Part shown: positions 1-64,000 of the stretch, piece after piece
Position numbering within the stretch: position 1 is the first letter of the stretch
Layout of the letters: each line of letters opens with the position of its first letter
Origin: an uncultured Eubacteriales bacterium
GTDB lineage: Bacteria; Bacillota; Clostridia; Oscillospirales; Acutalibacteraceae
Length of the DNA stretch: 64,000 nucleotides
Reading direction: 5' to 3'
Assembly: GCA_964406705.1 (NCBI GenBank)
Contig: CAYOSS010000001.1
Span: 28,903-92,902, forward strand
Translations under genes and position numbers: made by a program
Notes under the pieces: generated by a model
Told to the model about the DNA's origin: nothing
Seen by the model: only the letters and a program-made list of their open reading frames with translations
Databases searched by the model: none

Positions 1-82
1 TATACGAGGATCTTGTAGCATTGGGTGTCGGCAAAGTCAGCGAGGGCAAGAACATTCCCGCTTTGAAGGAGGATTGGAATCT

Positions 83-3000
83 ATGAGTGAGAAAAAGCAA
101 AGCGGTTTGGAGAAGATTCCGTGGATTCGCCGGTATAAGTGGCCGGTGATCGGCGGCGCGGCGGGGGTAATCCTCATCGCGGCGGCGGTGGTGCTGATCG
201 TGCTCGCACCGTGGAAAAAGCCCGCCGGGAGCGATGAGGAGTTCCACTATTGGGACAACGGTGTCGTGATGGCGGAGTCCACCTGCACGTCGCAGGGCAT
301 AATCAAGTACACCTGCGGCATCTGCGGCCTGACCCGCCAGGAGTACCTCCCCCTGCTTCCCCACGAGGCGGACGGCGAGTACCTCCACGACGCCGACGAC
401 CATTGGCACATCTGCAAGAACTGCGGGCGGGTGTTCGACCTCGCGGCGCACAAGTGGAAAGAAGAGACCACTCCCGTCGCCCGCAAGACCGTCACCCGGA
501 CTCACATCTGCGAGTTCTGCGGGGCTAAAGTGCAGGTCACCGAGGACGGCGGCGAGGAGGGTCGCCACGTCGTCACCAGCGACGACTTCGCCACTCTTAC
601 CACTACCGGAAACGGCGACTACCTGTTTGTCCCCCGGCTCGACGGGGCGAATTTCACCGTCCGTAACCAATATGACCAGAAGATCGCCGTGGGCTGGGAG
701 AAGGACCGCATGGGCTACGCGCCCAAGTTGACCGTTCCCGCCGGCGCGGGTAAGATTGCCATAATTCCCGACGGGCTGCTCAAGAGCAAGGCCGAGCTTG
801 AAGCGCTGCTCCGGCAGGGACGCACGGAAATCCGCCTTCAGGCGTCGCTCGAGATAACGGGCGGCAAATGGTTCGGCGGCTCGCTCACCGTGGGCGCGGA
901 TTGGACCGACAACACGTGGTCCGCTGTTACCAACGCGGACGATCTCAAGAAAACCCCGGATGACAATGTCACCTTCCCCTTCACCGCGCGGTTCTCATTG
1001 GCGGATTTGATCGCCAACTACGACCGCGCGCTCAGCGAGGGCTTGTTCTACTTCCAGTTTAACCAGTGGAAGGACGACGTCTACACCATCGCTTTCACTG
1101 CCGTGGAGATTGTGACCGACCACGACTGGGCTCCCGATTGGAAGCGCGACGAGGAAAATCACTATCACCTCTGCCGGATTTGCGGCGCGACGAAGGATGT
1201 CGCGGCTCATACCCGCACCGACCTCACGCACTGCTCGGTTTGCGGCAACATCACCGTGGAACTTTTCACCCCGGACAGCAAGGAAAGCAATTTCGATGTG
1301 AAGTCCGGCGGCAACAAGGAGTACGGGTCCAAGGACCTGAACTCGAACGCCCTATTTAGCGCGAGTTTTCCGCAGGAGTACGGTACGGCTTCCATATTCA
1401 GCCCGGATATGGACTTTGTAAAGCTCCAGAAGCTGGAGGAGATGGGGTACACCGAGGTCGAGTTTCAGATTCAGCTGCGCGTCATAGGCGGCGCGTGGTA
1501 CGATCTCGGCAATTTTTCAATTACCGCGCCCTGGTCTCCGGGCGGCTACAGCGCCCCGAAAAACGCTCTCCCCAACTCGACGGGCCCTGTTACCGTTCGG
1601 TTCTCTCTAGCGAAGCTGTTGGAGAACGCCGATAAGATCAAGAACGGCGAACTGCCCCTATTCGTGGTCTATGTGCAAAATCACATTCCCGACGAGTGGG
1701 CGATGGACATCCTCACCCCTCTTCAGGCGACCGTCGACCACGAGTTTACCGACGATTGGGCCCAGGATAAGGACGCCCACTTCCACGCCTGCTCAATTTG
1801 CGGCGAGGAGCAGGAGGGCACCCGCGAGGCGCACAAGTTCGGCCCCGGCACCCCGCTCGACTGCGAGGTCTGCGGCAGGGTGCACCGCTACATCCTTGAG
1901 CCCGACAGCGTCGCCGGCCACTTGACCGACACCCCCGCGAACGATGTCCCCTCTATCGAGAGGGAGCAGTGGAAGGATACCCTTTACACCACGGCCTACC
2001 CGCCCAGCGAGAACGCGGAGCACACGGGGCAGTACCCGAACGGCACGGGCAAGGTGACTTTCAAAGCGAGCGCGTTCGATATGACCTTGGAGGAAGTCCG
2101 GGAGTTGATCGGGCAGGGCTTTAAGGAAGTCATATTCACCGTGCGCGGGCGCATCATTCCGCCGGACACGGATAAGTACGGCAAGTGGTACCCCGGCACA
2201 TACACAGTGACCTTCCCGTGGGGCAAGGGAAGCTGGAGCGCCCAGACCAACAATGTGTCCGGCGACCCAAACCAGAACAATACCCCCGTTTTCACCGTGA
2301 AATTCTCCCTGGCGGAGTTCGCCGAGCATTATGAGGAAGCGCTTTCCGGCGGGCTCTTTACCGTGTATTTCAACCAGTGCGTCGACGACTGGTGGGCGTT
2401 CGATATCCTCTCCGGGGTTGACGTCACCGTGGACCACGAGGACAGCGGCTGGCTCCAGGACGAGGAGCAGCATCACCGCGAGTGCATCGTCTGCGGCGAG
2501 ATCTTAGACGCTCCGCAGGATCACGTTTTCTCCGAGGACGACCCGCTAAACTGCGAGGTCTGCGGCAGGGTACACCGCTATCTCTTCACCCCGCAGAAGG
2601 ACGCCGGCAACCTGTCCGTTTCTTCCGCGACCGGCAAGTCCGCTTCTTACCACAATGTCTGGGGAGATACCCTGTTCGGGGCTTGTTGGGCGCCCGGCTC
2701 GGGAGATATTACCCTTAAGGCTAACGCGCTCAACTACAGTCTGGAGCAGTTAAAGGAGTTTCTCGCTAAAGGGTTCACGGAGGTCACCGTCACGGTGCGC
2801 GGGCGCATTGTGCCGCAGCCGGATGGACAGCCGGGTCACCCCTGGCACGGCGGTACATTCACTTTTAAGACCCCGTGGGGTAGCGCGTCTGTAGCTCAGG
2901 CTTCGAACCTTGACGGGAAGTCCGGGACGGACGACGATAACCGGACCGGTAATCTGCTTCTTCGGATGTCCCTCGCGGAGCTCGTCGCCAACTATGACAA

Positions 3001-5959
3001 GGCGCGAGACAACGGGTTGCTGTTAGCGAGCTTTGGGGCTCAGGTCGACACCTGGTGGGCGTTCGACATTCTGACGCCCTTCGAGGTCACCATAGACCAC
3101 AACTTTGATACCGGGCACTGGGCGCAGGACGACGACGGCCACTTCCACGCCTGCACCGTCTGCGGCGCGGAGCAGGAGGGCAGCCGCGAGGCTCACACGT
3201 TCGGCGACGATCCGCTCACCTGTGAGACATGCGGCAGGGTGCACAGGTATCTGTTCACGCCGAAGAAAGACGGAAGCAACATGACGGACTCCTCCGAGTT
3301 CGGTGTGCCCTTGATCGACAGGGGCATTTGGGAGGATACCCTTTACACCACGGCGTACCCGCCCAGCGAGAACGCGGAGCACACAGGGCAGTACCCGAAG
3401 GGAGCGGGCACGGTTACGTTCAAGGCGGCCGCGTTCGACAGAGACGCCGCCAACATCAAGAAGCTGCTTGATATGGGTTTCTCCGAGATAGTGTTTTCCG
3501 TGCGTGGGCGTATTATCCCGGCGGACGAGGGCAAGTACGGTATGTGGTACCCCGGGAGGTTCGTGGTGAGCTCGCCGTGGGGCACAAACGCCGTTATCAC
3601 CCAGACTGTCGCCGAGCCCAGTTCGCCCGATTATAACAACACGCCCGTATTTAAGGTGAGGCTCTCGCTTCAGGAGTTTTACGATCACTACGACGAGGCT
3701 CTGTCCGACGGCTTGTTCTCTGTGTTTTATAGTCGCGCGACCGACAACTGGTGGGCGTTCGATATCGTAAGCCCGTTCGAGATTACGGTAGATCACGACG
3801 ACTCGGCTTGGACGCAGGATCTCGACCGGCATTACCATAAGTGCTCCATCTGCGGCAAGGTCACGGGTACGCCCGAAAACCATAAGTTTGTCGACGGCAA
3901 CATCTTCAAGTGCGAGACCTGCGGCGACATCCATTATTATCTGCTCAACCCCGCTTGGGACGGCGGAAATATCGAATTCAACAAGACGTATACTAATTTC
4001 ACCTATGACGGGACTTCCGGCAACACGCCGTACAGCGCCCTCTTTGAACCCGGCGCCGTGGCCGGTGCCGTAGCGCTAAAGGGCAAGCCTTTGGGCTTAA
4101 CCGCCGACCAGCTGCAAAAGCTGCTCGACGCCGGAGCTACCGAGGTTACCGTGACGCTTAAGTCCAGAGTTTGCGGCGGAAAAGGCTGGGGCGGCAAACT
4201 TACCATCGCGAGCCCGTGGGGCAGCGGGTCTTGGACAGCTAATGTTACAAACGGCGGGGAACAAATCAAGATTCGCCTCCCGCTCTCGGAGCTGGTAGCG
4301 AATTACGATAAGGCGCAGACCGACGGCCTCCTGACGTTCTCTTATGATAATTCCGCCTGGGATCGGTGGACGGTTGACATTGTGAAGCCGTTCGAGGTCG
4401 TCGTTGACCATGACCCCGACACCGCCTGGCACCAGGACGAGGAAAACCACTACCATGTCTGCAAGGTTTGCGGCGCGCATACCGACGTCGCCCCGCACGA
4501 TATGGCGGACAACTTCTCCTGCAAGACCTGCGGCACCGTTCACCGCTACCTCTTCACTCCTCAGAAGGACGGGAGCAACCTGACGGTTACGTCGACGAGC
4601 GGCAAGGCTACATCCTTCGCGAACGGTTGGGGAGATTCCTACGTCACTGTACAGGTGGAACCCGACACCGGAGTTATCACTCTTAAGCCCAACGCCCTCG
4701 GTTACGACTTAGCCGCGCTGCAAGCTCTCAAGGAGAAGGGCTACTCGAGCGTTGATTTCAGCGTGAGGATACGCATTACGGGCGGATCTTGGTACGGCGG
4801 CACGATCAAGTATTCTTTCCCCTGGTCCGATACCAAGCGCGATATCGGCACCAAGGTTTCCGGGGAGAATACGGTTACCGACGTGATACGGATCAGTGTT
4901 CCGCTCGACGATCTTATCGCCAAATTCGACGCCGCTTCCGGGACGGGAATACTGAGCGCCCAGTATGTCACGACTGCCCAGAACGACAGCGCGCAGTGGC
5001 ATTTGGACGTTATGTCCCCCTTCGAGATCGTCCCGCCGCAGCCGGAGTTCAGCGACACCAAGGTTGTAAACGGTTCCGCCGGGCCCAACACCGATGTCGG
5101 CGCGGAGTACTCCATCGCGGCGAAGAACACCGAGCACCGTAAGGTGCACTACAGCCTCAACAACGCCGACTGGCAGGACACCCTCCCGAAGTTCGTCCTC
5201 CCCGGCAACTACACTGTCTACTGGAAGGTCGACGCGGACGGCACCCTTCCCGCCTATAGCGGGTCAAACAAGGTTTCGGTCAGGTATTTCCTGCACGATC
5301 TCGACTCAATCACGGGCGTTAAGGGTACATTCGACCTCGGAACGGGCGGATCCGGCAAATCCGAAGGGTCTTCCCAATTTGGCGGGGATATCAGTAGAAA
5401 CGATCGCCACTTCCTGCTGCATTGCCCGCTGCGCACGAAGCCGAAGTCCATTAAATTCTACGCGCCGCTCTTGGTATCAAAAGAGGCGCTGCAAAAGTTA
5501 GCCGATGCGGGCGCTACGAGCATAGCCGTCACTCTGACGGATACGGGTATGCAAGGCGGGCCCGGTTGGGGGTTAAACGGTAAAGCCGGCGCACAGTGGA
5601 CAGCCACCGTCAATGACGTTGTCAGCGCCAACAAGCCGACAAAGGTTACTTTCCCGCTCGCCGATCTGATCGCCCACTATGATGAGATTAAATCCGGCAG
5701 TATGGCGCTCTTCACCTTCGATTACAGCGTGAACATCAAGGACAACGGCTTTATCTACTGGGCCGACCACGTGGACACGGCTGTGACATTTGACATCGAT
5801 ATCAGGGATATAATTGTCGATGACGCGCCTGCCGCCGCGGCGGACGAGGAGGGTGAGGCGCCCGCCAAAGCGCCGTTGAAGGCCAGTGAGACGGGTCTGC
5901 CGGCTTTCTTCCGCAAGATATTTACCTTCTTCCGCAAGCTGTTCGGGCTGGCGAAATAA
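83..5959 (+). CDS. Giant membrane-anchored repeat protein (about 1958 aa), probably cell-surface; no family recognised
   Basis: Track ORF is 74..5959. The TTG at 74 abuts the SD GAAGGAGG (65-72), so the ATG at 83 is preferred. An N-terminal hydrophobic helix WPVIGGAAGVILIAAAVVLIVLAPW follows. There are 8 copies of a ~170 aa domain with conserved motifs (F/L)(S/P)L(A/S)(D/E)L(I/V)A(N/H)YD and G(F/Y)(T/S)E(V/I)xFxVRxRI. These alternate with His/Cys knuckles HxHxCxxCG...CxxCGxxHxY. The C-terminal tail is FFRKIFTFFRKLFGLAK. Confidence 0.8.
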   Translation: MSEKKQSGLEKIPWIRRYKWPVIGGAAGVILIAAAVVLIVLAPWKKPAGSDEEFHYWDNGVVMAESTCTSQGIIKYTCGICGLTRQEYLPLLPHEADGEYLHDADDHWHICKNCGRVFDLAAHKWKEETTPVARKTVTRTHICEFCGAKVQVTEDGGEEGRHVVTSDDFATLTTTGNGDYLFVPRLDGANFTVRNQYDQKIAVGWEKDRMGYAPKLTVPAGAGKIAIIPDGLLKSKAELEALLRQGRTEIRLQASLEITGGKWFGGSLTVGADWTDNTWSAVTNADDLKKTPDDNVTFPFTARFSLADLIANYDRALSEGLFYFQFNQWKDDVYTIAFTAVEIVTDHDWAPDWKRDEENHYHLCRICGATKDVAAHTRTDLTHCSVCGNITVELFTPDSKESNFDVKSGGNKEYGSKDLNSNALFSASFPQEYGTASIFSPDMDFVKLQKLEEMGYTEVEFQIQLRVIGGAWYDLGNFSITAPWSPGGYSAPKNALPNSTGPVTVRFSLAKLLENADKIKNGELPLFVVYVQNHIPDEWAMDILTPLQATVDHEFTDDWAQDKDAHFHACSICGEEQEGTREAHKFGPGTPLDCEVCGRVHRYILEPDSVAGHLTDTPANDVPSIEREQWKDTLYTTAYPPSENAEHTGQYPNGTGKVTFKASAFDMTLEEVRELIGQGFKEVIFTVRGRIIPPDTDKYGKWYPGTYTVTFPWGKGSWSAQTNNVSGDPNQNNTPVFTVKFSLAEFAEHYEEALSGGLFTVYFNQCVDDWWAFDILSGVDVTVDHEDSGWLQDEEQHHRECIVCGEILDAPQDHVFSEDDPLNCEVCGRVHRYLFTPQKDAGNLSVSSATGKSASYHNVWGDTLFGACWAPGSGDITLKANALNYSLEQLKEFLAKGFTEVTVTVRGRIVPQPDGQPGHPWHGGTFTFKTPWGSASVAQASNLDGKSGTDDDNRTGNLLLRMSLAELVANYDKARDNGLLLASFGAQVDTWWAFDILTPFEVTIDHNFDTGHWAQDDDGHFHACTVCGAEQEGSREAHTFGDDPLTCETCGRVHRYLFTPKKDGSNMTDSSEFGVPLIDRGIWEDTLYTTAYPPSENAEHTGQYPKGAGTVTFKAAAFDRDAANIKKLLDMGFSEIVFSVRGRIIPADEGKYGMWYPGRFVVSSPWGTNAVITQTVAEPSSPDYNNTPVFKVRLSLQEFYDHYDEALSDGLFSVFYSRATDNWWAFDIVSPFEITVDHDDSAWTQDLDRHYHKCSICGKVTGTPENHKFVDGNIFKCETCGDIHYYLLNPAWDGGNIEFNKTYTNFTYDGTSGNTPYSALFEPGAVAGAVALKGKPLGLTADQLQKLLDAGATEVTVTLKSRVCGGKGWGGKLTIASPWGSGSWTANVTNGGEQIKIRLPLSELVANYDKAQTDGLLTFSYDNSAWDRWTVDIVKPFEVVVDHDPDTAWHQDEENHYHVCKVCGAHTDVAPHDMADNFSCKTCGTVHRYLFTPQKDGSNLTVTSTSGKATSFANGWGDSYVTVQVEPDTGVITLKPNALGYDLAALQALKEKGYSSVDFSVRIRITGGSWYGGTIKYSFPWSDTKRDIGTKVSGENTVTDVIRISVPLDDLIAKFDAASGTGILSAQYVTTAQNDSAQWHLDVMSPFEIVPPQPEFSDTKVVNGSAGPNTDVGAEYSIAAKNTEHRKVHYSLNNADWQDTLPKFVLPGNYTVYWKVDADGTLPAYSGSNKVSVRYFLHDLDSITGVKGTFDLGTGGSGKSEGSSQFGGDISRNDRHFLLHCPLRTKPKSIKFYAPLLVSKEALQKLADAGATSIAVTLTDTGMQGGPGWGLNGKAGAQWTATVNDVVSANKPTKVTFPLADLIAHYDEIKSGSMALFTFDYSVNIKDNGFIYWADHVDTAVTFDIDIRDIIVDDAPAAAADEEGEAPAKAPLKASETGLPAFFRKIFTFFRKLFGLAK
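1114..5040 (+). repeat. Six tandem intragenic modules of 620-700 nt (Zn-knuckle linker plus ~170 aa domain) inside the giant CDS
   Basis: The HxHxCxxCG codon blocks recur at about 1160, 1778, 2471, 3140, 3830 and 4449. Module starts (V/I)(T/V/I)DH(D/E/N) lie at about 1114, 1732, 2427, 3087, 3787 and 4399. Non-adjacent modules share near-identical stretches (1971-2040 vs 3331-3399; 1861-1895 vs 2551-2587). Confidence 0.85.
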
Positions 5960-6003
5960 CCCGAGCGAGCCGCCAGTAAAGCGGCAACTTAATCCGGCAC
6001 CGA

Positions 6004-6040
6004 GCCGCCGTGGGGCAAAACCCCGCGGCGGCTTTTCCTT
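6004..6040 (+). terminator. Rho-independent terminator after the giant gene
   Basis: GCCGCCGTGGGG-caaaa-CCCCGCGGCGGC followed by TTTTCCTT. A second, weaker hairpin AGGGGGG-accact-CCCCCCT plus aaaTTTTT lies at 6069-6096. Confidence 0.7.
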
Positions 6041-6127
6041 GCCCCACGAGAGGCGCCTTTTATTGCCGAGGGGGGACCACTCCCCCCTAAATTTTTGAAA
6101 AAATCGCGTTTTTGCCCCTTTTCCCCC

Positions 6128-6156
6128 TTGCATTTTGCGCCCCGGGTTATTATAAT
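6128..6156 (+). promoter_or_regulatory. Sigma-A type promoter of the oxidoreductase/TIM-barrel operon
   Basis: TTGCAT (6128-6133), exactly 17 nt, TATAAT (6151-6156), about 30 nt upstream of the first ATG. Confidence 0.65.
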
Positions 6157-6186
6157 AATGGTATCAACAGGTAGGAGGAGTCAGTT

Positions 6187-7239
6187 ATGAAGATTGCGGT
6201 TATCGGCTGTGGGAATATCGCGAACGCCCTGCATATCCCCTGCTATATGAACAACCCCGACGCGGAAATCAAGTATTTCTGCGATATTCGGCCCGAGCGG
6301 GCGAAGGCGGCCGTGGAGAAGTACGGCTGCGGCACCGCCGTGGCGGACTATCACGATATTTTGGACGACCCCGAGGTGGAGGCGGTGTCCGTCTGCACCC
6401 CCAACAATATGCACGCCCCCATCTCGATGGACTTTCTCCGGGCGGGCAAGCACGTTCTTTGCGAGAAGCCGGCGGCGCGGGTCTACTCCGAAGCTTTGGA
6501 GATGCAGAAAGTCCAGCACGAGACGGGCAAAATCCTCAACATCGGCGTGTGCATGCGCTTCGACGACACGGTGAACAAGGTTAAGGAGTACATCGACTCG
6601 GGAGAACTGGGCGAGGTCTACCACGTGTATATAAGCTTCCGCTCCCACCGCTCCATCCCCGGGATCGGGGGAGATTTTACCACCAAGGCGGTCGCGGGAG
6701 GCGGCGCGCTGATCGACTGGGGCGTGCATTTCCTCGATATAGTGATGTACTGCTGCGGGGATCCGACTCCCCTTACGGTGACGGGCGAGACGTTCTGCAA
6801 GTTGGGCAAGGATATAGGCGGCTACGTTTACAAGGATATGTGGGCCGGTCCGCCCAAGCTCGACGGCACATACGACGTTGACGACTCCGTGACGGGGCTT
6901 ATCCGCACGTCGGGGCCGGTTATCACGCTGAACGGCGCCTGGGCGCAGAACATCGGCGAGCGGGAGATGTACATCGACTTCATAGGCGACAAGGGCGGCA
7001 TCCGTATGATTTACGGCGAGGACTTTACCGTGTATACCACGAAGAACGGCGCCCTCATCTCCTACAAGCCTGACTTCAACATCGGCGACCGCGGTCAGCA
7101 CGAGATCGACGCCTTTGTGGATTGCGTGAAGACCGGCAAGAAGCTTCCCTCTCACATTGACACGGTCATTAAAACGGCCAAAATGATGCAGGCCATTTAC
7201 GATTCGGCTGATTCCCACCGCGAAATCGTGCTACAGTAA
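6187..7239 (+). CDS. Gfo/Idh/MocA family NAD(P)-dependent oxidoreductase
   Basis: N-terminal Rossmann motif MKIAVIGCGNIANALH and the EKP motif (HVLCEKPAA). SD AGGAGG at 6173-6178. The mirror antisense ORF 6181..7218 has no motifs. Confidence 0.85.
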   Translation: MKIAVIGCGNIANALHIPCYMNNPDAEIKYFCDIRPERAKAAVEKYGCGTAVADYHDILDDPEVEAVSVCTPNNMHAPISMDFLRAGKHVLCEKPAARVYSEALEMQKVQHETGKILNIGVCMRFDDTVNKVKEYIDSGELGEVYHVYISFRSHRSIPGIGGDFTTKAVAGGGALIDWGVHFLDIVMYCCGDPTPLTVTGETFCKLGKDIGGYVYKDMWAGPPKLDGTYDVDDSVTGLIRTSGPVITLNGAWAQNIGEREMYIDFIGDKGGIRMIYGEDFTVYTTKNGALISYKPDFNIGDRGQHEIDAFVDCVKTGKKLPSHIDTVIKTAKMMQAIYDSADSHREIVLQ

Positions 7240-7253
7240 GGAGCGCCGGGATT

Positions 7254-8108
7254 ATGAAAATCGGATTTATCGATTACTATCTGGACGAGTGGCACGCGAA
7301 CAATTACCCCGCGTGGATCAAGGAGCACTCCGGCGGAGAGATCACCGTTGACTACGCTTGGGGGAAAATTCCCAGCCCTCTCACTAACGTCACCACCGAC
7401 GACTGGTGCGAGAAATACGGCGTCAAGCAATGCCGCACCATAGAGGAGGTTATAGAGAAGAGCGACGCGCTCGTGGTCCTCTCCCCGGATAATTGCGAGA
7501 TGCACGAGGATCTCTGCGCCCTGCCTCTACGCTCCGGCAAGCGGGTATATGTCGACAAGACTTTCGCCCCGGACGCCGCCTCCGCCCGCCGCATATTTAC
7601 CGTGGCGGAGGAGTACGGCACTCCCTGCTGGTCCGCGTCGGCACTGCGCTACGCCGAGGAGTACTCTGTCATTAACCCCGACGACGTGCGCTCTGTGAGC
7701 TTATGGGGGCCCAATGGCTACGACAACTACGCCATACATCAGTTGGAGCCTCTTATGATGCTGATGAACGGGCACCCGATCCGCGTGATGACCGCCGGGA
7801 GCGAGTCGGATCTGCTCAATATCCTCGTGGAGTTTGAGGACGGGCGGGTCGCCACCGCGTCTCTCTTCCGCAACGGGTCCCCCTTCATCACCAACGTCGC
7901 GATGGACGCCCCGCGCGAGAACAGGCTGCTCGAGATCAAGTCCGACTACTTCTCCGCGTTTATCGACCAGTTGGTGGATTTCTTCTTCACCGGCGAGGAG
8001 AAAGTCCCCCACGCCGAGACCATCGAGATTATGGCGGTGCGTGAGGCGGGGCTTAAGGCCATGAAGTCCCCGCGCAGCTGGATCAGGCTCGATTCCTTGC
8101 AGAGATAG
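7254..8108 (+). CDS. Divergent Gfo/Idh/MocA-like protein lacking the canonical GxGxxG and EKP motifs
   Basis: The N-terminus is MKIGFIDYYLDEWHANNYP where GxGxxG is expected, and VYVDKTFAPD replaces EKP. Length and position match the family fold. It lies 14 nt after the preceding stop. Confidence 0.55.
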   Translation: MKIGFIDYYLDEWHANNYPAWIKEHSGGEITVDYAWGKIPSPLTNVTTDDWCEKYGVKQCRTIEEVIEKSDALVVLSPDNCEMHEDLCALPLRSGKRVYVDKTFAPDAASARRIFTVAEEYGTPCWSASALRYAEEYSVINPDDVRSVSLWGPNGYDNYAIHQLEPLMMLMNGHPIRVMTAGSESDLLNILVEFEDGRVATASLFRNGSPFITNVAMDAPRENRLLEIKSDYFSAFIDQLVDFFFTGEEKVPHAETIEIMAVREAGLKAMKSPRSWIRLDSLQR

Positions 8109-8119
8109 GGGGAGCGGCT

Positions 8120-8974
8120 TTGGGCAAGTTTTCGCTGGGCGTAATCGCGGACAGTCTGCGGCTGCCTTTTCGTGAGTCGCTTGAGAAGTGCGCCGCCCTC
8201 GGAGCGGACGGGGTCCAGCTTTACGCCGTGTCGGGCGAGATGGCGCCGGAGGCCCTCTCCGCCGCGGACCGCGCGGAGAAGCGGCGGGTAATCGAGGGGC
8301 TGGGGCTTAAAGTCTCGGCTCTTTGCGGGGATTTGGGCGGTCATGGCTTCGCCGACCCCGAGGCGAACCCCGCCAAGGTGGAGCGCTCCAAGAGGATCGT
8401 TGACCTGGCGCTGGATCTCGGCACTAATATAGTCACCACGCATATAGGCGTTGTCCCGGAGGACGAGAACAGCAAGACCTATTCCGTGATGTTGTCCGCG
8501 TGTGATGAGCTGGCGTCATACGCGCACTCGGTGGGGGCTTACTTCGCCATTGAGACGGGCCCCGAGCCGGCCGTGCGGCTGCGGAAGTTCCTCGACAGCC
8601 TTACCACAAAGGGCGTCGCGGTGAACCTCGACCCCGCGAACCTCGTTATGGTCGCGGGGGACGATCCCGTCGTCGCAGTCCGCACCCTGAAGGATTACAT
8701 AGTTCACACCCACGCCAAGGACGGCGTTATGCTACGGCGCACCGACCCCGTGAAGATCTACGGCTCGTTCGCGGGCGACGACTACGGCATCAACCCGGAC
8801 GACTATTTCCGCGAGGTACCGCTCGGCACCGGGAGCGTCGACTTCCCCGCGTATCTTGCCGCGTTAGAGGAGATAGGCTACCATGGGTTCCTCACCGTCG
8901 AGCGCGAGGTTGGGGATGACCCCGCCGGAGATATCGGGCTCGCCCTCGATTTTCTCCGCAAGCTTACAGCTTAA
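8120..8974 (+). CDS. Sugar phosphate isomerase/epimerase (xylose-isomerase-like TIM barrel, AP_endonuc_2 fold)
   Basis: TTG start. Family-typical blocks are present: IVTTHIG, YFAIETGPE, NLDPANL, HTHAKDG, VPLGTGSVDF and GYHGFLTVERE. Confidence 0.8.
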   Translation: MGKFSLGVIADSLRLPFRESLEKCAALGADGVQLYAVSGEMAPEALSAADRAEKRRVIEGLGLKVSALCGDLGGHGFADPEANPAKVERSKRIVDLALDLGTNIVTTHIGVVPEDENSKTYSVMLSACDELASYAHSVGAYFAIETGPEPAVRLRKFLDSLTTKGVAVNLDPANLVMVAGDDPVVAVRTLKDYIVHTHAKDGVMLRRTDPVKIYGSFAGDDYGINPDDYFREVPLGTGSVDFPAYLAALEEIGYHGFLTVEREVGDDPAGDIGLALDFLRKLTA

Positions 8975-8988
8975 TGTAGGAGGAGCAT

Positions 8989-10395
8989 ATGGCGGAATTC
9001 CCGCCCGTCGCGGTTGTTTACGGCGAGGCGCTGAGTGGTGTGCGGAAAAAGGCGGTCGAGGCGCTGAGCTCCGCGGTTTTAGAGTACACCCGCGCCTACC
9101 CCGTATGTGTTCCTTACGGTAAGGAGCCGCCGGAAGGCGCGCTTTTGATGTACATCGGCACCGGAGAGAACAACCCCGCGCTCTCCGCTCTCCCCGGCGA
9201 GCCCGTCACCGACAGCCAGAGCTACCGCATTTACGTGAAAAACGGCACCGTCTACATCGAGGGCGGGGGAGACGCCGGCGTTCTGTACGGCTGTGTGGAC
9301 TTCTACAATAAGTACCTCACCCCGTTGGAGTTCCCCCACGACGACAACCTCTTTGTGCGCAACCCCTTCAGCCTGCCGTTCCCGGATTTTGACTTGCGCT
9401 CCTCGCCTGCCGTTCAGTACAGGGGTCTTTGGAGCTGGGGCCACGTGATATACGACTACCGCGCGTTTTTCGACAATATGACGCGCCTCAAGCTCAACTG
9501 TGCCGTCATTTGGAACGACGCGCTTCCCCTCAACGCCCGCGAGATCGCGGACTACGCCCACAGCTGCGGCATTCGTCTGCTCTGGGGGACCTCCTGGTGC
9601 TGGGACACCGACTGCGCGCGTTTCTCGCTCGAGAATGTTCTCGATAACGCCGCCCCTTTAGCGGAAAGTTACGAGCGGGATTACGCGGGTTCCGGCGCGG
9701 ACGGGGTCTACTTCCAGTCCTTCACCGAGCTCCCTCAGTCGAGCATCGGAGGATACAGCATTGCGGAATCCGTTACCGCGCTGGTCAACAGGACCGCCGG
9801 GCTGATATTTTCCCGCCACCCCGACGCGCGGCTGCAGTTCGGGCTCCACGCGACCTCCGTAAGGGATCAGCTTGGCGCGATTGCGGGCGTGGATCCGCGC
9901 GTGCGCATTGTCTGGGAGGACTGCGGCTCGTTCCCGTTCTCTTATACCCCGAGCCGCCTTGACGATTTTGACGAGACGATGGCTTTTACCGAGAGGATTT
10001 CCGCCCTTCGCGGACCGGGTGAGAAGTTCGGGGCGGTGACGAAGGGCTTTACCAAGCTCGATTGGAGCGCGTTCACCCATATACCCGGCTCCGTCAATAT
10101 CGGCGGGGCGTCCGCCGCGATGCAGGAGGAGCGGCTGAGGGGGCTGCGACGCGCCTGGAGGTACTTCCAAAGCTATTGGATCACCGGCGCGCCCTACGCC
10201 GCGGAGGCGGTGCGCGTCATGCGCCGGGCGAGCGGCGGCGACCTCTACATTATGGCGCTTGTGGAGGATGGTCTGTTCGAGCGGGAAATCCCGTTCCCCG
10301 TGGCGCTCTACTCCGAGATCCTCTGGGACGCGTCTCGGTCTACAGACAAGACTCTCAACGAGGTCGCCCTTCGCCGGAACGTCACATTCGCGTAA
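8989..10395 (+). CDS. Unassigned 468-aa cytoplasmic protein; N-terminus resembles the GH20b/GH67N-type alpha/beta domain preceding a TIM-barrel glycosidase
   Basis: SD GGAGGAG precedes the ATG. The stretch YRIYVKNGTVYIEGGGDAGVLYGCVDFYNKYL matches the pattern I recall for N-terminal domains of hexosaminidase/alpha-glucuronidase-like enzymes. It is followed by YRGLWSWGH...LNCAVIWND. There is no signal peptide. Confidence 0.4.
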   Translation: MAEFPPVAVVYGEALSGVRKKAVEALSSAVLEYTRAYPVCVPYGKEPPEGALLMYIGTGENNPALSALPGEPVTDSQSYRIYVKNGTVYIEGGGDAGVLYGCVDFYNKYLTPLEFPHDDNLFVRNPFSLPFPDFDLRSSPAVQYRGLWSWGHVIYDYRAFFDNMTRLKLNCAVIWNDALPLNAREIADYAHSCGIRLLWGTSWCWDTDCARFSLENVLDNAAPLAESYERDYAGSGADGVYFQSFTELPQSSIGGYSIAESVTALVNRTAGLIFSRHPDARLQFGLHATSVRDQLGAIAGVDPRVRIVWEDCGSFPFSYTPSRLDDFDETMAFTERISALRGPGEKFGAVTKGFTKLDWSAFTHIPGSVNIGGASAAMQEERLRGLRRAWRYFQSYWITGAPYAAEAVRVMRRASGGDLYIMALVEDGLFEREIPFPVALYSEILWDASRSTDKTLNEVALRRNVTFA

Positions 10396-10439
10396 AAGCG
10401 GCTGCGCGAAACCCTGATTTTACATTAGAGGCGATAGTC

Positions 10440-11159
10440 TTGATAAACGTAACGATCTTCAACGAGTTTCTCCACGAGCGCGAGGATGAGAACGTCCGCG
10501 CCATTTACCCCGACGGCATCCATATGGCGCTGAAAGCGGGCCTGGAGGGCGGCGATATAGCCGTCCGCACCGTGACCCTCGACGACCCTGAGTGCGGGCT
10601 CACCCCGGAGGTGCTGTCGTCCACCGACGTCCTGCTCTGGTGGGGGCATATGGCGCACGGCAAGGTGCCGGACGAGGTCGCGGAGCGGGTCGCCAACGCT
10701 GTTCGCTGCGGAATGGGCGCGGTGTTCCTCCACTCCGGGCACCACTCCAAGCCTTTCCGCCTGCTGATGGGCACGTCCTGCAACCTCACCTGGCGCGAGG
10801 ACGGCGACCGCGAGCTTGTGTGGGTCTGCAATCCCTCTCACCCGATCGTGGCGGGGATCCCGCGGTTTATTCATCTTTCGCATGAGGAGACTTACGGCGA
10901 GCCTTTCGACGTCCCGGAGCCGGAGGAGCTGGTCCTTATCGGCAACTTCGAGGGCGGAGAGGTGTTCCGCGCGGGGTGCTGCTACCGGCGCGGGAACGGG
11001 CGGATCTTCTACTTCCAGCCGGGGCACGAGTCGTTCCCCACGTTTTATAACCCCGATGTAATCCGCCTGCTAAAGAACGCCATTCACTGGGCGGCTCCCG
11101 TTTACCGAGTCCCGGAGCTCGTCTGCCCACAGGTGAAGAAGCCGTTAGAACAGCTTTAG
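10440..11159 (+). CDS. thuA: ThuA-domain protein (trehalose-utilisation ThuA-like, class-I glutamine amidotransferase-like fold)
   Basis: Track ORF 10062..11159 overlaps the previous gene. It was trimmed to the in-frame TTG at 10440, after SD AGAGG (10427-10431). ThuA-like blocks: DVLLWWGHMAH, AVFLHSGHHSKPF, FYFQPGHESFPTFYNP and NAIHWAA. Confidence 0.75.
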   Translation: MINVTIFNEFLHEREDENVRAIYPDGIHMALKAGLEGGDIAVRTVTLDDPECGLTPEVLSSTDVLLWWGHMAHGKVPDEVAERVANAVRCGMGAVFLHSGHHSKPFRLLMGTSCNLTWREDGDRELVWVCNPSHPIVAGIPRFIHLSHEETYGEPFDVPEPEELVLIGNFEGGEVFRAGCCYRRGNGRIFYFQPGHESFPTFYNPDVIRLLKNAIHWAAPVYRVPELVCPQVKKPLEQL

Positions 11160-11174
11160 CGGGGCGAGGTTGGT

Positions 11175-12221
11175 ATGAAGAAGAGATTTGCCGTAATAGG
11201 GTACGGCGGGCAGGGCGCGTGGCACTGCGAGCAAATGGCGAACAGCGATGTGGCGGAGTGCGCCGGGGTGTACGACATTTCCCCCGCGAGGAACGCCGCC
11301 GCCGAGGCCAAGGGACTGCGCGTTTACGGCGGCGCGGAGGAGATTTTCGGGGATTCCACGGTTGACGCGGTGGTGATTGCGACGCCGAACGACAGCCACA
11401 GCGAGCTTACCCGCGCTGCCCTTGCGGCGGGAAAGCACGTCATCTGTGAAAAGCCCGCCGAGATGTCCGCCGCCGGGTTCTCCGCGATGAGCGAGGCCGC
11501 GAAGAAGTCCGGGAAGCTGTTGACCGTCCACCAGAACCGCCGCTGGGACGTGGATTTCTTAGCTGTTAAGAAGGTGTTCGCGAGCGGGGAGTTGGGAGAG
11601 CCCATTCGTCTTGAGTCCCGTATACACGGCTCGCGCGGGATACCCAGCGACTGGCGGCGCGAGAAGGCTCGCGGCGGCGGGATGCTCCTCGATTGGGGAG
11701 TGCACTTGATCGACCAGGTGCTCTGCCTGTTCCCCGAAAAAATTCGCCGTGTGTACTGCGTCTGCTCCCACATCACCTCGAGCGAGGTTGACGACGGATT
11801 TCGGCTTGAGTTGGATTTCGAGAGCGGTAAGAGCGCCCTCGTGGAGGTCGGGACATACAATTTCCTCCCGCTGCCCCGTTTCTATGGCCAGTTCTCCTCC
11901 GGGACGCTGCTGCTTCCCGATTGGCGGGAAAAGGCGCGGCTCGCCCGGATGACCGCCTGGAACGAGAAGGGCGTTCTCCCCGTGCAGACGGCGGCGGGGA
12001 TCACCAAGACTATGGCCCCCCGCGACGAGACCACCCTTCATCTCTACGAGATCGACCGCCCGGAAAGCGACGTTCACGATTTCTACCGCAACTTCTGCGC
12101 CGCGATGGACGGCGGCGAGGCGCCGATTGTTATCCCGGAGCAGGTAAGCAGGGTGCTGTCGGTCATTGACGCGGCGTTTCTCTCCGACGAGCGCGGGCAA
12201 GCTCTGCGTGTAGAGTTATGA
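11175..12221 (+). CDS. Gfo/Idh/MocA oxidoreductase, ThuB/YvaA-like
   Basis: Motifs FAVIGYGGQGAWH, HVICEKPAE and WRREKARGGGMLLDWGVHLIDQ. It lies directly downstream of the ThuA-like gene. Confidence 0.8.
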   Translation: MKKRFAVIGYGGQGAWHCEQMANSDVAECAGVYDISPARNAAAEAKGLRVYGGAEEIFGDSTVDAVVIATPNDSHSELTRAALAAGKHVICEKPAEMSAAGFSAMSEAAKKSGKLLTVHQNRRWDVDFLAVKKVFASGELGEPIRLESRIHGSRGIPSDWRREKARGGGMLLDWGVHLIDQVLCLFPEKIRRVYCVCSHITSSEVDDGFRLELDFESGKSALVEVGTYNFLPLPRFYGQFSSGTLLLPDWREKARLARMTAWNEKGVLPVQTAAGITKTMAPRDETTLHLYEIDRPESDVHDFYRNFCAAMDGGEAPIVIPEQVSRVLSVIDAAFLSDERGQALRVEL

Positions 12222-13189
12222 TCCGCCTCGCGACGGTCGGCTCGAGCGGCATTGTCCGGGACTTCCTAACTGCCGCGAGCTCTACCGGCCGCTACAGCCA
12301 CACCGCCGCTTACTCGAGGAGCCTCGAGCGGGGGTTCTCCCTTTCCGGGATTTGCGGCTCTCCCGCGGTCTTCACGGATTACCGGGAGATGCTTCATTCG
12401 GGCCTCGCGGACGCGGTGTATATAGCGAGCCCCAACTCCTGCCATACCGGGCAGTCCCGTGAGGCACTCCGTGCGGGTCTCCATGTGTTCTGCGAGAAGC
12501 CGATCGCTCTCAGCTATTCCGATTACGCCGGTACCCGCGACCTCGCGGCGAGGAAAGGGCTGACGTTCGCGGAGGCGATTATGTCCCGTTACTCGCCCGG
12601 ACGGGTGCCGCTAAAAGCCGCGCTTAGAGACGCGGGCAAACCCGTCGCCGCGAGACTGAACTTCTGCCAGCGCTCCCACCGGCTGGACGAACTCTTAGCC
12701 GGGGGGTTGCCGAACGTGTTTAACCCCGCTATGGGAGGCGGCGCTCTGAACGACCTCGGTATGTACACCGTTCACGCGGCGGTGGATCTCTTCGGCGAGC
12801 CGGAGGGGATTACGGCTTGCTCCGACCCCCTTTCCACGGGCGCCGACGGCGCGGGAGGTGCGTTGCTCCGTTACCCCGGCTTCACCGTGGCGCTGACCTA
12901 CGCCAAAACGGGGCAGTCCGCCGCGCCGAGCGAGATAGTCTGCGAGCGCGGTGCCGTCACGATTGACAGCATTTCCCAGTTTACGGGGATAAAGTACTAC
13001 ACGGCAAACGACTGCGAGGCGCTCTTCGGCTCGCCCGCAAAGACCGACATTATGGCGGGGGAGGCGGTCGCCTTTGCGGACTACGTGGAAAACCCGGCTT
13101 CTCGTAAGGCGTATGAAGAAGCGGCAGACGCGTCCGGCACAGTCTGCAGAGTGATGGACGAGATCCGCCGCGCCGCGTCGGGCGGATAG
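12218..13189 (+). CDS. Gfo/Idh/MocA family oxidoreductase
   Basis: ATGA overlap with the previous gene. Motifs LATVGSSGIVRDF and HVFCEKPIA. Confidence 0.75.
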   Translation: MIRLATVGSSGIVRDFLTAASSTGRYSHTAAYSRSLERGFSLSGICGSPAVFTDYREMLHSGLADAVYIASPNSCHTGQSREALRAGLHVFCEKPIALSYSDYAGTRDLAARKGLTFAEAIMSRYSPGRVPLKAALRDAGKPVAARLNFCQRSHRLDELLAGGLPNVFNPAMGGGALNDLGMYTVHAAVDLFGEPEGITACSDPLSTGADGAGGALLRYPGFTVALTYAKTGQSAAPSEIVCERGAVTIDSISQFTGIKYYTANDCEALFGSPAKTDIMAGEAVAFADYVENPASRKAYEEAADASGTVCRVMDEIRRAASGG

Positions 13190-13301
13190 ACGCGCGAAGT
13201 CGTCGGGCGGTCACCCGGCGGCGCCGCCCAAACGCAGTTCGTCGTGCGGCGTTTCACAGGTTATATCGGCGGGATATTCCGCCAACGAAAGGGGATAGAG
13301 T

Positions 13302-14216
13302 ATGAAACTTGGCATTGTCACGGCGATTTATGACGGGTTCACCTTGGAGGAGACGCTCGACCACGCGGCGTCGGCGGGGTGCGTCTGCGCGGAGGTAGCC
13401 TGCTGGCCGCGGGGCAAGGCGGAGCGGCGGTACGCGGGGGTCAGCCATATAGATGTCGGCGACACCTCGCCCGAATACCTCTCGCATATCCGCGATTATT
13501 GCGGCAAGACGGGTGTGTCCATTTCCGCCTTAGCGTTTTATCCCAACACGCTGGACCCCGACCCGGAGAAGCGCGCGGCGGTCATCGATCACCTCAAAAA
13601 GGTCATCAGGATGAGCTCGGCTCTGGGCGTCAACTTAGTGACGACCTTCATCGGGCGCGACCAGGGCAAGACCGTGGAGGAAAATCTCGAAATCGTCCGC
13701 GAGGTCTGGCCCCCCATACTCGAGTACGCCGGGAGCCTCGGGGTCAAAATCGCCATTGAGAACTGCCCCATGCTCTTCGGCGCGGATCAGTGGCCCGGCG
13801 GGCAGAACCTCTTCACCTCGCCCTCGCTTTGGCGTGAGATTTTCAGCGCGCTGCCCTATGACAATCTCGGCATCAACTATGACCCCAGCCATTTTGTCTG
13901 GCAGCAGATGGACTACATCCGCCCGATATACGAGTTCCGCGACAGGATATTCCACGTGCATTTTAAGGACATCAAGCTCTACCCCGAGCGCCTCGCGGAT
14001 GTGGGCGTGATGGCGTACCCGCTTCAGTATATGAGCCCCAAGCTTCCGGGACTCGGCGATGTGGACTGGGGCGCGTTCGTCTCCGCGCTGACGGATATAG
14101 GCTACGAGGGTGCGGCCTGCGTCGAAGTGGAGGACAAGGCGTTCGAGGGCAGCCGCGAGAGGATCTTACAGTCCGTGGAGCTCAGCACCCGCTATATGCG
14201 GCAGTTCGTAATTTAG
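13302..14216 (+). CDS. Sugar phosphate isomerase/epimerase (xylose-isomerase-like TIM barrel)
   Basis: Blocks KIAIENCP, INYDPSHF, HVHFKDI and GYEGAACVEVED. Confidence 0.8.
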   Translation: MKLGIVTAIYDGFTLEETLDHAASAGCVCAEVACWPRGKAERRYAGVSHIDVGDTSPEYLSHIRDYCGKTGVSISALAFYPNTLDPDPEKRAAVIDHLKKVIRMSSALGVNLVTTFIGRDQGKTVEENLEIVREVWPPILEYAGSLGVKIAIENCPMLFGADQWPGGQNLFTSPSLWREIFSALPYDNLGINYDPSHFVWQQMDYIRPIYEFRDRIFHVHFKDIKLYPERLADVGVMAYPLQYMSPKLPGLGDVDWGAFVSALTDIGYEGAACVEVEDKAFEGSRERILQSVELSTRYMRQFVI

Positions 14217-14262
14217 GGCGCGGGGTAAATCCGCTCCCGAGATATATTGGAGGTAATGTAAA

Positions 14263-15432
14263 ATGGCGAACATCGATCTCAACGACTTCTCCACCAACGT
14301 TATGGCGGAGGACACGACCGTCTCTGCCGGGCGCAAACTGCGCGTCGGCATTATCGGGACGGGTGGTATCGCCGGCAGTCACATCGAGAGCTACAAGAAG
14401 CAGCCCGATGTGGAAGTCGTGGCGGGCGCCGACTTAGTGCCGGGCAAGGCGGAGGCGTTCTTCCGCAAGAACGGGGTGGAAGCCAAGTCTTTCATCGACT
14501 ACAAGGAGATGATCGACACCGTCCCGATGGACGCGGTGAGCGTCTGCACCTACAACCGCACCCATAAGGAATGCACCGTCTACGCGCTGGAGCATGGGCT
14601 TAACGTCCTTCTTGAAAAGCCGATGACGGTCACCCTCGACGAGGCTATCGAGATCCGCCGGGCCGAGAAGAAGAGCGGGAAGATAGTCTCCGTCGGCTTT
14701 CAGCCGCGCTTCGACGCCAATATGCAGATGATCAAGAAGATAGTGCAGTCCGGGGAGTTGGGCCGCGTCTACTATGTGCAGACGGGCGGCGGCAGACGGC
14801 ACGGGATCCCAGTCGGCTGGTCCGAAACCTTCATCGAGAACGACAAGGCAGGCGTTGGCGCGTTGGGCGACATCGGCTGCTACTCCATCGACCTTGTGAT
14901 GAACGCGCTGGGCAACCCGAAGCCGCTCACCGTGTCCGGCACCGCCACGGATTACTTCGGCACCACGCCCGAGGCCTACTCTCTTGTGGGCAAGCCCGAG
15001 TGCGCCAAGAAGTTCAGCGTTGACGACTTCGCCTCCGCGTATGTGCGTCTCGAGGGAGGGGTTATCCTCGACTTCCGCATCGCCTGGTATATGCACCTTG
15101 ACACTCCCGGAGACACCATCTTTATGGGGACCAAGGGGGGGCTGCGCGTTCCCTCCACCGACTGCTGGAACGGCACTTTCACCTCGCCCATGACCCTGTA
15201 CCACGATGTCGCGGGCAAGCCGGTTCAGACTTCCATTCCGCTGATCCCGACCCCCAAGGACGCGCCCACCCTGTTCGACCAGAAGATCCGCTCCTTCCTC
15301 GACGCTATTCTGACCGGCGGAAAGGCCCCCGTCCCCACCGACGAGATCATTTACAATCAGGCCATTATCGACGGGATTTCCCGCTCCAGCGCCGCCGGCC
15401 ACGAGGTCACGGTCGAGATCCCGGAGATCTGA
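14263..15432 (+). CDS. Gfo/Idh/MocA family oxidoreductase with a ~25 aa N-terminal extension
   Basis: Motifs LRVGIIGTGGIAGSH and NVLLEKPMT. SD GGAGG is upstream. Confidence 0.85.
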   Translation: MANIDLNDFSTNVMAEDTTVSAGRKLRVGIIGTGGIAGSHIESYKKQPDVEVVAGADLVPGKAEAFFRKNGVEAKSFIDYKEMIDTVPMDAVSVCTYNRTHKECTVYALEHGLNVLLEKPMTVTLDEAIEIRRAEKKSGKIVSVGFQPRFDANMQMIKKIVQSGELGRVYYVQTGGGRRHGIPVGWSETFIENDKAGVGALGDIGCYSIDLVMNALGNPKPLTVSGTATDYFGTTPEAYSLVGKPECAKKFSVDDFASAYVRLEGGVILDFRIAWYMHLDTPGDTIFMGTKGGLRVPSTDCWNGTFTSPMTLYHDVAGKPVQTSIPLIPTPKDAPTLFDQKIRSFLDAILTGGKAPVPTDEIIYNQAIIDGISRSSAAGHEVTVEIPEI

Positions 15433-15450
15433 GAAAGTAGGTTTTAGATT

Positions 15451-16263
15451 ATGAAGGATTTTCCCGTAGCGTTACAGCTTTATTCCGTGCGCGATGATTT
15501 GCAGAGCGACTTCGCCGGGACGCTCCACGCCGTCCGCGAGATGGGCTACGACGGCGTTGAGTTCGCGGGGCTGTTCGGTCATACCCCCGCCGAGGTGCGC
15601 GACCTTTGCAAAGCCGAGGGCTTGGTCGCCCTTAGCGCGCATATCGCTTACCCCGAGATGATGTCTAACGAGAACATCTTCCGTGAGTACGCCGAGATAG
15701 GCTGCACCTTCGCCGCCGTGCCGCATATAGGGCTCGAGTACAGAACGGGCGGGGAGAAGCACCGCGAGTTTCTGGACAGCCTCAGCGGTCTGGGCAAGCG
15801 TGCCAAAGAGGCCGGCATTCAGCTTTGCTACCACAACCACGATTTCGAGTTCGTGAAAGAGGACGGCGAGTACGCGCTGGACCGCATGTACGAGTACGTC
15901 CCGGCGGAGTATTTGGAGACCGAGCTTGACACCTGCTGGGTGAATGTCGGCGGAGAGAACCCCGCCGAGTACCTCCGCAAATACGCGGGTCGCGCGAGGA
16001 TAGTGCACCTCAAGGATTTCGCCGGGCAGAAGAGCGAGAATATGTACGCGCTGATAGGCGTTGACGAGAACGAGAAGAAGGACACCGGCGGGAAGTTCGA
16101 GTTCCGCCCCGTGGGGTACGGGCTGCAGAACATCCCCGAGATCCTCGCGGCGGCGAAGGATGCCGGCAGTCAGTGGATGATCGTCGAGCAGGATCAGCCC
16201 TCTCTCGGCAAAACTCCCCTTGAGTGCGCCAAGATGAGCATCGATTATCTGAACAGCCTCTGA
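15451..16263 (+). CDS. Sugar phosphate isomerase/epimerase (xylose-isomerase-like TIM barrel)
   Basis: Blocks GYDGVEFAG, QLCYHNHDFEF, IVHLKDF and WMIVEQD. Confidence 0.8.
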   Translation: MKDFPVALQLYSVRDDLQSDFAGTLHAVREMGYDGVEFAGLFGHTPAEVRDLCKAEGLVALSAHIAYPEMMSNENIFREYAEIGCTFAAVPHIGLEYRTGGEKHREFLDSLSGLGKRAKEAGIQLCYHNHDFEFVKEDGEYALDRMYEYVPAEYLETELDTCWVNVGGENPAEYLRKYAGRARIVHLKDFAGQKSENMYALIGVDENEKKDTGGKFEFRPVGYGLQNIPEILAAAKDAGSQWMIVEQDQPSLGKTPLECAKMSIDYLNSL

Positions 16264-16294
16264 TAAAGCGGATTATTGCCCAGAGCATAGTCGG

Positions 16295-16327
16295 ATACCC
16301 GCCCTGCCACGGGGCGGGTATTTCTTG
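16295..16327 (+). terminator. Rho-independent terminator ending the 10-gene operon
   Basis: ATACCCGCCC-tgccacg-GGGCGGGTAT followed by TTCTT. Confidence 0.75.
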
Positions 16328-16364
16328 AATTACGGTGTGGTTTCCGCCTGAGCGTAAATTTTTC

Positions 16365-16393
16365 TTGCAATTTTCGGCGGTTTGTGGTATAAT
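16365..16393 (+). promoter_or_regulatory. Sigma-A promoter of rpmE
   Basis: TTGCAA, 17 nt, TATAAT, with a TGG extended -10. Confidence 0.65.
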
Positions 16394-16427
16394 AGAAGAG
16401 CAAAAGCAGGATGCGAGGTGAGCAAAA

Positions 16428-16631
16428 GTGAAAGAGGGAATCCACCCCGAGTACGGGCCCGCTACCGTCAAGTGTGCGTGCGGCAACGAGTTCGAGACAC
16501 GCTCCACGAAGAAAACCATACGTTTGGATATCTGTTCCAAGTGCCATCCGTTCTTTACGGGCAAGCAAAAATTGGTTGATACCGGCGGTCGCGTCGACAG
16601 GTTCAAGAAACGGTTCAATCTTGACGCGTAG
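16428..16631 (+). CDS. rpmE: 50S ribosomal protein L31 (Zn-binding type A)
   Basis: MKEGIHPEY...CxC...[13 protein letters not shown]...RFKKRF. GTG start. Confidence 0.95.
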
Positions 16632-16642
16632 TAATAGGGTTT

Positions 16643-16675
16643 ACGGCCGCGCTAAATGGGGTGCGGTCGTTTTTG
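16643..16675 (+). terminator. Rho-independent terminator after rpmE
   Basis: ACGGCCGC, a 12-nt loop, GCGGTCGT, then TTTT. It lies inside the long version of the next ORF, which supports the later start. Confidence 0.55.
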
Positions 16676-16706
16676 GCATTTCTGCGCTGTGCCGGGCGGG
16701 CGGATT

Positions 16707-17309
16707 ATGAGGTTCAGGACTGTTGCCGAGGTCTCGCGCGGAGAGTACACGAGCGAGCGATCACGCTTTATCTCCTACCTTTACCCCGTGGTAGACGGGG
16801 GCGAGGCTGAGCGGCTGATAGCGGAGCATTCCCGGCGGTTCCGGGACGCGCGGCACAATGTGTTCGCCTACAGGCTGCCGGGCGGCGCCGAGCGTGCCGG
16901 CGACGCGGGCGAGCCGCGCTCCACGGCGGGCGCTCCCACCCTCGACGTACTGCGCGGGGAGGGGCTCGCGGGGTGTTTAATAGTGACCTCCCGCTATTTC
17001 GGCGGAGTGCTGCTCGGCACCGGCGGCTTGGTGCGCGCGTATTCCGCGGCGGCGAGGGCGGCTGTCGGGAACGCCCGGATTGTCGAAATGGAGTCCCGCC
17101 GGGTGTACGGCGCGGCTTTCAGCTACCCCGCGTACGCGGGTCTCGCCCCTCTGTTGGCGAAATGCGGGGCGCGGGTGCTCGGTGCGGAGTACGGCGCCGA
17201 GGTACGCTGCGAAATCGCCGTGCCGGGGGAAGATTTCCCCGCCGCGCTTAACGAGATTTGCCTGTCGCCGCCCGAGTACCGCGGGACAAGATTTATGCCG
17301 CTTGAGTGA
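16707..17309 (+). CDS. YigZ/IMPACT family protein (UPF0029)
   Basis: Blocks SRFISYLYPV, HNVFAYRL and VTSRYFGGVLLGTGGLVRAY. Trimmed to the ATG at 16707, downstream of the rpmE terminator. Confidence 0.75.
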   Translation: MRFRTVAEVSRGEYTSERSRFISYLYPVVDGGEAERLIAEHSRRFRDARHNVFAYRLPGGAERAGDAGEPRSTAGAPTLDVLRGEGLAGCLIVTSRYFGGVLLGTGGLVRAYSAAARAAVGNARIVEMESRRVYGAAFSYPAYAGLAPLLAKCGARVLGAEYGAEVRCEIAVPGEDFPAALNEICLSPPEYRGTRFMPLE

Positions 17310-17327
17310 AAGGGGGTTAGGGCAAAC

Positions 17328-19076
17328 TTGAGGCTCCCGGAAAGCTTTTTGCTGGAGCTTAAGGCCAGAAACGATATAGAGTCCGTCGTGTCGGGGTACG
17401 TTTCATTAAAGAGACGCGGCTCGAATTTTGTGGGCTTATGCCCCTTTCACGGCGAGCGGACCCCGTCGTTTACCCTTTATCCCGAGACCAACTCATTTTA
17501 CTGCTTCGGCTGCGGGGTCGGCGGGGACGTGATCGGTTTTGTCCGCCGCATTGAGAATATCGACTATATGAGCGCGGTGCGGCTTTTGGCGGACAGGGCC
17601 GGGATGAATATGCCGGACATCACCGGCGCGGACGACGATTACCAGATGCGTTCCGGGATCCTCAAGGCTAACAAGCTTGCCGCGCGGTTCTACGCCAACA
17701 CTCTGCTGCGCCCCGAAAGCGCCGCCGCGAGGGAGTACCTCTTAGGGCGGGGGCTCTCGCCCGCGACAATCAGGAAATTCGGGTTGGGTTTCGCCCCGGG
17801 GCATGGTTCTCAGCTTTACGAACTCCTGAGAGAGAACGACATCAGCGATCGTGTCATAAAAACCTCCAACCTTTGCACTTACCCCGACGAGGAGGGGAAG
17901 GCTCCGTTTGACAGGTTCCGGGGGCGGGTGATGTTCCCCATATTGGACGTGACGGGCAACGTTGTCGCGTTTAGCGGGAGGAACTTACCCGGAGTGGATC
18001 GCGGCGGGAAGTACGTCAACACCAGCAACACGCCTGTTTACCGCAAGGGAATGTGCCTGTTCGGTCTTTTCATCGCTAAGAATTTTTGCTCGGAGCGGGC
18101 CATCTTGGTCGAGGGCAACATGGATGTGATATCCATGCATCAGGCGGGCTTCAACAACACGGTCGGCGCGCTCGGCACGGCGTTTACGAGGGAACAGGCG
18201 CTGTTGTTGCGGCGCTACACCAAGGAAGTCGTGGTGATGATGGACGCCGACGACGCCGGGGGCAAGTCCACCGAAAAAGTGATTCAGGTGCTGAGGGACA
18301 CGGATATTATAACGCGGGTCCTGCGTCTGCCGGACGGGAAGGACCCGGACGAGTTTCTCAAAAACAACTCCCCCGCGAAGTTGCGCTCTCTTATAGAAAA
18401 TGCCGCTTCCGACACCGAGTATCTGCTCACCCGCGCGGCGGAGGGCTTGGATCTCTCGGCGGACAAAGACAAGGTTACATATTTGCGGCGGGCGGCGGAT
18501 GTTTTGGCGGAGGTTGAGGACCCGATAACCGTGGAGCTCTACGCCGGGCGGCTTTCGGGGGCGTACGGAGTGGAAAAAGGGACGCTCACCGGGCTTATAT
18601 CCGAGAAACGCGAGGCGGCTCGCAAGCGCCGCAGCGAGGATGTTCTCCGCGAGGCGACAAGACCGTCCGAGAGGCTGCGCATAGGCGGCGGGGAGCGGGG
18701 CACCGTCAAGGCGGACGCCGTGGAGCGCACCGTGAACGGGATCCTTATAGCTCACCCGGATTTCTACTGGAGGTTCAAAAACGAGCTTACCGCCGAGGAT
18801 TTCATCACCCCATTCGGCAGGAAGCTCTACGAGACTATCGCGGAGCTGTACGAGCGGGGCTACAACTTCGATATGTCGCTTCTGGGCGAGGAGTTTACCG
18901 TGGACGAGGTGTCGGAGGTCGCGGTCATAGTCGCGCAGTCTATGTTCGGGGACGACCCGCTCCCACTGCTGCAGGACTGTATCGCGACGCTTAAAGAGGA
19001 GAAGAAGCGCCTCGGTGACGAGACGCGGGACTGGGACAGCGTGATGCGCGACCTCATCCGGGAGAAGCAGCAATAG
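17328..19076 (+). CDS. dnaG: DNA primase
   Basis: Zn finger [16 protein letters not shown]...FYCFGCG, a TOPRIM block ([25 protein letters not shown]), and position upstream of rpoD. TTG start. Confidence 0.92.
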
Positions 19077-19092
19077 AGAAAAGGAGAAGAGT

Positions 19093-20163
19093 ATGGACGA
19101 GGACAGCAAAAAGAAGAAGAAGGACCCCAAGGAGGAAAACCCCGACTTAATGGATCAGGTCAAGAAGGACATCGGGGACGAGTTCGGAGGGGATTTCATA
19201 GACGATCTGCCCGACGATTTTGACGACCTGCCGGACGACGTGCTGTTAAGCGGCGAATATGCCGCTTCCGAGGACGACATCAAAATCGCGGACGGAACCG
19301 AGCCGTTAGATTACGACGACGGGCTGGGGCTTGACAGCGTCTCCCTTGACGACCCCGTGAAGGTTTACTTAAAGGAGATCGGCCGGGTCCCGCTGCTCAG
19401 CGCGGAGGAGGAAACCGAGCTCGCCAAGCGCGTCTTGGAGGGGGACGAGAACGCCAAAAAGCGGCTCACCGAGGCGAATTTGCGGCTTGTGGTGAGCATA
19501 GCGAAGCGCTACGTCGGGCGCGGAATGCAGTTCCTCGATCTTATCCAAGAAGGTAACGTCGGGCTGATCAAGGCCGTGGAGAAGTTCGATTACACCAAGG
19601 GCTTCAAGTTCTCCACCTACGCCACATGGTGGATCCGCCAGGCCATTACCCGCGCCATAGCGGACCAGGCGCGCACCATCAGGATCCCCGTGCATATGGT
19701 GGAGACTATTAACCGGCTTAAGAAGGTGCAAAGCCAGCTCCTCCACGAGAACGGGCGCGAGCCCACCGAGGAGCAGTTGGCGGAGCGGCTGGATATGCCG
19801 ATTGAGCGGGTGCGCGAGATAATGCGGGTGGCGCAGGAGCCCGTCTCGATGGAGACCCCTATCGGTCCCGAGGAGGACAGCCGTCTGATGGACTTTATCC
19901 GCGACGAGGACGCTTTAGCCCCTGACGAGGCCGCGCTTAAAACCGTCACCAGCGAGGATATAGACGCCGTGCTGAAGACGCTTACCGACCGCGAGGAGCA
20001 GGTTATACGCCTGCGCTTCGGGCTTAAGGACGGCAGGTGCCACACGTTAGAGGAAGTGGGCCTTGAATTTAACGTGACGAGGGAGCGCATCCGGCAAATC
20101 GAGGCGAAGGCTCTCCGCAAGCTCCGCCACCCCATCAGAAGCAACAAGTTCCGGGAAAGATAG
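19093..20163 (+). CDS. rpoD: RNA polymerase primary sigma factor
   Basis: Acidic N-terminus. Region 2 ([41 protein letters not shown]), region 3 and region 4 ([30 protein letters not shown]). Confidence 0.95.
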
Positions 20164-20170
20164 GCACGCT

Positions 20171-20557
20171 ATGCTTCTAAACCTTGAGACTGATTACGCA
20201 ATTCGCATTGTGGACTGCCTCGCGTCGAGCGGGGGGAGGCTTTGCGCCGAGACGGTCTCAAAGGTCACCGGCGTGCCGCCCCGCTTCACGCTGAAGATAC
20301 TGCGCAAGCTCTGCGCCGGGGGGTTCGCCGTTTCCAAAAAGGGGGCGGGAGGCGGGTACGAGCTTGCCCGCCCGGCGGGGGAGATCACCCTGCTCGACGT
20401 CATAGAGGCGGTAAACGGCAAGATAGCGATAAGCCGCTGTCAGGGCGCCGCGGAGAAGTGCTCTTATCCCTGCAACCCCTGCAAATTCAAGGATGTATTC
20501 GATCGCGTGAGCAGCGACGCTCGCGGGGAATTCGGCAAAATCAATTTTGGAGGTTAG
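20171..20557 (+). CDS. Rrf2 family transcriptional regulator
   Basis: N-terminal wHTH TDYAIRIVDCLA...VSKVTGVPPRFTLKILRKL, with C-terminal Cys residues (CQG...CSYPCNPC). Confidence 0.8.
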   Translation: MLLNLETDYAIRIVDCLASSGGRLCAETVSKVTGVPPRFTLKILRKLCAGGFAVSKKGAGGGYELARPAGEITLLDVIEAVNGKIAISRCQGAAEKCSYPCNPCKFKDVFDRVSSDARGEFGKINFGG

Positions 20558-20563
20558 GCGAAG

Positions 20564-20818
20564 ATGAAGTTCGATTACACGACCAAAGGCACGTGCTCGA
20601 GAATGATCCACCTTGATGTCGAGGGCGAGACGCTGAAGTCCGTCTCCTTCGAGGGCGGGTGCAACGGCAATCTGAAGGGTATATCCGCGATGTGCGCCGG
20701 GATGAACATCAACGACATTATAGACAAGTTCGATTCCATCACCTGCGGCTACAAGAACACCTCCTGCCCGGATCAGTTGGCTCAGGCGCTGAAAGAGTAC
20801 AGGGCGCAGTATCTCTAA
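20564..20818 (+). CDS. TSCPD-domain small protein (TIGR03905-like)
   Basis: Blocks GGCNGNLKGIS and TSCPDQLAQAL. SD GGAGG is upstream. Confidence 0.7.
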   Translation: MKFDYTTKGTCSRMIHLDVEGETLKSVSFEGGCNGNLKGISAMCAGMNINDIIDKFDSITCGYKNTSCPDQLAQALKEYRAQYL

Positions 20819-20831
20819 AGCCCGAACCGCT

Positions 20832-21401
20832 ATGTACGAGGACAGGGATATAAAGATCGCGGGAGCGGGCTCCCCGGGCGGTCCCGCCCCCGGCGCGTTG
20901 GGCATTTCCGAGGAGTACAACCGCGAGCGGGAGAACGGTAACATATCTCGCGCGAAACATCTCGGCGGCGAGGTCGCGGCTCTCGTGGGCAATTCCGGGA
21001 GCGTGTTCCCCGTGGACGCGGAGGACGCGAGCCGGGATTTGGAGCGGCAGAAAAAAATCCTTCTGTCGTTCGCCGCCGTCGCCGGGCTGGAGCTGTACTG
21101 CCCCGGCCCCGCCACGGTCTACGCCGCGCAGAACAGCTTTTACTCCGCTTTGGAGAAGACCGACGTCGCTCTTTACAGGGACGCGCTGGGCAGCGGGGCG
21201 TTCTCGTTTTACTACCTCGCGTTCCGGCGCGGTGGAGATTCCGAGCGTCGCATCGGCCAGACGTTCGCTATGCTCTGCTCCCACGACGGGGACCCCGTCT
21301 ACCAGGAGTTGGGCGAGGCGATATACTGCAGTTTCGTCTCCACGGTGCGCCACAAGGCGGCCGGAGCGGGGTTTGTCAGGGCGGAGGGCGTCGGCGCGTA
21401 G
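20832..21401 (+). CDS. Hypothetical protein (189 aa)
   Basis: The ORF has strong third-position GC bias in this frame. There is no SD and no motif I recognise. Confidence 0.45.
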   Translation: MYEDRDIKIAGAGSPGGPAPGALGISEEYNRERENGNISRAKHLGGEVAALVGNSGSVFPVDAEDASRDLERQKKILLSFAAVAGLELYCPGPATVYAAQNSFYSALEKTDVALYRDALGSGAFSFYYLAFRRGGDSERRIGQTFAMLCSHDGDPVYQELGEAIYCSFVSTVRHKAAGAGFVRAEGVGA

Positions 21402-21478
21402 CGCGGGTCACATTTTGCCGGCTTTTGTCGTGCTATTGCCGTTAAGCTATACTTATATCGTGAGGGGGGGGTCGCCTC

Positions 21479-23521
21479 GTGAGTTTGCGCAAGTGGGTTA
21501 TGAGAAAAGCCGACAGGGATTCGGCTCTTCAGTTGGCCGAGGAGGAGCATATAAACGGCAACGCCGCGGCTCTGTTGGTCGCCAGGGGGTATTCGGACCC
21601 GATGGAGGTTGAGCAGTTTCTCTCCGACGAGCTGATATTAAACGATCCCCTCGAATTAGCCGATATGTCCCTCGCAGCCGAACGTGTGCGCAAGGCGATT
21701 GACTCGGGCGAGAAGATCCTCATATACGGCGACTACGACTGCGATGGGGTCTGCGCTACGGTGCTGCTATACGAATTCTTGCGGGACCGTGAGGCGGATG
21801 TTTCTTACCGCCTTCCCCGCCGCGATACGGAAGGGTACGGACTCTGTATTTCCGCCGTTGACGCCGCAGCCGCGGACGGGGTTGCGCTGATTATCACGGT
21901 GGATAACGGCGTCAGCGCTCACGGCGAGATCGAGCGGGCGAACGGGCTCGGCATAGACGTGGTAGTGACGGACCACCACCTGCCCAATTTGACCCTGCCT
22001 CCCGCCCACGCCGTGGTCGACCCTCAGCGCTCGGACGACTCCTCGGAGTTTAAGCTTATATCCGGTGTGACGGTGGCGTTCAAACTCGCCGCTGCCGTGG
22101 CGGACGTTCCCCCGGAAGAGTTGTTCCCGGCATACGCGGAGTTAGTCGCGCTCGGCACCGTGGCGGATGTTGTTCCCCTTACGGACGAGAACCGCTCCAT
22201 GGTTAAGGCCGGTCTGAGATCTCTTTCCTCCTCCGAGAGGGAGGGAGTGAGGGCTCTTATAGAGGTCGCGGGGCTAAAGGATAAGCCCCTCACCGCCGAG
22301 GACGTGGCGTTTACGTTGGCTCCCCGGATCAACGCCGCGGGGCGGATGGAGGACGCGGATATAGCCGCGAGGCTGCTCCTCTCCGACGACCCCGACACCG
22401 CGCGCGCCTTAGCGGAGCGGCTGAACGACTGCAACGCCCGGCGCGTCGAGGTTGAGAGGGCTATTCTCGACGACGCGCAAAGGATCATATCCGAGCAAAA
22501 TCTATACGGCGATGATGTTCTGGTGCTCGCGGGGGAAGGCTGGCACAAGGGAGTTGTCGGGATTGCCGCGGCGAGGGTGGTGGAGGCGTTCGGCAAGCCC
22601 TGCTTCTTATTGTCCGTTGACGGCGAGACCGCAACGGGCTCCGGGCGCAGCATTCCGGGCTACCACATATTTAACGCTCTCCAGAGCGCGGCGTCTCTGC
22701 TCTCCCGCTACGGCGGGCACGCCCTCGCGGCGGGGGCTACCCTGCCGGCCGACAATATACCCGCTTTCAGAGCGGCTCTGAACCGTTACGCCGCGGCCGC
22801 GGCCCCGGTTTTCCCCGAGCTTACTCTTGACTGCGGGCTTTTCCCCGCGATGATCACCCCCAAGCTCATTCACAAGTTCGATGTGCTGGCGCCCTACGGG
22901 GCGGAGAACCCCGAGCCCTTGATGAAAATCGGCGGTGTTAAGGTCGAGAAAGCTGACGCCGTGGGCAAGGACGGCAAGCATATGCGCCTCGCCGTGTCGC
23001 GCGACGGGGCTACCGTGTACGCCGTGATGTTCTCCGCCTCGCCTAAAGACTTCGGCTTCTCCGTGGGCGATACCGTCGACCTCGCTGTGACCGCAGGCAC
23101 GCACTTTTTTAACGGGCAGGAGCGGGTTGACCTCAAGATTACGGATATTCGCCTCTCCGGGCGCGACGACAACGCGTTCTTCTCCTCGCTCGCGAATTAC
23201 AGGCTCTATAGGCGCGGCGACGAGAAAGCCGACCGCGCGGCGCTTCGCCCCACTCGCGAGGAGTGCGCCGTGGTGTTCCGCTTTATCAGAAGCTACGGCG
23301 AAGTGTCCCGCTCGGGATTGTTGGGGAGGTTCTGGCGGGCGCCCGGCGCGGGTAAGACCGCCGTTATAGCCGACGTTCTCTTGGAACGCGGGCTGCTCAC
23401 CCGCAGAACGGGCGGCGCTGAGATTTACTACGGCGTGGCGGAAAATACGGGCAAGGTGAACCTTGAGGATTCCCCGGTGCTACAGGCTTTGGCGGAAAAG
23501 GCGGGCGAGAGCGATGACTGA
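21479..23521 (+). CDS. recJ: Single-stranded-DNA-specific exonuclease RecJ
   Basis: DHH motifs (IYGDYDCDG, ITVDNG, VVTDHH) and DHHA1 (GGHALAAG). GTG start after a G-rich SD. Confidence 0.9.
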   Translation: MSLRKWVMRKADRDSALQLAEEEHINGNAAALLVARGYSDPMEVEQFLSDELILNDPLELADMSLAAERVRKAIDSGEKILIYGDYDCDGVCATVLLYEFLRDREADVSYRLPRRDTEGYGLCISAVDAAAADGVALIITVDNGVSAHGEIERANGLGIDVVVTDHHLPNLTLPPAHAVVDPQRSDDSSEFKLISGVTVAFKLAAAVADVPPEELFPAYAELVALGTVADVVPLTDENRSMVKAGLRSLSSSEREGVRALIEVAGLKDKPLTAEDVAFTLAPRINAAGRMEDADIAARLLLSDDPDTARALAERLNDCNARRVEVERAILDDAQRIISEQNLYGDDVLVLAGEGWHKGVVGIAAARVVEAFGKPCFLLSVDGETATGSGRSIPGYHIFNALQSAASLLSRYGGHALAAGATLPADNIPAFRAALNRYAAAAAPVFPELTLDCGLFPAMITPKLIHKFDVLAPYGAENPEPLMKIGGVKVEKADAVGKDGKHMRLAVSRDGATVYAVMFSASPKDFGFSVGDTVDLAVTAGTHFFNGQERVDLKITDIRLSGRDDNAFFSSLANYRLYRRGDEKADRAALRPTREECAVVFRFIRSYGEVSRSGLLGRFWRAPGAGKTAVIADVLLERGLLTRRTGGAEIYYGVAENTGKVNLEDSPVLQALAEKAGESDD

Positions 23522-25706
23522 CGCGGAGGAGGGTCTTCGGGAGTTAGAATCCCTTCTTGACGAGCAGGGCGGGCAGTACGACCGCGATATGATCCGCCGC
23601 GCCTGGGAGCTGTGCTACACCGCTCACAGCGGGCAGAAACGCGCCTCGGGCGAGCCGTATGTAGTTCACCCGTTTTCCGTGGCGAAGATCTTAATTTCAA
23701 TGGGCATGGATTCCGAGTCCATCTGCGCGGGGCTGCTCCACGACGTGGTGGAGGACACCCCCGTTGCCATCGAGCAGATAGCCAAGCAGTTTAATAAGAA
23801 CGTCGCGCTCCTTGTGGACGGGGTGACTAAGCTCGGCAAAATCTCCATTCCGCACGACCAGCAGCAGTCGGAGAACATCCGCAAAATGCTTATGGCGATG
23901 GCGGAGGATATACGCGTTATAATTATTAAGCTTGCCGACCGTCTCCACAATATGCGCACCCTCGACTATCTCCCCGAGCAGAAGCGCCGGGACATCTCCC
24001 TCGAAACCTTGGAAGTCTACGCCCCGATAGCGCACCGGCTCGGTATCCGCGCCCTCAAGGAGGAGTTGGAGGACTTAGCCATCCGCCAGTTGGACCCCGT
24101 CGGGTACGCCGAGATAGTGGACCTTCTCAACGCCAGCAAGGTGCGGGGCAAGGATTTCCTCAACAGGATACAGGATAAAATCCGCGAGGGGGTCTCCAAG
24201 TACGTTCCCGGGATATATGTGGAGGGGCGCGTCAAGTCGATACACGGCATCTACCGCAAAATGTTCGTGCAAAACAAGACCTTCGAGGAGATTTACGACA
24301 TATACGCCGTTCGGGTCATCACCGACACGATAGTCAACTGCTACAACATCTTGGGCGTCATACACGATATGTTCCGCCCGATACCGAAGCGCTTTAAGGA
24401 TTACATTTCCACCCCCAAGCCGAATATGTACCAGTCTCTCCACACGACGGTTATGGACCGCGAGGGGATCCCATTCGAGGTTCAGATCCGCACCTGGGAA
24501 ATGCACCACACCGCTGAGTACGGTATCGCGGCTCACTGGAAGTACAAGGCCGGTATCGAGAAGAACGACATCCATATGGAGGAGCGGCTCTCCTGGATCC
24601 GGCAGATAATCGAGTCCCAGAAGGACGCCGATAACGCCGAGGACTTAGTCCAAACCATTAAGACGGACCTCTCGCAGGAGGACGTGTTCGCCGTCACGCC
24701 GAAGGGGGACATCATCACCCTGCCTGCCGGCTCTACTGTGATTGATTTCGCCTACGCCGTCCACACCCAGGTGGGGAACAAGATGGTGGGGGCTAAGGCG
24801 GACGGGAAAATTGTCCCCTTCAACTACGAGGTCAAGACGGGCGAGATAATTGAAATCCTCACAAGCTCCGCCCCGGGTCACGGCCCCCGGCGGGACTGGC
24901 TCAACATCGCCAAGAGCTGCCAGACCAGGGCTAAAATCCGCGCGTGGTTCAAAAAGGAGAAGCGCGGTGAGAACGTCGCCGCCGGAAAAGCCGAATTTGA
25001 GCGGGAATTGGGCCGCAACGGGATCAAGCTTCCGAGCGACGCCGAGGAGAAGCTCATAGACGACATCGCGCGCCGCTTTAAGTGCGCCGACGCGGAGGAT
25101 TTCTACGCCGCTATAGGGTATGGGGGTGTCTCGCTCTCGCGCGTGGTTCCGCTGCTAAAAGAGGAAGTCGCGAAGCTGCGCCGCCCCCCCCGCCAGGAAA
25201 AGCCCGAAATCGAGGAGCTGCCCGAGACGGTCGCCCCGCGCAAATCCGACGAGGGCATCGTGGTGGAGGGCATAGATAACTGCCTTATCAAGCTTTCCCG
25301 CTGCTGCACCCCGCTGCCCGGGGACCCGATTATCGGCTTTATAACGCGCGGGCACGGGGTGTCTATCCATAAGCGCGACTGCCGCAATGTTCCCGCCGAT
25401 ATAGCCTCGGCGGAGGAGCCCGAGCGGTGGGTCGCCGCGAGATGGAACAACAGCAAGGACGAGACCTTCCGCGCAGCCCTTGAGATAGTCGCGACGATGC
25501 GGCAGGGGGTGTTCGCGAGCATCACTCTCGCGATATCGAGCCTTCGGGTGCCGCTCCACGCCATCAGCGCCCGCGAGACAAAGGACGGGCTCTGCCGCAT
25601 TTACGCCAACATCAGCGTGGAGAACAGCAAGCACCTCGACTCTATAATTCAGAAGCTTTCCAAAGTCCCCGGCGTGCTTCGTGTGGAAAGGACCAACGCC
25701 AAGTGA
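23514..25706 (+). CDS. relA: Bifunctional (p)ppGpp synthetase/hydrolase (RelA/SpoT homologue)
   Basis: HD domain (HPFSVA...LLHDVVEDT), synthetase block (YRKMF, YQSLHTTV, EVQIRT), TGS and ACT ends. Trimmed to the ATG at 23514, overlapping the recJ stop. Confidence 0.92.
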   Translation: MTDAEEGLRELESLLDEQGGQYDRDMIRRAWELCYTAHSGQKRASGEPYVVHPFSVAKILISMGMDSESICAGLLHDVVEDTPVAIEQIAKQFNKNVALLVDGVTKLGKISIPHDQQQSENIRKMLMAMAEDIRVIIIKLADRLHNMRTLDYLPEQKRRDISLETLEVYAPIAHRLGIRALKEELEDLAIRQLDPVGYAEIVDLLNASKVRGKDFLNRIQDKIREGVSKYVPGIYVEGRVKSIHGIYRKMFVQNKTFEEIYDIYAVRVITDTIVNCYNILGVIHDMFRPIPKRFKDYISTPKPNMYQSLHTTVMDREGIPFEVQIRTWEMHHTAEYGIAAHWKYKAGIEKNDIHMEERLSWIRQIIESQKDADNAEDLVQTIKTDLSQEDVFAVTPKGDIITLPAGSTVIDFAYAVHTQVGNKMVGAKADGKIVPFNYEVKTGEIIEILTSSAPGHGPRRDWLNIAKSCQTRAKIRAWFKKEKRGENVAAGKAEFERELGRNGIKLPSDAEEKLIDDIARRFKCADAEDFYAAIGYGGVSLSRVVPLLKEEVAKLRRPPRQEKPEIEELPETVAPRKSDEGIVVEGIDNCLIKLSRCCTPLPGDPIIGFITRGHGVSIHKRDCRNVPADIASAEEPERWVAARWNNSKDETFRAALEIVATMRQGVFASITLAISSLRVPLHAISARETKDGLCRIYANISVENSKHLDSIIQKLSKVPGVLRVERTNAK

Positions 25707-26158
25707 GGGCGGTAGTTCAGCGGGTGAGCGCCGCCGCCGTCCGCGTCATTGGGGAGTTGGCGGGCGAGATAGGCGCGGGGGTGTTTGTCCTTGTGGGTGT
25801 GCACGAAGACGACACCGAGCGCGACGCTGAAATCCTCGCGGGCAAGATAGCGAGATTGCGGATTTTCGCCGACGGGGAAGGTCGGATGAACCTCTCGCTT
25901 CTCGACACGGGCGGCGGAGCGTTGGCGGTACCAAACTTCACCCTGTGCGCCGACGCGTCGCGCGGCAACCGCCCGTCCTACTCCGCCGCTATGGAGCCGG
26001 ATCGCGCGAGGCGGCTTTTTGAGTGCTTTGTGAGAGGACTCGTGGAGTGCGGAGTAAAGCGGGTCGCCACCGGGGTGTTCGGTGCCGATATGAGCATATC
26101 CGCCGAGCTGTCGGGACCCGTCACCATAACGCTTGACTCCGCCGTCTGGAAAAAATGA
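25703..26158 (+). CDS. dtd: D-aminoacyl-tRNA deacylase
   Basis: Blocks MRAVVQRV, VPNFTL and RPSY. GTGA overlap with relA. Confidence 0.88.
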   Translation: MRAVVQRVSAAAVRVIGELAGEIGAGVFVLVGVHEDDTERDAEILAGKIARLRIFADGEGRMNLSLLDTGGGALAVPNFTLCADASRGNRPSYSAAMEPDRARRLFECFVRGLVECGVKRVATGVFGADMSISAELSGPVTITLDSAVWKK

Positions 26159-26257
26159 CCGCTATTTTTATTTGAAACGAGGTATGCCCCCGGTGAAATA
26201 CATTGTCCACCGCGCCCCGCCGCGGTCGGTTGAGTTTAACCGTACGGGTGCCGCGCC

Positions 26258-27730
26258 GTGATATTTGCGGCCGATCCCGTCTGCCGCTACGAGGCGGAGA
26301 AGCTGGCGCGGGCGTTCTTCCCGTTCGAGAAGTTTACCCCCGCCGACGCGCTCGCTGACGGGGAGGACGGCATCAGCGTGGAGTTGGCGGGCGATACTGC
26401 CCGCGTCTTTGCGCGATACTCCGGCCGTCTCGTATCCGAGTCGCGGCCCGTTCCCGCCGGCGCGGACGACCACGCGCGCGAGCTTGCCGCCTGCGCCGCC
26501 CTTTACAAGGCTTTGTGCGGCGCGGCGGGCTATACGCTTCCCTGGGGGCTGCTTACGGGGGTGCGCCCCGCCAAACTCTTCGGCCGGCTCCGCGAGAGCG
26601 GGGGAGAGGGGTACGCCAAATCCTATTTTACCGATACTCTGCTTGTCTCGCCCGGAAAAGTCGAACTTTGCTCTGAGTGTTCCAAAAACGAGGACGCAAT
26701 AATCGCCCGCTCCACGGATAAATCCTACAGCCTCTATGTTTCGATCCCCTTTTGCCCGTCGCGCTGCGGATATTGCTCCTTTGTGTCGCATTCCATAGCG
26801 GGCGCGGGGAAGCTTCTGCCGGATTACCTGAAGCTGCTTTCCGAGGAGCTGCGCGCCACCGCCTCTGCCGCCCGGGATTTGGGGTTGACGCTCGCCACCG
26901 TCTATGTGGGCGGGGGAACGCCCTCCGTGCTGAGCGCGGAACAGACCGCCGATCTGCTCCGGGAGATTACCTCGGACTTTCCCGCGCGGGGCGCGGCGGA
27001 GTTCACCTTCGAGGCGGGGCGGCCCGAGACAATCACCCGCGAAAAATTGGCGGTCCTGCGGGAATACGGCGTCACGCGGATCAGCGTCAACTCTCAGACG
27101 CTGCACGACTGCACCCTCGCCGCCGTCGGGAGGCGCCACACCGTGGCGGACTTCTACCGCGCGTTCTCGCTCGCGAGGGACGCGGGGTTCGGCAACATCA
27201 ACACCGACCTCATAGCGGGTCTGCCCGGAGAGGACGCCGCTATGTTCCGCGAGAGCGTGGAGGGGATAGCGCGGCTTTCCCCCGAAAGCGTCACGGTGCA
27301 TTCCCTCGCCGCGAAGAGAGCGGCGGCTCTGGGCCGCTTTCCTTTCGAGAATGCCGCCGTCGCCGGCGAGATGGTCGACTTCGCTCGGGAGCGCCTCGCC
27401 GCCGCCGGTTACGCCCCGTATTATATGTACCGCCAGAGCAAGACGGTGGGCAACCTTGAGAATGTGGGCTACGCCAAGCCGGGCCGCGAGGGGCTTTACA
27501 ACGTCTACATGATGGATGAGACGCACACTGTGCTCTCCTGCGGCGCGGGCGCGGTGACAAAGCTTAAGGCTCCCGGCAAGAACATCATACGCCGCGTGTT
27601 TAACTTCAAGTACCCATATGAATATATCCGCCGTTTCCCGGAGATTATATCCCGCAAATCGGAAATAACGGAGTTTTACTCCGGGCTCGGCGAGACAATA
27701 ATAAAAGGAGCGACTCAAAATGACATTTGA
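26258..27730 (+). CDS. hemZ: Radical SAM HemN/HemZ-family protein (oxygen-independent coproporphyrinogen-III oxidase-like)
   Basis: CxxxCxxC in SIPFCPSRCGYCSF, plus VYVGGGTPS. Conserved synteny after dtd. Confidence 0.8.
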   Translation: MIFAADPVCRYEAEKLARAFFPFEKFTPADALADGEDGISVELAGDTARVFARYSGRLVSESRPVPAGADDHARELAACAALYKALCGAAGYTLPWGLLTGVRPAKLFGRLRESGGEGYAKSYFTDTLLVSPGKVELCSECSKNEDAIIARSTDKSYSLYVSIPFCPSRCGYCSFVSHSIAGAGKLLPDYLKLLSEELRATASAARDLGLTLATVYVGGGTPSVLSAEQTADLLREITSDFPARGAAEFTFEAGRPETITREKLAVLREYGVTRISVNSQTLHDCTLAAVGRRHTVADFYRAFSLARDAGFGNINTDLIAGLPGEDAAMFRESVEGIARLSPESVTVHSLAAKRAAALGRFPFENAAVAGEMVDFARERLAAAGYAPYYMYRQSKTVGNLENVGYAKPGREGLYNVYMMDETHTVLSCGAGAVTKLKAPGKNIIRRVFNFKYPYEYIRRFPEIISRKSEITEFYSGLGETIIKGATQNDI

Positions 27731-27989
27731 CGAGGTAAAAGACAGGGTAGAGGAGACGGCTCACATAGCGGGGGAGAAGACGGAGAAATTCGTCTGCCGG
27801 CAAAAGACGCGGTTCGATCTCACTCTGGCGAAGAACGAGCTGGACTCGCTTTACCGCGAGCTCGGCGCGGCCTGCTACAAAGCCGGCAAAGCGGGCGAGG
27901 AGCCCGATACCTCCGCCCTCGCCGCCAAAATCACGGATAAACTGCGCGAGATAGCCTCGCTCAAAGAGACCATCGCGCGATTAAAGTAA
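27720..27989 (+). CDS. Small predicted coiled-coil protein (89 aa), unknown function
   Basis: It overlaps the hemZ end by 11 nt, and its stop overlaps the mtnN ATG (TAATG). Heptad-like charged sequence. Confidence 0.5.
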   Translation: MTFDEVKDRVEETAHIAGEKTEKFVCRQKTRFDLTLAKNELDSLYRELGAACYKAGKAGEEPDTSALAAKITDKLREIASLKETIARLK

Positions 27990-28690
27990 TGTCCGAGACG
28001 GTTAAAATAGGTCTTGCGGCGGCGGACCCGGAGGAGTTCCGCCCTATAAAGGAGTATATCCTGCGGCGCGGCGGCACGGCGGAGAACGTGTTGGGGCACG
28101 GCGCGGCGAGGCTGTCAATCCGGGGCCGGTCGCGCGAGGCAGAGCTTCTTGGTGTATGCTGCGGGATCGGCAAGGTAAATGCCGCGACCGTGGGCTCCTA
28201 TTTGGCCGCTTCGGGCGTGCGCTTACTCGCCAACTGCGGGCTATCCGGCGGGATAGGAGAAGCTCCGGGCGGAGTCGTCGTGGGAAGGGCATATGTCGAG
28301 CACGATTTCGACTTAACCGCTTTGGGCTACGCCCCCGGGGAGAAGCCGGGGCAGGGGAGTGTGGTGCGCTCCGACCCGGGTGTGGCGGATGATTTATGCC
28401 GGTTCTACGGGTGCGGGAGCGGGGTCTTTGCCACGGGGGACTGTTTTGTGAGCGACCCCGCGAAGGCGAGGTTTCTCCGCGAGACTTACGGCGCCGTCGC
28501 CTGCGATATGGAGACGGCGGCGCTCGCGGCGGTCTGCCGGGATTACGGCATTCCCTTTGCCTGCGTGCGCCGGATTTCCGACGCCGCGAACGAGGACGCC
28601 CCCGCCGACTACACGGGGCAAAATACCTCGGGCGGCGACTGGACCGCGCTGATTGTACGCTGGATCGAGACCCTAACGGACAGGGTATGA
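27989..28690 (+). CDS. mtnN: 5'-methylthioadenosine/S-adenosylhomocysteine nucleosidase
   Basis: Blocks GIGKVNAA, ACDMETAALA and RRISD. Confidence 0.8.
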   Translation: MSETVKIGLAAADPEEFRPIKEYILRRGGTAENVLGHGAARLSIRGRSREAELLGVCCGIGKVNAATVGSYLAASGVRLLANCGLSGGIGEAPGGVVVGRAYVEHDFDLTALGYAPGEKPGQGSVVRSDPGVADDLCRFYGCGSGVFATGDCFVSDPAKARFLRETYGAVACDMETAALAAVCRDYGIPFACVRRISDAANEDAPADYTGQNTSGGDWTALIVRWIETLTDRV

Positions 28691-28700
28691 GGTGGGTTTG

Positions 28701-30398
28701 ATGGAAAAGAAGCGCCGGCAGCATTCCTTTATGCAGGGAGCTGCCATTCTCGTGTTTGCGACCGCGCTGGTGAAGGTGCTCGGCGCGATATTCCGCATTC
28801 CTCTCGCGAACCTCATAGGCGAGACGGGTATGGGCTACTACTCCACGGCCTACGACCTCTATTTGCCGATTTACTCCCTCTCAATGGCGGGTTTCCCCAT
28901 AGCAATTTCCCGCATTGTGGCCGAGTTCGCCGCGTCGGGGCGGTACAAGGACGTTCGCAAGACGCTGCGTGTGGCGAAACGCGCCTTTCTCGTGGTGGGG
29001 TTCGCGGGTTTCCTTTTGATGATGGCTCTCTCCTACCCCTTCGCGCGGTACACGGGCGACACAAAGGATATCTACAGCATCATCGCTATAGCCCCCTCGC
29101 TTCTTTTTTGCTGTATGTATTCCTCCTATATGGGTTACTACGAGGGGCTGCGCAATATGTACCCCTCCGCCGTGGCGTCCGTGGTGGAGGCCGTGGCGAA
29201 GTTGGTGTTCGGGTATGGGTTCGCGATAATCGTTATCTCTATTTGCGGCACGCTCAACTCCCGCACCGCCGCCTACTCCGCCGCCGGAGCGCTGTTCGGC
29301 GTTTCTATGAGCTGCTTTTCGGGCTTTATGTACTTATATATCCGTCACCGCAAGGTGGGGGACGGGATCACCGCCGAGGAGTTGGCGGAGTCACCCGAGC
29401 CGTTGTCCGGCAAGGAGCTGATGCGGAAGATCCTCTTCATCTCCGTGCCGGTAGTGGTGGGCTCGCTCGTCACTCAGGTCTCCAATTTGGTGGACGTGCT
29501 TATGGTGCGCCGTCAGCTGCACTCAGTCATATACAATCACACCGACTACATTTACTCGGTTTACTCTGACCTCATAGCCGCGCGGGATTTGGAGAAGAAG
29601 GAGATCTCCACCGCGCTGTACGGCTGTTACAAGGGGCTCGCCTACTCGGTGTACAACCTCGTCCCCTCTATCACCTCCGTGATGGGTGTGAGCGCGATAC
29701 CCGTTCTCGCCACCGCCTGGACGCAAAACGACAAGCCCGCGGTCAAGCTGAATATAGAGACCATAATCCGTGTGACCTCCCTTATCGCCACGCCCGCTGG
29801 GATAGGGATGTTCTTCCTATCGGACGGGATCCTGCGCCTGCTATATCCTCAAAACCCCACGGGCGTCGCGGTTGCCGTGCCGATACTCCGAGCGTTGGGC
29901 CTCGCGGCGATATTTTCCGGGATAGCGGGGCCGCTGACCAATATTTTGCAGGGGATCGGGAAGCAGTCAACCCCGGTCAAGAATATGGCGGTGGGTGTCG
30001 CGCTGAAAATCGTGGTCAATATAGTGCTTGTGGGCATACCTCAGATAAACATCACCGGCGCGGCGGTGGGGACGCTCGTCTGCTACTTTTATATATGCGT
30101 GGCGGATTACATCTGCGTCCTGCGGCACACTAAAGTGCGGGTGAACCTCTTTATCACGGCCGGCAAGCCCTTCATATGCGCCCTTCTCTGCGGGCTTGGG
30201 GCTTGGGGGTCGTCGCTGCTGTTCGGCAAAATCGGGCTTGTGGGGAACCTCGCGACCCTGTTATCCATACTCGTAGCGGTAGTGGTTTATATATTATCCA
30301 TAATATTTACTCGCACTATTGTGAAAAGCGACGTGTTATCCTTGCCCAAAGGAGAAAAAATCCTAAAAGTGCTTGAAAAGTTGCACGCGGTAAGGTAA
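28701..30398 (+). CDS. MOP-superfamily flippase (SpoVB/MurJ/Wzx-like polysaccharide biosynthesis protein)
   Basis: A polytopic membrane protein of about 14 TM segments starting FMQGAAILVFATALVKVLGAIFRIPL. Trimmed to the ATG at 28701, after SD GAGGTGGG. Confidence 0.75.
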   Translation: MEKKRRQHSFMQGAAILVFATALVKVLGAIFRIPLANLIGETGMGYYSTAYDLYLPIYSLSMAGFPIAISRIVAEFAASGRYKDVRKTLRVAKRAFLVVGFAGFLLMMALSYPFARYTGDTKDIYSIIAIAPSLLFCCMYSSYMGYYEGLRNMYPSAVASVVEAVAKLVFGYGFAIIVISICGTLNSRTAAYSAAGALFGVSMSCFSGFMYLYIRHRKVGDGITAEELAESPEPLSGKELMRKILFISVPVVVGSLVTQVSNLVDVLMVRRQLHSVIYNHTDYIYSVYSDLIAARDLEKKEISTALYGCYKGLAYSVYNLVPSITSVMGVSAIPVLATAWTQNDKPAVKLNIETIIRVTSLIATPAGIGMFFLSDGILRLLYPQNPTGVAVAVPILRALGLAAIFSGIAGPLTNILQGIGKQSTPVKNMAVGVALKIVVNIVLVGIPQINITGAAVGTLVCYFYICVADYICVLRHTKVRVNLFITAGKPFICALLCGLGAWGSSLLFGKIGLVGNLATLLSILVAVVVYILSIIFTRTIVKSDVLSLPKGEKILKVLEKLHAVR

Positions 30399-30502
30399 AA
30401 TATACTGCACGGTTTGCGCCGTAAACTTAGAAGTTCAAGCACTGGTTTAACTCTTCACGTGAGGTTAGCTATCGCTTGGTCTAATATTAAAATGGAGGTT
30501 GT

Positions 30503-30778
30503 ATGATGAGCAAGAAGGACATTGTCGAAGCTGTCGCGCAGAGCGTCGGTCTCTCCAAGAAGGACGCCGAGAAGGCCGTAAACGCCACCCTCGACGCGGT
30601 AACGGGGGCTCTTAAGGCCGGCGAACGCGTGCAGATCATCGGGTTCGGGACGTTCGAGGTGAAGGAGCGCCCGGAGCGGACTGGCCGCAACCCTCAGTCC
30701 GGCGAGGAGATCACCATCGCGGCGTCCAAAGTGCCCGTGTTCAAGGCGGGCAAAGCGCTTAAAGACGCGGTTTGTTAG
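30503..30778 (+). CDS. hup: DNA-binding protein HU
   Basis: Blocks [24 protein letters not shown] and [14 protein letters not shown]. Confidence 0.95.
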
Positions 30779-30802
30779 CCGGGGGGGGTGTCCCCCGCCG
30801 GG

Positions 30803-30830
30803 AGGCCACCCTCGCGGTGGCTTTCCTTTT
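30803..30830 (+). terminator. Hairpin plus T-tract after hup
   Basis: GCCACC-ctcgc-GGTGGC followed by TTTCCTTTT. Confidence 0.55.
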
Positions 30831-30843
30831 AGGTCGGTACGAT

Positions 30844-31152
30844 ATGAGAATTGATAAATTCCTGAAAATGTCCCGCGTGATAAAACGCCGCACCGTCGCG
30901 AACGAGGCCTGCGACGCGGGGCGCGTGGAGGTTAACGGTAAGCCGGCCCGCGCGTCGTACGAGGTGAAGCCCGGCGACGTGGTGGCGATTCAGTTCGGCA
31001 ACCGCGCGGTAAAGTTCGAGGTGAAATCCGTCCAGCCCGTGACGGGCAAGGACGCCGCCCCGGCTATGTACGAAATGTTAGCCGAGCCGGGGGAGAAGCC
31101 CGGCGCGAACGCGAAAGGTGACAGCGATGTTCAAAATCAAGACGTACAATAA
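30844..31152 (+). CDS. RNA-binding S4-domain protein (YabO-like)
   Basis: MRIDKFLKMSRVIKRRTVANEACDAGRVEVNGK. Trimmed to the ATG at 30844, past the hup terminator. Confidence 0.8.
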   Translation: MRIDKFLKMSRVIKRRTVANEACDAGRVEVNGKPARASYEVKPGDVVAIQFGNRAVKFEVKSVQPVTGKDAAPAMYEMLAEPGEKPGANAKGDSDVQNQDVQ

Positions 31153-32287
31153 AATCTCACAGGTGGGGCTCTCCGAGCTCGACCCCGCCCGCTACACCTG
31201 CTCCGACAGCGTTGAGGACCCGGACGGCGCCATTGTGCGATCCGCCGCGCTTCACGACGAGGTGTTCCCGGCGTCCCTGCTCGCCATAGCGAGGGCCGGC
31301 GCGGGGACAAACAACATCCCCGTAGACCGTTGTGCGGAGCAGGGGATTGTTGTCTTCAACACCCCCGGTGCCAACGCCAACGCGGTGAAGGAGCTTGTGA
31401 TTTTGGGCCTCCTGATGGCCTCCCGCAAGGTTTCCGCCGCTATAACCTGGGCGGCGGGGCTCAAGGGAAACGGCGCCGATGTCGCAAAGTTGGTGGAAAA
31501 GGGCAAGTCCGCGTTTGTGGGCCCCGAAATCAGCGGCAAGACGCTGGGCGTCATAGGGCTCGGCGCTATAGGGGAACTTGTCGCGAACGCCGCTTTGAAG
31601 CTTGATATGAAGGTCATAGGGTATGATCCGTTCCTCTCGGTGAAGTCCGCCCTCGCGCTCTCCCCGCACGTCAAGGTTGTCTCCGACCCGGCGGAGATTT
31701 ACGCCAATTCCGATTACATCACCCTGCACGTCCCCTGCAACGCCGACACCAAGGGTATGATCAACGCGGATTCCATCGCGCAGATGCGGGACGGGGTGCG
31801 CATACTCAACTTCGCGCGCGGGGAATTGGTCGACACCGCGAGCCTGCTTTCCGCCATATCCGTGAACAAGATCGCCTGCTACGTAACCGACTTCCCCAAC
31901 GACGATCTGCTTTGCATGGAGAACGTGGTCGCTCTTCCGCACTTGGGCGCGTCAACTCCCGAGTCTGAGGACAACTGCGCCAAAATGGCCGCCGTGGAAC
32001 TGGCCGATTACCTTGAGAACGGTAACATCACCCACTCGGTGAACCTCCCCGACGCGGCTCTCCCCCGCAGCGGCGGGACGCGCTTCTGCGTGCTTCACCG
32101 CAACGTCCCCGCCGTCATAAACAAGATTTCCGGGATTTTCTCCTCCGCGAACCTGAACATTCTCAATATGATCAACAAATCCCGCGGCGATTACGCCTAC
32201 ACAATGCTTGACGTGGAGAACGCGTCGGGCAGCATCGAGGAGTCTCTTCGCGCCCTGCCAGAGGTCATCCGAGTTAGGGTGCTGTAA
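31127..32287 (+). CDS. serA: D-3-phosphoglycerate dehydrogenase with C-terminal ACT domain
   Basis: NAD motif GVIGLGAIG, a 2-hydroxyacid dehydrogenase signature (NFARG, LPHLGAST), and an ACT-like tail. The ATG at 31127 follows AAAGG. Confidence 0.8.
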   Translation: MFKIKTYNKISQVGLSELDPARYTCSDSVEDPDGAIVRSAALHDEVFPASLLAIARAGAGTNNIPVDRCAEQGIVVFNTPGANANAVKELVILGLLMASRKVSAAITWAAGLKGNGADVAKLVEKGKSAFVGPEISGKTLGVIGLGAIGELVANAALKLDMKVIGYDPFLSVKSALALSPHVKVVSDPAEIYANSDYITLHVPCNADTKGMINADSIAQMRDGVRILNFARGELVDTASLLSAISVNKIACYVTDFPNDDLLCMENVVALPHLGASTPESEDNCAKMAAVELADYLENGNITHSVNLPDAALPRSGGTRFCVLHRNVPAVINKISGIFSSANLNILNMINKSRGDYAYTMLDVENASGSIEESLRALPEVIRVRVL

Positions 32288-32307
32288 AGCTCCGCTTACA
32301 AGGCGAA

Positions 32308-32336
32308 CCCCCGCCGGGTACGGCGGGGGGATTTTT
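32308..32336. terminator. Hairpin terminator between convergent genes
   Basis: CCCCCGCCG-ggta-CGGCGGGGG followed by gaTTTTT. Confidence 0.75.
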
Positions 32337-32357
32337 GTAAAATAGGGGCACGAGGGA

Positions 32358-33290
32358 TTATTCTGAACCGAACACTTTCTCGTATGGATCTACTCCCGCC
32401 GCGATCTTGTCGAAGGCGAAATCGGCGTAGTAACGCTCGCCGTTAAGCGTAAAATAGAGCCACTGGTGCTTGTTGTTTTCGCCCTCGTGAACATACTCGT
32501 AATCGATCTCCAATAGGCGAAGGGCAAGCTCCATAGTGCGCGTTTGGGTGACATTGTTCACCTTGCGCTCGTGTACTAAGTAGTATGCTTCGGTGAATTT
32601 CGATTCCTCGCAGTTGCGACGACCGCCGTTAACCCCCTTAATGCGGTCAAACACGTATCGGATTCTGTCTAATATGTCGTCCTTGGCAGCGACTTCCGCC
32701 GAGAGATCAACAATATCCTCGACCCATTTGAGCGCTTTCTTATTCTTCTCGTCACCGAGGTCGTTGTGGAACCATTCCCGCAGCCTGTATGACAATGAGC
32801 CGCTGTCTTCCCCGCCGGGTGTGCCGGAATTTCCTCTCCCGGACGAAGTTGCGGGCTTGGCGGGCTTGCTGCTCGTTACGTTACCGCCCGGCTGTCCCGG
32901 CTTGTTGCCCGAGCCTGGAGCTGAGCCGTTCACGCTGCCGCCGTTGCTGTTGTTGCCGCCTTGTCCGCCGTTTACTCCCGACCCGCCGTTATCCGACCCG
33001 CCGTTTCCTGCTGACCCGCCTGAGCCGCCCTGATTGCCGCTATCCCCCGATCCGACCGGACCGGGGGATTCTGTGGTGTTGTCGTTATCGGCAGGCGTGC
33101 CGTTCCCGTCAGCGTAGGAGCCGCCCGATGTACTCCCGCCCGCGTCCTCCGGCTCGCTTGCCCAGGAAAAAGATGCTGTGGGCTTGCTGTCATACAGAGT
33201 AGGGACCCACCAGATAGAGAGCCCGATCAAGACTGCCGTCGTACCGAAGCTTAAGGCTATCAGGAGCAACTTCTTGACGCGGTCGGACAT
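32358..33290 (-). CDS. Membrane-anchored hypothetical protein with a Gly/Ser/Asn-rich low-complexity linker and a ~140 aa C-terminal globular domain
   Basis: TM helix LLLIALSFGTTAVLIGLSIWWV. A linker of about 130 aa is built from GGS/GNG/NGG repeats. The C-terminal coding part is visibly less GC-rich than its surroundings. Confidence 0.6.
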   Translation of the reverse strand: MSDRVKKLLLIALSFGTTAVLIGLSIWWVPTLYDSKPTASFSWASEPEDAGGSTSGGSYADGNGTPADNDNTTESPGPVGSGDSGNQGGSGGSAGNGGSDNGGSGVNGGQGGNNSNGGSVNGSAPGSGNKPGQPGGNVTSSKPAKPATSSGRGNSGTPGGEDSGSLSYRLREWFHNDLGDEKNKKALKWVEDIVDLSAEVAAKDDILDRIRYVFDRIKGVNGGRRNCEESKFTEAYYLVHERKVNNVTQTRTMELALRLLEIDYEYVHEGENNKHQWLYFTLNGERYYADFAFDKIAAGVDPYEKVFGSE

Positions 33291-33354
33291 TGTGGGGCCT
33301 CCCTTCTTGAGCGATAATCACGTTATCTTACTGTAAGCTTGTCCAATCGCAGGA

Positions 33355-33966
33355 TTATCCTACGGTGAGCTTGTTCCTGTTCTTCTCCAGCGTCTTCTCG
33401 CCTATGCCGTCGACCTCTAATAGCTCGTCTACCGAGCCGAAGCCGCCGTACCGTTCCCGGTAGTCTATGATGGCTTGGGCTTTCACTTCGCCAATGCCGT
33501 CGAGTGACATCAGCTCGTCAAGGGTCGCAGTGTTGAGGTTGATTGTGCCCGAATACTCGCCGGGGGAAGGGCTCGGCGTGGAGCCGGTAGCGGAATTATC
33601 ATCTTCCTGAGCTACTTCGCCGCTGTTTTGAGACGCGGGCAGAGATGATCCGTTCTGCTCATTTGAAACAATGGAGGTACCCGGAAAATACTCCACCCCC
33701 TTGGGACGGTTGGCGACTATCGACCAGGCGAACAGCAGCAGCGAGGCGAGGGGCAGCGCGATAAGAGTTATTCTCATAGGTAGGCTGAACAGGTGCCGTT
33801 CTTCCGGAGGCCCTATCTCGTTAACTGCGTAGCAAAAGCTCTCCCGGGGATCGAGAGGGGGCTGGGTGCCGCTCGACGTCCCCATTGGAGCCGTTGTGTC
33901 GGAATTTGCGGGATCGGAAGTGTTGTCGGAGAGTATAGCGTCGACACGGTCTTCATCGGATGGCAT
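33355..33966 (-). CDS. comEA: ComEA-family helix-hairpin-helix DNA-binding protein
   Basis: C-terminal tandem Hh[30 protein letters not shown]...[17 protein letters not shown], with a TM segment [16 protein letters not shown]. The start is ambiguous among GTG 33978, ATG 33966 and ATG 33777. Confidence 0.8.
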
Positions 33967-34233
33967 AGCACACAACACCCCACAATCATAACAGACTGGC
34001 GCGGCAATATTGTATCATACTTCGGGAAATATGTAAACGGTAAATTCAAGGCAATATCGCATAAAACCTTCCACAATCTGCCTCTGTTCGTGCTATATTA
34101 TAAGCATAAACAAACAGCTGACATTATCCGCACCAAGCGATAAGCTACCCGACATCGACTCCGCTATTGTGAACGCACTCCAATCCGAAAAATCAAATAA
34201 TCGATAGACAACCGTCGGGGAAACCCGGTGTAA

Positions 34234-34470
34234 ACGCGCGAGCCCCTCTGTTCGCGGCGAGAATATGATTGTTGTGTAGCGAAGTCTTACGATTATCCTG
34301 GAAACGTTCCCCGCGACGTCTACCGCCGCCACGCCAACTGCGGGTGCACCGTGGAGTGTGACCCGGGCGCGGGCAAGCGGGCGCAGAACGTGTGGACCAA
34401 GCGGTGGAGCCGGGCGGAAGAGAGCGGGAATACCGAGATAAGGAAGGGAATAGTAAAGGCGGGCGCAACT
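34234..34470 (+). pseudogene. Orphan gene fragment; possible C-terminal remnant of a phage head-morphogenesis (Mu F/SPP1 gp7-like) protein
   Basis: An open frame without a usable start reads ...YDYPGNVPRDVYRRHANCGCTVECDPGAGKRAQNVWTKRW.... The NC(R/G)CT motif resembles the conserved C-terminal motif of that phage family as I recall it. Neighbouring frames are broken. Confidence 0.25.
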
Positions 34471-34528
34471 TGTATCGGCGGATTGTGGCGCGCAATCTCT
34501 TGTAGCAGTTTGCGGCCGGCCGCCGGTT

Positions 34529-35956
34529 CTACCTCCCCCCGTATACCAGCGACTTGTAGAGCCTTATGTACGCGTTGGCGGACTTGCCCCAGCTGTTGTC
34601 GCACTCCATCGCGCGGCGGGAGAGCGTCGCCCAGCCCTCCTTGTCCTTATAGCCTTCGAGGGCGCGCCAGACGGCGTGGTCCATATCGTGCGCGTTGTAG
34701 GTGGGGAAGGTGAAGCCGTTTCCGCCGCCGCTGCCGGAGTCCTCCACCGTGTCGGCGAGACCCCCGGTTTCCCTCACGATGGGGACAGTCCCGTAACGGA
34801 GGGCGATCATCTGCGCGAGGCCGCAGGGCTCCGTCTTGGAGGGCATTAAGAACATATCCGCCCCCGCGTAGAACCGCCGCGCGAGGTCCGGGATAAACCC
34901 GCGCCTGAACGCGAATTCTCCGGGGTAGCGGCCGGCCAATTCGCCGAAGAACTGCTCGTACTCCCTGTCGCCCGAGCCGAGTACCGCGAACTGCACGTTG
35001 TTCTGAAGTATGGAATCCGCGACGCGCCGCACAAGGTCAATCCCCTTTTGCTCGGTGAGGCGGCTCACCATCACAATCAGCGGGGTGCCGGCGTCTACGG
35101 GCAGACCCAACTCCGTCTGCAGCGCCGCCTTGCACTTTTCCTTGCCCGAGAGGTCGTCGGCGCTGTAATTAAACGGTATGGAGCGATCGGTCTCGGGGTT
35201 GTAAACCTCCGTGTCGATGCCGTTTACTATCCCGGTTAGCTTGTCGGAAATCCGCGCTACCTCGCTCTCGAGCCCGTAGGCGAACCACGGGTCGGACAGC
35301 TCCCTCGCGTAGCGCGGGCTGACCGTGGTCACCCTGTCCGCGCACTCCAGAGCGCCTTTCATCAGGTTGACGCAGTCGCCGTACTCGAGCACGTCGGAGC
35401 ATTCCTCCGGGACGCCCAACACGTCCCCCAAAAACTCCTTGCCGAACTTTCCCTGGTACTGGATGTTGTGGATGGTGAATACCGTCTTAATCCCGGAATA
35501 GCGGGGGTCTTTGGCGTACATAAGCTTTAGGAAAACCGGGGTCATCGCGGTCTGCCAGTCGTTGCAGTGTATTATATCGGGGAAGAAGCCGAGCTCGGGC
35601 AGGATCTCAAGGACCGCCCGCGAGAAGAACGCGAACCGCTCCCCGTCGTCGTAGTCGCCGTACATACTCTGCCGGCGAAAGTAATACTCGTTATCCAGCA
35701 GGTAGTAAATCACCCCGTCGATTTTGGTCTCGAATATCCCGCAGTACTGCCGCCGCCACGCCACGGGGACCGTCACCGCTCCCATGAACTTCATATTTTC
35801 CCGCAAGCTCTGTGGGATCCCGGAGTAGAGCGGCATTACCACGCGCGCCCCCACAAGGCGTTTGCGCAGGGCTTTGGGAAGAGCCGAGGCGACATCCCCC
35901 AACCCCCCAGAACTCGCGAAGGGGTAACTTTCCGAAGTGGCGAACAGTACTTTCAT
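34529..35956 (-). CDS. glgA: Glycogen synthase
   Basis: [22 protein letters not shown]. Trimmed to the ATG overlapping the glgD stop (ATGA). Confidence 0.92.
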   Translation of the reverse strand: MKVLFATSESYPFASSGGLGDVASALPKALRKRLVGARVVMPLYSGIPQSLRENMKFMGAVTVPVAWRRQYCGIFETKIDGVIYYLLDNEYYFRRQSMYGDYDDGERFAFFSRAVLEILPELGFFPDIIHCNDWQTAMTPVFLKLMYAKDPRYSGIKTVFTIHNIQYQGKFGKEFLGDVLGVPEECSDVLEYGDCVNLMKGALECADRVTTVSPRYARELSDPWFAYGLESEVARISDKLTGIVNGIDTEVYNPETDRSIPFNYSADDLSGKEKCKAALQTELGLPVDAGTPLIVMVSRLTEQKGIDLVRRVADSILQNNVQFAVLGSGDREYEQFFGELAGRYPGEFAFRRGFIPDLARRFYAGADMFLMPSKTEPCGLAQMIALRYGTVPIVRETGGLADTVEDSGSGGGNGFTFPTYNAHDMDHAVWRALEGYKDKEGWATLSRRAMECDNSWGKSANAYIRLYKSLVYGGR

Positions 35957-37071
35957 TGCAAAATTTCTCCTTTTGATATGTATACGGGGTGGCTCTCCGT
36001 GCCGCGAAGCTTCACCCCGGGGGACACGCGGACGTTCTTGTCGAGTATGGCGTAGGAGATTTCGCACCCCTCGCCTATATCCGCGTCCTGCATAATTATG
36101 GAGCCGCGCAGCGTTGCTCCCTCCCCTACTTTTACCCCGCGCGAGAGGACGCAGCCTTTCACGTCGCCGAGGATATCGCACCCGTCGGCGATCAGGGCGT
36201 CCTCGACGGTCGCTCGGAGGCCGTATTTGGTCGGCATATCGTCCCGGACTTTGGTGTAGACGGGGTGAGCGCGGAAAAGCTGGTCCCGCGCGGCGGGGTC
36301 GCGCAGCAGCCGCATATTCGCGTTGTAGTACCCCTGCTCGCTGTCAATCACGGCGGTGAAGCCGTCCACCTTGTAGCCGAGGATCTTCAGCCTGCCGAAG
36401 TTTGGGAGGATTATCCCCTCGGCGAACGCCTTCTTGCCCGCGCTGTCCGCCTCCTTTACAAGGCGAATCAGCAGTTCGCGCTCGATGACAATGACGTCCA
36501 GCCCGTAGTCACATTCCGCCTGCTCCACGGGCAGGGTAATCTTAGTCGCGAAGCCGTCCTCACCGAGCGTCAGAGCCATTACGTCCCTATCCCCGCGCGG
36601 AAGAACGCCGCGGGTGTAGCAGACAGTGACATCGGCGGCTTTGCGGCGGTGGGTGTTCACAACGTCCTCAAGGTTTATGCTGCTGACAAGGTTCGCGTCG
36701 CAGAGGATCACATACTTTTGATGCAAACCCTCGAGGTAGTGCATCGCCCCCGCCAGCGCGTCGATTTTGCCCTCGTAGACCCTCGCGCTGCGGTTGCTGT
36801 AGGGGGTTATCATCATAAGCCCGCCGTTGCGCCGCGCTAAGTCCCAGGAACGTCCGCTGCCCAAGTGGTCTATCAGCGACTGGTAGTTGCCTCTCGCTAT
36901 GACCCCCACGTTCGCGACGCCCGCGTTTACGAGGTTGGACAGAGAGAAGTCGATCAGCCTGTACCTCCCGCAGAAGGGGAGGGACCCCACCGCGCGAAGG
37001 GAAGTCATCTCGCCTAAATTTTTATCGTGCGTATTGGGGAAAATAATTCCCACGACATCGGACGGACTCAT
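35953..37071 (-). CDS. glgD: Glucose-1-phosphate adenylyltransferase, GlgD subunit
   Basis: ADP-Glc pyrophosphorylase fold lacking the GGxGxRL motif ([15 protein letters not shown]), with an LbH C-terminus. It lies between glgC and glgA. Confidence 0.88.
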
Positions 37072-38285
37072 AACGCGACCCCCGCTCTGACATTTCTCTC
37101 CACCATTTGTTTTGCGGAGACGAACGCTCCTTCGCCCACGGTAACCCTGTTTCCCACGACGCTGATTCCCCAGCCCGAAAGGTCGGCGGTCTCGCGCGGA
37201 TCCTGCCCCACGACGGCGTTTTCCTCCACCGTGACGCGTTCCGCTAAGATTGAATACCGCACTTTGGCACCCCGCTTTATGACGGTTCCCGGCATAATTA
37301 TGGAGTAGGCGACTTCCGCCCCCTCCTCAATCAGCACGTTCTCGCCGAGCACGGAGCATTCCACGTTCCCCGCTATATCGCACCCCTCTGTGACCAGCGC
37401 GTTTTGCACTTTGGCAGTCGCCGCTATGTGCTGGGGCGGGGCGGAGGGGCTGCGCGAGTATATTTTCCAGGAGGGGTTCGCGAGGTCAAGCCCGGAATTG
37501 GGCGAGAGCAGGTCGAGATTCGCCTCCCAGAGCGACTCAACCGTCCCGACATCCTTCCAGTACCCGTGGAAGCGGTGGGTCATCATCTTTTGCCCCGAGC
37601 GCAGCATAGCCGGAATAATGTTTTTGCCGAAATCGTTCTCCGAGGCGGGGTCCCGCTCGTCCTCGTCAAGAAAGCGGCGCAGTTTCTCCCAAGTGAAAAC
37701 GTATATCCCCATCGAGGCGAGGTTGCTTTTGGGGGCTTTGGGCTTCTCCTCGAACGCGTAGACCGAGCCGTCCGCGTTGATATTCATAATCCCGAAGCGC
37801 GGCGCCTCCTCCATCGGCACCTCCATCACCGCGATGGTGCAGTCCGCCCCGGAGTTTATGTGGGTGTCCAGCATCTCGGTATAGTCCATTTTGTAGATGT
37901 GGTCCCCGGAGAGGATCAGCACATATTTCGGATTGTAACGTTCTATAAAGCGCGTATTGCGGAAGATGGCGTCGGCGGTACCCTTGTACCAGCCCCCGCC
38001 CCCGTTTGCGGTGTAGGGGGGAAGGAGGTGCACCCCTCCGTCCAACTTATCCAAATCCCAGGGGCGCCCCGTGCCGATGTAGTCGTTGAGCTCCAGCGGT
38101 TGGTACTGGGTGAGCACCCCCACCGTTTCTATCCCGGAATTGGAGCAGTTTGACAGCGGAAAGTCGATAATGCGGTACTTGCCCCCGTACGGCACGGCGG
38201 GCTTCGCTATGTCCCGCGTGAGGACGCCCAATCTGCTTCCCTGCCCGCCGGCGAGGAGCATCGCGATACACTCATTCTTCCTCAA
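37068..38285 (-). CDS. glgC: Glucose-1-phosphate adenylyltransferase
   Basis: [14 protein letters not shown]...[20 protein letters not shown]. Confidence 0.93.
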
Positions 38286-40176
38286 GGCTTTTCCCTCTTT
38301 TCCTGGGCCCGGGGCGAGGCTTCTGCAGCTCGAAGTAGAGCACGCTCATCCCGGGGATATCGAGCACAACGGACTGATCGTAGCCGTGCATCGGCACGGG
38401 CTCGCTTTTAACTTTAAGCGCGGACTTGGGGGTCTTGCCGCCGAAAACCTCCCAATCGGTACTGAAGATAAGCTTTAACGTCCCGGCGGGCGAGCCCACG
38501 CGGTAGCCGTACCTCGCCACGGGGACAAAGTTGCACACACAAATAACCTCGTCGCCGTTTTTGGCTATCCGACGGAAGGCGATTACACTCTGCGTGTTGT
38601 CGTCGTGCGACATCCAGGAGAACCCGTCCCATGAGAAGTCGTTTTCCCAGAGAGCCGGGGTTTTGAGATAAAGCCTGTTGAGGCAGCGGGTGAACTCCTG
38701 CGTCGCGGAATGCTTCGGGTAATCGAGCAGGAACCAGTCAAGCTCCTTCTCGTAATTCCACTCCGAGAACTGCGCGAACTCCTGCCCCATAAAGAGGAGC
38801 ATTTTGCCGGGATGGGCGGTCGCGTAGGCGTAGAAAGCCCGCAGCGACGCGAATTTCTGGTCGTAGTCGCCCGACATCTTGTCGATCATCGACCGTTTGC
38901 CGTGTACCACCTCGTCGTGCGATACGGGGAGGATAAAGTTTTCCGAAAAGGCGTAGAAGAACGAAAATGTAAGGTTGCCGTGATTGTACTTGCGGCTGAG
39001 CGGGTCGAGGGACATATACTTCAGCATATCGTTCATCCAGCCCATATTCCACTTGAAGTTAAAGCCCAAGCCCCCAATATCGCAGGGCTTGGTGACAAGG
39101 GGCCAGGCGGTGGATTCCTCCGCTATCATCATTATTTTCGGGAAGCGGCGAAAGATTTCCGTGTTGAGCCGCCGCAGGAAGTCCACGGCCTCCAAATTTT
39201 CCTTACCGCCGAACTTGTTGGGGAGCCATTCCCCGTCGCGCCGGTTGTAGTCGAGGTAGAGCATCGACGCCACGGCGTCCACCCGAAGGCCGTCCGCGTG
39301 GTAAACCTCCGGCCAGAAGCAGGCCGAGCTTACAAGAAAGGACACGACTTCCGGCTTGCCGTAGTCGAACACGCAGGTGCCCCACTCCTTATGCTCTCCC
39401 TTGCGCGGGTCGGCGTACTCGTAGCAGGGCGAGCCGTCGAAGCGGTAGAGTCCGAACGCGTCCTTGGGGAAGTGGGCCGGCACCCAGTCGAATATCACCC
39501 CAATCCCGTTCTGGTGGAGAATATCCACGAATTTCATAAGGTCGAACGGGCTGCCGTACCTCGCGGTAGGGGCGAAGTACCCCGACACCTGGTAGCCCCA
39601 CGAGCCCTCGAACGGGTGCTCCATCACCGGCATAAGCTCGACATGAGTGTAGTCCATCCTCTTGACGTATCGCGCCAAAAGGGGGGCTATCTCGGTGTAG
39701 GAATAGACCGAGCCGTCCGGGCGTCGCCGCCAGGAGCCGAGATGGACCTCGTAGATGTTCACGGGCGAGGAATAAATATCGCGGGCGGCGGTCTGCTCCC
39801 GCCACTCGGAATCGCCCCACTCGTAGCCGGAAAGCTCGCGGACAATCGACGCGTTGCCGGGGGGCAGCTCGGAGCACACGGCGTAAGGATCCGCCTTGTA
39901 AAACGTCTCGTCGGATGCCGATGTGATCTTATATTTGTAACGGGCGAGGTCGGGGACGCCGCTCACCTTCGAGGTGAAGATCCCGCCCTCGTTTTTCATC
40001 GCGACGCCGTCGTCCCAGCCGCAGAAATCGCCCGTCAGAGCGACCGACCGGGCTCCCGGCGCCCACACCCGGAAGACGGTCTTATCCCCCTCGCGGTGAG
40101 CTCCGAAGAAATTATAGGCGTCACTCAAGTACCCGCCGTGGAACGCCGCTAATATTTCCGCCTTGCCGCCGCGCAT
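38272..40176 (-). CDS. glgB: 1,4-alpha-glucan branching enzyme
   Basis: GH13 blocks ([33 protein letters not shown]). Trimmed to the ATG at 40176. SD GGAGG lies 8 nt upstream, and the promoter lies inside the longer ORF. Confidence 0.9.
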
Positions 40177-40237
40177 CGCCCGCACCTCCGTATTCTCCCG
40201 GAATGCCGCTTTAGGACGCGGCACCCCTTTTGAACCC

Positions 40238-40266
40238 ATTATATCATATAAATATGAGAGTTTCAA
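40238..40266 (-). promoter_or_regulatory. Sigma-A promoter of glgBCDA
   Basis: On the minus strand: TTGAAA, 17 nt, TATAAT. Confidence 0.65.
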
Positions 40267-40544
40267 GCAATCTTTTGCATTTTCGGCGGCGCGGCACAAA
40301 AAATTTTGTGCTAAATTTTGGTATTTTCTCACAAATGTACTCTGACGCATATAGCAAGGCAGTAAAAAGCGCCGGCTCGCGACCGACGCCCTACATAATA
40401 CCCGAGATACCCGGGACTGATTCGCGGCGGCTTACAGCGCTATCGGAGGCTGAGACTCCGCCTGCTCCGCGCACTTTTTTGATAACGGACGATCCGGATG
40501 AACCGTGACGGGGACCATAATCCCAGAAATTTTTGAAATTTTTC

Positions 40545-40573
40545 TTGACAAACCGCTCGTGAAATGCTACAAT
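40545..40573 (+). promoter_or_regulatory. Sigma-A promoter of the secreted 3D-like protein gene
   Basis: TTGACA, 17 nt, TACAAT. It lies inside track ORF 40505..41407, which forces a downstream start. Confidence 0.65.
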
Positions 40574-40657
40574 CTTGTAACAGAAGTTATTTTTGATTAC
40601 ACGGCACCTCCGAAATACCGGCCGTGTAGAGAAAATCTCAGTAGAATAGGTGATTTT

Positions 40658-41407
40658 TTGATAGCACGAATTAAGGTCATCGCGCTGAGGGCGCTCGCGC
40701 TGCTTGTCTGCGTGGGAGCGTCCTTCGGCGTGGCGGGGGCGGTCAGGGCTGACAGGCTGTCCACCGCCGAGACTGCTTCCCCGGAGTCAGAAGTATCGTC
40801 TAAGTCGTCATATTCCGCGAAAAAGACCGGCATTTCCGAAGCCAGAGTTTCGTCCGAGGTTGAGGCGGAGGCCGCCGAGAGCGCGCTGTCGTCCGCGCCG
40901 GACTCCGAAATCCCTCCCGAGTGCCTGATCCCGGAAGCTCCCGTGTCATCCGAGCAGCCCGCTCCTCCCGCCGAGACGCCGGTTGTCCCGTCGGTCGAGG
41001 CGACGCCGGAGCCTCCCGTCGAGAGTCAGCCCGCTCCCGCCGAGCCTCCCGCGCCGGCACCCTCCGAGCCTTCGGTAGAGCCGCCCGTAAGCTCCTACAC
41101 GGAGCCCCAGCCCGCGCCGCCCGAGGTCTACTACACACCCTGGGAGTTTAAATATAAAGGTGTTATCAGGTGGAACGACTGGCGTTGGACCTGGTACAGC
41201 GAGAAAGTGCTCCCCGGGCGCGGCCTCAAGATCCCCGGGCGGCATAACGACGAGAACGGCTACGTTTGCGACGGCGACGGCTATATTTGCCTGTCCTCGT
41301 CCGACCTGCCTCGCGGCACGGTCCTCGACACCCCCTTCGGCAAACAGGGCAAAATCTACGACACCGGCTGCCCGCACGGGACGATAGACGTTTATGTCGC
41401 GTGGTGA
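40658..41407 (+). CDS. Secreted protein with a Pro-rich linker and a C-terminal 3D/DPBB-like domain (putative cell-wall-acting enzyme)
   Basis: TTG start after AGGTGA. Signal-like segment IKVIALRALALLVCVGASFGVAGA and a PAPxEPP linker. The C-terminus, WTWYSE...IPGRHNDENGYVCDGDGYICL...GKIYDTGCPHGTIDVYV, resembles 3D-domain proteins. Confidence 0.5.
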   Translation: MIARIKVIALRALALLVCVGASFGVAGAVRADRLSTAETASPESEVSSKSSYSAKKTGISEARVSSEVEAEAAESALSSAPDSEIPPECLIPEAPVSSEQPAPPAETPVVPSVEATPEPPVESQPAPAEPPAPAPSEPSVEPPVSSYTEPQPAPPEVYYTPWEFKYKGVIRWNDWRWTWYSEKVLPGRGLKIPGRHNDENGYVCDGDGYICLSSSDLPRGTVLDTPFGKQGKIYDTGCPHGTIDVYVAW

Positions 41408-41474
41408 GCTAAAAGCGTGAGATGGATAAAACATGCGCCTCGCGGGAGCGGGGCGCCTTGATTTTTGAACGCAA

Positions 41475-44333
41475 TTATATATAATCGACCGTTCCCAGCC
41501 CGCACCCTTCCACAGCGCCGCGCTCTCCCACGACGCAGTAGCCAACTTTATCGGGGGTCGGCACGCTTTCGCATAGGGAGAGCAGCTTCTCCGGCGTGGC
41601 GGAAAGGGCCTCCGTTCTGAAGCGCAGCAAATCGGAGTAGCTGTAGCCGGCAAAGCGCAGGGTATCGGCGAAATCCGCCTTTTCGGGCGGGGTGCGGTAC
41701 GGCTCGAGACCGGCCAGGGTGCCGAGGATTATCCCGTCAAGGTCGGGCGCGGTCGAGAGGTATTCCCGCAGGAAGTCTCCAGCCCGCCTTAACGTGTCGA
41801 GCGAGTTTGCCGGTTTGGGGTCACGGTAGGTGTAGAAGGTCATTATCCCGTCGCGGCTGACCCTGAGCCCCGTGCCGTACGCCCCGCCCTTGACGCGCAC
41901 CTCCTGCCAGAAGTACTGCAGCGTCAGAAGTTTGGACAGCACGGCGTAAAGCCCTGTGTACCGTCCGGGAATTTTGGCGGATGCTCCCGCGAAAGCTACC
42001 GACGCGGGGGTCACTATACCGAAAGAAACGGCCGCGTGTGAGAGCCGTGTCGCGGTATCGCCCGGATCCTCGCCGGGGAACGCGCCGGCTAACTTCTCCG
42101 CAAAAGCGCGGTCCGCCTTGCCCGAGAGAGATACGACGGGCAGTGACGCGGCGAAAAGAGCGTCCCTCGCGGCGAAAAGCCCGTCGCGCAGCGCCGGGAA
42201 GCACTCGTCAAAGCTATCCGCGAGGGATTTTATAAACCTGTAGTAGCTCACTCCCCCGGTGAGCTCCACAGCCACGCCGGACGCCGAAACGCCCGACATA
42301 GCGCCCGCCAGCGCCGCCCCGTTGCCCTCCTCCACAATGCCGAGCCTCAGATCCTCGGCCTGCTGGAGAACGAGCGTTCTCACCCGCTCGCGGTCGGAAA
42401 AGTCCGTGGTGAGGAGGATTTCGCGCAGCAGCTCCAACATACCGGGCCTCTTGGCGTCGAGGCAGCTCGCCGCCACCCTTACACGGACGCGGCACAGTTC
42501 GTCGTCCGCTTTGTCTTGGTTTATCATTACGGACGCGCTGAAGGAGCCAAGCCCGCCGTTTACCGCCCGACGGAGCTCCTGCGCGGTGTAATTCGCGGTG
42601 GGCAAATCCCCCAACAGGGAACAAAGGAGCGTGGCGACCTGCAGCCCTCGCTGGTCAAGCCCCCCCGCGGGGAAGAAGAGCCGCGCGTATGTGATACCCC
42701 GAGCGGGTATATCGTGCAATATCACCCGATTATCAATTTCGGTGGGTACCTCGGGTTCCGGGTCCCCCACATCGGCGAGTGACAGCCGGGGAATGCTCGC
42801 TATAGCCTCCGGCGAGTCGGGCTCGGCCTGCGCCCGGCGCAATACCTCGTAGCGGCGGTTCACTTCCGCCAAGCGTTCCTCGCTGAACCCGCCGACCTCG
42901 CGGCTTACCGCCTCCGCCTCCGCGCGTGCCGCCTTCTTTTCAAAATCCTTATCCGGGCGAAGAGTCACCAGAGCGTCCCCGCCGCGCCTGCCCGCGAGCT
43001 CCCCGCAAAGCCTCTCAAAATAGCCCTCTTTGGCAAGCCCCCGCACGCGGCGCAATGTTTCAAGCCCGTTTAGCCCATCCATCGGGTCGCCGCCGTAATT
43101 CCACACCTCCAGAGCCGAAAGCGCTATATCCACGCCCGGGGTAGCCCATCCCGCGCTTTGCTCTCTTAAGTGAAACTCAAGATTATCGAGGAGTGCGTCC
43201 ACACGCCCACGGTCAACGCCCTTTGCCGCGTCAAGCAGCACCCGCCGCGTGATTTCCGCTATTTCTTCCTTGTGCTCCGCGTCAGTCCCCCGGACGACGA
43301 CATGCAGGTTCGGCTGAGCGGTATCGCTGTTAAGGGCAATCTCCACGTCCTGCCCTACACCCGCGTCAAGAACGGCGCGGGTCAGCGGCGCGTCGTTGCC
43401 GTCGGTCAGGTAATCCGAAAGCACTTTCGCCGCCATAAGCTTTTCTCGCTCGCTGTAGTCGCATAGCAGCCACCCCTGCGCTATGATCCCGTTTTGCTCC
43501 TCCACGCCGCCCGGCGCGGGGCAGGGGATCTCGCTCTCGCGGTGGGGCAGGGGGGACTGCCGCGCTATGGTAAAGTCAAGATCTTTCCTCTCGAATTTTG
43601 CCAGATATTCGCCGTCGATTATGCCGAGGATTTTTTCTATCGGCATATCCCCGTCAAGAAATATCAGCGCGTTGGACGGGTGGTAAAATCTTCTGTGCGT
43701 CTCGGTGAATTTCTCCCAGGTGAGGGAGGGTATGGAGTCCGGGCGGCCGCCCGAGACAAACCCGTAGCAGGTATCGGGGTAGAGAAGCCGCCCCGCCTCG
43801 CAGTACATCAGCTCATCCGGGGAGGAGAAAGCCCCCTTCATTTCGCTGAGCACCACGCCGCTGCGAACATATCCCCCGCCGGGCGCCGGCTCGTAGTGCC
43901 ACCCCTCCTGGTCGAATATCTCGGGCGAGGAGTATATCCGGGGGAAGAAGACCGCGTCGAGGTACACGCGGGTGAGATTCTCGAAGTCTGCCTCATTCCG
44001 GCTGGAGACGGGGTAGCAGGTCTTGTCCGGGAAGGTCAGCGCGTTTAGGAAGGTTTGAAGGGAGCTTTTCAACAGCTCCACAAACGGCTCCTTCGCGGGG
44101 TACCGCCGCGAGCCGTTCAGCACCGAATGCTCCAAAATGTGAAACACCCCGGTATCGTCTTCCGGCACGGTGCGGAACGACACGCAGAAAGTCTTATTGC
44201 TCTCGTTCCTCTTCAGCCAGCAGAGCTTAGCCCCCGAGCCCGCGTGCTCCATTTCGTAAAGGGTGCCGTCGTACTCGGCGGCGGGCCGGACGCGCGTCAC
44301 GGTGAACCCGTGGATTACATCGTTTACATTCAT
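41475..44333 (-). CDS. Insulinase-family (M16C, PreP-like) zinc metallopeptidase
   Basis: Inverted zinc motif HILEH followed by ...E. About 950 aa. Trimmed to the ATG at 44333, after SD AGGAG. Confidence 0.8.
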   Translation of the reverse strand: MNVNDVIHGFTVTRVRPAAEYDGTLYEMEHAGSGAKLCWLKRNESNKTFCVSFRTVPEDDTGVFHILEHSVLNGSRRYPAKEPFVELLKSSLQTFLNALTFPDKTCYPVSSRNEADFENLTRVYLDAVFFPRIYSSPEIFDQEGWHYEPAPGGGYVRSGVVLSEMKGAFSSPDELMYCEAGRLLYPDTCYGFVSGGRPDSIPSLTWEKFTETHRRFYHPSNALIFLDGDMPIEKILGIIDGEYLAKFERKDLDFTIARQSPLPHRESEIPCPAPGGVEEQNGIIAQGWLLCDYSEREKLMAAKVLSDYLTDGNDAPLTRAVLDAGVGQDVEIALNSDTAQPNLHVVVRGTDAEHKEEIAEITRRVLLDAAKGVDRGRVDALLDNLEFHLREQSAGWATPGVDIALSALEVWNYGGDPMDGLNGLETLRRVRGLAKEGYFERLCGELAGRRGGDALVTLRPDKDFEKKAARAEAEAVSREVGGFSEERLAEVNRRYEVLRRAQAEPDSPEAIASIPRLSLADVGDPEPEVPTEIDNRVILHDIPARGITYARLFFPAGGLDQRGLQVATLLCSLLGDLPTANYTAQELRRAVNGGLGSFSASVMINQDKADDELCRVRVRVAASCLDAKRPGMLELLREILLTTDFSDRERVRTLVLQQAEDLRLGIVEEGNGAALAGAMSGVSASGVAVELTGGVSYYRFIKSLADSFDECFPALRDGLFAARDALFAASLPVVSLSGKADRAFAEKLAGAFPGEDPGDTATRLSHAAVSFGIVTPASVAFAGASAKIPGRYTGLYAVLSKLLTLQYFWQEVRVKGGAYGTGLRVSRDGIMTFYTYRDPKPANSLDTLRRAGDFLREYLSTAPDLDGIILGTLAGLEPYRTPPEKADFADTLRFAGYSYSDLLRFRTEALSATPEKLLSLCESVPTPDKVGYCVVGERGAVEGCGLGTVDYI

Positions 44334-44353
44334 CTGAATTTGCTCCTCTTGCC

Positions 44354-45709
44354 CTAATTTTTTAGCGCCTGAAGCGGCGCGGGGATCCGCCCCCCTCGCG
44401 CGATAAAGCGGGAATTGTCCACCCGGCTGACCCTCATCACGGGGCCCCCGCCGAGCAGCCCGCCAAATTCCAGCGTGTCCCCGGCAGACTTGCCTATCGC
44501 GGGAATGACGCGCACCGCCGTGGTTTTGCCGTTCACCATACCGATGGCCGCCTCGTCCGCTATTATCCCGGAGATCACGCTGTCCGGGGTGTCTCCCGGA
44601 ATACATATCATATCGAGCCCCACAGAGCAGACCGCGGTCATAGCTTCAAGTTTTTCTATAGTGAGCGACCCGCTCCGGGCGGCGTCGACCATTCCCGCGT
44701 CCTCTGTCACGGGGATAAACGCGCCGGAGAGCCCCCCGACGCGTGAGGACGCCATCACTCCGCCCTTCTTCACCGCGTCGTTGAGAAGGGCCAGCGCCGC
44801 AGTAGTCCCGCAAGCCCCCGTTTGCCGGAGCCCCATCTCCTCCAGTATGTGCGCGACGGAATCCCCCACGGCGGGGGTGGGCGCGAGGGAGAGATCCACA
44901 ATGCCGAAAGGGATCCCCAGCCTCCGGGAAGCCTCTTCCGCGACCAACTGCCCCACGCGGGTGATCTTGAAGGCGGTCTTCTTAACCACCTCCGCCACGC
45001 CGGTAAAATCGAGACCCTCCGTCGCCGCGAGAGCGGCCCTGACCGCCCCGGGACCCGACACCCCGACGTTTATCACGCTTTCTCCCTCGCCAACGCCGTG
45101 GAACGCCCCCGCCATAAAGGGGTTATCCTCCGGTGCGTTGCAGAACACCACCAACTTCGCCGCCCCGACGCAGTTTTGCCCGCGTGTGAGCAGCGCGGTT
45201 TGGTTTATTATAGCACCCATCCCGGCGACGGCGTCCATATTTATCCCGGCGCGGGTGGAGCCTACATTCACCGACGCGCACACCCGCTCCGTAGAGGACA
45301 GCGCGCGGGGAATGCTCGCTATCAGCGCCTCGTCCGCCGGGGTAGTGCCCTTTTGCACGAGGGCTGAATACCCGCCTATGAAGTTTACCCCGACTGCGCC
45401 CGCCGCCCTATCGAGAGTTAGCGCGTACTCGACCGGGTCCCCGCCGCTCGCGCCGCAAAGCAGGGAAATAGGGGTCACCGCGACGCGCTTGTTGATAATC
45501 GGAATGCCGTACTTTTTCTGTATCTCGTCACACACCGGCACCAGCCGCTCGGCGGTTCGCGTCACCTTGTCGTACACCTTGCCCGTGGCGCGGGTTATGT
45601 CTCCGTCGGCGCAGTCGAGCAGGGAAACGCCCACCGTCACCGTACGGATATCGAGGTGTTCCTCCTCAATCATCCTCACGGTCTCTAAAATATCGTGTGT
45701 ATTATACAT
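44354..45709 (-). CDS. UPF0210 (DUF711) family protein
   Basis: N-terminus [27 protein letters not shown]. It has the characteristic pairing with an upstream small ACT protein. Confidence 0.75.
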
Positions 45710-45723
45710 CCTTCTCCTCCGGG

Positions 45724-45993
45724 TTAAACCGTGTGCATCGCGTTAAATATATCCTCGTGCATCACTGTGCCGGAAAGCCCCATTTCCCGCAGCATCGCGG
45801 TCACGGAGTCGGAGAACTGCGAGAAGCTGCAGGTCATCGCGTCTATATCGCAGAGCATAATCATGCAAAAGAGGTCGCGAAGGATAGTCTGCGTCACGTC
45901 GCAAATGTTCACATTGTGCTCCGCGCATTTGGAGGACACTTTGGCGAGTATCCCCACGGTGTCCTTGCCCACTACCGTCAATACGGCTCTCAT
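45724..45993 (-). CDS. ACT-domain protein (UPF0237)
   Basis: [20 protein letters not shown]. Trimmed to the ATG at 45993, after GGGGGTG. Confidence 0.75.
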
Positions 45994-46118
45994 AATCACA
46001 CCCCCATAAATGCAGTATAGCATAAATTCGCCAAAATGTAAACCTCGGGGTGGAAATTCGCCGCGGAATGTGGTATTATAACGTCGGGGCGGATTTACAC
46101 TAACCGAGGAGGGTCATT

Positions 46119-46601
46119 ATGAACCGGGAAATACTGAAGCATTTAGCCGAAAACGCGCGTTACACCGCGGCGGATCTCGCCGTGATGTGCGGGCTCGCGG
46201 AGGACGAGGTCAAGGCTGAAATAGCGGAAATGGAGCGGTCGGGGCTGATACGCGGCTACAAGGCCGTCATAGACTGGGAGAAACTGGACAGCGCGAAGGT
46301 GTCCGCGATTATAGAGCTGAAAGTCACCCCCGAGCCGGACAACGGTTTCGAGAAGTTCGCTGAGAAAATCAAGGCGTACCCAGAAGTGGAGAGCGTCTAT
46401 CTAATGTCGGGCTCCTATGACTTCAGCGTCGTGGTCAAGGCGAAGACTTTTCAGGAGGTTTGTATGTTCGTGGCCAAATGTCTCGCGCCCATGAAGGGAG
46501 TGACATCCACCGCCACTCATTTTGTCCTGCGCCGATACAAGGAGCTCGATATTGATTTGGTAGCGGGTTCCCCGGACGATAGGAGGAAAATCTCCCTATG
46601 A
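46119..46601 (+). CDS. Lrp/AsnC family transcriptional regulator
   Basis: N-terminal HTH (LKHLAENARYTAADLAVMCGLAEDEVKAEIAEMERSGLIRGY) and a RAM-like C-terminus. Confidence 0.8.
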   Translation: MNREILKHLAENARYTAADLAVMCGLAEDEVKAEIAEMERSGLIRGYKAVIDWEKLDSAKVSAIIELKVTPEPDNGFEKFAEKIKAYPEVESVYLMSGSYDFSVVVKAKTFQEVCMFVAKCLAPMKGVTSTATHFVLRRYKELDIDLVAGSPDDRRKISL

Positions 46602-47815
46602 TCGACTACCGGGAAATCATAAACCCCCGCGTAGCGGAAATCAAACCCTCCGGTATCAGGAAGTTCTTCGACATCGCGGAGCAAATGGACGATGTTGTGT
46701 CCCTCGGAGTGGGCGAGCCGGATTTTCTCACCCCCTGGCATATCCGGCAGTCCGCCATAGCGACGCTCGAGGCCGGTAAGACGCGCTACACCTCCAACTG
46801 GGGTCTGTTGGAGCTGCGCCGCGCCATATCTGAGTATGTTAAGAATTACACCGGCGCGGACTACAGCCCGGAGGACGAGATATTGGTGACTGTGGGCGGG
46901 AGCGAGGGGATAGACGCGGCTCTGCGGGTGTTAGTTTCCCCGGGGGACGAGGTGCTGATCCCGCAACCCAGCTTCGTCTGCTACGAGCCTTTGACCCGGC
47001 TCGCGGGAGGGGTGCCCGTGATAGTCCCCACCAGCGCGGAAAACGGGTTCCGCCTCACCCCGGAGGATATAGAGCGCGCCGTGACCCCGCGTACCTCCGT
47101 GCTGATTCTCCCGTACCCCTGCAACCCCACCGGCGCCGTGATGAGGCGCGAGGATTTGGAGAAGATCGCCGCCGTATTGGAGGGCACCAACATCGCGGTG
47201 CTGTCCGACGAGATTTACTCCGAGCTTACTTTTGGCGAGAGGCCGCACGTCTCAATAGCGGGCGTGGGCAATATGCGGGAGCGCACCGTGTTGATAAACG
47301 GTTTCTCCAAAAGCTACGCCATGACGGGCTGGCGGCTGGGTTATGCCTGCGGCCCCGCGCCCATACTGAAGCAAATGACCAAGATCCACCAGTTCGGGAT
47401 TATGAGCGCGCCCACCACCTCGCAGTACGCCGCCATCGACGCCCTGAAAAACGGGAGCGACGACATCGCCGGGATGAGGGCGGAGTACGACGACCGCCGG
47501 AAAATCATCGTGGCGGGGTTTAACGCCTTAGGTCTCACCTGTCGCGAGCCGGAGGGGACGTTTTACTCCTTCCCCTGCATAAAGTCCACCGGGATGAGCT
47601 CCGAGGAGTTCTGCGAGCGGCTGTTGATGGAGCAGCGCGTCGCGTTGGTCCCGGGGACGGCATTCGGGGAGTGCGGGGAAGGGTTCGTCCGCGCGTCCTA
47701 CTGTTACTCTCTGTCGCATATTAAGACGGCTCTCGAGCGGATCGGCGCGTTTCTCGCTACGTTGGAGAATGGGGAGGGCGGTCCGGGTGAGGATACTCGC
47801 GTTCGCCAAGCTTAA
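46598..47815 (+). CDS. Class I/II PLP-dependent aminotransferase
   Basis: Blocks SLGVGEPDF, PCNPTG and the Schiff-base Lys in NGFSKSYAMTGWRLGY. ATGA overlap with the Lrp gene. Confidence 0.85.
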   Translation: MIDYREIINPRVAEIKPSGIRKFFDIAEQMDDVVSLGVGEPDFLTPWHIRQSAIATLEAGKTRYTSNWGLLELRRAISEYVKNYTGADYSPEDEILVTVGGSEGIDAALRVLVSPGDEVLIPQPSFVCYEPLTRLAGGVPVIVPTSAENGFRLTPEDIERAVTPRTSVLILPYPCNPTGAVMRREDLEKIAAVLEGTNIAVLSDEIYSELTFGERPHVSIAGVGNMRERTVLINGFSKSYAMTGWRLGYACGPAPILKQMTKIHQFGIMSAPTTSQYAAIDALKNGSDDIAGMRAEYDDRRKIIVAGFNALGLTCREPEGTFYSFPCIKSTGMSSEEFCERLLMEQRVALVPGTAFGECGEGFVRASYCYSLSHIKTALERIGAFLATLENGEGGPGEDTRVRQA

Positions 47816-48632
47816 CCTTTCACTGCGGGTGACGGGCGTTTTGCCGGACGGCTACCATTCGCTGGAATCCGTGATGCAGTCGGTCTCACTGGCGGATATG
47901 ATCACTATCACCCCCCGCGAGGGCGAGGGCGTAACTCTGGCTTGCTCGGATCCCGCGCTTGCGGGAGAGGACAATCTCGTCGCGAGAGCTTGCGAGGCCT
48001 TTTTCGCGAGGGCGGGGCGGCGCGGCGGCTTTGATATTTACCTCGAAAAGAGGATCCCCGTGGCGGCGGGGCTCGGCGGCGGGAGCAGCGACGCCGCGGC
48101 GACGCTGAACGCCCTCAACCTGCTGTTCCGCAGCCCCCTGAAGATTTCCGAATTGGAGGACCTGGCGCTCACGGTTGGCTCCGACGTCCCATTTATGATA
48201 CGCGGCGGGTGCGCCCTGGCGCGGGGCAGGGGGGAGGAGCTGTGCCCGCTAAAGAGGGCGGTGCGCTACTATTACGTCATAGTGAAAACGGGGGAGAAGA
48301 CCTCCACGGGAGAGGCGTACGCCGAGCTGGATCGCAGAGGGCGGAGCTGCGACGCGCCCTCCCCCGATTACGAGAGACTTGTCAACGATATATCCTATTT
48401 CGGCGAGCGATCGGCGAACGATTTTGCCGAGGTAGCCCCGGCATCCTCCGCGCTTAAGGCGGATTTCTACGCGGCGGGGGCGGAAAATATAGCTCTCAGC
48501 GGCGCGGGTCCGGCGCTGTTCTCCGTGTTCCGCGACTGGAGTTCGGCGCTCGGCGCGTTTCGTTATCTGAGGGCTAAATATCCGCTCTGCTTCCTCGCGG
48601 CGGACACCTCGCGGGGTAGCCTGGTCGTGTAA
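47769..48632 (+). CDS. ispE: 4-diphosphocytidyl-2-C-methyl-D-erythritol kinase
   Basis: Blocks AFAKLNLSLRV and the GHMP motif PVAAGLGGGSSDAAA. The in-frame GTG at 47787, after GGGGAGGG, is an equally plausible start. Confidence 0.85.
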   Translation: MGRAVRVRILAFAKLNLSLRVTGVLPDGYHSLESVMQSVSLADMITITPREGEGVTLACSDPALAGEDNLVARACEAFFARAGRRGGFDIYLEKRIPVAAGLGGGSSDAAATLNALNLLFRSPLKISELEDLALTVGSDVPFMIRGGCALARGRGEELCPLKRAVRYYYVIVKTGEKTSTGEAYAELDRRGRSCDAPSPDYERLVNDISYFGERSANDFAEVAPASSALKADFYAAGAENIALSGAGPALFSVFRDWSSALGAFRYLRAKYPLCFLAADTSRGSLVV

Positions 48633-48696
48633 CACGGGCGCTGTATGGTGCGCAATTTAGTATGCTATAATAAGATAGAAAGAGGGTATTATAATT

Positions 48697-49566
48697 ATGC
48701 TACTGAAGGACTACAGGGTGAGGGACCCGTTTATTCTTCCCTTTGACGGGAAATATTATCTTTACAAGTCCGTCGGGATCCCCGGTAAGGCGGGCGGATT
48801 CGCCTGCGCCGTTTCGAGCGACCTTGTAAACTGGAGCGAGCCCGAGGTGTGCTTCACTCCTCCCGAGGGGTTCTGGGCGACAAGGCAGTATTGGGCCCCG
48901 GAGGTGCACCGCTACAACGGGCGGTTCTACCTCTTCGCCACGTTTATGGCGGAGGGGCATATGAGAGCCACGCAGATTATGGCGTGTGACAAGCCTGAGG
49001 GCCCCTTCGAGGTGTGGAGCTGCCCCGTGACCCCGCCCGACTGGATGTGCCTTGACGGGACACTCTACGTGGAGGACGGCGCGCCCTATATGGTTTTCTG
49101 CCACGAATGGCTGCAGGTCGGCGACGGTGAGGTTTGCGCTATGCCCCTGAGCCACGACTTAAAAGCCCCGGCGGGGGAGCCGAGGCTGCTCTTCAGGGCT
49201 TCCGACGCGAAATGGTCCAAGACTCACAACGGCAAGGACCAAATCACGGACGGGCCGTTCCTCCACCGAAACGCGGACGGGCACCTGATAATGACCTGGT
49301 CGTCGTTCGGCGGGGACGGCTCCAAATACTACGCGGGGGTCGCCTACTCGTCCAACGGGCGGCTCGACGGCGAGTGGATCAACTGCGACGAGCCCATTTA
49401 CAGCGCTGACGGCGGGCACGGCATGCTCTTTTCCGGGTTTGACGGGAAGCTGTACTTCGCTCTGCACTCTCCAAATGCCCCGGGCGGCGAGGAACGGTGC
49501 CGCATTTTCACCGCGACGGAGACAGCCCGCGAGCCGTTCCTGAGGCTCGATTTAACATCGTTATAG
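48697..49566 (+). CDS. Glycoside hydrolase family 43 protein, cytoplasmic
   Basis: Blocks RDPFILPFDGKYYLY, YWAPEVHRYNGRFYLF and ITDGPFL. No signal peptide. Confidence 0.75.
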   Translation: MLLKDYRVRDPFILPFDGKYYLYKSVGIPGKAGGFACAVSSDLVNWSEPEVCFTPPEGFWATRQYWAPEVHRYNGRFYLFATFMAEGHMRATQIMACDKPEGPFEVWSCPVTPPDWMCLDGTLYVEDGAPYMVFCHEWLQVGDGEVCAMPLSHDLKAPAGEPRLLFRASDAKWSKTHNGKDQITDGPFLHRNADGHLIMTWSSFGGDGSKYYAGVAYSSNGRLDGEWINCDEPIYSADGGHGMLFSGFDGKLYFALHSPNAPGGEERCRIFTATETAREPFLRLDLTSL

Positions 49567-49620
49567 AGCTGTTTATAGGACAGATTTTGCTGCGCCATGG
49601 GCAAATACCCCCGGCCGGCT

Positions 49621-50658
49621 TTACCTCAGCTTGACCTTGTTCCGCGCCTCAAGCAGGCTCTCCTCATCCGTATCAATGTAGTGATCCTTCGTGGTGTTTA
49701 CATTCTCGTGGCCCAGCGCCCGCGCCACAAGGTAAATATCACCCGTCTCGCCGTAGAGCTCGGTACCGTAGGTTTTGCGGAGCTTGTGCGGGGTGATATG
49801 CTCCTTTGTGCCGGCGAATTCGGCGTACTTGGTGATCATATTCTCGACCGCCTGGACGCACATCCTCGTGCGGCGCGTGGAGAGGAACAGCGCGTCCGAG
49901 TCGCGCTCGGCTGCCGGAGTAATCTTATCACGCTCCTCCAGATAGCGACGGAGAGCCGCTATAACCTCGTCGCCCATCGCGACATACTGCCGCTTTTGCC
50001 CCTTGCGGATTATGCTGATTTTACAGTTCACAAAATCAAGATCTCTGCGATCAAGTCCCACGCATTCCGAGACCCTGATCCCGGTGCCGAGCAGCAGTGT
50101 GGCGATGGCGAGGTCCCGGATTTTTGTGTTTTCCAGATATTTCCTTTGCCGCTTCGGTATGCTCTCATTGCCGAATTCGATTGTGTCGAGGAACCGGACC
50201 ACTTCGTCCGGGGTAAGTTTTATGATGCGGTCGTCCTTTTTGGGCTTGGGCTTCAAGACGCGGTCACAGGGGTTGGAGGCAATTTTATCACGCATTAACA
50301 AATATGAGAAAAACGAGCTGAGGCAAGAAAGCTTGCGCGAGACGGTCCGCTCGCCGTTGAGCGACTCGGAGCCGGTCTGGCAGAAATTGAGGTACCGTTC
50401 GATGTCGTCCGCCGTCAGTGCCGAAAGTATCTCCGGGGAAATGTCCCGGAGCGGCCGGTCCCGCAGCTCGGACGATGAATCCCGCAGCCAGGTGAAGAAG
50501 TTCTTCAGATCGTAGGCGTATGAGAGCCGCGTCTTGGGCGTGGTGTTGGACCGGCGCGCCACCATATAAGAGGTCACGCAGTCGGGCAGCTCGGTCAGGA
50601 TTTCGTTGATCTTAGCGAAAATCCTCCTGTTTTGCTCGGCAGCGTAATCGTCCGCCAT
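49621..50658 (-). CDS. Tyrosine site-specific recombinase (XerC/XerD/phage integrase family)
   Basis: Catalytic residues in GIRVSE (R), HKLRKT (HxxR), LGHENVNTT (H) and DHYI (Y). Trimmed to the ATG at 50658, 7 nt after GGAGG. Confidence 0.85.
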   Translation of the reverse strand: MADDYAAEQNRRIFAKINEILTELPDCVTSYMVARRSNTTPKTRLSYAYDLKNFFTWLRDSSSELRDRPLRDISPEILSALTADDIERYLNFCQTGSESLNGERTVSRKLSCLSSFFSYLLMRDKIASNPCDRVLKPKPKKDDRIIKLTPDEVVRFLDTIEFGNESIPKRQRKYLENTKIRDLAIATLLLGTGIRVSECVGLDRRDLDFVNCKISIIRKGQKRQYVAMGDEVIAALRRYLEERDKITPAAERDSDALFLSTRRTRMCVQAVENMITKYAEFAGTKEHITPHKLRKTYGTELYGETGDIYLVARALGHENVNTTKDHYIDTDEESLLEARNKVKLR

Positions 50659-50724
50659 ATAATAACCTCCATTCAATGCTCGCGCGTCCGGCGCGGGATT
50701 TGCCCGTTCGCCGTTGATACCTAT

Positions 50725-50753
50725 ATTATAGCCTCGTCATATGAAAATGTCAA
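50725..50753 (-). promoter_or_regulatory. Consensus sigma-A promoter of the recombinase gene
   Basis: On the minus strand: TTGACA, 17 nt, TATAAT. The -35 overlaps the left arm of the inverted repeat AATATCTAT (50752-50760) / ATAGATATT (50783-50791). Confidence 0.7.
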
Positions 50754-50842
50754 TATCTATTTGTAAAATTGTTCTTTATTTGATAGATATTTCTTTAGTG
50801 CTCTCTTCCCCTCAAATTTGGCGAAATTACCAAAAAAACGGG

Positions 50843-50871
50843 TTGACATTTCCCTTCGCTCGGGCTATAAT
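50843..50871 (+). promoter_or_regulatory. Consensus sigma-A promoter of the GH2 gene
   Basis: TTGACA, 17 nt, TATAAT. Confidence 0.7.
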
Positions 50872-50906
50872 ACGCGCGGAGCAAAAATTTGAAGGAGGCT
50901 GATATT

Positions 50907-53900
50907 ATGGACAAACCGATTTGGAAACGACCCGTCATTCGCCCGTTCAGCACCGACCCTGCCTACAGCGAGTCGCTCAACGGCACTTGGAAGTTTCGCC
51001 CCGGCGAGTTAGCCAGCCCCGGCGCGGACTACAGCGTCTGGGACGAGCGGTCCGTACCCTCGCACACCGTCATCGACGGTCAGACAAAGTTCGCCTTCGC
51101 GCGGGACGTGGAAATCCCGCGCAGCGCCGCCGGCAGACGTATTTACCTGCGGTTTGACGGGGCTAACTGCCTCGCGAGAGTTTATGTAAACAGCTCATTC
51201 GCCGGCGAGCATTACGGGGGCTTCACCGCGTGGGACTGCGATATCACCGACCTCGTCATCCCCGGCGGCACAGCCCGGCTTATAGTCACCACCGAGGACC
51301 GCAAAAAGGAGACCAATTCTTTCCATTACGGCGGGATTATCCGCGATGTGACGCTCTTTACCCTGCCCGAGGTTCACCTCTCCCGCCTGCAGGTGGAAAC
51401 AAGGTCCGCCGAGGACAGCTGGATCTTAAAAATTATTGGCGCGTTCGAGGGCGGCGGCGGGAGTCTACGCTTCACCCTTTCCGGCGCAGACGGGAGCACG
51501 GATTTTGGCGAGTTTACGGCGGATGAGGGTGATTTTGAAACGGAATATACCGTGCCTAATCCTTTGCTCTGGGACAGCGAGCACCCCAATCTCTACACTC
51601 TGACCGCCGAGTACGCGGGAGAGGCCGCCGCGGTGAGGTTTGGCTTTAAGGAAATAGAGCGGCGGGGGAGCAAAGTTTACGTCAACGGGCAGGAAATCAA
51701 GCTCCACGGGGTGAACCATCACGACACTCACCCGGTATTGGGGCGCGCGGTGACAAGGGAGCTTACGGAGACGGACGTGCGCCTTTTCAAGGAGGCCAAC
51801 GTCAACTTTATCAGGACTTCCCATTACCCGCCGCGCACGGATTTTCTGGAGTTGTGCGACGAGTACGGGATTTACGTGGAGTGCGAATGCGCGGCGTTCG
51901 TGGGGCAAAACCAATTCTTCACGGAGAACGACCCCGACTATCTCGAGCGGTATCTCGGCCCCTGGGCGGATATGATCGAGCAGGGCCGCTCCCACGCCTG
52001 CGTGCTGCTGTGGTCTGCGGCGAACGAGAGCTTCTGGGGGACTAACTTTGAGGCTATGATCCGTTATGCCAGAGCCGAGGACACGTCCCACCTGCTGATA
52101 TTCTCCTACCCCATCACAATGCGCGAAGATGACATAATGTCCGACATCTGGTCTGTGCACTACTGCCCCTGCGAGGGTGATGTCACCGCGCTGACCGACA
52201 GCTTCGGGAGGAGCCTCGCCGAACCCTTCGAGATTCCCGTGTTCCACGACGAGTCCATTCATGTTCCACGCTGCGGCTGGCCCGACATCCGGCGGGACCC
52301 CGGCGTGAGGGACTTCTGGGGCGAGTCGCCGAAGCGCTTCTACGACTCCATTTGGAACACGCCCGGAGCGCTCGGGTGTGCCATTTGGGCGGGCGTAGAC
52401 GAGCCCGCCTGGCCGTGGGGGATTATAGACGCCTGGAGGCGCCTCAAGCCGGAGTACTTCCTCACAAAGAAGGCCTTCTCCCCCATCCATATGGAGGGCG
52501 AGCCCGTAAAGGGCGCGGACGGTAATATCGAGGTTACAATCACCAACAGGTTTAATCACACGGATTTTAGCGAGGTTAAGGCGCGCTACTCCGCTGGGGA
52601 CGAAGCGGGTGTAATAGCCCTCCCCGCCGCCGCTCCCCGCGAGACGGTCACTCTTACCCTCCCCGCGCCCTATATTTCGGGCGAAACCGTGAGTTTGCGC
52701 TTCATCGACTCTTACGGCATGGAGGTTGACGCGTACAGCTACGAATTAGATCGCGTCATCCCGGAAGTTACCGCTCCCGGCGCCGGGTGCCCGGAAATCC
52801 GCGAGGACGAGGGCGAAGTGGAGCTGCGGGGAAACGGGATCAGCGTGGTTTACTCCAAAGCGACGGGACTTATAAAGGCGGGCTTTGCCGGTGAAAAATT
52901 GGTGCTCTGCGGCGGGCCTCACCTCCACTTAACGGGGCTCCAGTTGGCGCCATGGGAGTGCGACGGGTTCGGCGTGGCAAAGGGAGAGAGCGCCGCCATA
53001 GTTACCACAAGGGGGCATTACGGAGCGGTGCGCGTCACGTTCACCACCGCCATTGACGCGGAGGGCGCTATGAAGACCGAGTGCCATATAGACGATATGC
53101 CCTACTCCACGCCGCGCCTGCAGCAGATGCGCGTGGGCGACGACACCGACGCTGGCGGCTACGAGGAAGTGGGGATCTCGTTTGACGTCCCCCACGAGCT
53201 CGACACCCTCGGCTGGGACAAACATTCTCTCTGGAACGCCTACCCCGCGTCCCACATAGGGCGTGAAAGGGGCGAGGCGGCGATGATCGCGGGCTACAGG
53301 AAGTACGCGGTCGCGGAGGAGCCGGAATGCTCCTGGGAGCAGGACGAGTACGACATCTCCTCATACGGCGTGTACGACCCCGGGCACAGAGGGACGGTGG
53401 ACTTCAGGAGCATAAAGAGCCATATTTACCGCGCGTCGCTGGAGAATGCCGGTTACGGGTTCGCCGCGGTCTCGGACGGGAGCGCATCCGTCAGGGCGGA
53501 GCTTACTTACGCCGACTCCGCCATTGTTGAGGACACCTCGCCGGAGGTGGTCTACACGGGCTCCTGGAGAGAAATGCGCAACCCCTACCGCAGCTTCGGC
53601 GGCACCGAGCACTGGTCGAACCGTGCCGGCGATACCGCAACGCTTCGCTTCACCGGGACGGGTGTCGTCTGGATAGGCGCGTTCGACATAATCTACGGAC
53701 TGGCGCAGGTCTATATTGACGGTAAACTCGTCGACCCCGCGGTAAACGAGGGCATAGAGCGGCTGGATCAGTTGGTGGGCAAGCCGAGGGGATACGAGAA
53801 GGACTTCAGTCTCCCCGTTTACAGCGTGGACGGGCTGCCCTACGGCGAGCACACCATCACGATTGAGGTCACGGGCGAACACATTTACGGGGCGCACGGC

Positions 53901-54080
53901 AGCCACGTGGTAATTGACAGGTTCGTGGTGCTGTCGGATAAGTGCTACGGCGCGACAAAGTTCATCGTGGACAACGATTACAATTACCCCGAGCTGTCCT
54001 GGGGAGACTATATGAAGCCGCCCGTCAAGCTCTCAACAGGCGATGTCCTCACCGCGGATACCCGGCTGGTCCGCCCGTAG
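50907..54080 (+). CDS. Glycoside hydrolase family 2 enzyme (beta-galactosidase/glucuronidase-like) with extra C-terminal beta-sandwich domains; cytoplasmic
   Basis: Blocks VNHHDTHP, NFIRTSHYPP and the acid/base region LLWSAANES. The C-terminal ~300 aa are CBM-like (TLRFTGTGVVWIG...VYIDGKLV...GEHTITIEV). The ATG at 50907 follows AGGAGG. Confidence 0.8.
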   Translation: MDKPIWKRPVIRPFSTDPAYSESLNGTWKFRPGELASPGADYSVWDERSVPSHTVIDGQTKFAFARDVEIPRSAAGRRIYLRFDGANCLARVYVNSSFAGEHYGGFTAWDCDITDLVIPGGTARLIVTTEDRKKETNSFHYGGIIRDVTLFTLPEVHLSRLQVETRSAEDSWILKIIGAFEGGGGSLRFTLSGADGSTDFGEFTADEGDFETEYTVPNPLLWDSEHPNLYTLTAEYAGEAAAVRFGFKEIERRGSKVYVNGQEIKLHGVNHHDTHPVLGRAVTRELTETDVRLFKEANVNFIRTSHYPPRTDFLELCDEYGIYVECECAAFVGQNQFFTENDPDYLERYLGPWADMIEQGRSHACVLLWSAANESFWGTNFEAMIRYARAEDTSHLLIFSYPITMREDDIMSDIWSVHYCPCEGDVTALTDSFGRSLAEPFEIPVFHDESIHVPRCGWPDIRRDPGVRDFWGESPKRFYDSIWNTPGALGCAIWAGVDEPAWPWGIIDAWRRLKPEYFLTKKAFSPIHMEGEPVKGADGNIEVTITNRFNHTDFSEVKARYSAGDEAGVIALPAAAPRETVTLTLPAPYISGETVSLRFIDSYGMEVDAYSYELDRVIPEVTAPGAGCPEIREDEGEVELRGNGISVVYSKATGLIKAGFAGEKLVLCGGPHLHLTGLQLAPWECDGFGVAKGESAAIVTTRGHYGAVRVTFTTAIDAEGAMKTECHIDDMPYSTPRLQQMRVGDDTDAGGYEEVGISFDVPHELDTLGWDKHSLWNAYPASHIGRERGEAAMIAGYRKYAVAEEPECSWEQDEYDISSYGVYDPGHRGTVDFRSIKSHIYRASLENAGYGFAAVSDGSASVRAELTYADSAIVEDTSPEVVYTGSWREMRNPYRSFGGTEHWSNRAGDTATLRFTGTGVVWIGAFDIIYGLAQVYIDGKLVDPAVNEGIERLDQLVGKPRGYEKDFSLPVYSVDGLPYGEHTITIEVTGEHIYGAHGSHVVIDRFVVLSDKCYGATKFIVDNDYNYPELSWGDYMKPPVKLSTGDVLTADTRLVRP

Positions 54081-54114
54081 TAATTATCTCTCGCGTGTAT
54101 CGCGCACTTAAGCC

Positions 54115-54300
54115 GAAAGCACGGCTCTTTAAGTTGCTAATATTATAAGGTGAAAGCGCGGCTCCGGTAACAGCGAGGGGTTCAAATTAAAAAGCGCGGC
54201 TCCCGGACACCTAACATTATAAGCAAAAGCGCGGCTCCCGGTGCGCCGAGAGCCAGAAACAGAAAAGCGCGGCTCCCGGAAACGGGGGTCGCGCTGTTTT
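54115..54300. repeat. Array of 5 degenerate copies of AAAGCGCGGCTCCCGG with a 35-38 nt period; the last copy completes a terminator hairpin
   Basis: Core starts lie at 54118 (degenerate), 54155, 54193, 54228 and 54266. The flanks also repeat at about 74 nt (..attataag[gc].aaagcgcggctcc..). Copy 5 reads AGCGCGGCTCCCG-gaaa-CGGGGGTCGCGCT plus GTTTT. Copy 4 forms GGCTCCCGG-tgcg-CCGAGAGCC. Confidence 0.8.
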
Positions 54301-54357
54301 CACCTCTGAAAGCTGGCGTAAGGGTACAAAAGCGGGAACGTCACGACGATATCGGGC

Positions 54358-54993
54358 TTAAAGATTGGGCCTTATCGCGTCGGGGATTCTTCGATCCTTG
54401 TAGTAATATTCCCTGTCTCGCTCGCTGATCTCCCTCAAGACGCGGCACGGGTTGCCGGCGGCGACGACGCCCGGCGGAATGTCCCTCGTGACCACGCTTC
54501 CCGCGCCGACTACGGAGCCGTCCCCTACAGTAATGCCGGGCAGCACGGTGACGTTGCCCCCCAGCCAGCAGTTGGCGCCAATACGCACGGGGAGGTTGTA
54601 CTGGTACGGGTCACTCCCGCGAAGCTCGGGGGCCACGGGGTGCCCCGCGGTCGCCACCAACACGCCGGGGCCCAACATAGTGCAGTCCCCGATAAAGATA
54701 TGCGTATCGTCCACCGCTTTGAAGCCGAAATTTATGTAAACGTGGTTCCCTAAGTGAATGAACCTCCCTCCCCAGTTGGCATGAAAGGGCGGCTCGATGT
54801 GGCACCCTTCCCCCACCTCGGCTAACATCTCGCGAAGGAGCGCCTGACGCTTTTCCTCTTCGGAGGGGCGGGTAGCGTTAAACTCGTACAGCCACGCGAA
54901 GCACGCCGTCTGGACTTCCATTATAGCAGGATCGCTCGGAATGTAGAGTGAGCCGTCGTGGAGGCACTCGAAATCGCGGTTATCCGGCTTCAT
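54358..54993 (-). CDS. maa: Maltose/galactoside O-acetyltransferase family (hexapeptide repeat)
   Basis: Blocks FHANWGGRFIHLGNHVYINF, GHPV and NCWLGGNVTVLPGITVGDGSVVGAGSVV. Confidence 0.8.
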   Translation of the reverse strand: MKPDNRDFECLHDGSLYIPSDPAIMEVQTACFAWLYEFNATRPSEEEKRQALLREMLAEVGEGCHIEPPFHANWGGRFIHLGNHVYINFGFKAVDDTHIFIGDCTMLGPGVLVATAGHPVAPELRGSDPYQYNLPVRIGANCWLGGNVTVLPGITVGDGSVVGAGSVVTRDIPPGVVAAGNPCRVLREISERDREYYYKDRRIPDAIRPNL

Positions 54994-55790
54994 CTTGAAA
55001 GCTCCCGGGAGCGCAGGTAAGCGCTGTTCACGGCGGAGCGCACTGCTGTATCAAACCCGGCCGCGTCAAGCGCCCGAAGCCCCGCCTCCGTGGTCCCGCC
55101 GGGGGACGCTACCATTTTGATAAGCTCGTCCGCGGAAAGGGGCGACTGCGCGAACATCACCCCGCTGCCTATAAGGGTGTTGACCGCGAGCGCCTTAGCC
55201 TTGTCCTCGGGCAGGCCTTCCGCCACTCCCTCGGCCACAAGCTCGCGCAGAAAGCGGAACACGAACGCGGGGGAGCTCCCGCTGAGAGCCGTCACGGAGT
55301 CCAACGAACTCTCGTCCACCCTCGTGACGTAGCCGCACGCGCCGAACAGCCCCTCCACGAACCGCGCCTGCTCTTCGCTTGCGCACGAGTTTGGCGAATA
55401 GGCGACCGCGCCCTTACCGTACATCAGGGGGGTGTTTGGCATAGCGCGGACAACGGCGGTGCCGGAGGGCAGTTTACTCTCAATAAATGAGAGCGTCACC
55501 CCCGCCGCGACGCTGATCACACATTTCCCCGTGACCAAAGCGGATATTGATCCCAGCGCGCCCTCCACCGCCCCCGGCTTTACCGCGATCAGAATATAAT
55601 CGGCCGGGGAGACGGCATCGGCTGCCGTTTGGACGGGCAGAACTCCGTATTTTTCCGTAAAGCGAGCCGCCTTGGCCCCGTCCACGTCAAAGGGGTATAC
55701 CCGCTCCGCCGGCAGGTACCCGGAGGAGAGCACCCCCTCCAAAATCGCTCCCGCTATGTTCCCGACGCCAATTACGGCAAGCCCCGCCAT
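54990..55790 (-). CDS. proC: Pyrroline-5-carboxylate reductase
   Basis: Blocks VIGVGNIAGAI, RAMPNTP and SPGGTTEAGL. ATG at 55790; an upstream TTG at 55811 is an alternative start. Confidence 0.85.
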   Translation of the reverse strand: MAGLAVIGVGNIAGAILEGVLSSGYLPAERVYPFDVDGAKAARFTEKYGVLPVQTAADAVSPADYILIAVKPGAVEGALGSISALVTGKCVISVAAGVTLSFIESKLPSGTAVVRAMPNTPLMYGKGAVAYSPNSCASEEQARFVEGLFGACGYVTRVDESSLDSVTALSGSSPAFVFRFLRELVAEGVAEGLPEDKAKALAVNTLIGSGVMFAQSPLSADELIKMVASPGGTTEAGLRALDAAGFDTAVRSAVNSAYLRSRELSR

Positions 55791-55795
55791 CGCAA

Positions 55796-56365
55796 TCACT
55801 CTTTCGCGCAAATTCTAAGATCCGGGAGGACGACCTCGCGCCCGCCCAAAAGCTCTATATCTTCCTCGTTGTGGCAGACCGTCATCACGGTTTTGCCGGC
55901 AAAGTACTTGTTTACCGCCCGCGCCACGGCTCGCTTATTGGCGAGATCAAGCCCTGTAAAAGGCTCGTCCAAGAGAAGAATATTCCCCCCGTAGCCGAGG
56001 GCCCTCGCGAGAGCGACACGTCTCGCCATTCCACCGCTAAGCTCGCCGGGCTTCTTGCGTTCTATATCTGCGAGTCCCAACTCCGCGAGGAGGCGCGTGT
56101 CGGCGCCCACAAGCAAGACGTTATCCCGGACGCTGAGGTTCGGCACCAGGCGGTTCTCCTGAAACAGCATAGAAACGCGACCGTCCACCTCCACCGTGCC
56201 GCTCGAGGGGGCAATAAGACCCGCGATAAGCCGCAACAATGTGGTCTTTCCGCAGCCGGATGCCCCGCGCAGATACACCCGCTCGCCCGAGGAGATAGTG
56301 AGCGAATATCTGTCCAATACACGCCTATCTCCGTATGAAAAGCTGACATCGCTCAGCTTAATCAC
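55796..56365 (-). CDS. ABC transporter ATP-binding protein, short (189 aa) NitT/TauT-type
   Basis: Walker A GASGCGKTT, signature LSGGMARR and Walker B LLLDEPFTGLD. GTG start overlaps the permease stop. Confidence 0.85.
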   Translation of the reverse strand: MIKLSDVSFSYGDRRVLDRYSLTISSGERVYLRGASGCGKTTLLRLIAGLIAPSSGTVEVDGRVSMLFQENRLVPNLSVRDNVLLVGADTRLLAELGLADIERKKPGELSGGMARRVALARALGYGGNILLLDEPFTGLDLANKRAVARAVNKYFAGKTVMTVCHNEEDIELLGGREVVLPDLRICAKE

Positions 56366-57140
56366 GCGACCACCGTCTCCCTACTCTCCCCACAACAAGA
56401 CGGACGACCGCCTCGAGCGCGACGCTGAAGGCGATAATCGTGAGCGTCCAGGCGAATACGGCGGGGGTGTCAATGGTGGATTTGGCGAATTTCAGCTCCG
56501 TGCCGATGGAGAGCAGGGGCAGGCAAATGACCTCGGCGGCGATCCCGGATTTCCACGCGAACCCAAGCCCCACCGTCCCGTCGGAGAGCAGCGTAGGCAG
56601 CGCCGCCGGGAGCTGAATTTTAAGGAGCACACGATCCCCGCTCACCCGGAACAGGCGGGTCATCTCAAGCAGCGCCGGGTCGACGGAGTTTAGCCCCGCC
56701 ATTGTCGCGGTGTAGAACACTGGCACCACGGTGAGGAAGGAAATCAGCACCGGGACGTAATCCGTCCAAACCCAGACCAGTGCCAAAAGGATAAACGACA
56801 CCACCGGCGCCGCCTTTAGGCATTTAATCACGGGAGATATCAGCGCCCGCGCCACCGCGCTGCAGTGGCACGCCACGCCGAGCAGCACACCGACAGCCGC
56901 CGCCCCGCAGAAGCCGCACACCACGCGGAGAGCAGTCGCGCCGCACGCTTTCCAGAATTTCGCCGTGACGACCAATTTCAACCAGGTTCGCGCCACGGCG
57001 AGCGGCGACGGCACAAGGATCTCGGAGCCGACAATCAGCGAAAGAACACCCCACACCGCGATCCAGAACGCCGCCACCAGTAGCGCCTTTACAGCGCGGG
57101 GCAATCCTCTTCGGGTCACGCGGGCTGGGGAGCGGCTCAT
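56358..57140 (-). CDS. ABC transporter permease (NitT/TauT/ThiX-like)
   Basis: About 6 TM segments. ATGA overlap with the binding-protein gene. Confidence 0.75.
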   Translation of the reverse strand: MSRSPARVTRRGLPRAVKALLVAAFWIAVWGVLSLIVGSEILVPSPLAVARTWLKLVVTAKFWKACGATALRVVCGFCGAAAVGVLLGVACHCSAVARALISPVIKCLKAAPVVSFILLALVWVWTDYVPVLISFLTVVPVFYTATMAGLNSVDPALLEMTRLFRVSGDRVLLKIQLPAALPTLLSDGTVGLGFAWKSGIAAEVICLPLLSIGTELKFAKSTIDTPAVFAWTLTIIAFSVALEAVVRLVVGRVGRRWSRD

Positions 57141-58144
57141 TTTGCGGTGTAGTAGAACGCCTCGTCGGGCATCGCGCCGCCGACCGACGCGGGGTTAGCG
57201 TCAAACAGCACCTTGAAATAGGGCTCGATGGCGGGCTTCATATCCGCCCCGGCGATAAAGACAACGTTGCACTCGGGGAGAGCCTTCAGAGCCAACTCCT
57301 CGCTGGGTAGGATCTTGTTCTCGGCGCAAAGCTTCGCCGTACCCTCTGGGTCGGATTCCACTTTTTTAACGGACGCCTCGTAGTCGGAGAGGAATTGCTC
57401 GACAGCCGCCGGGTGCTCTTTAGCAAACTCGGCGCGAACAACCATGCAGCCCATCACGAGGTTGCCGCCGTCCGCGACCTTGCTCCACTCCTCGTTTATG
57501 TCGAGCACCTTCTTAAGCGGGATTTGCTTGGCCGCGGCTTGAGACAGCACGGCGGTCGCGGCGGGCTGGGGCACCATAGCGAGCGTCCCCGCGCCGGAGG
57601 TGAGCAGCTCGGCAGTCAGCGCGTCGTTGTCGTCAACAAACTTAAGCGTCAAATCCTTATCGGGGTCAATGCCGTTCTTCTGCAGGATGTACTTAAGTAT
57701 GTACTCCGGGTTCGCGCCCTTGCCGGAGGAGAGAACCGTCTTGCTCTTTAAGTCCGCGACGGACTTCACGGAGTCTCCGTTCTCAATAATTGAGAGCACA
57801 CCTAAGGTGTTACAGGCGAGCATTTTGATTTTGCCGCCCGTTTTGGCGTATAGCGTCGCGGCGAGGTTGGTGGGAATGGCGGCGATGTCCACCTCGCCGG
57901 TGGTGATCTTGCCCGTGATCTCGTCGGGAGAGCCCACCACGCGGAAATTGTACCGCTCGGCGGCGTCGCTCATCATATTGACAAGCCCCACCGCCGTCGG
58001 CCCGTTGATCCCGTACACCGTCGGCGTGACAGCCTCTTCGGATACGGTAGAACTGACGCCGCCTTGCTCCGTCTTGCCCCCGCCGCACCCCGCGAACACG
58101 AGGCACAGCGCGACCGCCAGCACGAACGCCATTACACGCTTCAT
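57137..58144 (-). CDS. ABC transporter substrate-binding lipoprotein (NMT1/THI5-like fold)
   Basis: Lipobox VFAGCGGG. Periplasmic-binding-protein-like sequence. Confidence 0.65.
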   Translation of the reverse strand: MKRVMAFVLAVALCLVFAGCGGGKTEQGGVSSTVSEEAVTPTVYGINGPTAVGLVNMMSDAAERYNFRVVGSPDEITGKITTGEVDIAAIPTNLAATLYAKTGGKIKMLACNTLGVLSIIENGDSVKSVADLKSKTVLSSGKGANPEYILKYILQKNGIDPDKDLTLKFVDDNDALTAELLTSGAGTLAMVPQPAATAVLSQAAAKQIPLKKVLDINEEWSKVADGGNLVMGCMVVRAEFAKEHPAAVEQFLSDYEASVKKVESDPEGTAKLCAENKILPSEELALKALPECNVVFIAGADMKPAIEPYFKVLFDANPASVGGAMPDEAFYYTAK

Positions 58145-58172
58145 AGTAACCCGACCTTACTTTCCAATGAGA

Positions 58173-58715
58173 TTATCTGCGCGCCTTTAGCGCGGAATCC
58201 GAAACCTTTTTGAAGAATTTTACCTTATACAGTAAGAATAATATCACCGTCTGTACCGCGAAATCCGCGGCGGAGGAGACCAGCCTCGTCACAAAGAAGT
58301 ACGAGAATGCCTTGCCCGCCGTAAGCGAGATCCAGAATGTGTTTAAGAACAGGCTCAGGACAAACTGGTTCACGAACGCGCAAACGGCGATCCTCAAGAA
58401 TGCCGCGAGGGTCCCGTACCGGGGAAGATCTTTCAGGCACAGCCCGTAGCATATGCCCATTAAGACCGCCGTAAAAGTGAACCCCGGGAAATACGCCCCG
58501 GTAGGTAACACAAGCGCCCCGATGATGTCTCCCAAGGCGCAAACAACAACCGCTCCGGGGATCCCGTACAGCACCGCGACTATCGCCACGGGGATAAAGG
58601 CGAACCCGAACCGCACAACGGGCGTGTTGATCGAGAGGAACCGGGACAGAACGACTTGCAGAGCTAACAGAACAGCGCATACGGCAATAGATACAGGGGA
58701 GAATTTTTTCTTCAT
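58173..58715 (-). CDS. folT: ECF-transporter S component, folate family
   Basis: A 180-aa, 6-TM protein. MKKKFSPVSIAVCAVLLALQVVLSRF... resembles FolT. It lies directly downstream of a THF riboswitch. Confidence 0.7.
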   Translation of the reverse strand: MKKKFSPVSIAVCAVLLALQVVLSRFLSINTPVVRFGFAFIPVAIVAVLYGIPGAVVVCALGDIIGALVLPTGAYFPGFTFTAVLMGICYGLCLKDLPRYGTLAAFLRIAVCAFVNQFVLSLFLNTFWISLTAGKAFSYFFVTRLVSSAADFAVQTVILFLLYKVKFFKKVSDSALKARR

Positions 58716-58723
58716 TACAGAAA

Positions 58724-58894
58724 CCTCCTTATTATCTCACGCTCTAAAATAATAAGGAGAATTCTCTTCTATATTATTTTACCAGCGGGATGCGGCTCGC
58801 AAACCGCAGGTAAACCTTTTCGTCCCGAGGGCAACTCCCCGTCCCCCGGGCACTCACGGCGCCACGCGCCGTTACGCTTGCGAGCCTACTCTGG
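58724..58894 (-). promoter_or_regulatory. THF (tetrahydrofolate) riboswitch with an SD-sequestering expression platform
   Basis: The minus-strand RNA reads CCAGAGUAG-GCUCGCAA-GCGUAAC...GGGAC...ACGAAAAGG...UUGCGAGCC-GCAUCCCGCUGG. This matches the P1/P2 pairing and the conserved AGUAG, GCGU(U)AA and GCAUCCGCU blocks of the THF aptamer. Downstream, CUCCUUAUUAU (plus-strand 58748-58759) is complementary to the SD region AUAAUAAGGAG (58724-58735). Confidence 0.85.
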
Positions 58895-58972
58895 CCGACT
58901 TTTATCGGCTGATTTCGGGGCCGCATCTCGTGCGATACTGCCCCATTTTACCTATATATTCCGATTGCTCGG

Positions 58973-59560
58973 TTATTTTACCGGGTCAAAATTCTTGTAA
59001 ACCTCCACCGGGTGATCGGGCGGTGTGTAACTTTCTATATAGTCGAGCGCGTTCGTGGGGTCGCCCGTGATGTAGAGCAGCTCCTTGGGGCTCTCCGCCG
59101 CGACAAAGTTCTCAGACACCGCCTTGTCTAAAAATGAGAGCAGCGGGTCGTAATAGCCACCGGCGTTGAACAGTACCAAGGGCTTGCGGACCCTGCCCAG
59201 CTGCCTCAGGGCGTAGATCTCGAAGAACTCGTCAAACGTCCCGATACCCCCCGGCGCCGCCACGAACGCGTCGGAATTGTCCTCCATAAACTGCTTGCGC
59301 TGGCGCATCGTGCGGGGCTTGTGAATGTCGTCGCAATCTGCGAACAGCACCCCGTCCGGGAAGAAGGTGGGGACGACACCCACCACATAGCCGTGGTGCT
59401 TCTTTGCTCCCCTCGCGGTGGCGCCCATCACTCCCGCGTCTCCTCCGCCGAAAACGAGGGAATGCCCGCGCTTCGCTATCTCCTCACCCAAGGCGGTCGC
59501 CGACAAAATATACTTCTCTGGGATAGTGTCGCTGGCGGCGCCGTAAACGCAAATCCTCAA
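58973..59560 (-). CDS. LOG family (TIGR00730) nucleotide phosphoribohydrolase-like protein
   Basis: PGGIGTFDEFFE motif and GGGDAGVMG. TTG start overlaps the ilvE stop. Confidence 0.8.
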   Translation of the reverse strand: MRICVYGAASDTIPEKYILSATALGEEIAKRGHSLVFGGGDAGVMGATARGAKKHHGYVVGVVPTFFPDGVLFADCDDIHKPRTMRQRKQFMEDNSDAFVAAPGGIGTFDEFFEIYALRQLGRVRKPLVLFNAGGYYDPLLSFLDKAVSENFVAAESPKELLYITGDPTNALDYIESYTPPDHPVEVYKNFDPVK

Positions 59561-60642
59561 TACTTCTCCCCCGCACCGGGCTCAACGGGGTAGGTCCAGC
59601 CGTACTTGTCCGGCTTGGTGCCCCACTGGATCCCGGTAAGCTCGTCGTAAAGCATCTGGGTGACGGGGCCGATTTCGCCGCCGTTCACCGTGTAATCGTT
59701 GCCCGCGAAACGCAGCAGCCCTATGGGGGATACCACGGCGGCGGTACCCGTGCCGAACGCTTCCTCTAAAGTGCCGTCCTTCGCGGCACCGAGCAGCTCC
59801 TCTACCGAGAGAAGCCGTTCCTCCACGGGAATGCCCTTATCCTTCAGTACCGCGATGCAGGACCGTCTGGTGATCCCCGGCAGGACGCTGCCCGTGAGCT
59901 TGGGGGTGACAACCTTGCCGGAAATCTTGAACATCACGTTCATACTCCCGACTTCCTCAACGTACTTGCGCTCCACGCCGTCGATCCAGAGCACCTGAGT
60001 GAACCCCTCGCGCTCAGCTTTAGCGCCGGCTCGGTTGCTGGCGGCGTAGTTGCCCCCGCATTTGGCGTAGCCCGTCCCGCCGCGGACGGCCCGAACATCG
60101 TCCTTCTCGATCATTATCTTAACGGGGTTGATGCCCTCTTTATAATAACTGCCCACCGGGGACAAGATGATGAGGAACATCGCGTTCTTCACCTCGTGGA
60201 CGCCCAAGGTGTCGTCAACACCGATGAGGAAGGGACGTATGTAGAGCGAGGTCCCCGGCGTGTGAGGGACCCAGTCGCGCTCCAAGTCCACAAGGGTGAG
60301 CAGGGCTTTCATAAAGTCCTCCTCTTTCAGAAGAGGAAGCTGCAGCCTGTCCGCCGAGTCGTTCATACGGCGGAAGTTGTCGAGCGGGCGGAAGAGCTGG
60401 ATCTCCCCGTCCGGCCGGCGGTAGGCTTTAAGTCCCTCAAAGACCTCCGCTCCGTAGTGGAAAACCGTAGCCGCCGGGGGGAGTGTCAGAGGCCCGTAAG
60501 GGACAATCCTTGCGTCGTGCCAGCCCTTGTCGGCGGAGTAATCCATAATAAACATATGATCCGTGAAATACTGCCCGAAGCCCAACTCCTGCTCGTTGTA
60601 CTTTGGCTTTCTCTCCTGTACAAGTCGCTTTTCGATAAGCAT
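59557..60642 (-). CDS. ilvE: Branched-chain amino acid aminotransferase
   Basis: Class IV aminotransferase blocks FEGLKAYR, TGYAKCGGNYA, LPGITR and GTGTAAVVSPI. Confidence 0.9.
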   Translation of the reverse strand: MLIEKRLVQERKPKYNEQELGFGQYFTDHMFIMDYSADKGWHDARIVPYGPLTLPPAATVFHYGAEVFEGLKAYRRPDGEIQLFRPLDNFRRMNDSADRLQLPLLKEEDFMKALLTLVDLERDWVPHTPGTSLYIRPFLIGVDDTLGVHEVKNAMFLIILSPVGSYYKEGINPVKIMIEKDDVRAVRGGTGYAKCGGNYAASNRAGAKAEREGFTQVLWIDGVERKYVEEVGSMNVMFKISGKVVTPKLTGSVLPGITRRSCIAVLKDKGIPVEERLLSVEELLGAAKDGTLEEAFGTGTAAVVSPIGLLRFAGNDYTVNGGEIGPVTQMLYDELTGIQWGTKPDKYGWTYPVEPGAGEKY

Positions 60643-60693
60643 TTTTATTGCCCCCTCGTATAATATCCCCGGTGTCTCGCGCCTACGTGAGAT

Positions 60694-60722
60694 ATTTTAC
60701 CACAACAGCCCCCGCTTGTCAA
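60694..60722 (-). promoter_or_regulatory. Sigma-A promoter of ilvE
   Basis: On the minus strand: TTGACA, 17 nt, TAAAAT, with a TGG extended -10. Confidence 0.65.
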
Positions 60723-60730
60723 ATGAAAAC

Positions 60731-60778
60731 GGGAAAATTCGGGGCGGAGCCCGCAAGACGGCAGAGAGCCGCCCCGAA
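60731..60778 (-). terminator. Rho-independent terminator after the 261-aa hypothetical gene
   Basis: On the minus strand: TTCGGGGCGG...CCGCCCCGAA followed by TTTTCCC. Confidence 0.75.
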
Positions 60779-60779
60779 A

Positions 60780-61565
60780 CTACCCTGCCTTCTCGCCATC
60801 TCCGTATTTCACTTTGTGTTCGCCGTCAATTAGGATCTCGAACGAAACGCCGCTCCCATACTTCTCTAACAGCCGCCCCTCGAGCCGCTCCAACCCCGCG
60901 TAAACGTCGGCTCTCTCGGCGCCGGTAAGCTTTGCAAGCTTATAATCGTAAGCTCGGATATATATTAAGAAGTCGTACAGGTCGCTGCCAAGGTAATTCT
61001 TCGCTGAAACAGTATCGGCGGTGAACCAGGGCTGCTTTAAGAGCTTATCGTAAAAACCCTTTGGCGGGTTGCCGCCCTCGTATGACATCTCCGCCGAAAA
61101 GCAGGCCGCCTCGTTCTCGGGATACACCTCGCGGACGAGCTCCATCACCTCGTCGCCTATTATCGCGAATGAGATATCCATCAGTTCCCGCGCCAGCGCC
61201 TGCCTGCCGGAAAACCTCTTCCAAAAGCGGAACTTGTACTTGTTCCTGCTGATCCTGTAAATGTGATCGGTTATCCGCCAGATTTCCTCGCCGTTCGCTC
61301 CGGACCGCCTGATGTACCAGTTTTTGAATTTGCCCGGATATTCGCCCGAAAGCGCGGGGTTTGAATAGGACACGACGTAATCGGAATAAATGAGGCTGTC
61401 CTTCGTCTCCTCCGAAACTACTTCCCAGCCGCCCTTGCCGAAAAAGCCGTCCAACTCATTCCGGTAGCGCGCGGGCCAGTTCCGGCTGTACACGCTCCAA
61501 CCCACGCCCCCGGCGACGAGGAGCAGAGCGAGACCGAGGATCAGGATTCTGACTCTTTTCGGCAC
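60780..61565 (-). CDS. Membrane-anchored hypothetical protein (261 aa)
   Basis: N-terminal TM ILILGLALLLVAGGVGWSV. No recognised motif. GTG start. Confidence 0.5.
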   Translation of the reverse strand: MPKRVRILILGLALLLVAGGVGWSVYSRNWPARYRNELDGFFGKGGWEVVSEETKDSLIYSDYVVSYSNPALSGEYPGKFKNWYIRRSGANGEEIWRITDHIYRISRNKYKFRFWKRFSGRQALARELMDISFAIIGDEVMELVREVYPENEAACFSAEMSYEGGNPPKGFYDKLLKQPWFTADTVSAKNYLGSDLYDFLIYIRAYDYKLAKLTGAERADVYAGLERLEGRLLEKYGSGVSFEILIDGEHKVKYGDGEKAG

Positions 61566-61605
61566 GAAGAAATCACCAAGCCTTTGGGCAGTTTAATGAC
61601 GCAGA

Positions 61606-62499
61606 CTATAGCGCGCGGGCACCCGGCGCGGAAATCCGCCCCCGCCGCATATGGAGGAATACATACTGCTGTACGACGCCCGCGAGCTCGCCGAAAAGCG
61701 GGAACGGGTCCCGCCCGGCGCAGGTCTCCGTAACAAATTTTTTGATCCATACGTCGCGCGGCACAAGCCCGGTGCGCCCGTACGCGAAAAGCGCGACGCA
61801 GGCCGCCACCTTCTCCCCCACCCCGCGAACCGTCATCAGCGACTCCAACAGCCTCTCATCGCTGCGACCGTAAAGTGAGACAAGGCTCAGCCGCCCGGAG
61901 CAAACTTCTTCGATGGCCGAGAGTACATACCCCGCGCGGTAGCCCGGTCCGCATTTTGCCAATTCCTCCTCGGTAGCCGTCGCGCACTCGCTCGGTTGAG
62001 GGAAGAGATATAGCTTCTTGCCGCCGTCGGTGACGGGCTCGCCGTACCTCGCCGCGAACCTCTCCACGCAGGTTTTAATGGCGGGGATGGATTTTCGCTG
62101 CGAGAAGATAAACGACACCAGCGTCTCCCAGGGGTCCTGTCGGAGGATCCGCAAGCCCTCGCCGGCGGTTACAGCTTCCCTCAAAAAAGGCAACCCCGGG
62201 CCGTAAGCCTCGGGGTCGGGTACATTTTCGATTATACGGATAATATCGCGGCGCACAGAGCGGTAGTCGCGCTCCAAGTCAAAATACCGCGACCAGAATG
62301 CTTCCCAGTCGTCGGCGCCGCAGGACGCCTCAAACCCGCAGCTCCCGGTAAACTCACCGTTCCAGGCGTTCCTAATGCGCAGCACCCGACGCCCCGCGAT
62401 GAAGCGGTACCACCCGTCCGTGAGACGGGCACACCTGAAGACCTGGCCGCTTTCGGCTATATGCTCTAAATTAAATTCATCGGCAATCTTAACAAGCAC
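61606..62499 (-). CDS. ogg: HhH-GPD DNA glycosylase, 8-oxoguanine glycosylase/lyase (Ogg)-like
   Basis: HhH-GPD element VRGVGEKVAACVALF...VPRDVWI, with an Ogg-like N-terminus ESGQVFR. GTG start. Confidence 0.7.
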   Translation of the reverse strand: MLVKIADEFNLEHIAESGQVFRCARLTDGWYRFIAGRRVLRIRNAWNGEFTGSCGFEASCGADDWEAFWSRYFDLERDYRSVRRDIIRIIENVPDPEAYGPGLPFLREAVTAGEGLRILRQDPWETLVSFIFSQRKSIPAIKTCVERFAARYGEPVTDGGKKLYLFPQPSECATATEEELAKCGPGYRAGYVLSAIEEVCSGRLSLVSLYGRSDERLLESLMTVRGVGEKVAACVALFAYGRTGLVPRDVWIKKFVTETCAGRDPFPLFGELAGVVQQYVFLHMRRGRISAPGARAL

Positions 62500-62506
62500 C
62501 GCCGTG

Positions 62507-63106
62507 CTATTTCACCCGGTGCACGATGTATTCCGCCACGCCCTCGATATCGCAGCTGTTTACCACTATATCGGACAGCGACTTATTCTCAGGGTGAAGG
62601 CGGATCTTCCCGTCGGGGTCGGAGAAGTAACGCTTGAGGGTGTTCTCGTTATCGACCACGGCGACCACTATATCGCCGTTTTGGGCGGTCTCGCCCCTGC
62701 GGGCCAGCACAAGATCTCCGGGAGAGATCCCGGCGTCGATCATAGAGTTGCCGTTGGCGCGCAGCGCGAAGAAATCCCCCGAACGAAGCAGGGACTCGGG
62801 CATAGAAATGTAGCTCTCAACCACTTCCTCCGCGCCGGTGGGAGTCCCGCACACCACGGTGCCCACCACGGGGACGCTGACTGTGTTGAGATCAATCGAT
62901 TCCATAAGAGGCGTGCGAATGGTAACGCCGTCGTAGCTGAGCTCGCCGCTCTCGGTGTACTCCATCAGGTAGCGGCGGACGGTGCTCTTGGTGCTTCCCA
63001 CCACCTCGGACAGCTCCCTGAGATTGGGAGACCGTCTGTTCTCAAGGTAAAACTCATCCGCCGCGACACGAACGCGCTCTTTCAATGCCTGGTTTTTCGG
63101 ACGCAT
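62507..63106 (-). CDS. lexA: LexA repressor (S24 peptidase)
   Basis: N-terminal wHTH. Cleavage/catalytic elements: GNSM (Ser), TLKRY (Lys) and GDLVLA. Confidence 0.88.
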   Translation of the reverse strand: MRPKNQALKERVRVAADEFYLENRRSPNLRELSEVVGSTKSTVRRYLMEYTESGELSYDGVTIRTPLMESIDLNTVSVPVVGTVVCGTPTGAEEVVESYISMPESLLRSGDFFALRANGNSMIDAGISPGDLVLARRGETAQNGDIVVAVVDNENTLKRYFSDPDGKIRLHPENKSLSDIVVNSCDIEGVAEYIVHRVK

Positions 63107-63142
63107 AACTTCGCTCGCCTCCCAAAAGCAGGAATAAATATA

Positions 63143-63219
63143 TGGCGCGCTTGAAGGGACTCGAACCCCCGACCTACTGGTTCGTAGCCAGTCACTCTGT
63201 CCAGCTGAGCTACAAGCGC
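63143..63219 (-). tRNA. tRNA-Arg (anticodon ACG)
   Basis: The minus strand reads GCGCUUG-UAGCUCAGCUGGACAGAG-UGACUGG-CUACGAA-CCAGUAG-GUCGGGGGUUCGAGUCCCUU-CAAGCGC-G-CCA. It shows the cloverleaf, the T-loop GGUUCGAGUCC and an encoded CCA. Confidence 0.92.
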
Positions 63220-63232
63220 ATATTGTACTATT

Positions 63233-63261
63233 ATATTACCACAGCACGTATAGAAAATCAA
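63233..63261 (-). promoter_or_regulatory. Sigma-A promoter upstream of tRNA-Arg (and probably lexA)
   Basis: On the minus strand: TTGATT, 17 nt, TAATAT, with a TGG extended -10. The -10 ends about 13 nt before the tRNA 5' end. Confidence 0.55.
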
Positions 63262-63315
63262 GTGGTTTTTAGGAAAAATTTAACTTGAGAGAAAAATGTG
63301 TCCCGCAAACGCCTG

Positions 63316-64000
63316 CTATTCCCCGGCGTACCCGCGCGGGTTGTTTTTCTGCCAGTTCCAGGAATCCCGGCACATATCGTCGATGGTCTTCTCCGCCCGC
63401 CAATGAAGCACCCGGCGAGCTTTATCCGCGTTGGCGTACGCTCTCGCGGAGTCCCCGGGGCGGCGGGGGTCTATCACATACGGGATTTTAACTCCGTTGA
63501 CCCGCTCGAACGCGTCTTTCAGCTGGAGGACGCTGCACCCGTTCCCCGTGCCGAGGTTGAACGCCTCGCAGCCCGTGTTACGAAGCGCCCACTCCACGGC
63601 GTGGACGTGTCCCTTAGCCAAATCAACCACATGGATATAGTCCCTGATCCCGGTACCGTCCGGCGTGGGGTAGTCGTTGCCGAAAACGTGGAGCTTCTCG
63701 AGCCGCCCCGCCGCGACCTGCGTGATATAGGGCATCAGGTTATTGGGGATCCCGTTGGGGTCCTCGCCTATGGTGCCGCTCTCATGCGCCCCGATCGGGT
63801 TAAAGTACCGCAAAAGCGCCACGCACCAGTCAGAGTCGGACGCCGCGAGGTCCGTCAGGATATGTTCTATGAACAGCTTTGTGCGCCCGTAGGGGTTGAT
63901 AGCGCCGAGGGGCATAGTCTCCACAAGGGGCATAACGTCCGTGACCCCGTACACCGTCGCGGAGGAGGAGAAAACTATCTTCTTGCAGCCGTGCCGGCGC
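63316..64000 (-). CDS. galE: UDP-glucose 4-epimerase, 5'-truncated by the window edge
   Basis: YGRTK (YxxxK), LRYFNPIGAH and DYIHVVDLA. The frame continues open to 64000 (..KKIVFSSSATVYG..). Confidence 0.88.
   Translation of the reverse strand, partial: RRHGCKKIVFSSSATVYGVTDVMPLVETMPLGAINPYGRTKLFIEHILTDLAASDSDWCVALLRYFNPIGAHESGTIGEDPNGIPNNLMPYITQVAAGRLEKLHVFGNDYPTPDGTGIRDYIHVVDLAKGHVHAVEWALRNTGCEAFNLGTGNGCSVLQLKDAFERVNGVKIPYVIDPRRPGDSARAYANADKARRVLHWRAEKTIDDMCRDSWNWQKNNPRGYAGE

Follow-up and report, generated by a model that had tools for sequence, protein, structure and literature searches.

A putative glycan-binding stalk protein with eight rare β-sandwich domains and six His/Cys linkers in an uncultured Clostridia bacterium

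The gene at 83..5959 (+) of the window, the whole stretch of 64,000 nucleotides analysed here, encodes a protein of 1958 residues (P0001), which on balance is probably a stalk that has no catalytic function, binds glycans multivalently, and is stiffened by structural metal clasps. P0001 would be a type-II anchored surface protein of an uncultured bacterium, an Oscillospirales-like member of the Clostridia, and its ectodomain is proposed to be a chain of eight rare β-sandwiches of the jelly-roll/lectin type with six His/Cys clasps of about 45 residues between the copies. The clasps may act as rigid metal staples that replace disulfides in a strict anaerobe and thereby generate a long stalk, while the domains of about 165 residues would serve as non-catalytic carbohydrate-binding modules. 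The architecture of transmembrane helix, Cys-rich head, six linkers, and eight domains had been described in the initial annotation and was confirmed in the 1958-residue open reading frame.

The ATG start codon is located 10 nt 3' of the GGAGG (68-72) of a Shine-Dalgarno sequence, AAGGAGG (66..72, +), which can be read directly from the DNA and lies inside the upstream gene. P0001 contains one hydrophobic segment (aa 21-43, 143..211, +; Kyte-Doolittle 19-mer maximum of 2.86), and in a scan of the whole protein no 19-mer window outside this segment exceeds 1.6. The N-terminal flank of the helix has six Lys/Arg versus two Asp/Glu residues and the C-terminal flank two versus four, and with this charge asymmetry of +4/-2 the helix is predicted to be a signal anchor with the N-terminus inside. 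In addition, all relatives with the 165-residue domain or the knuckles carry an export signal, which is either a signal peptide, a lipoprotein box, or an anchor. Because of the positive-inside rule and the export signals in every one of these relatives, the bulk of P0001 is expected to be extracellular (N-in, C-out), as had been supposed for the case that the helix is an anchor. A cytoplasmic orientation was rejected on the flank charges and the exported relatives, and the topology prediction with its single helix, N-in by charge, does not place the bulk in the cytoplasm either. At the other end of the protein, a spacer rich in Ala, Glu, and Pro (aa 1912-1938, 5816..5896, +; read from the sequence, pLDDT <50) leads to a predicted amphipathic helix, LPAFFRKIFTFFRKLFGLAK (aa 1939-1958, 5897..5956, +), whose hydrophobic moment reaches the 99.9th percentile when compared to every 20-mer of P0001 and which is kept in P0002. 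The model of the tail has a low-confidence pLDDT of only 62.9, and its fold matches therefore carry little weight. No relatives were found when full-length P0001 was compared to the GTDB species representatives.

All eight copies of the domain are found by one profile with independent E-values of about 5e-40 to 2e-62. The copies, all on the plus strand, are D0 (aa 171-345, 593..1117; iE 1e-56), D1 (aa 389-551, 1247..1735; iE 3.5e-51), D2 (aa 599-783, 1877..2431; iE 1.6e-62), D3 (aa 829-1004, 2567..3094; iE 5e-61), D4 (aa 1052-1236, 3236..3790; iE 1.8e-62), D5 (aa 1282-1441, 3926..4405; iE 2e-57), D6 (aa 1485-1651, 4535..5035; iE 1.3e-59), and D7 (aa 1732-1907, 5276..5803; iE 4.7e-40). D7 is divergent and of a tail type, whose closest kin are copies in P0011, P0012, and P0013. 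Both of the motifs noticed before, GFTEV..V.GRI and SLAELVANYD, are present. The copies share 32-58% of their residues and 60-70% of their DNA in pairwise comparisons; the units are thus old, and a recent repeat expansion in P0001 was rejected. The domain is extremely rare, with only 29 clusters among 1.84 billion representatives. Searching Pfam and NCBIfam with the whole of P0001 and with 14 isolated domain copies did not reveal any family at the curated cut-offs, nor did a PDB sequence profile search reveal a family match, so that the lack of a named family, as claimed initially, holds in these three collections. The designed TIM barrels that appeared among the PDB profile matches align to a helix-strand stretch only and were not accepted as homologues. 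A homologue search with an alignment of 27 domain sequences returned nothing useful and did not even recover the query protein itself.

The AF2 model of D3 (pLDDT 86.6, pTM 0.80) predicts a β-sandwich decorated with two or three helices. Its best fold matches are EngBF, the Fbs1 SBD, BoNT Hc, CBM6, CBM30, neuropilin b1, and CenC-like and ConA-like structures, which are jelly rolls of the lectin/CBM type. However, these matches are weak, with one per library at E <= 1e-3 and TM-scores normalised to the query (277 residues) of 0.2-0.3, and the matches to CBM6, CBM30, and lectins have E-values of about 1e-2 and TM-scores normalised to the target of up to 0.43. The structural comparison to CBM and Ig folds that had been proposed thus yielded a confident model, but only weak jelly-roll/lectin/CBM-like matches. 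The domain resembles CBM6, CBM30, CBM32/F5-8C, and CenC-like modules (including the F5/8C domain of the GH163 enzyme BT1035) in being a β-sandwich of similar size and in having conserved Trp in addition to the weak fold matches. It differs from them by the absence of any CBM Pfam match, the two or three inserted helices, the low TM-scores, and a binding function that is putative. In P0037, a CBM30-like match scores 25.4 bits, below the cut-off of 27. Across the domain, invariance is limited to a Gly, two Trp, and a Leu, and a catalytic signature is thus lacking. Between D6 and D7 there is a short all-β segment (aa 1657-1731, 5051..5275, +; pLDDT 75-91), which in the alignment is invariably found in front of the tail-type domain in P0002, P0011, and P0012. 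It had been called Ig-like; its all-β nature stood, and the Ig-like assignment is plausible and not firmer than that because the PKD/Fn3-like matches to it are only weak.

The informative neighbour of the P0001 gene is the upstream one. The first 86 nucleotides of the window (1..86, +) are the 3' end of a DUF4838 (GH163/GH185-type) gene, and because only these 86 nt are inside the window the gene was invisible to the initial annotation. At least 275 residues of it are encoded upstream on the same contig (L082) and match PF16126 with an E-value of 4.5e-30, and the fragment shares about 60% identity with the DUF4838 genes without a signal peptide that precede the orthologues. Its TGA stop codon (84-86) overlaps the ATG of P0001 (83-85) in the sequence ATGA, an overlap that is also found in L083, and translation of P0001 is coupled to that of the glycosidase. 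Both GH163 and GH185 have DUF4838 as their catalytic domain (PMC10570127). A DUF4838 gene lies at most 1.1 kb upstream in six loci (those of P0001, P0010/P0002, P0011, P0013, P0014, and P0023), and it is directly adjacent in all of them except for the P0023 locus, where two small ORFs are in between. The cluster, in which a Big_2 lipoprotein comes first, the DUF4838 glycosidase second, and the anchored protein last, recurs in five further lineages, and the lipoprotein has a divergent copy of the 165-residue domain at its C-terminus (hhalign probability 94%, E 1e-7). In distant relatives, but not in P0001 itself, the domain is appended to carbohydrate-active catalytic modules: it is fused to DUF4838 in P0015, P0025, P0032, and P0036 (with or without GH20b/GH67N) and to GH43 in P0012. 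As CBMs do, the domain occurs attached to glycosidases, in relatives, and also in multiple copies in surface proteins that are not catalytic. Of the earlier guess of a glycan- or host-binding function, the glycan-binding part is therefore strengthened by the gene context and the domain fusions.

The DUF4838 enzyme adjacent to P0001 does not have a signal peptide and therefore cannot simply work next to the stalk at the cell surface, which speaks against the preferred reading. It is a possibility that it is physically recruited by the coupled anchored protein. P0001 could in principle also be a scaffold, on which other products of the cluster, for example its Big_2 lipoprotein or a DUF4838 enzyme that is secreted, would dock at the surface in a cohesin-like manner. 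Such a role would fit an anchored protein whose many β-sandwich repeats resemble a scaffoldin, the tight genetic coupling with DUF4838, and the domain copy in the lipoprotein. However, P0001 has no Cohesin or Dockerin Pfam match, the best 50 fold matches do not include a single cohesin, and the translations of the neighbours, inspected by eye, do not contain an evident dockerin-like duplicated Ca-binding segment. In addition, the adjacent enzyme is signal-less, and the fusion proteins hold the domain in cis with the enzyme, which is CBM-like. A cohesin/scaffoldin identity is thus unsupported, and we regard docking of this kind as quite improbable. Likewise, the sugar-redox operon on the downstream side (Gfo/Idh/MocA, xylose-isomerase-like TIM, and ThuA) was rejected as a functional partner, a link that had already been called speculative. 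As noticed before, a terminator separates the two: a terminator-like hairpin (6069-6088) is followed by a T run and closes the transcription unit (6069..6098, +). Furthermore, the operon is not conserved beside the orthologues; both P0002 and P0011 lack it as a neighbour.

The six linkers are located, all on the plus strand, at aa 346-388 (1118..1246), 552-598 (1736..1876), 784-828 (2432..2566; modelled as short β-hairpins), 1005-1051 (3095..3235), 1237-1281 (3791..3925), and 1442-1484 (4406..4534). They have the common form DH..W..D...H.H.C..CG-(15-19 aa)-C..CG, and the previously noted consensus holds for all six except for its trailing HxY, which is absent from linker 1. Over 12 linkers from three proteins the positions H2, H14, C18, C21, G22, H31, C41, C44, G45, and P54 are invariant. 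This gives seven and not eight invariant candidate ligands per linker, a number that we count against the metal-clasped stalk. The head (aa 55-150, 245..532, +), which was delimited from the sequence and from repeat matches to P0003-P0009, comprises an H.W..G..C..C..C unit (C68, C78, C81), an HWHICxxCG unit (C111, C114), and a CxxC (C143, C146), and the linker HMM matches it at aa ~93-147 (iE 4e-5). In total, P0001 contains 15 CxxC motifs compared to 0.59 expected and to a maximum of four in 2000 shuffles. By their sequence the clasps are probably zinc-binding, and each linker would hold one or two metal ions. Neither for the linker nor for the Cys head did Pfam, NCBIfam, and PDB-sequence searches give a family above threshold, which bears out the earlier statement for the linker. 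The nearest Pfam scores were 18.9 bits for PHD_4 against full P0001 (cut-off 30.6) and 23.3 bits for Zn_Ribbon_TF against the head alone (cut-off 29). A homologue search with the linker alignment returned nothing useful and missed the query protein itself, and a general literature search on extracellular zinc ribbons in Clostridia was not informative.

The knuckles, which had been called unusual outside the cell, are neither new nor unusual: the linker profile matches two stretches of the IgA protease (IgAse) of Thomasclavelia ramosa (PDB 9qa6, chain 9qa6_A, E 1e-5), and similar knuckles are present in many copies in other signal-peptide-bearing proteins of Clostridia. The motif H....EWK.D...HWHEC..CG...AH is common to the linker and the protease, where it occurs twice, and it is the first half of the linker that matches. 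The corresponding modules ZBD1 and ZBD2 (= CTD2/CTD4) are C-terminal in the protease. Work published in 2025 interprets them as putative structural zinc sites outside the cell and also calls them 'metal-associated periscope domains' (PMC12237041, PMC12415215); their 2His+2Cys and 3Cys+1His sites are predictions (PMC12237041). The protease itself is extracellular and sortase-anchored and forms an extended rod according to SAXS (PMC12237041, PMC12415215). Linker and ZBD share the pattern H-x(4-6)-W-x2-D-x3-H-[WYF]-H-x-C-x2-C-G-x(7-10)-H, small β-hairpins or sheets that do not have a hydrophobic core, and the context of a gut Firmicute protein that is exported and anchored at the surface, and in both cases the module has no Pfam family. 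Both are proposed to be structural metal staples making a stalk, and zinc is a prediction in both; that the protease sites are predicted only is a further point that we count against our preferred interpretation. In the protease, however, the modules are contiguous domains of 70-130 residues near the sortase anchor with the protease attached, whereas P0001 contains no enzyme, is anchored by a TM helix at its N-terminus, and has its large domains interspersed with 45-residue linkers, each consisting of one unit and a truncated second knuckle. The head is related to the repeats of P0003-P0009, large exported Cys-repeat proteins of Clostridia that all have signal peptides and include an SLH + 5'-nucleotidase protein (P0005) and a BspA-LRR/fn3 protein (P0006). 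Their repeats, H.WD.G..T...TCT..G.KTYTC..C..T.TE.IPA.GH, match HYWDNGVV..STCTSQGIIKYTCGICG..LP..PH in the head with E-values of 1e-16 to 6e-4 and do not have a Pfam name. These proteins differ from P0001 by having many tandem units with three Cys each and by the absence of the 165-residue domain. The clasp motif is not new in kind but a relative of the IgA-protease ZBD/periscope modules.

The four invariant Cys of a linker could also make up an M(Cys)4 site with Fe or Zn, like that of a rubredoxin or a zinc ribbon, whose metal would not be a passive staple but serve in extracellular electron transfer, metal buffering, or metal sensing. Here, both CxxCG knuckles align to rubredoxins in the search with the linker profile, at E-values of 0.003-0.05, which is not a convincing score, and the three invariant His left over by a pure Cys4 model could form a second, open site. 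It is hard to reconcile this with the tandem arrays of first knuckles only in P0011, P0003, and the IgA protease, whose two Cys per unit argue for 2His+2Cys sites. In addition, the knuckle spacing of 16-20 residues is shorter than in rubredoxins, the aromatic core of rubredoxins is absent, and the conserved cluster does not include redox partners. We therefore consider a metal or redox role to be very improbable.

As a surface-anchored chain of repeated β-rich modules, P0001 resembles SasG, Aap, and the Rib-domain proteins. It also shares with the periscope proteins the variable copy number (the profile finds eight copies in P0001, six in P0002/P0010, and five in P0011, so that the suggested survey of relatives did reveal variation) and a presumed rod that would set the distance to the wall. 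Whelan et al. 2021 reportedly found the repeats of canonical periscope proteins to be nearly identical in DNA. The repeats of P0001 are unlike these in their low DNA and protein identities, and its anchor is N-terminal and not an LPxTG motif. The old age of the repeats, in which P0001 departs from the canonical periscope proteins, is also counted against the best reading. The beads of P0001 might be structural or protein-binding and form an adhesin or spacer with no sugar specificity, a stalk for cell-cell or cell-host contacts or biofilms like SasG/Aap. Consistent with this, the clasp relatives in the IgA protease are part of a rod that was itself compared to SasG/Aap (PMC12415215), the orthologues differ in copy number, the domain does not have catalytic residues, and the C-terminal helix could re-attach to the membrane or surface. 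However, the domain recurs within the polypeptides of glycosidases (DUF4838, GH43) and at loci for glycan utilisation, as is typical of CBMs, and the DUF4838 cluster is conserved although the anchored proteins P0001 and P0002 are only about 35% identical. A stalk that does not bind sugars thus appears unlikely.

As a glycan-binding stalk, P0001 would capture a complex glycan multivalently, and away from the cell wall, for the degrading locus, and this glycan is likely to contain GlcNAc. A stronger claim, namely that the 165-residue module is a new CBM family for DUF4838 loci and that real extracellular zinc clasps replace disulfides, which together would amount to a new class of multivalent surface stalks stapled by metal, is conceivable rather than probable. 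None of the established views is overturned by our reading of P0001. The families GH163 and GH185 were founded recently and target complex N-glycans and sulfated GlcNAc, and to our knowledge there has been little exploration of DUF4838 loci in gut Clostridia. If the reading is true, these loci would gain a candidate for a new CBM family in the 165-residue domain, and the His/Cys clasp of the IgA protease would be in general use as a building block when anaerobic Firmicutes make exported proteins, serving in P0001 as a repeated inter-domain staple. With its 45 residues between well-folding domains, the clasp would then offer a convenient test of zinc binding outside the cell.

P0001, the anchored repeat protein, is encoded by a single open reading frame of 1958 codons (83..5959, forward strand). 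Its ATG is preceded by an AAGGAGG sequence (66-72, forward strand) and overlaps the TGA (ATGA) of the upstream gene, whose 3' end occupies 1-86 of the same strand, and a terminator-like hairpin (6069-6088) ends the gene. The protein contains one strongly hydrophobic segment (residues 21-43). The preceding 20 residues include six Lys/Arg versus two Asp/Glu and the following 15 two versus four, and because of the positive-inside rule the short N-terminus would thus be cytoplasmic and about 1900 residues would be outside. Thirty of the 35 cysteines are part of 15 CxxC motifs, compared to a mean of 0.6 and a maximum of 4 such motifs in 2000 shuffled sequences. A profile built from the repeats detects eight domain copies of 160-185 residues each (independent E-values between 5e-40 and 2e-62), so that the gene and repeat architecture proposed in the initial annotation are borne out. 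The copies share 32-58% protein and 60-70% DNA identity and are, judged by sequence, old duplications. In form P0001 is similar to periscope proteins, but lacks their hallmark, near-identical DNA repeats. Following an Ala/Glu-rich spacer, the protein ends in a strongly amphipathic helix (LPAFFRKIFTFFRKLFGLAK, window 5897-5956, residues 1939-1958), which may be a second attachment point to membrane or surface; it is kept in the relative P0002 as LPARIEEFFRRILAALARVFG and absent in the relative P0011.

The initial annotation could name no family for the domain, and neither the whole protein nor any isolated copy matched Pfam, NCBIfam or PDB sequences. The domain is very rare: an exhaustive HMMER search of 1.84 billion cluster representatives with a 14-copy domain profile found 29 domain-bearing proteins at E <= 1e-3, and four at E <= 1e-30. 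The full alternation of domains and linkers was found in only three proteins, namely P0001 (eight copies), P0002/P0010 (six copies, 35% identity to P0001), and P0011 (five copies). An AlphaFold2 model of linker 3, the domain copy D3 and linker 4 is confident (pLDDT 86.6, pTM 0.80); D3 is modelled with roughly ten strands plus two to three helices, the linkers as short hairpins. Foldseek searches against PDB and BFVD gave weak matches only, nearly all to jelly-roll sandwiches like those of lectins or CBMs (EngBF, the Fbs1 sugar-binding domain, the BoNT receptor-binding domain, CBM6, CBM30, neuropilin b1, legume lectins, CenC-like and ConA-like proteins, and viral capsid jelly rolls). The sole invariant residues are one Gly, two Trp, and one Leu, and there is therefore no hint of catalysis. 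In four distant members (P0015, P0025, P0032, P0036) one secreted polypeptide carries both several domain copies and DUF4838; P0012 combines the domain with GH43, and P0037 has a sub-threshold CBM30-like match. Other members are neighboured by GH123, GH94, GH2 or sugar ABC transporters. The domain is outside all named families; by its fusions and gene context it seems to behave like a CBM, and it probably constitutes a new CBM-like family. A rival explanation of the chain of copies would be a cohesin-like scaffold.

In the public contig carrying the identical protein, the upstream gene encodes a DUF4838 protein (PF16126, E 4.5e-30). DUF4838 is the catalytic domain of the CAZy families GH163, whose member BT1035 frees LacNAc-type fragments from complex N-glycans, and GH185, whose member Sp_0475 is a 6-sulfo-GlcNAcase (PMC10570127). 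At the P0011 locus (L083) a Big_2 lipoprotein, a DUF4838 protein and P0011 follow each other, again with an ATGA overlap, and the gene order at the locus (L084) of P0010, a protein almost identical to P0002, is the same. The more distant members P0013, P0014, and P0023 keep this core cluster and have a second, lipoprotein-anchored DUF4838 ahead of it. At five of the six loci this upstream DUF4838 gene sits immediately before that of the anchored protein, and at two the stop of the former and the start of the latter overlap (ATGA). These DUF4838 proteins (window 1-86; L083 4812-6521; L084 1457-3133; L085 6312-7949; L087 6264-7964; L092 5245-6906) have no signal peptide, while all other cluster products are exported; the enzyme may be a cytoplasmic glycosidase or be recruited by another route. 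They share 47-62% identity with the window fragment (about 60% in four of five) and are better conserved than the anchored proteins. The Big_2 lipoproteins (L083 3488-4807; L084 151-1437; L085 4921-6264; L087 4919-6259) end in a divergent, 170-residue copy of the P0001 domain (..LSKQELKNYLNLGYTKV..IPLKSFIENYDSY..FGDIYLR; hhalign probability 94%, E 1e-7), and the same type of domain forms the C-terminus of P0014.

Three clusters contain a very large protein of about 1360-1380 residues ahead of the first, lipoprotein-type DUF4838 (L085 1-3024; L087 1-3000; L092 1-2041). These proteins have no strong Pfam match and, in two of three, a faint one to Bact_surface_Ig-like; the domain and linker profiles did not match the parts of the L085 and L087 proteins that lie within these loci. 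The upstream gene at the P0011 locus (L083 2-2857) resembles the GH43 protein P0012 (..GGVWDG.AWVSSSY.I.I.DI.. then ..GGHWLRWVR..), and tail-type domain copies and a GH43-like enzyme may therefore share one locus with an anchored stalk protein. Logan run SRR14209496 contains both the eight-copy P0001 and the six-copy P0010, and its sister run SRR14209495 contains P0002 (L001, L082, L084). The DUF4838 neighbours of P0001 and P0010 are about 60% identical, so that the community harbours either a pair of related organisms or a pair of paralogous clusters.

The six His/Cys linkers start at residues 346, 552, 784, 1005, 1237, and 1442 and have the double-CxxC form described initially, except that linker 1 lacks the terminal HxY. 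Invariant in 12 linkers of P0001, P0002/P0010, and P0011 are H2, H14, C18, C21, G22, H31, C41, C44, G45, and P54. The linker profile retrieves one significant PDB chain, the Thomasclavelia ramosa IgA protease (9qa6_A, E 1e-5), spanning two copies of H....EWK.D...HWHEC..CG...AH. This region has been described in two 2025 papers (PMC12237041, PMC12415215); SAXS reveals an extended rod, which has been suggested to hold the enzyme away from the cell surface (PMC12415215). By motif the P0001 clasp belongs to its ZBD/CTD2-CTD4 type, with predicted metal sites. The N-terminal head matches a second, related unit, H.WD.G..T...TCT..G.KTYTC..C, present in many copies in other large Clostridia proteins with signal peptides, including an SLH plus 5'-nucleotidase protein and a BspA-LRR/fn3 protein. 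Extracytoplasmic His/Cys knuckles, initially considered unusual, are thus nothing out of the ordinary among these anaerobes. No Pfam model exists for the knuckles, and their metal binding is putative everywhere so far. The first half of the linker is best read as a predicted 2His+2Cys site, because tandem arrays of that unit alone carry two Cys per unit. For the second CxxCG the conserved His partners number only one or two: H2, joined by H16 in 10 of 12 linkers or by H48 in seven of 12. Alternatively, the cysteines may be arranged as a rubredoxin-like Cys4 site, and as a rival to a structural clasp the Cys centres could have a redox or metal-handling role. On its own, the first knuckle (H..W..D...HWH.C..C......H) forms tandem arrays in P0011 (residues 741-860), P0013 (35-245), and P0014 (26-270, 512-630); the last His of a unit doubles as the first of the next, which is of use in deducing the ligand set.

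Downstream lies an operon (6187-16263) of four Gfo/Idh/MocA oxidoreductases, three xylose-isomerase-like TIM barrel proteins, and one ThuA-like protein. The initial annotation called a link to it speculative, and the operon was not found beside the orthologues. Two of its reading frames overlap (8989-10395, without Pfam match, and 10062-11159); the second probably starts later because its ThuA domain begins only at residue 129. The remaining window is ordinary chromosome, with dnaG, recJ, relA/spoT, a MurJ/MATE-like flippase, glgA, glgB, and an M16C peptidase (17328-54080), and a GH2 protein of 1063 residues (50889-54080). Among GTDB species representatives P0001 is absent, and RelA reaches at most 66% identity, to Oscillospiraceae, Acutalibacteraceae, and 'Clostridia bacterium' MAGs from animal and human gut; the lineage is therefore poorly sampled. 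The host belongs to the uncultured Firmicutes of the gut and is monoderm and strictly anaerobic.

In the best-supported reading, P0001 would be a non-catalytic, multivalent glycan-binding stalk belonging to a DUF4838 glycan-utilisation cluster; its eight CBM-like domains would form a signal-anchored chain, stiffened by putative metal clasps. The data themselves establish the architecture, the repeat statistics, how rare the domain is, the clasp's homology to modules of the IgA protease, the synteny, and the fusions; orientation, metal binding, rigidity, sugar binding, and ligand identity are what we infer here. A further rival is an adhesin or spacer independent of sugar. P0001 is a modular, repeat-built surface protein and candidate glycan binder, a kind already known, in which a recently recognised, putative metal motif is employed in a new way. 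It is not a categorical surprise, but would be worth cloning to specialists who study bacterial surface proteins or how gut microbes use glycans.
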